NCBI GenBank assembly: GCA_012295275.1
Contig: CM022675.1
Span: 11,656,001-11,720,000 of the forward strand
DNA: 64,000 nucleotides
Direction of reading: 5' to 3'
DNA from: Chrysomallon squamiferum
Taxonomy: Eukaryota > Animalia > Mollusca
The stretch's first letter is position 1. Every line of letters starts with the position of its first letter. Both the position numbers and the translations under genes were made by a program. The notes under the pieces are model-generated. The model was not told the DNA's origin and did not search any database. It was given only the letters and a program-made list of their open reading frames with translations. Below, one piece after another: positions 1 to 64,000 of the stretch.

Positions 1-156
1 GTTTGTGTTATAAACTTCTTCCACATTTTAAGAACTACTTGACTGTGTCAAGTTTCTTGTGTGGTTTGAGCTGCTATTTTTCTAACATCAAAACATTACA
101 CTCTGATTTTCTGAAAAATTCCAAAAAACCTCTATAATTTAATTTAAATTTTCTAA

Positions 157-390
<234 letters not shown>

Positions 391-1272
391 TAGTACCAGT
401 AGTTCCAGAGTTTGACAAGATATATGAGGTACAACTTAGCATCTCTTACACTGAAGAGTCTTAAAATATTATCATTGTTAACATTCAAAACAGAACCTTA
501 GATACTTCTAATATCTCAAAACTCTAAGACTTTTAAATCTCGTATGTGCTATCTTGATTCACAAAATGTTTTTATTTTTGGCCTCAAATACAAAATGGGA
601 TTGATTGGTAATGAAAAGAATCTTAGAAATTTCTGTTGAAATTTTATATTATTCTGAGAAAATATTTCGGTTACTCGTTGTTTGAAAAAGATTCTAGAAA
701 ATCACTGATCACTTTCACAACAACATTTCTTAAATGAACCATTTCCATCTCTTAATGGTATTTTTATAAATTAATGAAACGGGATGTAGGCTGCAACTAA
801 TCTGAGGTATACTGTTTTAGAGCCATTGTGGAGAACTGATCCTACAGCTCTTCATTCTGTAGACTACTAGAGTACCATCATATCTTGTTAGTTACAAAAA
901 ATATTGTAAGGGTTGTTAAACAGTTATTAATGGTATAAAATTGTAATATTTAATAATAAGTAATACAAAAATTAGTATAAAACTGGCCGTAATATCTCTT
1001 CTTTTTTAAGTAAATAATATGGTAAAAAATAATAAATAATTATATAAATGAATAAATAAAAAAAAAAAAAAAAAAGATTACAATAATGATAATAATATTT
1101 GTAATAGTAAGTACAATAAAAAAAATTTAGTAGCAGTAATAATATTATTTAATAACAGCAACAATCACAAGAATAGCAATAAGAAGAAGAGTACTTGTTA
1201 TGCTAGTTCAATAATAATAAAAATAACAATATTACGTCAGTCAGTTAACATTACATTTCTTTCTCTCTGCAG

Positions 1273-1420
1273 TTGGAGTATCAGAGACAACAGCTACTAC
1301 AGGAACGTCAACAGTTCCACATGGAGCAGATACGAGCTGCAGAATATCGAGCCCGACAGATCAGTCTGCAACAGCTGGCCTTGGAGCAGAGGCAGCAACT
1401 GTCGCAACAGTCAGGAGAAA
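1273..1420 (+). CDS. SMARCC2: SMARCC coding exon
   Basis: ctgcag|TTG...GAA A|gtcagt; LEYQRQQLLQERQQFHMEQIRAAEYRARQ continues the SMARCC C-terminal domain; phase 0-1 matches the next exon. Confidence 0.92.
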
Positions 1421-1921
1421 GTCAGTTGAAACAAATGTTTACAAATTACAGTTCTTAAAGGGATCCTTTTTCAAAAAAAAAATATCTAAATTTAGCATAT
1501 TTCTGAATTATACATATATATATTTTTTTTTGATGTCCAGTGTTAATTTTAATTAACTAAATAATATCAAGAACAGTGTTTTTCCATTTTTAATATAGTT
1601 CTGGCATTATTCAGGATAATAAAAATGCACAGGTAGTTAAAACAAAGTACAGATCTTAACATACATAATGAAGTATGACTTCATTTATGAAAGATTAAAA
1701 TGGCATTTTGCTGTAGTTTTGGTATTATCTCCAGTATTATTATTAACAAAAACAAAAATAAAAAAAATAAAAACTCACTGATTCAGATCATTCATGATAA
1801 CATGACACCACTCACAAAAAGGTAAAACAGAGGGAGACATATTTTATAGAATTATTTACCTGTGTTAATAATGCATCAGTTTATGAAAATATTAAAAAAT
1901 TAATTAATTTCACCTTTGCAG

Positions 1922-2058
1922 GCCCCCCTCCTGGCTCCTCTGCCAGTGCTCAGAACCCCTCCCTAGCGGCAGCTGTGGCTCAGGGCAACTATTCAATGCA
2001 CGGGTCACCGATGCCCCCCCAGGGACCACAGGTGGAGCAGGCGATGCAGGTATCACAG
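1922..2058 (+). CDS. SMARCC2: SMARCC coding exon, Pro/Gln-rich tail
   Basis: tttgcag|GC CCC CCT...CAG|gtaaat; phase 1-0; (S)PPPGSSASAQNPSLAAAVAQGNYSMHGSPMPPQGPQVEQAMQVSQ. An alternative in-frame donor lies at 2050. Confidence 0.82.
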
Positions 2059-2545
2059 GTAAATAGCGAAAAATTATATATTAGTTTATGTACTGATTCA
2101 GGTGTGCATGATTGTGGATCGAACCACCACAGTGGGAAAAAAAAAGAGTATTTAATTTAAAAATTATAGAGCTTGATTTGTTTGATTATTTGGTTTTGTT
2201 ATTTTATTTTTATATGTGTCTGTCCTTTTGAAGATTTCTTTAGATATCCATTGTTCTGCATTTATTTATTAATGTATTTCTTGTATTATTTATTTAGTTA
2301 TTTATTTATTTGTTTCTTGTTTGTTTATTTATTTATTCATTTCTTTATTAATTAATATATTAAATGTAATTGTTATTTATTTATTTATTTATTTATTTAT
2401 TTGTTTATTTCTTTGTTTATTTATTTATTAATTAATATATTAATGTATTTGTTGTATTATTTATATATTTATTTATTTATTTCTTTATTTCTTTATTTAT
2501 TTATTTATTTATTTATTTCATCTATTTAATGTATTTGTTACTTAC

Positions 2546-2576
<31 letters not shown>

Positions 2577-2625
2577 TTTGTTTAATTCTTTATTTATTTA
2601 TTAATTAATATATTAATGTATTTGT

Positions 2626-2656
<31 letters not shown>

Positions 2657-2660
2657 CCAG

Positions 2661-3476
2661 GGATCGCCAGCACCTTCATCTCAGTCATCATCTCAGCCAG
2701 CAACACCTCAGTCTCAGACTCCAAACGTGGCACCAACGCCAACACCAACACCACCACCACCACCACCTCCATCAACAACAACAACAACAGTCGGAGCAGC
2801 AACACCATCATCATCATCATCCATGCCTCCGTCGATCCCCAGCCAGGCATCGTACCCACAGGCTCAGTCGCCCCACCCTCCAGGACCCCAGAGCATGCCT
2901 CCGTCGTCTTCGACGAACATGACCCTCCAGAGTCCGCACTATCCCCCTCCTCATCCCCCGAGTCAGGGGCAGACAACTCAGTCGTCCTACTCGTCGCATT
3001 CGCCTGCCCCCAACTACCCTCCGAGTCAGTCGTATCCACAGCAACAGCAGCAGCTTGGTCAGCAACGTTTTCCTCCTGGACAACAACAGCAGCAGCAGTT
3101 TGCATCGCAGCACTCGGGTCAGGGTTCGTATCCATCCCAGTCTCAGTCTCCCTGCCTTTCATGCCGCAGTCGCAGAATCAGCCGTCTTACCCCCCAGGCC
3201 CCCCCCCCCCCCCCCCCCCTCACGGGCCGGGGATGCCCCCGTCGTCTTCGTACCCGTCTCCCCAGGGGAGTGGCCAGTTTTCACCACACCCGCATGGCCA
3301 GCCCCCTTACCCGTACGGTCAGAGTCAGCCGACGCCCTTCGGCTCCCAGCCCGGAGGCCAGCCGTACCCACCCCAGCCTGGACCCTACCCTCAGGGACAC
3401 GCCCACGGAATGCCGCCCCAGAGCACACCTCTACCCCCCACGGGACGAACGTCAGGACCACCAGGTGCTTCCCCAG
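2661..3476 (+). CDS. SMARCC2: SMARCC large Pro/Ser/Gln-rich exon, with an apparent 1-nt deletion near 3152
   Basis: ttccag|GGA TCG CCA...CCA G|gttggt; GC-rich island. The P/S/Q/Y composition runs in the 2616 frame to about 3152, then continues in the 3161 frame, whose phase-1 donor matches the terminal exon. Confidence 0.82.
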
Positions 3477-4710
3477 GTTGGTAGATTTTTTTTTTTTTTT
3501 TTTTTTAATGTGTTATTTAATAATCCTTGAACATTATTTATTCACCCAGTTTCTTAGCTAGTAATAATATTTTAATATATTTATTTCAATACCTTTTATT
3601 TATTCACCCTGTATATAGATTTTTTATAATAGATAAATATGTTATTTTATGAAGTGTATACAGATTTTTAAATTGTGTAAATATATTATTTACCTTGGTA
3701 TATTTATTTTTAAAATCTATAAAAAAATTATATTAAAAAAAATAAAAATTAAATATTAAAAATAATTTAAAAAGGTTAGTTCTTAGCACCAAATTTAACA
3801 AACATTTAAAAAAATAAATAAATAAAAAAAAATAAATAAAATATAAATAAATAACCCTTAGAAATCACATTTTCTCATACTTACAATTTTTTGTCTCTGA
3901 AATACTAAATATTTAAACATAATTGATAAACAGTGACTGGTATTAATTAATTTTTGTGCAAACACTATGCAATACCTTTAATGAAAACAAATATTTAAAA
4001 AGAGTATGTATGCGCATGTGTGCATGCATACATGTGTGAGAATGTGTGTGATTTAAATTGAAAGGATATACACACACACACACCATATAAATGAATATTT
4101 TTCAGCTAACAGTACCTAATTAATAATGTAAACGTATGTAACTAATAGGAACTATTATATTGAGGAATATCTGCCTTACCCTTTGTATTGGTTAAGAGAA
4201 ATTTGATTGTGTGTTTTTGACTTATTTGACAGACATGTTCTAAGTAAATTTCTAAGGCAGCGGTGAGTCTGATACTGTCAGTTTTTTGTTGCTCTTGTTG
4301 TTGTTACATCATGGTTATGGTTTGCTTTCATATGAAAAATTAAGTTTGACACACACACAGAAATATTGCTGGCCTTAGGATTTCATCTTTCGTGGATGGG
4401 GGGTAGTGTTTTTTGTTTCGTTTTTGTTGGGATTTTATTGCATAATAAATGATAAAATGAATAAATAAATAAATAATGGTAGCTGTTATTTAAGATAAGA
4501 AGTGTTCTTTGTGAAACAAAAAACAAAAAAGTATTTCTGGGCTTTTGAATAGCATTAGTGTTTTTTCTGTTGTTGGTTTTTTGTATGTTTTTTGTTTAAT
4601 TTATTTATTTATTTATTTTATGTAGTAATAAATAAATAATTGTTTAAGAAAGATCAGTGTTCTGTACAACAAAATATTGTCTTAGAATTTCATGTTCTTA
4701 AATAAATAAG

Positions 4711-4741
<31 letters not shown>

Positions 4742-4899
4742 ACAAATAAATAAATGCTTTCTAATGAAACATTGCTTTTCTTTTCTTTTCTTTTTCTTTT
4801 TTTACTTTATCTTTTCTTGTCTTTTTTTAAATTTTATTTATATATATACATACATATGAGTGTGTGTTTGTGTGTGTATATGTATGTATGTACGTGTGT

Positions 4900-4936
<37 letters not shown>

Positions 4937-5766
4937 GCAGTTTGCTGGCCTTTATATTTCAAATTCATTGTTGGCATTCTACAGCACAAATTAATTAACC
5001 ATAAATGCATATGCATAAAAACTGATTAAAAAATCATATTAAATCTAATCTAAAATATATTTGTTCAATAGTTTATTCTTTTTGAAAAGAAAAACATTAT
5101 GAATTTGCACAATTGTATGTTATAATACATCTGTATTTTTTTTAACAAATTGGAATTATTATTATTAATTTATTTAAAAAGAAATAAAATAATTATCACG
5201 CTTAATGTCCAAATAAAAAAATATAATTAAAATATTTATTTTTAGCTTTGATGTTTTGATATAATTGTCTAATTATCCAGTAGATGGCAACATTAAAAAC
5301 AGTAACTATCACTGCTTTGTACTTCATTTACAATCAAGCTGTTATCATTTTTAATGTTAAATTAAGAGTAATGAATTATAAAGAAATAAAGAAAGAAAGA
5401 AAGAAAATTTTAAAACTTTTAAATAGAAAATAACTGAATACAACTAAAATTAAAAAACAACACAAAAAAAAACAAAAGAAGATTATTATTAAATATATAT
5501 CGATATTTGATAATAAAAAACGTTAGGAAAAATTAACAGTATAGAAACACACTAATTACAAATTACATATTCCATTATTAATATTCACGTCAAAATTTAA
5601 CATGCTTTTTCTTTTGAAAACCTGAGGCCTGCTTACATATTTATTTATTTATTTATTTATTTATTTATGTATGTATGAATTTATTTTTTAACTATTAATT
5701 TTAACCATTAATATATTTGCATTTTAAAATGGCTGTATTAATATCTGAAATAAGGAGAGCTCTACT

Positions 5767-5798
<32 letters not shown>

Positions 5799-7597
5799 GT
5801 CATACTAATATATTGTGGCTTATTTTATTCTGCTTATTATTCTTTTTAATTTTGCATACTGTAATAACTGTTTTTAATTATTATTTAAAAATAAAATAAT
5901 TAACTTCCTATATACGGCACTGACATTATTTACTTATTTATTTGTAAGTTTATTTATTACTTAGCAATCACTTTCTATTTTACAATGCTTTTAAATATAA
6001 ATATATTAGAACAGAATTAACAATTTAACATTATAATGTTATTGTTATGGCAGTTTATTTTAAAAAAAATAAAAAATAAAAAGATGATGAATTACTGTGT
6101 GTATATGGTTGCACAAATTTTGTGTTCAAAGTGGAATCATTTTAGGTTTTGTTTCCAAAAGTTTAATTTTTTTTTTTTTTTTTCCATCCAGAATGTTGTC
6201 TGTTCATTTGCCAGTCTGTCACTTTGTCTTTACTTCTGTTTTTGGTTTTTTGTTTTTGTTTTGTTTTTTTTCCATCAGATAATTACTTTTTTATTTATTT
6301 ACATATTTTATAAAATTTCACTTTATATATTTGAAATTACACACGTTTTTCTTTTCAAAAAGCATTTTAATCAGAAAAGAAAAAAAAAAAATAGTAAAAG
6401 AAAAATCCTGTTAATGTCGTTATCATCATTATTATTATTTTTTTTCTTACTTTTTTGTTTATAAAATAAAGTATATATATATATATATGTATATAAAAAT
6501 CATAAGAACTAAATTTAAAATATATATAGTTAATATGCATGTGAAAATATAGCATGACTTGCGTTGTCACATAAATTATTGTATTAAAAACAATTTCGTG
6601 TTGTCAGTATTTTTGATTAAATATTTATATTTTATCATTCACACCTATTGCTATTGTTTTTAATCAGCTTCACCTTTTTTTTTACTTTATTATATTACTG
6701 GTTCAGAATCATTCCAAACTGATAAAAACTTTTAAATCTGAAATTTTTTTCAAGATTGTGATATCTATTATTGTTATCCAGTTGACGTAATGTTCACAGA
6801 TCTTATATCTTTTATTTAAAAAAAAAAAGTTATATTAAATGCCAGTAGACTGTATTTACAAGTTGTATGTAAAATAACCAATGAATGTCATGTTTAAACT
6901 TTGATAACATTGTAAGGCTGTTTCCTTATACTCTGAATGCTGAAAAATTCCAAAATCTGAAATATTTTGGATAGTGGATTGTCGGTGAAATTGTTTCTTA
7001 CTGTTTCTGATCAATGTCAGTTTATTTGAATTTTCAAAATGTCAGATGATGAAATGTATGTATCAAATGAAATAATTTTGCATTAAAATATTTGAGTTAA
7101 ATGAACATACATATATACATACATACAGAGAGTGAGAAAGATTGATAGATCTAAGACCAGATATATTTTCATTTTTACGTTTTAAAATTTCTTCATTATA
7201 TTCACACATTTATTTTGCCTTATTATTTTCAAGCCTGTTTTTTGATCATTTTCCATAGTATTTAATTATTAATTGAAAGGAAATGTTAATTATAGTCCAT
7301 TTTTCCTGTAAATCGTTCAAATCAGAGATTGGCCCTAAATCAGAGTAGATTGATTTTTTAGCCAGTTTGAAACCAGACTGTTACTTCTTAATTGGAGAAT
7401 GCTATATTTAGATCTACTGGAAATTAATGTTTTTATTTTCATTAAAACAGTACAATCTCTTTACAAAAGAAACCCCCCCAAAAAGTAATTACATTAATAT
7501 AAATAAATAAATAATTTTATAATAGTCACCGCAGATTATTTAAGGTGACATTTAAACTAACTATTAATATTTTATTTTATTTTATTCTATTTTACAG

Positions 7598-7680
7598 GTG
7601 CCTTTAATCCTGGAGATGAAAGTGGCATGAGTCAGCCCCCCCCACCACCACCACCAAGTCTCCCCCCAGCAAAACAGTAA
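7598..7680 (+). CDS. SMARCC2: SMARCC terminal coding exon
   Basis: tttacag|GT GCC TTT AAT...AAA CAG TAA; (G)AFNPGDESGMSQPPPPPPPSLPPAKQ*; phase 1 matches the donor at 3477. Confidence 0.8.
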
Positions 7681-7855
7681 CTTCACCCCCCACACCCCAT
7701 CTTCATCAGAAAATAATCATGTTGTATGAGTATTGTTACATCATCGTGTATAATAATTAAAACCTTTCTTTGTAAAGTCTGTTAAAAATAACTTTATTTT
7801 ATTTTATTTTTTCTTCAGAAATTGAAATAAATAATAATATTATTATTATTATTGT

Positions 7856-7899
<44 letters not shown>

Positions 7900-10800
7900 G
7901 GTCCGTGTTTAAAAGATAACTTTAATGAAACAAAAATGGAAATTAGAATACGAATTTTTATATTTGTTTTTGTTTTTAGATTAACCTTATCAAAAAATGT
8001 ATATATTTTATAGCTTTATTTCTTTTATTTTAATTTTTTTTTAATTATTATTAATATTATTTTTTTGAGATTATAATTAATAAAAGATCTGAAATCAAAA
8101 TAGCAAAACAGTTTTAAAAAATAATAATAAATAAATAAATAAATAGTAATAAGTAAATACTGAAAATTAAATCTTTCAGTTAAAAAAAATATTTTTTTTG
8201 TCATTAAAAGTACTATTTATATAATGCATTTATTATTATTATTTATTTATTTATTCATTTATTTTTAATTTTAATTTTTTTATATATATATATTTTTTTT
8301 TTGTAACTTACCATAAAAACCAGTAATACATGCAATGCAGTACATACCCTGAGGTTTTTCTCAGCTCAGATCTACCCCCATCAAAATATGGAACAAAAAA
8401 AAACAAAAAACAAAATTCACGTTCCTGTTCCATTCTCTTTCATCATATTCAAACAGAAATGACGAAAGACAGTTATCTAAATAGTGGCTGTATTTACTTC
8501 AGTGTGTACTGAAATACATTATTTGAAATTCTTATCCCTGTATTAAACTGAAAAAAAAAAAAGGGAAATAAAAAAAAATATAAAGGAATCATTCAGGAAT
8601 CACAAAAATCAGATTTGTTCTTAAGCCCATAGAAGATAACAAAATACAAATGGTAAATAATTTGGTAAAATAAAATATGTTTTACCAAAGTTTTGAAGGA
8701 TTTATATGTTTTATTACTTTTTATTTTTTATTTTTATTTTTATTTTTTTTTTTTATGTATTTTTATGATTATTATTTTCATTATTATTATTATTATTTTA
8801 TTATTTTATTATTTTTTTTAGAAGCGTTATTTTAGTTACTGTTATTTTTTTATACATATATACTTTTTAATGAATATTAACTTTTAAATGTTATTTTATA
8901 AGTATTGTTTAACACAGTGCTGTATTTGTGTTTTGTAAAATGATTATGTCAGAAGACGGTATTGTTCAGTTTCTGTTTAATCTTCTGAATTTCGCTATAC
9001 ATGTTCATTTCTTAATCCATTCAGATTATACGTTATTAATCTGCCATTTTCAAAGATAAATCAGGAGATAAAATTGATCATTGTTTTTCAGGTCATTTTT
9101 AATTTGTTTTTCAATTTTTATTATTATCATTATTATTATTTATTATTATTTATCATTATTTATCATTATTTATTATTATTTTTATTATTATTTATTATTA
9201 TTTTTATTATTATCATTATTATTATTATTATTACTACTATTAGTACTAAACTATAGTACTATTATTATTAATTGTATTTATTTGTATCTTTATTTTATTT
9301 TTTGATTTTTTGAATGATGAATAGGCACGCATATACTAATGGCAGCAAAATATTTTTCTTCCCACGCAATTGGTGAACACTTTTTTTTTTTTTTTTTAAC
9401 TTTTTATCTTGTAACAACAATTTCAGTGAAATCATGGTTTGATCATGTTATACATGGAAAATTGTATAAGGTGTAAAAAAAATATTGTGTTTTTTTTAAA
9501 TATTTTTTTTTTGTTGTTGTAAATAAAAAAGAGATCAAATGCTATAATCACTGTACTAATTTTTTTTTTTTTTTAATGTCTTTATGTCGATCAATAAAGA
9601 TATCTTAGCTAAAGTTTTCTTATCTTTTTTAATGTTGGCTGAAGTAATTATTTCCTGTTCTACTGTGTGCTCCATGTTTTCAATGTTTTAATATTATTGT
9701 TAATAAAAAGCAGCGATACATACTTTTTCCTTGTGTCAAATGGGGGGAGGGAGGGAGGGAGAGAGAGACACACAGACAGACAGACAGACAGAAAAACAGA
9801 TATATATATATTTATATAAACAAATGGGAACAGGAGATAAAATGAATATGTGTGTAAATGTAAAAAGTGAGTGATGCAGAAAAATAAAAAACTACTTTTT
9901 AAAATTTGTTTATTTAAACAAGTCTGTAACAAATAGATTTGCAAAACATAAACATGCATTTCATGTTTGAACTCATTACAATCACCTATATACAACAGTC
10001 AAAATGTTATTTTTATTAAAAAACACAGTAAAAATAAAGTAACGTACAGAATAACAACTTTGTTTTTAATTAATTTTTAAAAATTCAACAAAGTAAAGAG
10101 AATGCAAACAAATTTACCTGATGCGTTAAACTGGAAAAAAAAAATATATGAATAAAACACTACATACTTAACAACAATACAAAAACATTCGAGAAATACT
10201 CTTTACAAGCTTGTATATTTGTTTTCATCATTATTAAGAATTTTCTAATTTTCAAATACTCAGAAATTTATTTTTATATTTTCCAAACATTTGTTTTTAT
10301 ACATATATATATATATATCCAAATTGTTTTCATACATTTTCTCTCTTTTAGTCATTCTATTTTTATTCTATTTACCATAATTTTTTTTATAAACAAAACT
10401 GTAAATATGCTCAGTATATATTCATCGCTGATGTATTCCAAAATTTCCTTGTTTGTATATTTACATACAAACTCAAAATACATAGCTTTCCTATTCAGAA
10501 TTAGTGTGTTAGTGTTTTGAGTAATCTATAGTTAATCAAAATAACATCAATTAATTATTTCTACAAAGGCTTGTTTGAAAATTGATGTCTAAAAATATAT
10601 TTATTATATTTTTACACGTATTTAAATTAATTTAAACACAACTATGTACCAGAATATATTTAAATGCACATAAATATGACTTTCAACATTTAAGTGCATT
10701 TAAAGAATTTGTTGTTTACAAAATTTATGGCAATATGGTGTTACGCTAGCTGGGTGAAATTAAGAATTTCAACAAACTGAAATGGCTACAAATATAAAAA

Positions 10801-12446
10801 CAATTGAATAAAATTATGATGATGTTGATGATAACACCATAATAATAATGATGAATAATAATAAATAATAATAATGATGAATAATAATAATAAATAATAA
10901 ATAATAATAATTACAAGGACAAACACATACTAAGGAGGTTCTCTGTTCAGTAATCACTGTTTATGCTTTTATTTCACGGACCCAACTCTACAGGGAGAAA
11001 TGTGCACTAACAGCTGTTGACAAACACAGTAATGATGTTGATGATGATGAGGTTATATTAAAAAAAAAAAGAAAAAAAAAAAGAATTCTGTTTCTCCTTG
11101 AAAAGCAGTCTGAGAAAAAATGGCAGCAGTGATTATATAAAGTAATGAAAAACTGAAAGAACAAAATTATGGCAAATCAAATAAAAAATAAATATATAAA
11201 ATAAATTTAAATATGGTAACAAAATTAACAAAATAAAACTTCAAAGATATTTAAAATAGGGTTATTCATAAGCTTCGTATTAAATATAAATATGACTGAA
11301 AAGATTTTGAGAGATCAGGTTTTTGAAATTGTAATATAAATAAAACAGAATTCAGTAGTTGTATTAATAAATATGTCTTACACAAATAACATCTACCTGA
11401 CTATATTAAGTAAATCACCAACTTGGAGTAGCAGAGATCATATTTAAATCTTGTTTCTTTTTAACAGTGAAAACGAAAGAAAAAAAGACAAAGACAATTA
11501 GACATTTATTAATTTGTACACCAAAATAAATTGATAAGATGTTTTGTTCTTTTAAAAAATTTTAAAACAGAATTTTTTGTTATTTTTATTATTAATGTTT
11601 TTATTATTTATTAAATCCTTGAAAAATAAAACATCAGATTTTTTATTTTAAGTATGTATGTAACATACACACTAATAATTTCATTAAAGACAATTGCACA
11701 GAATTTTAACAATTGAACAACATCGGGAATGAATTAAGAACAAGAAAAAACATTAATCTTTTCACTGGACAAACATCAAGCACTGCATTCTGGGATAGAT
11801 ACATCATGGAGGGAAATATATATAAAAAAATTAAAATGGTTATATATTTTAAATTCCTCATGCACTTAAAGCACAACATGGTAGAGAAAAAACTGGTCAC
11901 ATGAATTAATTGAAAATATCTACTTGGTTGTTTGTAATATTTGATGTGAATAAGAAATATCACAAAATTTAATAATAAAAACCTAACTAACTTGGATATT
12001 ACAGATTCTAAATTAAAAGAGAAGAAAAGGAATAATAATAATAATAATAATTATTATTATTATTACTACTATTATTATTGTTATTATTAGTAGTAGTAGT
12101 ACTAGTACTATTTATTTATATATTTTTTTATTTAATTTATTATTGTTATTTTTTAAAGTTAAAAATCTAAAGTTAAAGAAATAATATTATTTCAAATATG
12201 AAATATTACTATAAAATAATTATATTACCTGATACTACAAATTTTACATGCTCCAGATAATAGTAATATTGTTTTATATCAGTTAAAAATATCACAACAA
12301 AAAATAAACTATTGCCTCTCCATTTTGGGTCCATATAATACTATAAAAAACTTTGGATTCTTTTGTCCTTTTAATATCACTTGACTGTAATTAGAAATAC
12401 TATGCAAGAGAAATTGGCAAGAAATGACTATACATACATACATACA

Positions 12447-12482
<36 letters not shown>

Positions 12483-13595
12483 TTTTTGTTTTGTTTTTGT
12501 TTTTGTTTTGTTATGACAGCAAGAAAAACTCAAATTTGTTTTCATGTTTACCAGATTCTAAAAAGATATGGTGGCAGGTTCAGTTGTTTGAAATGAATTG
12601 TTTAGAAAAAGTATGAAATGAATAAACAAATAGTTTATACAACATGTTAGAACATAAATGCAGCAATGACACAAAGAGTTTACACTTTAAAACACACAAC
12701 AAAAATGAACACATCATGTTATTAGTTTTAATTAGCAAACAGTTCACTTTAAAAAAAAAAAATAAATAAATAAACAAAAACAAGGTGACAAAGTAACAAT
12801 TTTACACAAACACAAATGGTAAAAAAATAAAATTCATTATCTTACTAAATTGATCAAAATGTCAGACAAACAATAGATATTTTTTGAAGCACTATGCCAA
12901 TTGTATGATGCATCAATGGAACAGTAACAGTTAATTCTAAAAGTTAAGTATAAACTATATTACTGTTATCTTTTGCAGAGTTTATATATATCAAAAAAAT
13001 AAAAATAAAGAACAGTTAATAAAGAAACTGTCATGCAGACATATATATAAAGGTTTTGAAGAGATCCATAACAAATTTTTGTGGATATATATATATATAT
13101 CTGGATGCCTTTTGTGATTAATATATATATATATATATATATGACAGGATTGATATGGATATAATATGCAGACACACACACAATTCATTGATGTTCAGTA
13201 AGATTTTAACCAACTACTCCACAAATGAAACATTTTCAAATTAAGTTACCAAAAAGAGCAATTAGTCAGATTTTATTTCTAACTACACGAAGTATATAAA
13301 AGCAGTTAAGACTTACAAGCTTTTAATTTTGACCACAAGAAGTAGTGAAAAGAACAAATAGATAAAGTTTATATTTTTTTCTGCATGAACATCTGTATAG
13401 ATTTAATTTTTTATCCACCGTCAAAGAGATTGGTTTTATTTTTGTCGAAGTGAAATAGACAAATGAACAATTAGACATAATTTAATTTTATGTACAGAAT
13501 AGAAACATTTCTTTTTTCTCGTTCATTGTTCCAGTTTTCTGCATTTATTATCTTCAGCAGTATCCATTTTAATGTCATGTTTTTTTTTTTTTGCT

Positions 13596-13893
13596 TCTAA
13601 TTATTTTTCAAATACCACTAATCATTTTTTCAATAATCATTAATAATATTTCTTCAGTAATAACTAATTACTTCACTCATTACTAATTATTTTTCAACAA
13701 TGTTTTTCACAATTACCACTAACCGTTTTGCAATTGTCACTAATTATTATTCAATTACCACTAACTGTTTATCACTAATTATCTTTCAATAACGTTTTTT
13801 TTTTTTCAATTGTTTTTCAATTATCACTAATTATTTTTCAACTGTCACTAATTATTTTTCAATAAACACCAATTATATTTTCCTATCACTAAT

Positions 13894-13895
<2 letters not shown>
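13596..13895. repeat. Degenerate ~21-bp minisatellite (cactaattatttttcaa core) just downstream of the TBC1D5 stop
   Basis: The motif 'cactaattatttttcaa' and variants recur about a dozen times, followed by (CA)n at 13897-13948. Confidence 0.7.
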
Positions 13896-13947
<52 letters not shown>

Positions 13948-14016
13948 ACTTTAAAGGCTAAAAGCAGCAGCAGAAGAAGAAGAAGAAGAACAGTTACACA
14001 CACACAAAACGCGCTG

Positions 14017-14505
14017 CTACACAGCATCAGTATCCATGGCAACGACACCATACAACGGATTGGGGCTGACGTCGCACATTTCCGGCGAAACGCTGCTGTT
14101 GTGGCTGCTGCTGCTGTTCAAGCTGCACGTCAGCGCACTGTCACCACAACCGCTGGCCGAATCGGACAGGAAAGAGGACTGGGGACCGTTGGACTGCTTC
14201 TTCCTCACGTAGTCCTCCAGCTCCATTGCCTTCTCTCTGCTCTGCGACAGACTCATGCTGCTGAAGGACTCCGGGGAATCGGACGTCTCTGGAGTGTCAT
14301 CGCTGCTCATGTAGAACAGCTTGCCCTGTCTGCCTCTGCTGGTGTTGCTGGTGTTGCTGACCGATGTGGTTGCGTCGACCAGAAGGGCCTGTGGCCTGTG
14401 CGAGTCGAGGTTCTCTTCTTTGTAGAAATCGTCGTTTATGGCGATTTCGTCCTCGTCCAGAAGGTTTTGTGAAAACTTCAGAGTTCCGTTGAGCACGTCC
14501 CGGAC
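14017..14505 (-). CDS. TBC1D5: TBC1D5 terminal coding exon
   Basis: accag|GTC CGG GAC GTG CTC AAC GGA ACT CTG AAG TTT (VRDVLNGTLKF; compare IKDILKGSLRF as recalled for vertebrates); Ser-rich tail ending in TAG. Confidence 0.9.
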   Translation of the reverse strand, partial: VRDVLNGTLKFSQNLLDEDEIAINDDFYKEENLDSHRPQALLVDATTSVSNTSNTSRGRQGKLFYMSSDDTPETSDSPESFSSMSLSQSREKAMELEDYVRKKQSNGPQSSFLSDSASGCGDSALTCSLNSSSSHNSSVSPEMCDVSPNPLYGVVAMDTDAV

Positions 14506-14812
14506 CTGGTATGAAAAATAATAAATTAAAAAAAAAATGTGTGTGGTTAAGTTTGCAGCTGTTTTTTTTTTTAATTGTGCTTTCAGTTTTTTTGTAATTA
14601 TTTTAATTGTGATGACTTCAGATGTTGTTGAAGTACTGATATGAAACTATTAATGTCAATTTATATCAAGCATTTGTAAGTTTTTGTAAATTATTTAATT
14701 CTAAAAAAGCTGGTGTTCTTAGAAAGATTTCTATTTTCTGTGATCTAATTCAGAATTTGTTCAAATCCTCTGGCAGATAAATTAAATAAAAAATAAATAA
14801 ATATAAAAGCAA

Positions 14813-14819
14813 ACACACA

Positions 14820-14892
<73 letters not shown>
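14813..14892. repeat. (CA)n microsatellite
   Basis: Directly visible. Confidence 0.9.
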
Positions 14893-14897
<5 letters not shown>

Positions 14898-14939
14898 CTG
14901 AGTAAATAAATAAAAATAAAATTAAAATTTAAATATTAC

Positions 14940-15019
14940 CTGTTTAATTCCTGCCAGTGACAACATTATTTCATCATCGGCGTCAAGATTCAGCTTCATC
15001 AACTCACTCTGCAGACGAT
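14940..15019 (-). CDS. TBC1D5: TBC1D5 coding exon
   Basis: tttacag|AT CGT...AAA CAG|gtaata; (D)RLQSELMKLNLDADDEIMLSLAGIKQ; phase 1-0. Confidence 0.92.
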
Positions 15020-15592
15020 CTGTAAACAGACAAACAACTACTACAACAACAACAACCAACAACTGCAACAACAGACCACAACAGTTAGAACAGTAACAGT
15101 AACCACTACAAAAACTTGTAAAATATTTATTCATTTAATAAAATGTGCAAAGCAGGTCACCAAGAAACAATAATTACATCACTGTTGTACACTTACAATC
15201 ATTTACTCTACAACTCATAATGTCAGTATATGTAGCAACCAACACTGAACATTGTCATTTGGATTCAATACCTGATTTTCATGGCTGGAAATATTTGAGT
15301 TAACAGTGTCTCTGGTTTATTGATAGCTATATTTTCAGTTTTATGAGAAATATTTCAAAGTTTACATTTTAGGAGAAGGAGGACTTGACCACCAATACCA
15401 CAAATATAAAATGCCTCAAACATTTCCAGTTTTAGTATTAGGTAACTGTATTATTATTATTATTATAGTAATATATCATACTTGGGGTAGTATTATTTCT
15501 GAATTCTTAACTTCAAAAAGAAAAGAAAAAAAAAAGAAGTTATAAAATAAATAAAGCATGGCAGCCTGAAGAGATAATATACTTATCTATGA

Positions 15593-16379
15593 ATCTGGCT
15601 ATCTATCTATATCTATCTGTGTATATATCAGATGGTTGTATGAGTATTGAACATGTGTATATATCAGACAGTTGTATGAGTACTGAACATGTGTATAACT
15701 TACCTATATGTATGTCAAGCTTGCTGGCTGTTTATCTATATCTATCTGTGTATATATCAGATGGTTGTATGAGTACTGAACCTGTGTATAACTTACCTAT
15801 ATGTATGTCAAGCTTGCTGGCTGTCTATCTATATCTACATGTGTATAAATCAGATGGTTGTATGAGTACTGAACATGTGTATAACTTACCTATATGTATG
15901 TCTAGCTTGCTGGCTGTCTATCTGTATCTATCTGTGTATATATCAGATGGTTGTATGAGTATTGAACATGTTTATAACTTACCTATATGTATGTCTAGCT
16001 TGCTGGCTGTCTATCTATATCTATCTGTGTATATATCAGACAGTTGTATGAGTATTGAACATGTTTATAACTTACCTATATGTATGTCTAGCTTGCTGGC
16101 TGTCTATCTATATCTATCTGTGTATATATCAGACAGTTGTATGAGTACTGAACCTGTGTATAACTTACCTATATGTATGTCTAGCTTGCTGGCTGTCTAT
16201 CTCTATCTACATGTGTATATATCAGACAGTTGTATGAGTACTGAACCTGTGTATAACTTACCTATATGTATGTCAAGCTTGCTGGCTGTCTATCTATATC
16301 TATCTGTGTATATATCAGACGGTTGTATGAGTATTGAAGGTGTGTATAACTTACCTATATGTATGTCAAGCTTGCTGGC
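15593..16379. repeat. 93-bp tandem minisatellite (8+ copies) derived from a TBC1D5 exon end and its splice donor
   Basis: 'acttacc' recurs at 15698, 15791, 15884, 15977, 16070, 16163, 16256 and 16349, an exact 93-bp period; the last copy overlaps the real exon. Confidence 0.95.
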
Positions 16380-16454
16380 ACAGTATTTACACATTGTAGA
16401 CTTGTCATTCAGCTGTCCTTGTAGATGAGCCATCTGTTGTTGTACTTCAGCATC
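16355..16454 (-). CDS. TBC1D5: TBC1D5 coding exon (coiled-coil region)
   Basis: ttgcag|GAT GCT...ATA G|gtaagt; DAEVQQQMAHLQGQLNDKSTMCKYCASKLDIHI; phase 0-1. Confidence 0.92.
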
Positions 16455-16499
16455 CTGCAATCACAGTGTTTGAAAGACTGACTGACTTAGAGATCAAGT

Positions 16500-16900
16500 T
16501 CTTCCTTCCCTCCTTCCTTCCTTCCTTCCTTCTTTCATTCTTTCATTCACCAATAAATTTAGATCACCTCCTAGTGTACTGGCATTTTTTCTTTTTTTGG
16601 TGTTTATTCATCCATCTATCCATCCATTTATCCATCTGTTCATCCACTGATTTGTGTAAAAATCTAAATATTCAACTGTTCAACCATTCATCTATTCAGC
16701 TATTCATCTTATTCATTCACTTATTCAGCTATTCATCTTATCCATCCATCCATCCATCCACCCATCAATCAATTCTGTTATCCATTCATTCATCCATCCG
16801 TCTTCATATTCATCCACTGATCCATTGATCCACTCATTAATTCATCCATCTAACCATCGACTCACCCACCAACCCATTCACCCTCCATCCCTCCCTCCAT
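16500..16900. repeat. Degenerate (TTCC)n/(CCAT)n/(TTCA)n tetranucleotide tract
   Basis: Directly visible low-complexity sequence. Confidence 0.75.
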
Positions 16901-16937
16901 CATGAAGAGAGACACATACAGACGATCGTGTACTAAC

Positions 16938-17085
16938 AGTTTTTGTTATTTTCTTGTTCTTGTTTCTCACGCGGGCGGGTAAGGTGGAATATTTCGGTGG
17001 GCTGTCCTGGGCGAAGCCAGGAATCACTCCCTCATCAGCTGACAACCCAGATGGACTGTGTCCAGCAGGTGTGGACTGAGTGGAC
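16938..17085 (-). CDS. TBC1D5: TBC1D5 coding exon
   Basis: ttgttag|G TCC ACT...AAA ACT|gttagt; STQSTPAGHSPSGLSADEGVIPGFAQDSPPKYSTLPARVRNKNKKITKT; phase 2-0 fits both neighbours. Confidence 0.85.
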
Positions 17086-17312
17086 CTAACAAAAAAATAA
17101 AAATTTTAAAATAAAATAAAAAATAAAAAAACGTTATAAATAAACACACGTTTATCATCTTCTGAATTTACATCTGAGAAATTCTAGTTTTTTAAAAACC
17201 AAAACTATGAAGTCACAGAGTCTGGGATCTCTTAATTATCTGTTATATATATAAACATTTCCTTAAAAAATTAATTTGTATTTAAAGATGTTCTCAAGCC
17301 ACAACATTATTA

Positions 17313-17405
17313 TTACAGAGGTTGAGGATCCATTATCTGAAATTCTGAAATCCAAATCTTGTTTCTGAGCAGCAGAAATAGTGTTATCTTTCAAATTTCA
17401 GATTG
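17313..17405. mobile_element. Possible pogo/Tigger-like MITE end fragment
   Basis: 'tacagaggttgaggatccattatctgaaattctgaaatccaaa' resembles the recalled Tigger4-type terminus CAGGTTGAGYATCCCT.ATCCGAAA; similar fragments lie near 6920-6970 and 54783-54835. Not verified by search. Confidence 0.3.
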
Positions 17406-17473
17406 TTTTGCATACACAAATATTATTTAATGCACAAAATTATTAAATATATTATATAAGAAATCCTGCAGAG

Positions 17474-17757
17474 AAATATTTGAATATTCTTAATCCCAGA
17501 TATTATCTACAGGGTCAAATATTTGTTTTAGATATTTTTATCCCCCAATATTACGCACAGTGACAAATATTTGATTTCAATATTCTTAATCTCAAATATT
17601 ATGCATAGCAACAAATATTCGATTTAAATATTCTTAATCTCAAATATTACGCATAGCAACAAATATTCAATTTCAATATTCTTAACCCCAAATATTACAC
17701 ATAGCAACAAATATTCGATTTCAAATATTCTTAATCCCAAACATTCCGCATAGCGAC
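17474..17757. repeat. 48-bp tandem minisatellite, about 6 copies
   Basis: Unit aaatattcgatttcaatattcttaatctcaaatattacgcatagcaac with a period of about 48. Confidence 0.85.
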
Positions 17758-17802
17758 AGATTATCTGGACTGAGTATTTGTTTACGATGTGGTCAAACTG
17801 AC

Positions 17803-18019
17803 CTGTGTCCAGGGTCCAGGCGAATCAGACTGTTGGAGGAGCTGTTCTTTCTGAACATGGAGTCTTCAACCTGAGACAGGCTGGCAGTGGATCCTCGCTT
17901 TCCTTCGGGAACTACTGGGCTGGCTGCAGCGAGAAAGTCAACTGAGGTTCAGGCAAGCAAGTACTGGACCCGTTTTTCATGTTTTGTTGGATTGTATTGA
18001 AGATGGGTAATATTGTCAA
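17803..18019 (-). CDS. TBC1D5: TBC1D5 coding exon; 5' boundary uncertain (18019 with AA acceptor, or 17941 with AG acceptor)
   Basis: The 3' part VDFLAAASPVVPEGKRGSTASLSQVEDSMFRKNSSSNSLIRLDPGH(R) ends AG|gtcagt in phase 2; both candidate starts are phase 1. Confidence 0.72.
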
Positions 18020-18175
18020 TTGGAGAAGAGAAAAAAATGTTTGTGTGTGTATGTATGTGTGTGTGTGTTGTGTTGTGTGTGTGTGTGTATGTGTTTGTTT
18101 GTGTCTGTGTGTGTGTGTATGTGTGTGTGTGTGTCTGTGTGTTAGTGTATATACAAACATATACATACATACATG

Positions 18176-18210
<35 letters not shown>

Positions 18211-19112
18211 TACTGATAATTTTTAATAATAAAGATAAAAAACAAAAATAATAAAATTAATACTAATACTTTTTAATAATAATAAAAAGAAAAAGTCAGC
18301 AACTATCACCCCAAAAATGCAATTACATAAAAAGTAAATAAAAATAAATAAACCTATATTTATCATTAAAATGCTAATACATCACAATTAATTGATTAGG
18401 AAGTAAAAATGCAATACAAATCTATTACCTACCTCAAATCACATTTGTATCAATGTAATTTATAAAGTAATGATTATATTTTATAATCATTAAAACAACA
18501 CCTATACACAAATTTAATGTTTGCATTCAAATTTATATGTTAAATTTACCACTGCATTTAACCTTTGTATTTTTATATACATGTTAAATAATAGTAATTA
18601 TAATTATATTTGACTTTAAAAAAAATATATATTATTCAAAAAAATTACATTAATAGTAATAAAAATAACAAAATTAATAAAAAGCATGCAATTAAATAAA
18701 ACCAATCTACAGTACAAATAATAAAGTTCACACTATTGTATATTTTCACAACATTACCATCTTTAAGTCAAATTTCAAAAATAAATGACACAAAAATTAA
18801 AAGGAAAATCAAAGGTATCAGTGTTTCTATCATAATGAAAGTACCATGAAAATTAAAATTTAATACTGCCACAGCTACTAATAAAAAAAAGAGAAACAAA
18901 AATAAAATAAAATAAAAAAGAAATGCCATAAACCACAACACAAACTGAAAAGACTAAACAGGGACAAGGATTAAACCAAAAGAAAACAAATGAAAAAAAA
19001 AATAAGAAAAAAGTTGAACAGAAAATTCCAGGGTTGATAACTCCATGCATGAAGTGAAATAACTCTATACTAGAAAACGGGAGATAACCCATGCATCTGA
19101 CAACACCAATAC

Positions 19113-19265
19113 CTGGGGAAATGTCGGTCTGGAGGTTCATGGGTTCGCTTGAAGATTTGGGCAGTTTTTTGGAAGAAACTGCTAATGTTTTAGGTCTGTT
19201 AAATTTCCGAGAGAATGAGGAAAAGCCACCAATGCCCTGGTTTGCTCGTTTGTTAGTTATGTTAG
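19113..19265 (-). CDS. TBC1D5: TBC1D5 coding exon
   Basis: ggcag|CT AAC...CCA G|gtattg; (A)NITNKRANQGIGGFSSFSRKFNRPKTLAVSSKKLPKSSSEPMNLQTDISP; phase 1-1. Confidence 0.83.
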
Positions 19266-20431
19266 CTGCCGGGAAGAAAGTGGTTCACTTGTCAGGCCAG
19301 TTATACTTTCCAGTCAAAAGTCTTCATTATATTATTTCTTACATACAACAACCTAATCCTCAATGCCAAGCAAAAATTATTTCGATTTCTTTATTATTAT
19401 TATTTTTTTTTCCTTAATATTTTTACAAAAAGCCCTCACCAAGTTAATCATTTTCTCCATCTGTAGGTTTGTATTTTATTATTATTTTTATATATGTGTA
19501 CCACAGTCCTAGGAAATTTATTTTTTTAGAAATTAAAATTATTTTTATTTCTGTTTTCTTGTTTAACAATTTTGTTTTGTAAAAGTTCATCTGACAATTT
19601 TCACACAAAGGATTTTAACGTATTATCACACATTATTTACAAGGCTTTCAAAATTATTCAAAATTTTAAAAATTGTTTTTTTTTTAACAAAACAAGATCA
19701 TAATTTTCATCCAAAATGTTTTAATAAATTATTATATATTTCAGATGTAATGCAGAAATCCAATTCATTTCAGTATCTTTCTAAAATTTTTAAATAATTT
19801 TTACAGAACAAAAATCATAATTTTCACCCCAAATGTTTTAATAAATTATTATCATTTCTAATGTGGAATTACTTATACATTTATTTGAATACCTTTCTGA
19901 AAGATTTCATTAGAATATTACTTAATGCAAAAACCTTATGTAACTTTTATTTTCACCTTCTTGCTAAAAATTCAACAAGTTATATATCCTCTCTGGTCTT
20001 AATCTTTGAGTGAGTTTTAAAATTAAATTCTGTTAGTACATGTGTTAATTTATACAGTATTATCTTTCCATACATATGTGTCAAAAACAACAAACTTTAC
20101 ATTTATATTCATTCTACTGGGATGGAACAAAAGGATTTTTTAGCATTTTTCAATACATGGCTTTTGATACGTGATTTCATTTCACATGGGACTGAACCAA
20201 AAGACAAATATAAATATTCTGAATGGTGAACTCATCACATATATGTGTTTAACAAATCTATATACAAATATCTAAATGTTGGTTTTTGAATTTCACTTTA
20301 AAAAATGCTATGCACATTTGTTCCAGTCCAATACATAGAAGAATGGGTCTAAACATTTCATTGTTAATTCTTATTTGTCACAAATGTATTTTATTTACCT
20401 GCGTGTATACAGGTATATAAATCTTTCTTAC

Positions 20432-20507
20432 CTTTGTTGTTTTTGGATCTGTTCATTGCAGGTTGATTCACTGTGGTGTAGGTGTACTTAGGAGGTTTTG
20501 GATATTG
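20432..20507 (-). CDS. TBC1D5: TBC1D5 coding exon
   Basis: tgacag|CAA TAT CCA...AAA G|gtaaga; QYPKPPKYTYTTVNQPAMNRSKNNK; phase 0-1. Confidence 0.85.
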
Positions 20508-21183
20508 CTGTCAAAATAAACACAGTAATTTTTACCCTGATCATGATTCAAAAGTTTCATTTATAACATAAGATTATATAGCATAAATCTTGAAAAATAT
20601 TAATAATAGTGTATCATCAAATAGGAATAATCAACAGTAGCAACTAAACAATAACAATAATAATAATAATAATAAAAATAAGAAGAAGAAGAAGAAGAAG
20701 AAGAAATATTAGTTGTTGTAGTAATAATAATAATAATAAAAAGAAAATAATAATAATATTAAAAGTAACTGTAATAATAAGAATTAAATAACAATAAAAT
20801 TAACACAAAAAACCACTAACAGTAATAGTAATAATAATAAGAAGTAATAATAATATTAATAATAATAAAAGTAAAACTAACAAAACTAACAAAAATATCA
20901 ACAATAATAATAAAAATAGTTGTAGTAGTAGTGGTAGTGGTAGAAGTTGTAGTTGTTTCAGTAACAGAACAGTAGTAATTGTAGTAATATTAGTAATAGT
21001 AAAAGCAGTAGTTGCAATAACAGCTACAGTAATGATAATAATGACGATGATCAAAAGGAAACGTTATTTTATTCACATACTTTATTATTAACAAAGGCTG
21101 AACCCTAGCACCAGACTAACCAATGACTAGGATGTATACAGAATGTTCTGAGGGTGTTTGTCTGTATTTAACACAGTACTCAC

Positions 21184-21290
21184 GTTTGGCTCTCTCAGGT
21201 AAAGAGCTTGTTCTACAAAGTAATGAACGTCACCAACAGGTGGAAATTTCATAAGACAGCCCAGACAGGACACATAATCACTGGCTAACA
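21184..21290 (-). CDS. TBC1D5: TBC1D5 coding exon (end of TBC domain)
   Basis: tttcag|TG TTA GCC...CCA AAC|gtgagt; LASDYVSCLGCLMKFPPVGDVHYFVEQALYLREPN. Confidence 0.93.
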
Positions 21291-21412
21291 CTGAAATAAA
21301 TAAATAAATAAGTAAATAAATAAATAAATAACCTAATTAATAAATAAATAAATAAATAAGTAAATAAGTAAATAAGTAAATAAGTAAATAAATAAATAAA
21401 TAAGTAAATAAG

Positions 21413-21443
<31 letters not shown>

Positions 21444-21838
21444 CCTAATTAATAAATAAATACATTTATTTCACAAATATGATAAACATATTAAAAACAA
21501 TTACAATAAATAAAATGAAACATTAATTGAATAAATATATAGATAGATAACCTAAATAGATAAAATAAACTGAATAACAAAAATAATTAAAGAATATAAA
21601 AACAGAAACAGACAGACATGTGAGTTTGACATCGTTTCTATTTATTTATTTCATTCATAAAATGTTTTGTTTTCTTAATTTTCTATTAAAAATGTTTTTT
21701 TTTTTTTAAATTGTTACATTTATATATAAAACGAAGAAAAAAAAAAATTATAAAAGTGATAAAATAAAATTGTCCAGATAAAATAAGTTAAAGATTCACA
21801 CTCATCAATATATGAAAAGAAAGTGATAAAAATATTTA

Positions 21839-21871
<33 letters not shown>

Positions 21872-21923
21872 CAATGTAAAAAGAAAAATAATAATAATAA
21901 TAATAAAAATAATAACAGTAACA

Positions 21924-21958
<35 letters not shown>

Positions 21959-22158
21959 CATAGTTTAATAATAATAAAAACATTAATAGTGTTAATATTC
22001 AATTAAAAAATAAAAATAATAATAATAAAAATAATAACAGTAACAATAATAATAATAATAATAATAGTAACAGTAATAATAATAATAATGATTATAATAA
22101 CAATAATAATAATAAAGTAATAATAATAACAGTAACAGTAATATAAAACTGCACTAAC

Positions 22159-22306
22159 AGACATCACGGATGTACAGCAGCATTTGACAACAAAGATGTA
22201 GTTTCTGAGATCAAAACCAATTCCATCTCTTCCAAAATAGCTGTCCCACATAGCAAGCAGATCCTGCATGGGAAACTGTTTACCAAAGAGAAGCCTGACC
22301 CAGCCG
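22159..22306 (-). CDS. TBC1D5: TBC1D5 coding exon (TBC domain), with several apparent sequence errors
   Basis: WVRLLFGKQFPMQDLLAMWD...DGIGFDL..YIFV, then MLLYIRDV in another frame; donor T|gttagt present, acceptor garbled. Confidence 0.85.
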
Positions 22307-22378
22307 AAAAACACATTTAAACACACTTTGCAATTCATTACTTGTGTATTTATCATCAAAATCATTAATATTAAACTC

Positions 22379-22429
<51 letters not shown>

Positions 22430-22595
22430 ATCAAAGAGTACCTTCCCCCCTCAAACACTCAAAATTACTTTTTTTTAAATAGATAATTTTTTAAAATGTC
22501 TATCTTATAAAGGCAAACAGAAAAATTATATATTTTTTTAAAATATTCATTTTTTTCAACCTTCATTCCTACATTATTCATTCCTTCATCCATCC

Positions 22596-22767
22596 TTCCC
22601 ATAGACTTGAGGAGGTGCAATGTCCAGTCTCTCAAGATGCTGATGAAGTTGGGTCAAACTTCTTCAGGATGTAATCCTGTATCCTGGTCAGTTTAGCCAC
22701 AATGACATTGGAAGGATTCAGATCTTGTGGACGGGGAAAATGGTTGAGAGGATACCAGACCAGATGG
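22596..22767 (-). CDS. TBC1D5: TBC1D5 coding exon (TBC domain), with several apparent sequence errors
   Basis: cttcag|CCA TCT GGT; PF.RPQDLNPSNVIVAKLTRIQDYILKKFDP, then LHQHLERLDIAPPQVYG in a shifted frame; donor garbled. Confidence 0.85.
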
Positions 22768-23432
22768 CTGAAGATAAAATAAATAAATAAAAAAATAAAT
22801 AAAAAATAAATAAATAAATAAATAAATAAATAAAAATAAACAAACAAAAATAAATAAATAAAACAAACAAATAAATAGTAAAATAAAATAATAAGAAGAT
22901 AAAAAATAAAAATGTAAAATGTGAAAATAAAAAAAATACTAAATAAATAAATAAATAAATAAATAAAAATACATAAATAAAATAAAAAAATAATATTAAA
23001 AAAAAAATAAATAAAAAAAAAATAAATTTAAAAAAAAAAATAAAAAATAAAAAAATCAAAATAACAACTTAAACTGTTAAAAAAAATAAATAAATAAACA
23101 ATCTGATATACAAATATATTTATATTTTTAAAAAAAAAAAAGAAAAAAATGAAAAGATCAACAAAATAAATAGATAAAATTGAAATGGGGTATAAACAAA
23201 TTATATTTTATATAAACATTTTCTCTGTTATTGAATTATTTCAAATAATGTTTTAGGTGTAATTCATTTTAGATAAATATTTTCTCTGTTATTACACAAT
23301 TTCAAACACACCCATACATAAATACACACACACACACACTAACACATTGTTCATATAATAACAAAAATATATAATTTCATATTAATCTTGTTACAAATGA
23401 AATTTTAAAAAAAAAGAAACTTATTATTTTAC

Positions 23433-23502
23433 CTTTGGAATATCAATTTCTTTAGCCATATACCACGGTTCCACAGTTTCCATAACTTTACAAAACATAG
23501 CA
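23433..23502 (-). CDS. TBC1D5: TBC1D5 coding exon
   Basis: tttcag|T GCT ATG...CCA AAG|gtaaaa; (Y)AMFCKVMETVEPWYMAKEIDIPK; phase 2-0. Confidence 0.92.
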
Positions 23503-23519
23503 CTGAAATAAAAATATCA

Positions 23520-23537
23520 TTTTTTAGTTAAAAAAGC

Positions 23538-23618
<81 letters not shown>
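23520..23618. repeat. (GA)n microsatellite filling most of a 162-nt intron
   Basis: Directly visible; reads as a (TC)n pyrimidine tract on the transcribed strand. Confidence 0.95.
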
Positions 23619-23619
<1 letters not shown>

Positions 23620-23664
23620 CTAGAATTTTCATACTGCAGATTTTAGATGGTTTCAAACACTTAC

Positions 23665-23715
23665 TATGCATCTGATTCAAGGTATTTGGGGTCCATGATT
23701 ACTTTAACAATTTCT
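23665..23715 (-). CDS. TBC1D5: TBC1D5 coding exon
   Basis: ttcag|A GAA ATT...GCA TA|gtaagt; EIVKVIMDPKYLESDA(Y); phase 2-2. Confidence 0.92.
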
Positions 23716-23855
23716 CTGAAAATTACAAAAGAAATAATTAATGAACAGCTTACATCAAAAACAAAAATCAGACAAACAAACCTTCCCCATACAAAAAAAA
23801 ATTATAAATTAAAAATGAATTAAAATGATATATAAATACAAATACAAATAATACA

Positions 23856-23909
<54 letters not shown>

Positions 23910-24523
23910 TTTCAAAATCATCTTATCATTTGCTAAAAATCAAGATACAACTATGTTACCTATATAAATTATCAAATTATTTCCCCTTAACATAAATTGC
24001 AAAAAAGTATTATCTCCCTTATTTTAAGTAAAGTCGGCAGAAAATTTAAGTCTCACTAAAAATGATACCACTGGCTGGTGAAATGCATTATTTTTATTAC
24101 ACATCTAAGTATCTGATTAGACAAAAGAGAAACAGTTTGATTATTTAAGCATGCTAAGGCTTAAAAGCTGATCACAGAAAATACATACTCCTGGTGTTTA
24201 AGTAGACATTACAACTGGTTTTAGAGAAAATAGTATAATGTTCAAGTAACAGCCAGTTTGTTAATTAGTTAACAATTATTATAACATATTATGTATATTA
24301 TAAGTGTGCAAACTTCTGACTATTAATTTTGTTCAAGACAGTTCAGTACAGAGATTTGAAATTTAAACAGAAATGCTGTTTTTTGAAAACAGTTAACATG
24401 ATAGTAAACCTGCACCAGAATAATTGTTTAACAGAACTTGATACAAATAAAATAAAATTAGAGATACTGCTTGTTTTGAAAAAAAATAAAAAAAAATAAA
24501 ATAATAATAATAAAATTAAATAT

Positions 24524-24575
<52 letters not shown>

Positions 24576-24888
24576 AATAAAATAATAAATAAATAAATAA
24601 ATAAAAAAATTAAAAAATAAAATGCAAGAAAATAATGATTTTTTTTTCTGTATCATTTTATTAATTTACTGTTTTGTATTTTGATATATTGTGAAATAAT
24701 AAAAAAAGTATTTAAATAAATAAAACCTTTTTTTTTTCTTTTCTTTATTTCTTTTATTTCATTATTTTATTATTAAATTATAGCATCACAGTTCAGTTTA
24801 AGGAGAAAATAAAAGATAATAAAAATAAATTTAAAATTAAATATGAATGTTCATGCATAATACATGCTCACTCATGCAAATTCCTCTT

Positions 24889-24939
<51 letters not shown>

Positions 24940-25204
24940 AAGAGAGTTCTGTGGAAGTTATGAAAAGATAACTCTAAACTATGTGCTCTGTACTAGTACC
25001 ACAATGTAAATAATTGAAACATTTCAATACAAACTGCAAAAATATCTGATATTGATAAATACTAGATTTAACAATAATAAATTATAGTTTACATATATCA
25101 GTGGATAATAAAATAAATACAAAATAGATCAATAATAATAATAAAATAATAATAATAATAAAATAACAGAATCAATAATAATAATAATAAAATAAAATAA
25201 ATAA

Positions 25205-25243
<39 letters not shown>

Positions 25244-25783
25244 ACCTTTAACTAATTAAATAAAAATAATAGTGAAAAACAGGAAAAAAAAAAACATTAT
25301 TTAAATTAACATTAATTTTTGTCTGTATCAATAAATAATTAAATAAACAAAAATACAAGTAAACAAACAAAGAAATAGCTCATCTAACAAACATATAATA
25401 TAAGTTAACAAAAAAAAAAAAAAATAAATAAAAAAAATAATTAAAATTTATTAAAAACACAGTGAATTTCTAAGATTATGAGTGCAAATAACTTCTATAA
25501 AGGCCTAAGTATCAAAATTCTTATTTAGTTCAACTGATTGTTTTTTTGGCTTTTTTTTTTTTTTTTTTGTAAATTATTTATTATTTTTTTCATTCCCACA
25601 TAAAACTCAGTGAATATAAATAAGCAGTTAACACCAAATGAGAAAAGACAGCATGCAGAGCAGAAACAAGTTTTAAACTTAAACTTTGTAACAAACCTGT
25701 GTTTGGGGGAAATAGGTCTGAAAATATATACAACAGACAAAACTACAAACACTGAGTGAAAAACCAGAAATAACAATTGTACA

Positions 25784-25816
<33 letters not shown>

Positions 25817-25901
25817 AAATAAATAAATAAATAAATAAATAGATAAAAAAGTTAATAAATATAATAATAAAATCAGTAAAAGTAGAAGAAAAAGGAAATA
25901 A

Positions 25902-25918
25902 AGAAGAAGAAGAAGAAG

Positions 25919-25984
<66 letters not shown>

Positions 25985-25985
25985 A
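25902..25985. repeat. (GAA)n(CAA)n compound microsatellite
   Basis: Directly visible. Confidence 0.9.
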
Positions 25986-26308
25986 ATAGTGGACAATAAT
26001 AGAAAAAATAGTTACAAATAATAATTTGGAAACAAATACAAAAATAAAAATAAAATAAAACAAAAACCTAAAGATAAATAAAATAAAAAAACATAATATT
26101 ATATAAAATTTAATATATATATAAAATATAAAAATATGTGAAATAAACAAACAAATAAATAAATAAATAATAAAAAAAAAAATAAATAAATAAATTTAAT
26201 TTTCCTGCACGCTAGTCAAAATCCAATAATTATAAGCTGGCTCATAATGGATTTTCTTTGACATGCATAAATTTTATATTTTTAAATTTTATACCTGGCC
26301 TTTCCTTT

Positions 26309-26359
<51 letters not shown>

Positions 26360-26671
26360 TTTGTTTGTTTGATTTTTAATCAACATACAGATTAGTTATT
26401 GAGTGTTTTTCAATAAGAATTTCTATTTATTTTTTTTATTTTTTTTAAAGATGAAAAAGTATAAAATAAAATGAACTCTAAATATTATGAATACTGTATT
26501 TCAAAACTGTCTATCAATATAGCTGTTTTGTTTGTTTATGCAACAGTGACGAACATACATTAAGAATTCCCAAAATTATTTAAATAAATAAAATTAAATT
26601 ATGTGACATAACATAAAATGGATTAAATTTTTTTTAATAATAATAGTAGTAGCACTAATAAAGCTATTCAA

Positions 26672-26713
<42 letters not shown>

Positions 26714-27295
26714 TGCAACAAAACTAATAAAAACAAAGATATAGTTATAATTATATAAAATTGATCTTCATATTTTATTTCAAACCTGTTACTGACAAAA
26801 TATTTATCACAAGTAACAGAGCAAAAATTCTCAGATTAAATATATTTAAAAAAAGGAGAAAAAAAAAAGAAAAAGAAAAACATGAAAAAACATCAAAACA
26901 ACATAAACTAGCTTTGTAATAATATTTCCACCTTGTGTTTTACACATATGACATACACACACACAAACACACAAAAATATACACAACATGTACACAAAAC
27001 ATACATATATATAATACTTATGTTAACAGACATACTCAACATACATATATAAAATAATTATGTAACAGACATACACTCAATATATACACTCAATATACAT
27101 TATATACACAATACTTACATTAAAAAAAGCAAACAAATACGTAAAACATAAAAACATACACACTCAAAACACATCCATGTATACAGATACTTACATAACA
27201 CCTACAGACACACACACACATACCTACACACACACAAACACACAGACAGACACACACACACACACACACAGACACACAGACAGACAAACACTTAC

Positions 27296-27384
27296 TGTAG
27301 TGTGTCCACTTCTGAAGCATGTAGGAAAGCTTGATGGTCGCAGTGAAGAACGAAAATGAGAGGAGCCAAAAGTTCGTGCATTCC
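27296..27384 (-). CDS. TBC1D5: TBC1D5 coding exon (after the Q-finger)
   Basis: tcccag|GGA ATG CAC...CTA CA|gtaagt; GMHELLAPLIFVLHCDHQAFLHASEVDTL; phase 0-2. Confidence 0.95.
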
Positions 27385-27389
27385 CTGGG

Positions 27390-27725
27390 AAAATATTTTT
27401 TTAAATTTCAATTTTATTTTATTATCACATAGAATAACACACATGAATTTCTTTTATAATACCTCTAAAATAACATTCGACATTTTTTATTTTGAAAATG
27501 TTTGTAAAAATATTTTTTTAATTTCACTCTTTTTTAAAAATTATCATATAGAATAATGTATCTGATTTTTTTTTTTTATAATATCTCTAAGTTTTGTTAA
27601 AAACATTTTTAAAAAGTTTATTTGGAAAATGTTAAATAAAATATTTTTAATATTTTACTTTGTTTTATTATCATATAGAATAATGTGCCTGATTTCTTTT
27701 ATATTATGTCTAAGTTTTGTTAAAA
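27390..27725. repeat. Degenerate ~120-bp tandem triplication abutting a splice acceptor
   Basis: 'aaaatatttttt...ttatca(c/t)atagaataa...tctaa' occurs three times, near 27390, 27507 and 27638. Confidence 0.7.
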
Positions 27726-29118
27726 GCATTAATCTTTTATTTAAATTGAGAGGGGAAAGAATAAAGACTTCTTAAAATTAAAATAAAAAAAATTAAAATT
27801 AAAATTAAAATTAAAATTAAAATTAAATAAAATTAATATTAAATAATAATGTTTCCTAGAAACAAAGTTTAAAAAAAAGAAAAAGAAACCCCAAAATCCC
27901 TTTTGGAGATTATAAAGATTCGGAATAATCAGTTTTATAGGTCAGAAATCAGTTTAAAAAAAAACAAATTTAATTGGTATATTGTAATACATTTTTATAG
28001 CTGAAATCTTTAAGTACCAAAAGTAGTGTACAGATCAGTATACAAACATATATACTTGTATTTTATTGTCCATTTTCTGTATATACACAGAACAATATAC
28101 AAAAAGTTGAATGAAGAAATAAAAAAATACTTTTAAAATGTATGTGTCTGTGTGCATGCATACATCAACACTATTATGCAGAGTACATATGTAACAATAT
28201 AAACATGCATATCATACGTAAATCAATCAATTAACACAAGCAGAGATACTGAATTTAGACAACATAGACAGACAGACAGACACATATAGGGAAAGACAGA
28301 TATTGCTATTGCTCATTTTCATTGAAATCACCTTTGCATATTTGTTGATATTTGGTTATGTTTTATTTTTCCAATTCTAAAACATGACTCATTTATTCTT
28401 ACCACCATTTTAACATGTTCACCATTATGTTTGCATTTATTTTAATATGTTTATGACCATGTTTTTTTTTGGTTTGCTTTTTTATTTTAGTTTATTAGTT
28501 TACTTTGTAAAGCACCCTTGAACTTACTTAGTATGGAAAGGATGTTGTATAAATAATAAACAACTGCCAAGGTCATTTTGGTTTCCCAGTTCATTGAAAT
28601 AACAATGATAAATTATATAAATGTATATTCTGAGTATATTAAAAATACTTCATTTACTGATGCATATTGCATTAATAATAAGGATATTAATAAAACTAAA
28701 TATATAATAATGTTTATTTAAAAAAATTTTGCCTGATGAAATATTTTTATTCTTAGTATCATTATATAGATGAAAATTAATAATAAATTAATAAAACTTC
28801 TGAGTATAATAATAAAATTTTATTTTTGCAGTTAAAAATAAAAATGTAATTTGATCCAGTGAAAGATATTTACCCTAACTGTATGTATAAAAAATAATAC
28901 CTATAAAAAGAAAAGTAATAAAACTATATATGCACAACAATAAAATTCATTATCCATGGTTTCATTTTAAAAATAAAAATAATTTCATCTAATGAAAGAT
29001 ATTGACAATTGACCTTGATTTTTTTTTTTTTTAATGTAATAAAATTAATATTTAGCCATTTGATAAATCTATATTTATTATAAAGTTATTAACTGCACAT
29101 AAAATAGTAACTTTTTAT

Positions 29119-29149
<31 letters not shown>

Positions 29150-29604
29150 ATGTTTGTGTGTGTGTTTGGCCAATATTATTCTAGGCAATGAAAACTAGTA
29201 TTTAAAAGAACTACATATATAATAAAGTTTCTTATGTCTAGTTAAATATAATTCAAAATTCTGTCCAGTGATTTTTTGATTTTGTCCCAAACAAATCTAC
29301 TGAAACAAAATGCCAATTTACATGTTTAAATTTGGCCTGTGTCATTCCAAGGAACATAATTCAAATTAGAATTTAAATCAGAAGCAGATTGGCAGATTCA
29401 CTGTTAAATGATTCAAACATAAAACCTAATATTAAGTCATCATTTTTGAAGAGTGGTTGTTTAAAAAAAAAAAAAAATCTGTTTGAAAAACCAATGTGAG
29501 AAAACAAAACTACGACAACAAGTGTTAAGAGCCACACAGACAGACAGAACAGAAAGACACACACACAGCCAGACAGAGCATGGTGACATCACTTATAGAC
29601 TGAC

Positions 29605-29707
29605 CTGTTTGTACGAAACAGTTGAATCTGAACGACAAAAGCAAAACAACACATCAAGCATCATTTCTTGTAACCGTGGCGACTTGAAAAACTCAAGCTC
29701 AGGAAAA
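29605..29707 (-). CDS. TBC1D5: TBC1D5 mutually exclusive exon, variant 2 (Q-finger exon)
   Basis: actgcag|T TTT CCT GAG...TAC AAA CAG|gtcagt; 103 nt, phase 2-0; FPELEFFKSPRLQEMMLDVLFCFCRSDSTVSYKQ. Confidence 0.9.
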
Positions 29708-30391
29708 CTGCAGTCGAACAAAGCAGAAACTCAACAGAGGAAAATAAATAAATTTAAAAGAAAAAAAAAGTCATGCTAATACATCTAAAAAATAAAATAT
29801 ACTGAACAAAAAATATGAAGGTTCATGAAATATTTGATCACATTGTTTTTGATAAGCAGATATTTTAAAGACTCTGCCAGTTAAATATATGATGGATGAC
29901 CAATAAAAAATTATATTTATTTTTATTTCAGTCATTCATACAAGTTATTGATGTTTAGTATGCAATAATACATTATGACCCTTAACTTGTTTTGCTCAGT
30001 ATAAGACATACAGTGAAAAGCTACAGGATATCACAGAAAAATTATAAATTAGATATACACAAACAATTTATTTAATAATAAACAAAAAAAAAACAACTAA
30101 TAAGTAATAAATAAGTAAAAGGTACTAATTTAAAATCGGTACCCATCATAGAAATAATAGAAAGATACAATTTCAATAGAAAAAATAAATAAATGAAAAT
30201 TAAAGATGGCCACAGGACAAGAAAAATCTACAAAAAGGAAAACTGTATCAAAAAAGTCAAAAAAATAAAAATAAAATAAAAATTAAATGAATAAATTACA
30301 GAGGTGAAAACCAGTCTGCTACAAAAGAAACATATTCAGGCAAACACACATGCGTCTGCTAGGAGAGTTTCTGATCTAGTGTAGTCTCTAC

Positions 30392-30494
30392 CTGCTGGTA
30401 AGAAAGCTCAGGGTAGAGTTTTGCATAGATAAAGAGAATGTCCACCATCAAATTTCTCAGCTGATTTGACTGAAAGAATTCTATTTTGGGGTAG
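30392..30494 (-). CDS. TBC1D5: TBC1D5 mutually exclusive exon, variant 1 (Q-finger exon)
   Basis: atttcag|C TAC CCC AAA...TAC CAG CAG|gtagag; 103 nt, phase 2-0; YPKIEFFQSNQLRNLMVDILFIYAKLYPELSYQQ. Confidence 0.88.
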
Positions 30495-31087
30495 CTGAAA
30501 TACAACCAGATTATAGGTAATATATAAAAAAAAAAAAAAAAATTAAAAAAATTAAAAATAAAAATGTTCTGCAAAATGTTCCTGGAGACAAATATAAACC
30601 CACAGCCTGGAATAAAAGAAATGCTGAAACATTATAAATTAGTCATATTCTGAAAAAAAAAGAAGAAAAAAAAAGAGGAAAAAAATATTTATATGTTAAT
30701 GATTATTTAAAAAAAAAAATATCTCTTGACATTTGCAGTATGATCATTCTGTGTCAATTTACCCAACAGTTTTAATCATTCCAATTAAAATTTTGATAAA
30801 AACTGGTTTCAAACTCCAAAACATCAAATTTTTTACTCTTTCAAAATGTGAATTTTTTTTATTCAAAATGGCCGCAACCACCAATTCTTATCCACCAAAG
30901 TCTTAGCAACAGACAATCCATCTTCATAATATTTCACATAAGACAAACAAACCAAATTAACCATTTCCCTCCTCAAAAACACCAAAACAATTATCATAAC
31001 CGTGTATTATAATAAATCATAACTTCATGAAAATTTTAATAAAATTCTAAATTTAAGTAATCCAAAAAACGATCATCAAAAACTTAC

Positions 31088-31155
31088 GTTCTAATAACAT
31101 CTTGTTTAATTGTGAGTCGTAGTTCATTGTCCTGAAAGAATTTGTTCCATGGACT
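31088..31155 (-). CDS. TBC1D5: TBC1D5 coding exon (arginine finger IxxDxxR)
   Basis: ttcag|AGT CCA TGG...AGA AC|gtaagt; SPWNKFFQDNELRLTIKQDVIR(T); phase 0-2. Confidence 0.95.
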
Positions 31156-31683
31156 CTGAAAACAAAAATTAAATATATATATACATAAATTTATAAACAT
31201 ATCACTACCCTATCTCTATCTGTCTGTATAAACTAGTAATGAGGTTCAACAAAATTTGGCATGTTGACAAGTATGGTACAAAGCCAACAGAACAACTGAT
31301 GTCAGTTTGAACAAATAATTTAATTAAAAATACACTCAACTCTTCATTTAATGAACCCCTATTTCAGATAATAAGGACAAATAGATACAAATACAGATTC
31401 AATAATTATACATACCCTTATAGTAAATCAAAATGTTAGCTGTGGTAGTAATCATGTATGGTCTTAATTCATTTTTGTAAGTTGAAATAAGACTGAATTT
31501 TATTACCATCATAGCTAAAACTTAATTTATTACAAGAGTATGTGAAATTTAACACATTTCTATTAAGTCTGGTTAACTGTTAACATCTTAAAACAGCCAC
31601 AAACATGTTTAAATGTATTAATTAATGACAAAGCTTATTTGATAACAGACAATTAACCCTTGGTGTTCTAAAGCATGGATTAC

Positions 31684-31758
31684 CTCATCATCTTGAGAGA
31701 GAGGGTTGTTTAAAGAGATGTCTACTTGATCAACAGCCTTGCGAGGGTTGACAATCAA
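31684..31758 (-). CDS. TBC1D5: TBC1D5 coding exon (Ins1 loop, VPS29-binding NNPL)
   Basis: tttcag|TTG ATT...GAT GAG|gtaatc; LIVNPRKAVDQVDISLNNPLSQDDE. Confidence 0.94.
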
Positions 31759-31984
31759 CTGAAAAACAAAAACTTAGATGATATCAATGAAGTAAAAATG
31801 ATAGTCAGTATTAGTTGTGACTTTTTAAGTAACGAAATTAAATAAAAATCTAAAAAAAATCGAATGTTATTAAAGATTTTTTAATAAAAATTTATGTTAA
31901 CTTGAAGGTAATTATATAATATCTCAGCAACAGGTAAAAATGAATAAATAAATGAATAAATAAATGAATGAATAAATTAATGAA

Positions 31985-32015
<31 letters not shown>

Positions 32016-32195
32016 AAATAAATAAATAAATATTTAAATAAATAAACTGATGAACACGTAGACAGACAGACAAGTAAATAAAATGATAGACAAATATAAA
32101 TAAACAAACAAACAGATAAATACAAATAATTTAAAACCTAAAGATAACTTGCAACCAATCACTACCATAAAAAACAGCAGTAATAATAATAGCTT

Positions 32196-32268
<73 letters not shown>

Positions 32269-32412
32269 TAACAATAACAATAATAATAATAATTAAATAA
32301 AAAAACAAAAAAAAAAAATTAATTTAATAAATAATACACTGAGAAGATATGAACCCAGGATCTATTACACTTCAACACAGAATTCTTCTCGTTTATGACA
32401 ACAAAAGGTTAC

Positions 32413-32502
32413 CCTGTTCTTCAAATCTTCATACTTGTTCCTCCATACTTGACATCTTGACTCCCAGAGGTCAAGGTCAGCTGGTAAGACATCGAGGTAA
32501 AT
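32413..32502 (-). CDS. TBC1D5: TBC1D5 coding exon
   Basis: ttacag|ATT TAC CTC...AAC AGG|gtaacc; IYLDVLPADLDLWESRCQVWRNKYEDLKNR. Confidence 0.92.
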
Positions 32503-32734
32503 CTGTAATTGAAAATAATCACATACTCAAGACACAGATGAATTTCAGATACAAATTTGTTTTTTTAACAGAACAGGGAAAATGTTGCATAAAGACAAAC
32601 TGAATTTAAAGTAAAGTGACTTCTGCATGTTATTCTACTTTGCTGATATTAATATTTGTGCCATTTTGAACAGTCACTGGAAAATCTGGACTTTTCATTT
32701 GCCCCCTTTTCAGTCTGTTAGAGTGAGGACTGAC

Positions 32735-32802
<68 letters not shown>

Positions 32803-32804
32803 AA

Positions 32805-32838
<34 letters not shown>

Positions 32839-33216
32839 TTATGAACCTCCACAAATAATAATAATATATAAAAATAAAAAAAAATCATTTTTATTCTCAT
32901 TTCATAAATTAGTTTTCAGAAAGATAAATATGATGATAACAAAAAAACCCTAGACAATTACTTCATTTTTTTCAATACACATGTGGATTTATAACATATA
33001 AATATTTGGCTGCAAGTTGTTATCAGTGAATGAATATTTGCTCATTGATAATTCTAACAAGTAACAGCTGTTAACTAAGTGACTGAATGAATCATAATAT
33101 GCTATTGATTCTAACTGATGTGTTACTTCAGACTTGGCTGTCCTAATGAAATATTTTATCAGGTCTGTCATCTGTTATTACTAGAAGCTATTTACCAGCA
33201 ATATATCCATGCATAT

Positions 33217-33258
<42 letters not shown>

Positions 33259-33518
33259 CACTCTTCACTATGTGTGTGTAAATATATATATTTATTTATT
33301 TATTATTATTTTTTTTAATTATTTTTACATTTTTATTGATTATAAATCCCTCTTTCTTTACACAGTAACTCATACATGAATGATACATATTATGGCACTT
33401 ACAAATGAATATAATATCATTTATATTACAAGTTATATGACCCTTTTCACATATGAATATCTATCTATCTATCTACCATCTATCTATCTGTCATATATAT
33501 ATATATATACGACAGATA

Positions 33519-33524
<6 letters not shown>

Positions 33525-33609
<85 letters not shown>

Positions 33610-33960
33610 GATATTCAAACACAATCTACAGTTATGATTATATCTATATATTCACGAACACACACACACACACAGACACACACACACACACACATACACA
33701 GAAGGAAAGACACACACACAGACACACACACACACACAAGGACACACACACACAAGGACACACACACACACACACTCACAAACACACACACATACACACA
33801 CACAGACAGACACACACAGACACACACACACACACACACACACACACAAGGACACACACACACACTCACAAACACACATAGACACACACACATACACACA
33901 CAAACAAACACACACACAGACACACACACAGACATACACACACAGGCAGACAGACAGACA
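33525..33960. repeat. (GA)n followed by a long imperfect (CA)n tract
   Basis: Directly visible; runs up to the donor at 33967. Confidence 0.9.
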
Positions 33961-33967
33961 AACTCAC

Positions 33968-34076
33968 CTTCCACACTACACTTCTGAAGCGACTACTTCG
34001 TAAGCGACCTGCAGTCCCATGGTCCTTCAGCTTGCTCTTGTAGTTAGGTGTGACAAACAGCCTCTCCCACTCTGAG
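33968..34076 (-). CDS. TBC1D5: TBC1D5 coding exon (LIR1-like EWERL and start of TBC domain)
   Basis: gtgcag|C TCA GAG TGG...TGG AAG|gtgagt; SEWERLFVTPNYKSKLKDHGTAGRLRSSRFRSVVWK; phase 2-0. Confidence 0.94.
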
Positions 34077-34763
34077 CTGCACCAAGAGACAAAAATATTC
34101 TCATAACAACAGTCTTATGTAACTTATTTCTGTTAATTACATATCTTAGCTTCATAAGAGACAGCATTTCAGATGAGAATACAAAAGACTTATTCTAACA
34201 TGCAGTAAAAGAAATATTCTTAGTAGAATGATAGCAGAGATTTTTTTTTTTTTTTAATTGAAATTTTTCAGTTAAATTATCCTGTTGAACTTCAATTTAT
34301 TTATTTATTTATTGTTATTATTATTATTTTTTATTATTTATTTATTTAGTGACTGTTGACTAGTTAAAAAATAAAAAATAAATTAAAAAAAAATATTTCT
34401 GCCATTGTTACAGTATTTTGAATTATTATGAACATCTAATTAAATGTAAGCTTAAAATATTTTTTCTAACTTTATTTTCTAACAACTATTAATAATGTAT
34501 ATATAATAAGGAAGATTTAATGCAGTTATGAATACTTTCACCTTAATTATTATTATTATTATTTAGTACTAGTAGCAGTGGTGGTAGTAATAGTAGTAGT
34601 AGTGGTAGTAGTAGCAGTAGCACTATATTATTTCAATAATCATTAATTAAATAAAATAATAAATAAATGATTTTAATTATAATATTATTAACAAAACTAC
34701 TGTGGTAATTATTCTAATAATAATGATGAGGATTGAAACAATAATTGTTTTAATACTGATGAA

Positions 34764-34828
<65 letters not shown>

Positions 34829-34932
34829 TAATAACAATAACAATAATAATAATAACAATAATAATAATAATAATAATAACAATTATAACAATAATAATAA
34901 TAATAAAAAATAATAATAATAATAATAATAAT
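34764..34932. repeat. (TAA)n/(CAA) microsatellite
   Basis: Directly visible. Confidence 0.9.
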
Positions 34933-35016
34933 TTTTAAAAATAGTAATAACAAAAAATAAATAATAAATAATTTTAAAAATAGTAATAATAAATAATCAC
35001 ATAAACAATAAATAAA

Positions 35017-35047
<31 letters not shown>

Positions 35048-35384
35048 TAACAATAAAAAAAACATTATTTATGTAACTACATCAAGTTAAGTTTCTGTAG
35101 GACATGAATTTATATTTTTTTACTGCTCATATCTGTAGTTTTATTTTACAGAAGAGATTTAAAGACCCGAATGAAATGTCTTTATTATCATGTGTATTAC
35201 CATGGTAATATTTTATTCATTTATATTGTGAGCTGTAGTAATTCATGTGAAAACAATTACTTCTAATATTAAATTTCAGATGTGATATGATTCAATTATA
35301 AAATGAAAAAAATAATAATATTTGACATTTTAAACCATTATTTGTTTTATTAGAAGAAGAGAAAGAGACAGCATGAGGAAGAAG

Positions 35385-35456
<72 letters not shown>

Positions 35457-36318
35457 ACAAGACAGAAAATGAAAAACTAAAGAAAAAAGAAAACAGAAAA
35501 AAGTATCATCTACAAAATCTGAAATTCTAAATGTTCTGACATATAAACTATTTTCTAAAAAAATATTTTCAAAAAATAAAAAAAATAAAGAAGAAAGCAT
35601 CACAATAGGGAACATAATTTATCTATTACAACAACAGACAAACCTCAAATGAAAATTTTTTTAAACAAATGGTAGAAAAAAAACATTTCTAATATTTCTT
35701 ATAATAATGATAACAATAATAACAATAATAATGCAATAATAAAGAATATGACAAAAGTGTATGTTATTAATTTAAGAATATTTGTTTAGTAATGTTTAGT
35801 CAACATAATATTAACAATTATTACAAACATATATATTTTCATTTTCTATATTACATTACTTGAAAGATGAATTACATCCTGCCTTTGTAATGGCTACTTT
35901 TATATCTTAGCAATAGAAGTTCTTCCACACATACCTTCCCACAGAATGGAAAACACAAAGGACTTATAATGAAAAGTAATAGAGCACTGGTTGGACTGGG
36001 AAATAATAAAACTGGTGCAGTGAAGAGATTTGAGCTTTCACACCATATTCTTATACTCCAACCAACCACTGAGCCATTTATGTAAAATATATGAATCATC
36101 AAACTTGTTTAAACGTGTTTTTAAATATGACAGATTAAGTTTTGTTGAATTATTTAGTAGTTCACTGAGGAAACTGTCAACTGAAGTTAAAATAAATAAT
36201 TTACAATAAATTACAAATGGAAAAAAAAATATGGTAAAGTCTTAAAATTGAAAAATTGAATTAGACACCATAACCAAAACCAATAGTGTTTTAGTTTTAC
36301 ATTCAGATTTAATAAGAC

Positions 36319-36419
<101 letters not shown>

Positions 36420-37544
36420 AAATATAAAATGATAAAATTAAACAGATAAAATAAAATTCTAAACAAATCAAATTTTAAACAAATCAAATTTTAAAAATTA
36501 AAATCAAAAAAAGATAAAAGAACAACAACAAAAAAAATATTTTTAAATTAATTTAAGACAAACAAAAAAATATTAAATTAAATCATCTCAAAAAAAAAAA
36601 ATCAAATATGACAAAACTGTTTAAGCAAATGGGATTTCTAAAATCAATATGTGTCAGCAAAATGTAAATAAAGAATAAAATGAAAAGTGAGTAGGTGAGT
36701 AGTGATAAGCTATGAACTAAGATTTATAATTCAACAAGGATAGATGTGGGAGAGAGAATATTCATGGAATTACAGAACCAATTACAGGAAATCTCTCTCT
36801 GTTGACAGAAATATTGAAAACTGCAGATTTCGTTGTCAAAATGCAAATGGCCTCCAATCTCCAGACACTAATAATAATTATATTCAGTTACTTGGTTGCC
36901 ATAGCGTTCCACAACATCAGAATTGGTTTATTAACTTTCATTATAGCAATATTTTCTGTAATGTGTATAGAATATTTATTTATTTATTTTTTTATTTTAT
37001 TTATTTTATTAATTTTTTTCTTTTTGTGAATAGAAAAGAAAAAATTCAAAAAGTAAAATAAATAAATAAATAATATAAAAAACACAGAAGTAAAAAAATT
37101 TAAAAAAAAATAATTATAAAAAAAAAAAAAACAACAGGAAATGTTGAATATTAATTTTTCTAAACACTTTTAATGCTTTTCGCGTCTCTGATTTATCAAA
37201 CGTGATTTAGTTGACAGGAAACAGACATGGAGCGCGCTCAGTGAAAAGGACATTTTTACAAATAATATTGTATTTATCTCGTCATTTCTTCTCTTCCGTT
37301 CACCATTGATTTTATAACATTTCTTGATTTTCTTGGTGTTTTTTTTTTTTTTTTTATAAATCTTGTTTTTGTCTTACAAAATGGCAGCTGAAAACTTAAT
37401 CACATGTTCACAAATAAATTGATATAAAAACATATTCAAACAGAGTAACATACATACACTAGCAAATAAAACTGTGAAATAATATCAGAAATTATTTTTC
37501 TTTTTTGATTTCTTTTAATAATCAGATAATTAGAAATTATTGTA

Positions 37545-37576
<32 letters not shown>

Positions 37577-38222
37577 TGACACCAACAAACATATAAGCAC
37601 TTGTAAACACAATAACATTTTGAAATTAATTTTTTTTCATTTTTTTTTTTTTAAATCAGATTGTTGCACATGCACCTACTAGCACAAACACACAGAAAAC
37701 ACAGAAAACATTTTAACCCTTAAAAATATGCAGAAATACATGTGCGAAAAGCTTTGTGTGTATTAGTGAATTTATCTACATTTGATTACATACATAGAAA
37801 CATACATATAAATTTTATGTCTTTGAAGTACATGAAAATATTATATACGTGCATCTTTATGTATGTAAGTATATAAGTGCATTTGTATGTGTACATGTGA
37901 ATATAATAATATATATATATACACAGTAGCATAAGCTGGTTTATTTCATAGGGTGTGCACATGGAATGTCACTCATTAATAATGCAGCTATCTGCACTGT
38001 GTCAAATCATGATATAACTTAGCTGTGACATGTACAGTGCTATCTCTGGGCAACTGAAGCAGTGTTTTACAATATGTATATATATAAAATATAGATAAGG
38101 GAGGTGGGGGTATGATATATTCAACATATTACCTATATTTAGCACCATCTATTATCACTCTCCACTCCCAGTCACACAATTCTGAATACTTAGATTGGCT
38201 GAAACATGCCCCAGAAATAATA

Positions 38223-38257
<35 letters not shown>

Positions 38258-38712
38258 ATTAGTGAAAAATTAAAATAAATAAAAAAAAAATAACAATATG
38301 GTCTATTCTGCAGATTCAACATAGTTAATACACATTTATTACTTAATACTGTGATTTTTCAGTAAAAACATTGCAAAGCTATGACAGATTTTTTGATGCT
38401 GTATGCAGGATTTTCTTTTTCTCTTTCACAGCAGTGCAACACAAGTAGGTGCCCAGAGAGCATATATTTGTGTGGAGACAAATAAATCATATAGCCAAAT
38501 GCTTATTCAGAAAGATTCAGACACTGTTAAATGTATTCTGACAAGTAATTTATCAAAGCAAAATGGTTCCAGCCAAAGAAGCTACATTTTATTATACATG
38601 TGTCTGTGTCTGTGTGTGTATGTCTGTGTATGTGTATTTGTGTGTGTGTGTGTGTGTGTGTCTGTGTTTGTATGTCTGTGTGTGTGTGTGTGTGTGTGTG
38701 TCTCTGTGTGTA

Positions 38713-38751
<39 letters not shown>

Positions 38752-40273
38752 AACTATTTTTGCCTTGATAAATGACTTGTTATTTAGAAATATATATTGT
38801 TTAAAGTCATTTCTTTCATATACAAGTGCTGGTTTTTTTCATAGAAAAAATAACAAATACATTGTTGCTAGGTAAAAACTATTTTGCTTTTGATACAACA
38901 TGACAATGAAATCAATATGTGTGAACTTGTTGCTCTTAAGAGTGGTCCACAGAGAAACAAAACAGTTAATTTTTTGTTTTATTTAGGACTGCAGGATAAA
39001 AGGAATAACTACTTAGTGTCTTAAGATATCAGTTTTATTCTGCTCAGATTAAATGGCAACTGCAACTCGTCAAAGCCTCGCTTCTTATGCAATTCTCATA
39101 TTCAGATAAATAAATAGATCAATCTATCTATCTATCTATCTATCTATATATATATATATATATATAAGAATAGCATAAGCATATGTATGATGTTTTATTG
39201 ACATTAATATGGTAATGCTTATGTTCCCTCCCATTTCCATGACTGTGCTTGTCTTGTTTTTGAAAATATTATTTTACACAGAAAACCCCTACTAATCTGT
39301 TATTATTTTACTTTTATGAACAAATCATGAATTAATCTGCATTACCAACTTTCAAGTTAACACTGGAAATGTAAAGAAATAGCATTAGTTTTATACAGAA
39401 GTAATTGAAATTATAATTATATATATATTTTTTTTAATTGTAATTAAATGTAAAAAAAAAACCAAAACTGATAATGCTCTGTTTGAAGATACTGAATTCA
39501 TGTGGAATTAAAATAATTTTGTTATTTTCTGTATAAACAAGCAAAAAAAAAAAAAAAAAAAAACCCCAACAAATTTTTCAAATATAACCAACTTAGAAAA
39601 AGCTATTTATAAATGATTATTTATTAATAAGAAAAGACTGCATCTGGCAACATATAATTATATTGAAAAAAAAAAAAAAATCAAGAAGAGTTTGAATACT
39701 GAAACATCTATTTTAGTTAACTAGAAAGAACTATTTATAAACATGTAACTTCAGCTGAATGCACATAATTATTTAATAAGAGGAATATCTAAAGGCTGAT
39801 GTTGAAAATTAAGATGATGCACATGTGGAATCAAGACAGAAATTGGATTTGATTTCACTAAAGATGTGCATTATACAAAATCAATTATTAAAATTGCATG
39901 CTGTTAAATTAATAATAATCTGATAATAATGATTCAGTAAATGCCTTAAAAATGATATTAACAACAACAACGACAAATAATAATAATAATAATTATTATT
40001 ATTATTATTATTATCATTATTATTAGTATAACATCAAAATAATACTAGCATTACCACCACTACCAACAATTCAAAAAATTCAAATAATAAAACAACTACT
40101 ACTGCAACTCGTACAACTACAACAAGGACCTCTATTCACCTTCAACCACTACAAACACAACTACAATTAAAAACGCGTCTACAACTACAAACGCCACTGC
40201 AATTGTAATCACTTTGACAACTACAACCACCACCACTACTACTACAGCAACAACTACAACAACAACAACCAAC

Positions 40274-40397
40274 CTGTAGGAGCTGGAGAAGCTTGCACTG
40301 GGGGATTCGTCAAGCAGCATGTCCCATCGGCCGTGTACACTCTCCTCACTCAGCTGCGACTTCAAGTTGTTGTTGTTTTCTGCCCCCTGATGACTCC
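40274..40397 (-). CDS. TBC1D5: TBC1D5 N-terminal coding exon
   Basis: atttcag|GG AGT CAT...TAC AG|gttggt; (G)SHQGAENNNNLKSQLSEESVHGRWDMLLDESPSASFSSSY; phase 1-2 matches both neighbours. Confidence 0.85.
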
Positions 40398-40403
40398 CTG
40401 AAA

Positions 40404-40960
40404 TTGAAAACAGTCACCCATATTATTAACCTCATTGGGAATAATAAAAATAGTCACCCATAATTAACCTCCTTGGGAATCAAAAAAAGTTGCCCATAAT
40501 TAACCTCCTTGGGAATGAAAAACAGTCACCCAAATTAACCTCCTTGGAAATCAAAAATAGTCACCCAACTTAACATCACTGGATATCAAAAATTGACTGG
40601 ATATCAAAAATAGTCACCCAAATTAACCTCCTTGGGAATGAAAAATAGTCACCCAAATTAACATCCTTGGAAATCAAAAATAGTCACCCAACTTAACATC
40701 ACTGGATATCAAAAATAGTCACCCAACTTAACATCACTGGATATCAAAAATAGTCACCCATAATTAACCTCCTTGGATAGAAAAAAATAGTCACCCAAAT
40801 AATTAAATGACTTCACCCAAAAACCTCCTTGGGAAAAAAATAGTCACCCATAATTAACATCCTTGGAAATCAAAAAAAAACAGTCACCCCTAAATTAACA
40901 TCCATGATATCAAAAATAGTCACCCATAAAAATTAAACCAAAAAGGTCACCCAAATTAAG
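40404..40960. repeat. ~35-bp tandem minisatellite (about 16 copies) resembling the adjacent splice acceptor
   Basis: Unit aaaaatagtcacccaaattaacctccttgggaatc; 'gtcaccc' recurs about every 35 bp. Confidence 0.9.
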
Positions 40961-41469
40961 ATTCTAGATAGCACTTTGAATTATTATTAGTACTATTTTT
41001 TTAAAAGTTGCCTAAATTAATCTTCTAGATAGTTCAGAGAAATTTAAAAAGTTGCCCAAATTACCTGCAGCAGAAATACCACAGAAAGCCAGAAAATGTG
41101 AACAGAAATCAATCAAACGTACGTGTAGTGTAATATAAAGATATCAATAATAATGATGTAACAATGACAACAGCAGTAGCAGCAGCAGCAGCAATACTAA
41201 TAATGGTAATAATAAACAATAGCAGAAGGAGTGGTTGAGGTTGTAATAATAAAAATACAACTACTACTACTATTACTACTATTACTACTACTACAATTAC
41301 TACTACTGCTACTGCTGCTACTACTAATAATAATAACCAATATCAGAGGTACTTATTGTAGTAGTAGTAGTAATAAAAGAAAATACTAATACAACTACTA
41401 TTACTACTAGTACTACTACTACTAATAATAATAATAAATACTATCTGTGGTTGTGGTACTAGTTATGCC

Positions 41470-41503
<34 letters not shown>

Positions 41504-42966
41504 TAAGTAGTAGTAGTAGTACTAGTTATAACAGTAGTGGTAATAACAACCTAACAGTTAAAAGAATAACAACAACATACTGATATTGTAAAAGCAACCA
41601 TGATACTATTAATAGCAACAAAATAACGATAATAAAGATAAATTATGTACGGTTTAATATGAATTTAATAGCTTCAGTTTTAAAATCTATTACACGGTCA
41701 TTAAATGTGTGTTATTCAGTCAATTAATGTCAGTTTTTATTTCCTCAATCAGGTTTACTGTTTACAGAGAACTGTATATGTCAACAAGTTTCAATTAACA
41801 TGAGAGATAAAAACTTTTTAATCTCAGAATATAAAAAAAATAAAAAAAAAAAAAAATAAGAAGAAAAAAATGTATTAATGAAATATCTTTGTGTCCGTTT
41901 TTTTTTGCATATAATATAAAAAGCAAAACCATTTTCAGTATTTATATAAAAGCATATTAATATAATATCTTTTAATGCTACCTATTTCTACACACATATA
42001 CATACACAGAGGCACACACACACACATCTATATATATATATATATATATATAATACATATAAACATATAAACAGAGAGACAGACAGACAGACAGACATCA
42101 ACATATTAATGTAATATCTATTTCTTTTTCAGTCAGATATGAAAGGTAATCTTTACATAACATGTAATATCAACTGTGTATCTTTTAGGGGTTTTTTTTT
42201 TTGGGGGGTCGAAGATGAAAAAGATTTTTTGATTTCGACATAAAATCATGACAAACGAATCTATCATAACATCACCGTCACATAAATAATAATAAATGCA
42301 CCAAACACTGGAAGATGAAAATCCATAGCCAACTTGTTAGAGAATTGCCAGCAATCAATTGTGAGCATACATGTCCAATTATAGCTGCAACTCATTAGGG
42401 CCTTTGATGTTTCTGTTAATGGGAACAGAAAATGTTTGATATTCTCAATGAGACACATCTCTGTATAAACAAGCCTTTCGTGAAAGAAATTTACTATTAA
42501 TATGACAACTTGTCTTGGTTAGAAATTGTCCATATGATGCCATGAAGTTAATTTATTTTCATCAGACATAATATACCACTAGAAATAAAAACTTCTAAAT
42601 GAAGCTAAATCAACAAGCTGCTGCTACTACTACAACCATTATTATTATTAATACTACTGCTACTACAACAATGACCATTACCACTGTTACTGCTATTACT
42701 GCTGATGCAACAACGAATACACCTACAACTAACACAATTACTACTACTACAACCACTATTAATACTAATATTACTACTCACTTCTGCTACGTCTACCACA
42801 ACTATTACAACTACAACTACCACAACTGCCACTACTACTAAAACAATTACTGTCATCTTAGTACTATAAGTATAACTACCAGCATAATACAAAATTGTTT
42901 CCAAAATTAGTACAACAATCATCAGATAATGACAAAGATGAAAACTACCACTACCACCTACTACTA

Positions 42967-43007
<41 letters not shown>

Positions 43008-43061
43008 ACAACTGCTACCACTGCTCCTGCTGCTGCTTACTATTATTTAAACAATACATAC

Positions 43062-43203
43062 CTTCTTCTCGACTATGGCACTGTTCTTCGACATTAGATC
43101 TGTCGAATCTGTCGATAGCATTCAGAATATCTTCTTTTGACGGAGCCAAATTATTCTTTTTAATCTTCGACGAAGGGCGGAGCCTTCCGAACATAGAATC
43201 CAT
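43062..43203 (-). CDS. TBC1D5: TBC1D5 probable first coding exon (exon starts at 43211, ATG at 43203)
   Basis: tttgcag|TTGTGAAT ATG GAT TCT ATG...GAA G|gtatgt; MDSMFGRLRPSSKIKKNNLAPSKEDILNAIDRFDRSNVEEQCHSREE; phase 1 joins the exon at 40397. Confidence 0.72.
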
Positions 43204-45299
43204 ATTCACAACTGCAAACAAGAGAAGAATTTTTTTTTTTTTGAACAGAAACATATTGTTTTAACCTCTTCCAATACTGAGAGTAAGTACACGATCAATA
43301 ACAGACTGCTGAAGTTTTCTACAATAAAATGTTGTAAAAGGACCAACTCCACAAAGACCAACACTAAAGGGAACAGTTAATCCCAAAACAGTCAGAGGAA
43401 TAGAAGAAAAAAAAAAAACTGCAAAGGTTTTAAAATCTCCCCAGAATTTATTTTTTTTTTTTTTTTTTTCTACATCTTTATGGCTTAGAAGAAAATGTAC
43501 TGGTAACCCAGCATGCCAGTCTCTATTTGCCTATTTTTCACTGTCAGGTAGATTTTGATAATTTATAACCATACTGTTATTATTTGGAATGATACAGCAT
43601 ATAAACCATATCACACTTTTTTTACATTAAAATATATCTCCAGCTGAGATATCATTGATAATAAAAGAGTTGAAATCCAGGCAGGAATGAAATTCTATAA
43701 TGGAAGAGGTTGCTTAAAATCAGTAACAGACCTTTCCATCCATTTAGTAATTTTATTTAAAAAGAAAACAATGAAAATATGAAACTATACACAGCATATT
43801 CCACAGAAATGAACATGTTATAATTATTATCTAAAACAGTCAATAAAAATTATAGCAGAAGACAAAATCACAGAACAGAACATAAAACATTAAAACAATT
43901 GAATGGTAAAGGATATGCCAAACTCTTTGATAAATCAGTTAGGAGAACAAGGTTGGATTGGGAAAACAGACCTGTAGGAAAGTATATTTCAAAATCTTTT
44001 GTAAGTTACATTTACAGGGAAATGGTTGGATTTGGAAAAAAACATACAGAAAGTTACTGTATTGACAGACATATCCATATATATATAGGAAATCTGAGCC
44101 ATAAATAAATAGAGGTTGGAACTGGTTAGAAGTGATTGCATTATCCATTTAAAAAAAAGATTTAGCACCAGGACAAAAAAAATTAAAATTTAACTGATTT
44201 AACGGAGAGCCAGGCTTTATAGTAACTGAATAAAGCTGATATATATTTGCCAGTAGAAATAACTGCACATTACTTGTATGAAAAACAAAACAGTTATATG
44301 CAAATATTATCATTCTGTTTAGATTTGTTATTCAAATCACTGTAGATACCTTGTTAACAAGAAATAAATTAGTCAATGAGAAAAAACACAATATATTTCA
44401 GTTGTTTGTTCACTATACCACCAACACATTTTAAGATGGATTTTTTGTTTCATTCTTTTAAAAAATTTAGTTATTACTTTTTACTTATTACTTTTATTTA
44501 ATTATTTATTGACTTATTTTTTAAATTTTTGTTTAATTACATTTTGAATGTTTAAAAATCAAATTAATTAAATAATAAAGAAATAGAGATCAAAATTAAT
44601 AAAGTGAGAAGTAAATAAAATAATGAACAAAAACTGTAAATAAATAAAATAATAACAGCATAATATATAATGAAATAAAATAAAATTTTAAAATAAAAAA
44701 AAAAAAAAAAAAAAAATGAATAAAAACAAACATGCAAGTAATTTGTTAACAAACAAAAAGGACAAATTTATTAAATAAACAAAACAAAACAAAAAAAAAA
44801 AACAAAAAAAAAATAAAATAAAAAAACTCGAAGCCCGCCAAACTCTTAAAAAATATGATAATCAAAAATAATTCCCCTTATTAAATTATTGGAAATCCAA
44901 TTATCAGCTTTGACACCTTATTAACAAAATATTCCCTGAACCACAAAACTCTTTTCATCTGTAACAAACGTGCGTAACAAGAATCAGACAGCACATGTGT
45001 CACACTGCGACATTCTTGCAAAAACAGATTGCACACACACACCGAACGGCAAATATCAATAAAGAAACATGCACCGCAACAACAATTAAAAACAACACAA
45101 AAGCTGCGACAAACTGAATTCCACACTACACAGCGATTCGAAACAGCTTCCGTTAACACCAGTTATTATCAGAAGGCAGACGACGATTCAGAAAGAAAAA
45201 GAAAAAAAAAAAAAAAAAAAAATCAATAACTATACACAAAACTGAACACTATCAGAAAAAATGTCCAGCGAGTGAAGTCGAAGGATGTTCTTCCCTTAC

Positions 45300-45477
45300 C
45301 TGAAGCAAGTTTCAAACTGTCGCAAAAATTTATTTCATTCCCACTGTCTCTCTGTGGTCTGCTGCTGCTGTTGTCAAGGTCAAGAGGGTTTGCCCAAGGT
45401 CAATGTCGTTGGTCATTTCCAAGGGGAGGAGATTATGCAGACGCTGTTACTGATATTCTCTGGTTCCAGCGGAGAAT
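45300..45477 (-). other. TBC1D5: Candidate upstream TBC1D5 exon (5'UTR or alternative N-terminus)
   Basis: GC-richer island bounded by atttcag|ATTCTCC and TCAG|gtaagg; the 3' half is open in phase 1. Confidence 0.5.
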
Positions 45478-46263
45478 CTGAAATATTTTAATATAATGAC
45501 GGGGTGAGTCATCAGCTGCAAGTGGGGAAACGATGCTGCAAGGACAATGGGTTGATGTGGTAGTGAGAGAGAAAAAAAAAACAAGCAGAAAAGGGTTGTG
45601 GGTAGGAGGAGGGTTAGGAAGTGAAGGTACATGGGGTTTGAGGCACGAATATTTATCTATTTTTTCATTGTATTTGAATTAAAATTTTTATTTATTTTAT
45701 ATATTTTTTTTTTTTTTTTTTTATATTATATATTTTTTTTTATTTTATTAGTTTATTAGTTTATTTTATTTTATTACCTTATATTTTATTTTTTTATTTT
45801 ATAATTTTATTTTATTTTATTTTATTTTATTTTATTTTATTTTATTTTATGTATTAATGTATTTATTTATTTATGTATTCATTTTTATTTTTTTTTTAAT
45901 TTGCATTTATTTATTTATTTTTTTATTATTAATATTTTTTTTATTATTGTTGTTGTTCACCTTAACTATATTAATATTCATGTAATTTTACTTTTTTGTG
46001 TTACTATGAATTATAGATTTTATGAAATTTCAATGTCATTTTAAATAACAACAACATTAACAACGAGAATAAAAAAAAATAGAATAAAAAATAAATAATA
46101 AATAAAATAAAAAAGATTATAACTGGTAATCTATAAAAATAGAAATATAATAAAATGTTTAAAATAAGAATAAATTTATAAAATCAACTAAATAATGAAA
46201 AACTGATTAATAAAATAAATAAATAATTAATTAAATAATTAAATAAATAAATAAGTAAATAAG

Positions 46264-46302
<39 letters not shown>

Positions 46303-46703
46303 ATACATAAATAGCATTAATAATTAAAACATTACAATCTTATATAAAAAAACCTAAAACAATTACTTTCTAAATTATCCAATAACTCTTCTCACCTGAT
46401 CACCTTATTAGCAAATTGATCTGTGACAGTAATTCAATTATTCAAATTGCTCTTAGGATGATTTGCTCAGTCAATGTATTAGCATCACCTGCTCAATACT
46501 GTTAAACAAACTGAACTGATGTCTGTGTCTGGTGTTGTTATTTAATTGTATGTGTAGAGGTACATCGTTTCTTTGTTACTGAGATCTAACCCTTTGTTAG
46601 TAATAAAGTTTGTCAAGTCTGTGATGATATATGGAGTTTACTATTATTATTTTTTTTTTTTATATATATATATATATATATCTATTACACAGACACATAT
46701 TAG

Positions 46704-46761
<58 letters not shown>

Positions 46762-48290
46762 GGATGTATGAAAATATGGAGAACAAATAAATACAAAATA
46801 ATTATTGGGGTTATTTGTATACATGTGTATATGTGTTAGTGTATGGGATAAGTGCATATATATATATATATATACATGCAAATTTAAATGATTATATGTA
46901 TGTAGGGTATGTATGAATGTATGTTTGTGTATGTGTATGTATATGCGTATATGTGTGTATGTATGTATGTGATGCTATATGTATGTCTGTGCATCCATTT
47001 CTTCAGGAAGGATGACCATATTTATTCCTGTATATTTCTTTTTATGCAAACTGATTATACAGCATCAACCATGTACTGAGAAAAACAAAAAATAAAAAAT
47101 AAAATTAAATAAAATTAAAAAAAATTACCAGTGTACAAAATTATGTGACTTACTTCATCCCACTTACAGTTAGCGTGTAATTATACTTAATGCTCCGCAG
47201 AAGCAAGGACTGGATCAATATGTGGGAGGAATTGACAATCACACAAATAAAGACCACCTCAATAATAGACCACTCTCTCTATGTTAGAAATTACATAATG
47301 GAATATTCAGTTCTCAGAAAGTGCCAGCCTGTGTCACTTGTTTTAACCTACTTAATTTACCCCTCAGAGAAAAAATGGAACATTTCTTAATAAAATAATT
47401 ATATATGTGAAACTATGTAGGTTAAAACAAATCCACACACACATACACATACATATATATATATGTGTAAAAGACATTATTTATTTATTATCGTAACTGA
47501 CAGTTTCGTGTATGGGGAATCTGCTGCATTAGAGCAAAATGAGGATAAAAATGATAAAGAATCAAAGCTTATATTAAAAATTAAATGTAATACACTTATT
47601 TTCTGGTACAAAATTAATGTACTGATGTAAAAAAATAATTAATATCTCTTTTCGGTTTATGAAGTATTCTAAGCCTTTATTTATTAAATAAAGAGATAAT
47701 GGAACTGTTATTCACCATAATATGATAATGTATGTTTGTGTTTTTTTTTAGTTGATTTATTTTTGTGTGTGGTTTAATTGATTAGAAGTTAAATATTTAT
47801 AACTTTTATACATTATGACAATTTTTTGGGGGGGATGACATGTAGCAATAAAAATCATATAAAAACACATTAAATATGACAATACATTAAAACTAAAATA
47901 TTCATCGCTATATTTTTTTTATTTATTTATTTTATTTTATTTTTTATTTTTTTATTATGCTATGCTATGTTATGTTATGTTATGTTATATTATTTCATTA
48001 TTTTATTTTTCAATTGTTTATTTCCTTTTTTTATTTTTATTTTTTTTAAATATGTCTCATGGAAATTCAAAGGTTACATTGAACATATAAATAAGGAAAT
48101 TTTTATTTTACTGTTACTATTTCTTGAAGTATGTCTCCAATAACTATGAGTATAAAAGCAATATAAATTCTTATTTTAAATGTTTACATCTTAAATGACA
48201 GTCAATCCTAAACCTACATTTACAAATAAATAAAATTACCTCATAATGAAACTTGATATTTTACATACTAATTATTGTCCATATAGTATG

Positions 48291-48331
<41 letters not shown>

Positions 48332-49218
48332 ATATTAAATATATACATAATAAAATGAATGCATAATGTACATTATTTTATTATTTCAAATTACTCTCAG
48401 TATTGAAAATCAATTAATTCTATTAAAAATATTAAAATTATATATTTAAAATTACCTCATGACGAAAACATCTTATTTCACACAAAAATTATTGGGTTGT
48501 TTTGAAAAGTAATAATATTAATAATGATAATTATTATTTATTTTTAATATTATTTTTTCTCTGATACAAGTATAAAAATCATAGATTCATAACCTGTATT
48601 ACTGCCAATATTGAAAAGTAATTAATCTTATATACTACATTATAAACTACATTAAATACATAAAAAATAATATTACGTGTTAAATTTGTTATTTTACATA
48701 CTATATATATTTATTTATTTATTTATTTATTTATTTATTTTATTGATAATGTATTATTATTTTTTTTTTATTATTTTTTTTTTTTCGTATATGTCTGATT
48801 CAAGCGTAACAATCACAGATTCATAATCTGTATTAAATATGGAAATAATGAAATTATTTCAAGATGTAACGGAGCCATTTTGCTGTCACCAGTGTGAGTT
48901 TATTTCTGTCTATCTGACAGCAGAAATTAATGTTTTAATTAGACAGTGTCTCTGTGAATTATGATGTTTTTGAGAGAAGATAAACATATTTATTATATAT
49001 AGTCAACTAACTGAGATTACACAATAATAATAAAATGTACAATAATAATTCTCTAAAGAAAAAAAAAAAAAAAAAAAGCTGATAAAGTGAAAAAAAAAAA
49101 AAAAAAAAAAAATGGAAAGTTATAAAAGGAAAAAAGAAAAAGAAATAAGACAAGAAATTATGAAATATTAATTTAACTGATATTGTTCATGACTAATTTC
49201 ACGAATTTTCCAATAAAA

Positions 49219-49253
<35 letters not shown>

Positions 49254-50033
49254 AGAAGAAGGCACAAATAACAATAAAAAGTAATATATATATATAAAAA
49301 AGGGAATTAGAAAAAAAGAATTACAGAATAATAATTGTTTGACCAAAAATTATGACCAAACAAGTATGACTAATCTGCAAGAATAGTTGAATGAAAAAAA
49401 AAAAATCATAAAAATTATATATATATTACTAATGATAAATAAATAAATAAATAAATGAGTTTAAATAATGATAATAACAAATTACAACAACAACAGATCA
49501 AAGAAACCAGTGTTACAGAGAAATTTGTAATTTTTTTTACTAAATTACTTATTAACCAAAATTTTACTGATAACATGCTCTGTTTGATATGAATATACCG
49601 ATGCAAAATAAATACATAAATAAACACATCTTGAGCTGCAGAAATAGTTATGTAACAAAGTATGTTTTGTTTGAAAAAAATAAAAAAAAAATTATTAAAA
49701 ATTTACCTATTCCAACATTAGGCAGTTCTCTATGAATTATGATGTTTTTGAAAGAACATAAATATTAGGCATTGTTAAAAAAAATGTATTCTCCATTTTA
49801 AAAATATTTCACTTAAATAATTGATCACTTTCTAACATAAGTCTTTGATAATGGATTATAAAAATACAGACACATACATAGAAAATTTTGTTGTTGTTCT
49901 GGTTGTGAATATAATTATTATATATTAGCAATCAAAAATATAAAAGTGATGTAAGGTGAATTAAAGTAAATATATTAAATTGTATCCATCAAAAATTTTC
50001 TTTTTCTTTTTTCTTTGAGGTATAATTTATTAC

Positions 50034-50079
<46 letters not shown>

Positions 50080-50529
50080 CAACATGTGAAATAAACTGGA
50101 GAATCCTAACATGCTTCTTTTTTTTTTTTTTTTTCTTGATATATTTATGTATGTATGTATGTATGTATTATTATTATTATTACTTCTTTTTTTTTTTAAT
50201 TTGTTATTTATAAAAAATTTTATTTATTTTAATTTTTAATTTTTTTTTTGTAATTGTCATGCAAAAGGAATGGAAGAAAGAAGAATGGAAAATTAAAAAC
50301 AAAAATATATAATTATCATTACATAAAATAAAAGAAAATAAAATAAGTCTTTCCCACAACCAAAACAAATCAATAATAACAATTTCAAATATCTGTTATA
50401 CAGATGTACTGAAAGATTTTCTTTTATTATTTTGATTGCACAGTCCATTCAATTATTTTGTAAAAATAAATCAATTTGTTCTTAATTTAAAAAAGACACA
50501 ATTAATACATTTCTCATTTAAGTTTCTGG

Positions 50530-50582
<53 letters not shown>

Positions 50583-50991
50583 AATTAATTATCCTTAAAA
50601 CTAAAGCAGATATGGCTGTCAAAGCAGACTGGTCAAAGTTTCGCTGAAATTTGAAAATGTGTGGCGTAATTATTGAAACAGTGGCACCGGTCCTATTCTC
50701 ATTTTATAATTAAATAAAGGCAAACTTAAATTAATCTCCTTCGAAGTTAATGTATAAATATACATGTATGTTCAAAATTAAATTAATAATAAAAATAATA
50801 ATAATAATTAAAAAATATTCATAATAATAATTATTATTATGATTGTTTCTACCGGCTTTGACAGATTCGTTCTGTGAAACCGTGTTTACGGTGTTGTTGT
50901 GGTTATGGATTTTAATTCAGTTTGGGAACTGTTTAACTATTGCTTACTGTTATAGAGATATCTCTTCTAAATAAAAGGAACAAGCTCTTAC

Positions 50992-51075
50992 CAGATTCTA
51001 GAGCTGACAAAAATCGTCAAAATAAATGAAGAAATATGGTCCCAAAAGAAATGATTACATTAACATCAAACCACA
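50992..51075 (-). other. Candidate non-coding first exon of TBC1D5
   Basis: Donor CTG|gtaaga at 50991 (a second, ACA|gtaagc, near 50947) just downstream of paired E-boxes, in CpG-containing DNA; start position approximate. Confidence 0.35.
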
Positions 51076-51092
51076 TCCCATATCCGTGTCAT

Positions 51093-51114
51093 GTCACATG
51101 ATTAAATCACGTGA
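51093..51114. promoter_or_regulatory. Paired CLEAR/M-box-like E-boxes (GTCACATGA and TCACGTGA)
   Basis: Motifs at 51093-51101 and 51107-51114, in a locally CpG-enriched region between divergent genes; MiT/TFE (TFEB) or USF-type consensus. Confidence 0.5.
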
Positions 51115-51186
51115 AAGATGGAGGACCTGAAACGCGGTTTTTTCTCTTACAAAAATACGTTCACACTGTGCCATTAAAAAAAAAAA

Positions 51187-51229
<43 letters not shown>

Positions 51230-51769
51230 CAAATAAGTAAATAAAAAAGTATAATAATAAAAAATAAAATAAATAAATAATAATTGAAAAATAATAAACG
51301 TTTGGCAAAAACATTCTCTTAATAAAATTGTACTGTCAAGTTTTGATATCATAAAATTGTCGATGTAAAACAGTATATGAAGTTATGTGTTTACTTAAGA
51401 CTCTAAACATTTTTCAGCTTGTTGTTCCATTAAATAAAACATTAACGAGTTTTGTGGTTACTTACGTGTAATACGATTATACGTTGACTAAATAAAATAG
51501 TAACAATAACATATAACAGTTCGATAGGATATAGCATTTACTATTTCTAATATTTTATTAATCTTATATTTTATCACTTCTATATTCATACCATTCTTTT
51601 ATTCTTGTACATAATTTTGATAAACGACAGTTAACCTTTAATAAAACACATTTTTTTTTTTTTTTTTTTTTTTGTAATTTAATTATAAGTAACATTGCTT
51701 GGATCCGCGTTTTAGGTTTCTTCCCCAAGTTGATAGACTGGTTCTAACATGATCAGAAATGCAGACAAC

Positions 51770-51870
51770 TGTCGAAACAAAGGGTGCGCGTTAGTAGTAC
51801 TAAATAAAACGTTCACTTTGCATTTGTGCAAAATTTTATGAGTAGTGAACGCGCCAAATGATATTCTCAG
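51770..51870 (+). other. Candidate non-coding first exon of TMEM169
   Basis: CpG cluster (gggtgcgcg, acgcgccaaa) ending in the donor CAG|gtaatt at 51871; a matching acceptor ttttccag|ATT at 53284 precedes the CDS. Start approximate. Confidence 0.35.
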
Positions 51871-53427
51871 GTAATTCCTATTTTTAGTTTTGAAATACGC
51901 ATAGAAATTTGCAATATTTGTGTTATAAACTGATACAAGTAACAAAAATTCTCAGGTGGTTTCGCGTAACACGTAATCATGATAATCATAATTATAATGC
52001 CTTTAATGGTATCTTAGTATCTATTATGTTACTTATAAAAACGGCTTGAATTTAAATACCCTCGCAGTACATGGAATGGCACCTATTTTTTAAATTATTA
52101 TTTATCTTATTCACATAATTATTATTTATTTATTATCATTATGGTGGTTTTTTTTTAAGTAGTGACTTCAAATGCCATTGAAATGGCAAAACATTTGGCA
52201 ATTGTTACGCGTCTGCCTAAACACACTTAGCAGCCGTCATAAAGCTCATAAGTACTTCCCATTAAAGTTAACGATTTAAAAACAACATTTATTGTTGACA
52301 AATGCTTTTGGATATTTTTTCCACATTTGCAGATAAAAAAAAACATTGGTAAATACGTGTGAATAGAATATGCTGGAAACACTGTCAACATAAATCTCAC
52401 TAATAAAATGGTGAATTGCTGAGACCATGCAACTGGCGATGTAGATCAAGTTCGTGGTCCTATTTTCTAGTTTTACTAATTATTTGTTTTTTTTCTGTAA
52501 GCACAGACAAGGAAAATAAATTATTTAATTTTATTAAACCCATCTAATAAATAAAATACTGATATTGTCATCATCTCACATAGCCTTTGTATACCTTGTA
52601 TACTAGCTTTTAGCACTAAAAGTTGATAAGTAAATTTGGAATAAGATCCAGTGATTCCAGTAAGTAAGTACGAGTAAACTGGTATCTGGGTCACACACAG
52701 TTAATATTTCACCAGGCTTTGCGCTGGCCAGGTTTCTTTGCTGTTGCCAGTGTTTACACTACAATTAACTGACAATTGTCTGTTTCTCATTAAAGTCATT
52801 TTCTATATTTCTTGTCTGTTGCCTTTGAAGTGCACGCAAAATCATTTGTCAAAAATACTGAAATCTTAGATGCCAGCTCTAATTTCCACATCCTAGGATA
52901 TTCTGTTCCCCTGTATAACAAAGTTGTTTTGCCTGCAAATATGAAATTTTTTTCTTTCCAGAAACCATTTGTACTAAAGTAAATATTGTTTTCAAATAAT
53001 TAATTTTAAATAGCTTGCTGACAGTGTTTAGTCATTCTAATTTTTACTGTAAATTTGTGTAAGAACACTTCAGTTTTAGGTTTATTATGAATTAATTATC
53101 ATCACCAGGCTGATGAATAAAAGGAAAATTATTTAAATTCACTAGCCAGAAGTGACCAGATGGAAAAATACTGAAAGATGCTGAGGTGAAAAACCAGAAA
53201 TGAACTAAACAGAATCAAAATTACAAATTAATGATTAAAAGAATAGTGACTAAGAATTTATTTTTTTTAATATATTTTTTCCAGATTGCAGTTTAAAATA
53301 TCAAATACTACTGTGTTAAAGTACACATAAATATTGCAATTCCACCACATACATTGATATGATCTGCCGATGTAGACATAAAAAGTGAGAGCCAACAGCT
53401 TTTTGGTGACAGTTAAGAACATTTAAG

Positions 53428-54039
53428 ATGGGTAAAGAAGATCAAATAATGGAATTCGTCGAGTTGCAGCAGCCATTATCCTCGAAGGAACAGTGTCATC
53501 CAGAAGCTGACCATCCTGTCACGATGACGGGGACAATTGTCCGTGGATACCAGACTGGACAAGTGGTCCAGGTGCAGATGGATCTTTCTGACAAACAGCT
53601 GCAACGACTGACCAGCAGGGAAGAACCAACTCCAACGACAGTGTGTGGCAGACGTAAAGGTCCTCACATACTGTTGCTGTCCTTCTTTTGCATTCCGTTT
53701 GCCCTTTTCTCATCTATTTGCGTTGCTTTCTACATGGGAACAATGACTTGGTACAATTTGCATTTGTATTTTAGCGAAGACAAAAGCATTTGGCACAGAA
53801 TAACGATATGTCCGTTGCTCATATTGACTTTCCCGTTCACTGTTGGACTTTCTGCTGTTGGTATAGGATTTTATGCTTCGGTAATTCAGGTGTCGTGGTC
53901 TTACAGCAGCTGGTACAAGGAATTCTGGGACTTCGAGAAGGGTTTTTTCGGCTGGGTGTGTAAGAAATGTGGTCTGCCCCAGTGCTCACCTTACGAAGTT
54001 GTAATTTTAGACGAATCTCAGCAGACTCTTCCTGATTAA
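53428..54039 (+). CDS. TMEM169: Transmembrane protein 169 homolog, 203 aa, single coding exon
   Basis: Intact ATG-to-TAA ORF with TMEM169 family motifs VTMTGTIVRG..GQVVQVQMDL, GPHILL, FYMGTMTWYN, CPLLIL, QVSWS, EKGFFGWVCKKCGLPQCSPYEVV and two hydrophobic segments. Confidence 0.93.
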   Translation: MGKEDQIMEFVELQQPLSSKEQCHPEADHPVTMTGTIVRGYQTGQVVQVQMDLSDKQLQRLTSREEPTPTTVCGRRKGPHILLLSFFCIPFALFSSICVAFYMGTMTWYNLHLYFSEDKSIWHRITICPLLILTFPFTVGLSAVGIGFYASVIQVSWSYSSWYKEFWDFEKGFFGWVCKKCGLPQCSPYEVVILDESQQTLPD

Positions 54040-55879
54040 GGTTTGATTTATAAAATGTTGTTTTATTATTTATTTATACAGAAGTCACTTGATTAAAACA
54101 GAAAAAAAACCCATTAGTATCATTTGATATATATATATATTTTATTTATTATAAATTTTTTTTTTTAATCTTTGTGTCAGATAAACCACAATAATGAAGT
54201 AATTTATACTGAAAAAAAAAAGCATTTTAAATGGTATATTTTTAAAACATTAGCCACATATTTACATACTATTTTTAAAAAAGATTTAATTCTCAGTGGG
54301 TCATATATTTAAAATATTTGAATTGTGACTTTTTTCCCGAGAGAATTACGTATTTTAACCATTTGATGGACTATTTATGACTTAACTGTGTTATATATAT
54401 TCTTACTTTTATTTTATTTTTAAAGTTTATATTGGCTCTATACTTACAAACCCCAGAAAGTATGTTAATAATACATTTACAGTTATGGTGCTAATGTAAT
54501 AAAATAATTGTAATAAGGACAACATTTTGTACAGCTAAAATATTTGTTATCATTACTTATACAAAGTATAGGTATATAATGTGTTGTTACATTTCAGTTT
54601 ATATTATCTCTTTTTGAAGATGAAGTACAACAGTGATATTGATCTTTTTATTTTATTTTATTTTTTTTCAATTTTTTAAAAAATATAATAAATATGTAAT
54701 TAAGAAATCTGAACCAACATATCAGAGGGTTTTCTTTAAATGTAGAGAGTTACCAGTATTGTAGAAAATATATATAATACTTGTACAGGTACTAAAACAT
54801 TTATCTGGTAAGCTTGGAGGACCAGAAGTTTTCCAGGCCAAATATTTACTTAAAATATAAAATAAACAACAACAAATAATAGATTAATACATTTCTAAAG
54901 CAGAGTGTCTTAATTCTCTTAAAATTCTTAAAAACCAGTATAGAATATGCTTTTCACTAGTAAGGTCCATATTTGCTAGCCTTTTAGACATGAACATAAA
55001 TGAAAATAAGGTGAAACTGAAAGAAATAGCTGCTCACTGTGATACACAGCAGTACTGTTTCACTAATTGGTATCTAATTAGAAAATAGCTAGAATTTTTT
55101 TAATTTCTGGAATAAATGCATTTAAAACCAACATCTACATCAACTTCAGTAAGATGTAAAATTTTTATTTATTTATTTTTATTTTTTATCATGTTTGAAG
55201 ATGTTTTTAAAAAAATTACAAAAATTATTTTGTTTCTTGTATTTAGATAAGTGGTTACATACTTGAGATCTAAAATCATTTGTAAAGAAAATGGGTGATG
55301 AGAAATTTACAGGATAAATCTGTATTAATTGTTGTTTTTATGCTGCTCTATATTTGTTTTTTATTATTATTATTATTATTATTGTTTGCTTGCTTTAATG
55401 GTGTAACATGTATGATGTAATAGCAGGAGTTTTTGTATTTTCTTGCAATGATATTGTGAATAATGATGTACATTTTTAATATTTTATTAATATTATAATG
55501 AGCATAATAGTACTGATAACAGTTGCTTTGTATATTTATTATTTATTTTATTTTATTATATTTTTTACACGCAGCTAGTATTTTACAAATGATGTCTAAA
55601 AACAAAAAATTGAAGAGACAAACAACTGCTTTTGTTTGAAAGTGACCGAACGGCCTTCAGTATTTACTGCATTTTTACATATATATGTGTTTTATATTCC
55701 TCAGTTGGAAATTTGTTAATGCTAAAATTGCTGCAGAAAATGTCAAACACACATTTCTGCATTTAATTTGATATAAAATAATTTAACCCTTTCTCTCCCA
55801 GACTGGAATTTGTGTGAAATGTTGGGGGTCACAACAAACAGACAAATAAATAAATATGTCTGACATCTACATAAGCCAG

Positions 55880-57900
55880 TGATCATTTTTAGTGCTGCCT
55901 ATGTCTTTCCTGGGTTTTCTGTTCCTTTTTTCCTTCCTAAAGCACCCTGTACTGGGCCACACCCAATTCCGTTTGAAATCATTTGACTTGCACAAAGTAT
56001 CTGTCTGAAACAATTCAAAGTGTTGATCTCTGTTTCCAGCAAAACTGTCTTTGTTACTGATTTCATCATCGTTGTAGTCTGATCCAGATTAATGAAAACT
56101 TTTTGATTATCCAGCATATTTAAAGATAACACAGACACAGGTTAGTAAACTCGACAGCTAAAAATAGAACAAACCAAAAACAAAACCCTTCACTAATACA
56201 TTTTTTATCTACAGTCTTGTTTATCAAGGGTCAGAGTCCAGAACCTTGTTTTTGGTGAACAGCCCCTCCTTCCGAAACCACCAAGCAGATATAATTATGG
56301 TCGTATCACAAAGTTCCCAGTTTTAGGGAGTAATCTTAATTAATGTTGCTAGCATTTATGGCATTTATAGTATCTCTGAAATTACTTTATTAAATGTTGA
56401 ACATATCTCCATTACAATAAACATTACGTCCAAGGTAGCAAAGCTTATTCCTTCCCTTTGGCAAGGGAGGTAATTCTTCACATGACATAGACTCGATGTC
56501 TTCCAAAAATCATTAAAATAATTATATAGGGATCACTTACTCTTGCAATATGTTTCATAAGAAATGTAAAATGTACAGCTTTTAGAGTAACATAAAAAGG
56601 TAGTTCCCCCCCATAAATGTTAGTCATAAAAAATATTACATCACTCTCATGAAGATTATGATGAAAGGTTAAGTCCCAAATTGAGTGGGGGAAAAAAAAA
56701 CCATATTATAATATAAAAAAATACCAGTTAAAATTATACCAAAATCTCCATGAAAATATTCCAGAAATTTGAAATGTTTATGACTATGTCTCAGATTTAA
56801 GTTCTTATTTTACTGTTTGTTTACTTTTACAAATTATGAGGAAGAAAAATATAGTGTTTGTTGTTTGTCTTTCAAATCTGCCTGCAGACAATGCAGAATA
56901 TTCAGATAAAAACTGATGTGCCTCATAGTTGTTTGCTGTTAATGTACTTTTTGGATTTCCTTGTAAATTATATACGGAATTGACATTTCTGACTAGAATA
57001 GCCACCAGCAATAACATATCACCACTTAATGATGGCCAAACCACAGGCTAATAAGCACAGTGTTGGTCAATCAAATCAACACTGCCTCATGTAGGACTTG
57101 TAGCCAATGATTCAGGTTTGGCAACAACTTTTATTCCCCATATTTTTAATTTTTTTTATTTAACTTTGCATTTGTACAAAGGACAGCAAGAGCTTTCTCG
57201 CCTCTCCACATTATAGACACAAGATTCTCAGGAATCTAAAAAGAAACAGTATTTGTTACAGTAGGAATCAATCACAGCTTCTATGTTCGCTCAGCTTTAC
57301 AGGAGCAGTTATCCTGGGATAGCTGTTTCATCTCCAAGCAATCTTGAATATGCAGTTTGTCGTTTTTCCCCACGAAACAGCATCTCCCACTCACTTTCGG
57401 TTGATTTTCGTATGAAAATTTGTATATGGTAGATGTATCTTGTGTAAAATAATTTAAACCTTTCCCTAGTAATTGTGGAAACATGAATATATGTAGTTCA
57501 CCCATTCTTTCCTCTTTGGAATACTGTTTCAAAATACCTAGTCCTTTGGTTGAACCAGTTGCTTGTTTTTCACCCTGTATACTCTAGCATGGACTTCAGA
57601 GCATCATATTCCTTGCTGGGAGTAAGGTAACCAAGTCAACCAGATCGCACTTCATTGATTGTTCATTCCATGGAATTTTCAAACGAGGATTGGCAGTTGG
57701 TTTTTCTATTAAATGTACGAACCATTTTAGAAGACCTGCACAAAATTTATTATAAAGGTACCATTGGAAAATTAGATGTTGCCTTTTCCAAGAAGACAGT
57801 TGGCTGCAGCCTAGGCATGAGCCATTTATTGCATGTTTTGACAAATGTAGGTCCATCACATGAACAAAAGATTGAGCAAATGTTTTGATACTTTTAAGTG
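55880..57900 (-). mobile_element. Decayed coding-like sequence, probably a transposon remnant of unidentified family
   Basis: Higher complexity and GC than the flanks, few microsatellites, several short stop-broken ORFs on -; no convincing protein family match by eye. Confidence 0.3.
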
Positions 57901-59590
57901 ATTTACAAAATGGGAATGTTATTCCGTTATGCCCCAGTCAGGGGTCTTGTACTTGATGGCCACTAAGCCAACACCTGCAAATGAATCACAACTAAACTGT
58001 TATCTGTTTCAATTGCACAATGATGTTGCAGGTGATGTGGCTTCATTTCTAATTGTTCTGTATGATTGTAGCAACACTTGATGTAACTGCTACCTGTGAC
58101 TCTAACACTAACAGTGACATTCATATTTCCAAACAGAGTTCAAAATATCTTTTTCTGCTGTTGAATATAAGCAGTATAATCATCCTTGAAAGTGAGTGAA
58201 ACTCAGAAAAAGTTTAGATAATGTTACATTTATATTACATTGAAATTGGTAAAAACAAAATGGCTTCCTTGGCCACCTACACAGTCTGTAGTAACACAGA
58301 CTGTATCATCACACATCATTGTTACTAGTAACTGTAACAGACACAGACATTTCATTTAACATCATGTTCTCAAATAGAGATCAAAATATCCTTTTCTGCT
58401 GTTGAACACAAACAGTACAATTTTCCCGAAAACTGAGTAAAACTTGGACAATTTTTAGATTGTTTCATTTGTATTACAGGTCATACCTCAGTCTTCTCAT
58501 CATATCTGAAATATCAGTTAAAATGTTCTGGGAGAAAATCCAACAGAAAACTAGATGATCTTTGCAGGCATGCACAAATTAACCCCCCAAAAAGTGTGGG
58601 TTTAAAACAAATATATTAAAACAAAAATAATAATAATAAAAATGTATAATCAACTAGCACCAGCTGGGTAGTCTTGTTATTAGATGTTATTAGCTTGATG
58701 TATTTTTTTATTAAGAATGACCATCTGTTTTTTTTATTTTTATTTATTTCTTTCAAAAACAAGATGACCTATGGTGATTTTCTTCACTATTTTCTTGCTG
58801 GGAGTAAGGTAGCCAAGTCAACCAAATCAAATTCCATGGAATTTTCAGACGAGGATTGGCAGTTGGTTTTTCTTTTAAATGTACGAACCATTTTAGAAGA
58901 CCTGCACAAAATTTATTATAAAGGTACCATTGGAAAATTAGATGTTGCCTTTTCCAAGATGACAGTTGGTTGCAGCCTAGGCATGAGCCATTTATTGCAT
59001 GTTTTGACAAATGTAGGTCCATCACTTTAACAAAAGATTGAGCAAATGTTTTGATACTTTTAAGTGATTCACAAAATGGGAATGTTATTCCGTTATGCCC
59101 CAGTCATGGGTCTTGTACTTGACTGCCACTAAGCCAACACCTGCAAATGAATCACAACTAAACTGTTCTCTGTTTCAATTGCACAATGATATTGCAGGTG
59201 ATGTGGCTTCATTTCTAATTGTTCTGTATGATTGTAGCAACACTTGATGTAACTGCTACCTGTGACTCTAACACTAACAGTGACATTCATATTTCCAAAC
59301 AGAATTCAAAATATCTTTTTCTGCTGTTGAATATAAGCAGTATAATCATCCTTGAAAGTGAGTGAAACTTAGATAAAGTTTAGATAATGTTACATTTATA
59401 TTACATTGAAATTGGTAAAAACAAAATGGCTTCCTTGGCCACCTACACAGTCTGTAGTAACACAGACTGTATCATCACATATCATTGTTACTAGTAACTG
59501 TAACAGACACAGACATTTCATTTAACATCATGTTCTCAAATAGAAATCAAAATATCCTTTTCTGCTGTTGAACACAAACAGTACAATCAT
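57607..59590. repeat. ~0.8-kb recent direct duplication (57607-58425 and 58788-59590)
   Basis: Near-identical sequence from 'cttgctgggagtaaggta' through 'ctgctgttgaacacaaacagtacaat' in both copies; explains the twin ORFs at 57655 and 58674. Confidence 0.92.
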
Positions 59591-60070
59591 CCTTGAAAGT
59601 GAGTGAAACTTAGATAAAGTTTAGATAATGTTACATTTATATTACATTGAAATTGGTAAAAACAAAATGGCTTCCTTGGCCACCTACACAGTCTGTAGTA
59701 ATACAGACTGTATCATCACATATCATTGTTACTAGTAACTGTAACAAACACAGACATTTCATTTAACATCATGTTCTCAAATAGAAATCAAAATATCCTT
59801 TTCTGCTGTTGAATATAAGCAGTATAATCATCCTTGAAAGTGAGTGAAACTTAGATAAAGTTTAGATAATGTTACATTTATATTACATTGAAATTGGTAA
59901 AAACGAATTGGCTTCCTGTGACTATAACACTAACAGTGACATTCATATTTCCAAACAGAATTCAAAATATCCTTTTCTGCTGTTGAATTATAAGCAGTAT
60001 AATTATCCTGGCAACTCAGTAAAACTTAGATAAAGTTTAGAGTGTTACATTTATATTGCAGGTCATACCT
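59300..60070. repeat. ~241-bp tandem repeats nested at the end of the duplication
   Basis: 'cagta(t/c)aatcatccttgaaagtgagtgaaacttagataaag' occurs at about 59338, 59579 and 59820; a shortened unit follows. Confidence 0.9.
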
Positions 60071-60923
60071 GTTTCTTCTCCTTGTATGAAAAATGTTCAT
60101 CAAATTTATCAGCAGGAGGATCTTTGTAAAATCAGATCTCTGACTTCAATTCATTCCCCAAAAATCAAGTAGCACCAGCTGGGTGGTCTTGTTATTTGTA
60201 TGTATTTTTTTATCAAGAACAATCATCTGTTGTATTTCTTTCTTTTAAAAACAAGATGATCTGTGGACATGTTCTTCTGTAATTCAGTTGTTTAGTAATT
60301 TTTCCAGGTGATTGGCTTCATTTGCAGTCGTTCCGTATCATGATAGCAAAATGTAACAGTGACAGAAATTTGATTTAAAATTATATATATATATATATGA
60401 ATTCTTGTTTTCCTCATTATATTTAAAAAAATTAATTTAAAGAAAAAAAATGACATTCTTGATATTTGTTTTTGTGAAAAGCGGATGGCATGATTTGTAA
60501 ATGCAAAATAGTGTATATAAAATTATAATAATCTTCATCCCATCTTTGAAATCAGAAGTCCTTTTGTGCTGTTGAATGGTATAATTTTCCTGGAATTCAA
60601 TTAAGACTGTTACATTTATGTTACAGGTCACACCACCTATGTCTTCACTTTATAAGAGATATCCATTACGATCTTGGCCTTGTATTGGGAGAGCATTCAT
60701 CAAACAGCTGAATGATCAATGCAAATTTATCGAAAATGAGTAATGCCAAAAGATTTAGCATTATCTATATAACGTCTTTTTTATTTATTTATTTATTTAT
60801 TTATTTATTTTGTCTTTGTTTCTTTCTTGTTTTTTCAAAATTTAATAAAAAGTGTTGCAGTGATGACTAAAATTATATTTAGTTGTTCAAGAGATTTATA
60901 AAAAAAAATATAAAAAAAATAGA

Positions 60924-60958
<35 letters not shown>

Positions 60959-61911
60959 TATATTAGGAAAGTTGTAATGAATTCCAAAACTACAGTGAAA
61001 ATGAGGTTTGAGTAACAGCTGACTTACAGTATTAAACACATCATCATCATCATTATTTGTGCATACTTACATGTGAATAAATGAGAGCTGACTCTTATCA
61101 TTAATTTGATTAGTCTTGTATGTGTACCTGTCATGACATTCAGTCCTTAGACCAAGTGCAGTTCTCCTCATCTGAGGAATTGTAGACGTTGATAATTTCA
61201 CAGTCATCATCACTGACAATGTCATTGTCTCTGATTGAGAACTGGAACTGATTGGTTAAGTTCTAACCTTTCAACAACCAATGGGAATGCACCCTAAGAT
61301 CTTTCATACAAATTTGACTGGTTACGCTGCAAGGACTAATTATTCAGTAAATTTTACACAAATGAAATAATCATCCAAGCTGTGTATGCTAGCTCTGTAG
61401 TATCAGGTATCCTTACATTTTGTATGATTATAAACCTTCAGTTAAATAGTGTTCCCCTCTAAATATCATGACAATTACTTGATACCTGTTCATACTACAG
61501 AGAAATTTATATGCAATTTTAAAAAAAAAATATATATATATTTTCAAATGCCATCAGCTCGGTGGTGTGGTTACTAAAAGTTATTAGTTTGATCTCAGAG
61601 TTTAAAAAGTGATCATCTGTTGTTATTTTTAATCCTTCAAAAACAAGATGTCCTCTTATGAAACATTAAAAAAAAAAAATTCATGTTTTTCTGGTGATGT
61701 GGCTTTGTTTTTCTAATAGTTCTAAATTCGTAAATTCCCAAATGATATGTATAATAATTGTCTTCTCTTCCGAGTCAAATTGAGATCAAAATATCCTTTT
61801 CTGCTGTTGAAATATAAACAGACATGGAAAATTAAACTAAGGTATACTTAGTGAGTGAATCTGTGGCCTGAATGTTTTAAACTTCTAGCCAATTTCCAAA
61901 TTTTATTGAAT

Positions 61912-61943
<32 letters not shown>

Positions 61944-63725
61944 CATTTTTTTCACATCCCATTATTTTTCAGTTTCTATTTATTTATTCGTGAAATCTCT
62001 ATTCATGGGCATAACATACTTACCTACATTTGTATCCAAGACAAATGCCAAAAATATAAGTAACAAATGGAGGGCAGTGGCAATGACATTTTTTATTGTT
62101 CTGTTGTTGTTGTTTTTTTTCTTTTTGTCATTTTGCCTCTCAAATCTGTCAGAAGAGAGTTCTTGAATTCTACCTTTTTGTTGGTGAAACAAAATAAAAG
62201 AAAGTTAATACAGCAGCTACCAGCTTTCTGTCCCTGCAAAATGTGTAGATTCCTGTTCTTCCCATTTTCCTAATGTTACATGCAGCTCAGAACCTTACAA
62301 TGATAGTTGTATTTAGCAGATCCTTGTGAACCAGTTTGTAAAACAAAAAAAATAAAAACAAAATTGTCAGTTATTACAGAAAGATAAATGGTGGGCAAAT
62401 TTTGTTTTTATTCTTTTCATCATCTTTTCACTGTCTTTTAATACCTGATCTTACATACAACCAGATTATAAGAATTAATAAGAATAGTTATTTAGCTCTA
62501 ACATAATTCTGAGTGTGATGCAAATCTGGTGACCCCTTCTTCTTAGTTTTGGCCCAGGACAGGGTGCTTGAGGATTTCTTTATTATTAACACAGAAAGCA
62601 AGTACAGTAAAGTGAAAAGCATACTAGTGCAATAAAATATCTAAAAAATGGCATCCCTATCATGGCCCCCTCCTTGTCTAATTATTATATATTTATTCCT
62701 GCTCAGATCTGTATATGGTCACGTTTGTTAAAAGAAATATGTAAAATTTGACTGACTTGCTAAGACTGCATAAAAATACGTATGTAATATTAAAATAAGG
62801 GTAATTTCCATCTGTTAACAAACAAAAAACAAATATTTTTTTTATGAGCAAATGTTTTTTCAAACGTTAGAAATGAGAAACCATATTTTACTTCTTGTCA
62901 AGGTCACTTTGGGTCAGAGAAAAGATGCCAACTGAGTAATATAATTAATTTAATACAGATCTGTTTATTGACAGTAACAGTCATGAAAATCAGGTTGTTA
63001 CTTTTGATGCTGTGTTTGCATTTTAATGGTTTATTTATCATCATGATGACAATTTATTTATTTACTTGGTAACATTTTCTATTTTAAAATGAGAAGTATG
63101 AATATTATTTTTTTTGAGTCTGTTGATACAAATTTCAGTTAAAGTCTGACTTTTTAATGGTTGTGATTTATCCAGTAAGAATAATGAATAAAAGGTAATT
63201 TTATTTAATTATCTATATATATTATTTTCGTGTTTATATTCAGACACCATCTTCCAAGCTAGCTTCCATTTCTGTAAAAACAAATGTTAAAAATATTGCC
63301 TTGCTTTTTATGGTTGTGATGTTTTTTTCTGTAAATTAATTCCATATTATTTTACTTTACAGTGACTATAAACTTACATTTTTACCTATTGCGATCCCAC
63401 TTTTTTTTATATAAAATGTTTAATTGGTAATAAATGTCTTTTTAATATACATATACATGATAAAATTTATTACAATTTTTAAATTATTTACTATTACTAT
63501 GTATATTTTAATTACTGTTTTGATATTATATTTGACACAGAAAATAAAAATAATAAATATATATAAAGAAACCACACTGTCAATGAAGTTAATAATGTGC
63601 ATGACCTATAAAAATTGTCAATGTTCATTATGAATTTTTTTTTTTTTTTTTTTTTATAAATATTTTTTACATGTCACTTTTTAATAAAGAACATTTAAAT
63701 GTTGTAAAATGGTGTGCTGTTGTTA

Positions 63726-63760
<35 letters not shown>

Positions 63761-63928
63761 TTAGTTTTATTTTATTTTAACAGTTGGTGAATGGACAGTA
63801 TTAATGGGCATCCCAGTGAAATGATTCATAAAATAAATTTTTGAAAATGACACTCATTGCTTAATGATGGCAATGAAGTTAGTAATGAGTATAATAAAAT
63901 AATATTTTATCATTATTATTATTATTAT

Positions 63929-63961
<33 letters not shown>

Positions 63962-64000
63962 ATTTTAAGCCTTTTGTATCCTGAAAAATAAATAAGTCTG

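Follow-up and report, generated by a model that had tools for sequence, protein, structure and literature searches.

Tandem, very probably mutually exclusive exons encode the segment between the catalytic fingers of TBC1D5 in a snail and other lophotrochozoans

Introduction

Why does a snail gene for TBC1D5 carry, side by side, two versions of the exon that connects the catalytic fingers of its RabGAP domain, and what would change in the enzyme if one version were exchanged for the other? TBC1D5 turns off Rab7, so timing the release of retromer from endosomes, and the catalytic elements of a TBC domain are an IxxDxxR arginine finger and a YxQ glutamine finger. How TBC domains choose and pace their Rab is poorly resolved. 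An exon pair of this kind amounts to a ready-made chimera experiment, with natural domains that are alike except for 34 residues between the catalytic fingers. The pair was described in an earlier note on a 64,000-nucleotide stretch of the Chrysomallon squamiferum genome (the whole of this stretch is called the window below), which proposed that the two exons are mutually exclusive and swap the Q-finger segment of the catalytic domain, giving isoforms that may differ in Rab preference, kinetics or tissue use.

The exon pair and its gene

The TBC1D5 coding span as a whole was placed by tblastn at 14020..43203 on the minus strand of the window, with the core of the gene at 27-32 kb, and the closest named protein among those retrieved was that of the snail Gigantopelta aegis. 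The encoded protein has a TBC domain with both IxxDxxR and YxQ fingers, as well as the VPS29-binding Ins1 (NPL) motif. This insertion, a hallmark of TBC1D5, is encoded by a shared exon at 31684..31758 (minus) that contains NNPLSQ and matches the 5GTU peptide. Human TBC1D5, C. elegans RBG-3 and yeast Gyp6, all retromer-bound Rab7 GAPs, have the same TBC fold, NNPLSQ, IxxDxxR, YxQ and the His of GMHE. By orthology alone, the window protein may be taken to act as a GAP for Rab7.

Four exons of the minus strand make up the region of interest. The upstream shared exon (31088..31155, 68 nt) ends in IKQDVIRT, the arginine-finger motif, and has a strong GTAAGT donor. It is followed by exon A (30392..30494), an intron of 684 nt (29708..30391) and exon B (29605..29707), and then by the downstream shared exon (27296..27384, 89 nt), which begins with GMHELLAP and whose His matches human H207. 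Exons A and B are both 103 nt long and of phase 2-0, are preceded by AG and followed by GT, and are open as one base plus 34 codons, in agreement with the coordinates and sequence given before. In exon A, the loop past the arginine finger leads into a 17-residue helix and then the YxQ loop, and exon position 3 is Lys; exon B encodes the equivalent segment, with Glu at this position. As the earlier note had it, the exon directly follows IKQDVIRT and supplies YxQ. A or B alone is enough to carry the frame from the IKQDVIRT exon into the GMHELLAP exon. The claim that including both or neither breaks the frame was also borne out, with a stop at the third codon of B when A and B are joined in one transcript, and a frame shift when both are skipped.

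The two exons are identical at 13 of 34 residues and 49 of 103 nucleotides. By codon position, the identities number 14, 24 and 11 of 34 for the first, second and third position, respectively, and such a concentration at position 2 with little at position 3 is the pattern expected of an old coding duplication. As a control for chance similarity, we collected the open 103-nt AG..GT stretches of the same phase on the minus strand of the window (n = 31), and the remaining 29 of these matched A or B at no more than 7 of 34 residues. A third copy of the exon was not found in the window. Each exon has its own counterpart in other snails, exon A with 31 of 34 residues identical to A of Haliotis and exon B with 26 of 34 identical to B of Gigantopelta. 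For this species, four RNA runs contained 7-15% of the sequence words sampled. We regard it as very probable that the two exons are genuinely used in a mutually exclusive way.

Both versions in other animals

Searching with exon A gave nine proteins, of which eight are named TBC1D5 of molluscs; cluster members and the results of a wider search were then sorted by segment. A homologue search with exon B and its flanks gave no match, and B orthologues were reached through the cluster members. A sequence search of the PDB with each 34-mer likewise gave 0 matches. Among 63 named taxa, both versions were present in 22, A alone in 8 and B alone in 33. Gastropods, bivalves and three Octopus species are among the 22, together with the chiton Liolophura, the brachiopod Lingula and the nemertean Lineus. 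All 22 are represented by isoform pairs, with the exception of Elysia crispata (one read-through model) and Bradybaena (two gene models at separate places). Of 18 isoform pairs chosen from 12 species, 17 differed solely inside the segment. Of 189 proteins that span both flanks, 127 carried B, 61 carried A, one carried both and none carried neither. The sole protein with both is the Elysia gene model, which reads through A, the intron and B, in the order A then B.

The isoform records of NCBI are database models in which read support is not visible. For both types, unbroken proteins of 500-820 residues were also found on assembled contigs of 1.8-3.7 kb (A: P0046; B: for example P0068 and P0094), and unbroken proteins of this length on such short contigs point to spliced mRNA in other animals. 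Exon A was not seen in any retrieved record of the 33 B-only taxa, among them 5 Patella and 7 Tubulanus records, and may be lost or rarely expressed there. The named annelid proteins (Capitella, Owenia and Lamellibrachia, with one model each) were B-type. Annotations with a single model keep one exon, so the other is easily overlooked. Both forms are present in Aplysia, Octopus, Biomphalaria and oysters, which offer workable systems.

Some records showed further variation. In Bradybaena similaris, the A-type and B-type proteins (P0042 and P0085) stem from different contigs, where they are annotated as separate genes; perhaps one exon was retained by each paralogue, or perhaps one was picked per locus in annotation. 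An optional insert of 10 residues occurs directly past the arginine finger in Biomphalaria and Physella (in Physella it can precede A or B), and a 10-residue insert of different sequence precedes A in Octopus (insert proteins overall: P0008, P0121, P0179, P0071 and P0162). The insert resembles a micro-exon of 30 nt placed at the active site; positions 31087-30495 of the window gave no match to it. Two Haliotis isoforms (P0004 versus P0003) differ by an optional insert of 7 residues just before the VPS29-binding insertion, for which no convincing 21-nt exon was found at 32409-31759 of the window.

Genomic loci in metagenome contigs

We searched metagenome contigs with a profile of 13 exon A peptides, covering 51 of the 64 parts of the collection, and found at least 41 loci. 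Intron-containing animal loci accounted for 29 of these, and exon A had canonical splice sites in all 29. Exon B lay downstream of A in 21 of the 29, always in the order A then B. It was present before the GMHE exon in all nine loci that reach this exon, and in the eight loci without B the GMHE exon was absent too. The lophotrochozoan signature RLT(I/V)KQDVIRT was found in loci L002-L029 wherever the corresponding exon was present. The other 12 of the 41 loci were weaker matches to distant TBC genes, in which the segment has no second copy. One locus, L025, has a very divergent downstream exon (positions 1960-2061) in which Phe replaces the Tyr of YxQ; it is possibly a decaying or re-duplicated copy.

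In the window assembly itself, indels break the frame of two downstream exons and some exon fragments are repeated, which would fit a pair that is an assembly artefact or has one silent exon in this snail. We consider this highly improbable: A and B each match their own orthologue class with frames and sites intact, and the order A then B recurs in the 21 other loci.

Origin and age of the duplication

In a tree of 94 segments (34 columns), all 31 A sequences fell on one side of a branch with support of 100/98, in a bootstrap that had not settled, and were joined there only by the downstream exon of L025, on a long branch. The B sequences intermixed with the single exons of chordates, hemichordates and a tick. 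No second version was found in any of 46 isoform records from amphioxus, hemichordates, sea urchin, fishes and ticks, and in these single-version proteins position 3 is always acidic, as opposed to basic in A. Among 1.84 billion representatives, 22 matched an A profile at E ≤ 1e-10, followed by a gap in score; one was a repeat artefact and the rest were A-type.

The simplest reading of these sequences is one duplication before molluscs, brachiopods and nemerteans diverged, a split that is Cambrian or earlier. On the same comparisons, A appears as the extra copy and B as the type of the single exon in deuterostomes and the tick. I/V22, K25 and P28 of A are also the commonest residues in 66 distant single-copy segments, a likeness to the non-bilaterian motif by which a duplication older than Lophotrochozoa, with A lost elsewhere, is conceivable.

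Selection on the two exons

We estimated dN/dS by the Nei-Gojobori method with a codon bootstrap on 13 distinct related loci with both exons (of 16 distinct), leaving out three more distant loci and the window; the 78 pairs are not independent. The values were 0.26 (0.14-0.41) for B and 0.007 (0-0.02) for A, the latter biased downward because the loci were found via A and the group was set by the first nine residues of A. No stop was found in 30 genomic copies of A or in 22 of B. Across 18 species, A reached a mean identity of 81% and B one of 53%, with 89-95% in the flanking exons, and A was the better conserved of the two in 169 of 171 species pairs. Both exons are under purifying selection. 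The pair is asymmetric by these measures, with A almost frozen and B a freer copy of the ancestral type. The earlier suggestion of an old duplication kept by selection is borne out by these dN/dS values, by the many taxa that have both versions and by the branch that separates A. Stops or a dN/dS near 1, named there as grounds for abandoning it, were absent.

The lower conservation of B could also mean that A is the main working form and B a relaxed, drifting spare, in line with altered B copies such as that of L025, those of L003 and L005, which lack Phe1, and those with insertions in Octopus and Lingula. This seems improbable to us, as B has a dN/dS interval below 1 and no stops, is the more frequent version among the 189 proteins and the sole one in 33 taxa, and groups with the single exon of other bilaterians.

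The swapped segment in the protein

Both isoforms scored above the Pfam cut-off for RabGAP-TBC (PF00566). A first fold, built with 44 sequences, was discarded with a pLDDT of about 45 in the exon. The model used was that of the A-type Haliotis protein, built with 90 sequences, with a pLDDT of 95-98 over the exon; it aligned with Gyp1p (2G77) over 303 residues with a Z-score of 31.2 and an rmsd of 3.1. In this A-type model, the exon covers the loop past the arginine finger, a short helix, a 17-residue helix (positions 10-26) and the loop that ends in YxQ. The Gln of YxQ is present in 100% of A and 100% of B sequences, and the Tyr in 100% of A and 98% of B. Since both residues are kept in both exons, catalysis itself is not swapped. 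The earlier claim that the pair swaps the catalytic Q-finger segment holds for the segment, YxQ included, but not for the catalytic residues, which are the same. The swapped part is the scaffold between both fingers, not the chemistry.

Fixed differences between A and B are Tyr versus Phe at position 1 and Lys or Arg versus Glu at position 3; in addition, A has Ile at position 22 where B has mostly Cys, and Lys at position 25 where B has mostly Arg. Position 3, which lies four residues past the arginine finger, is basic (K/R) in all 31 distinct A sequences and acidic (E/D) in 53 of 53 B sequences, 8 of 8 outgroup sequences and 63 of 66 contiguous eukaryote segments. Overall, A is more positive in charge than B in 35 of 44 pairs. 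Counted back from H207, the human equivalent of the exon is residues 171-204, with E173 at position 3. Human H207 is reported to be an interfacial pH sensor near both fingers (PMC13369854). Its equivalent sits three residues beyond the end of the swapped exon, in the shared downstream exon. The pair joins three features: one copy nearly unchanged across phyla, a fixed charge reversal, and an end three residues before the reported pH-sensing His.

The reading we favour, and think somewhat more probable than its competitors taken together, is that one copy is spliced in at a time to give two TBC1D5 enzymes with the same fingers, B general and A specialised. B would be the ancestral, general Rab7 GAP segment. 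A would be a duplicate in a tightly constrained role, probably restricted to certain cell types, with a predicted change in strength or in partner binding. Next to the arginine finger, its Tyr1, Lys/Arg3 (in place of Glu), Arg13, Val17, Ile22 and Lys25 could form a surface under constraint, which would adjust the activity towards Rab7 or contact a partner not required by B.

A different account, which we regard as possible though doubtful, accepts a true switch with isoforms that act alike on Rab7, the helix of A being conserved for a non-Rab partner, dimerisation or localisation. Exon positions 10-26 form one helix in the model, and R13, V17, F21 and K25, invariant in A, recur along it every four residues. 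In the Gyp1p-Rab33 structure, this helix is said to be mainly scaffold and the YxQ loop the contact, which would favour such an account. The TBC domain of TBC1D5 has also been modelled as an NHE6-bound dimer (PMC13369854). However, A and B differ most sharply in the charge reversal at position 3, which falls in the loop right past the arginine finger, and the loop before YxQ differs too. The known retromer-binding insertions, given as residues 127-153 and 263-293 in PMC5105194, fall outside the swapped exon. The available part of a preprint on Gyp6 (10.64898/2026.01.23.701266) held no interface detail for the segment, and the literature on TBC-Rab interface residues yielded nothing useful for it.

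We think it unlikely that exon A alters which Rab is inactivated, or the response to pH. If it did, splicing of one gene would switch the target of a retromer-bound GAP, and a natural 34-residue swap kept since the Cambrian would show where TBC domains encode Rab specificity.

How exclusive splicing could be kept

The A-B intron measures 684 nt in the window and 212-1368 nt in the 21 loci, which seems too long for simple steric exclusion. Conserved RNA pairing was not found within 150 nt of the splice sites (60 region pairs in 6 loci); 7 of the 60 region pairs had z of about -2 or lower, and no type of pairing did so in more than two loci. When A and B are joined, a stop falls within B in 20 of the 21 loci, which makes nonsense-mediated decay a likely safeguard. 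Transcripts with both exons or with neither are out of frame and would be removed in this way, and regulated exon choice would act on top of decay.

Counts of intron motifs gave no clear regulator. For the Rbfox-type motif (T)GCATG, the window has one GCATG about 38 nt past A, but the density downstream of A (1.8/kb) was close to that upstream of B (2.1/kb), so a role for it is not supported. In the loci, the acceptor of A is poor in T (T fraction 0.34 versus 0.64), a feature absent from the window (0.50 versus 0.45). The intronic donors of A and B are weak, with about 1 of 4 consensus matches, which may merely reflect strong CAG exon ends.

Relation to known exon pairs

The pair belongs to a known type, tandem-duplicated mutually exclusive exons, and this limits the surprise. 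As in the human and Drosophila sets of PMC9741552 and PMC8373072, the exons are homologous neighbours of equal phase, old and under selection, with one copy very probably used at a time and one stretch changed in an otherwise identical protein. In contrast to those sets, the TBC1D5 pair was seen in lophotrochozoans only and sits in a RabGAP catalytic domain. RAB6A/RAB6A' (PMC8373072 supplement) is also a swap of homologous exons in Rab trafficking machinery, but it lies in the GTPase and is dated to vertebrates, whereas the TBC1D5 swap lies in the GAP and is common to several phyla. The Ca-alpha1T/cca-1 pair described in PMC9741552 is likewise a very old invertebrate pair, shared by protostomes with molluscs among them and absent from chordates; it differs in belonging to an ion channel and in being shared with arthropods and nematodes, the TBC1D5 pair not having been seen outside Lophotrochozoa.

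No such pair is known to have been described for TBC1D5. We found no description of it in the full-text literature under TBC1D5, mollusc/Lophotrochozoa, oyster, TBC-domain or Drosophila exon duplication, a scope that excludes subscription journals and Drosophila catalogues. TBC1D5 had 0 matches in the supplements of PMC8373072 and PMC5740500, and "TBC" had 0 matches in the main text of PMC9741552. The isoforms themselves are present, unremarked, in NCBI annotations.

Other features of the window

Two downstream TBC exons of the gene, at 22739-22598 and 22302-22186 on the minus strand, have broken frames relative to homologues; the breaks are probably assembly indels and not signs of a pseudogene. 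The end of one C-terminal exon, ASKLDIHIGKL, repeats several times in a downstream tandem repeat (16454-15783, minus). On the plus strand, an open stretch of 314 codons rich in Pro, Gln and Ser (2586-3527) is likely an exon of a neighbouring gene. Near-identical open stretches at 59103-58756 and 57937-57599 on the minus strand, about 1.2 kb apart, form a local direct repeat.
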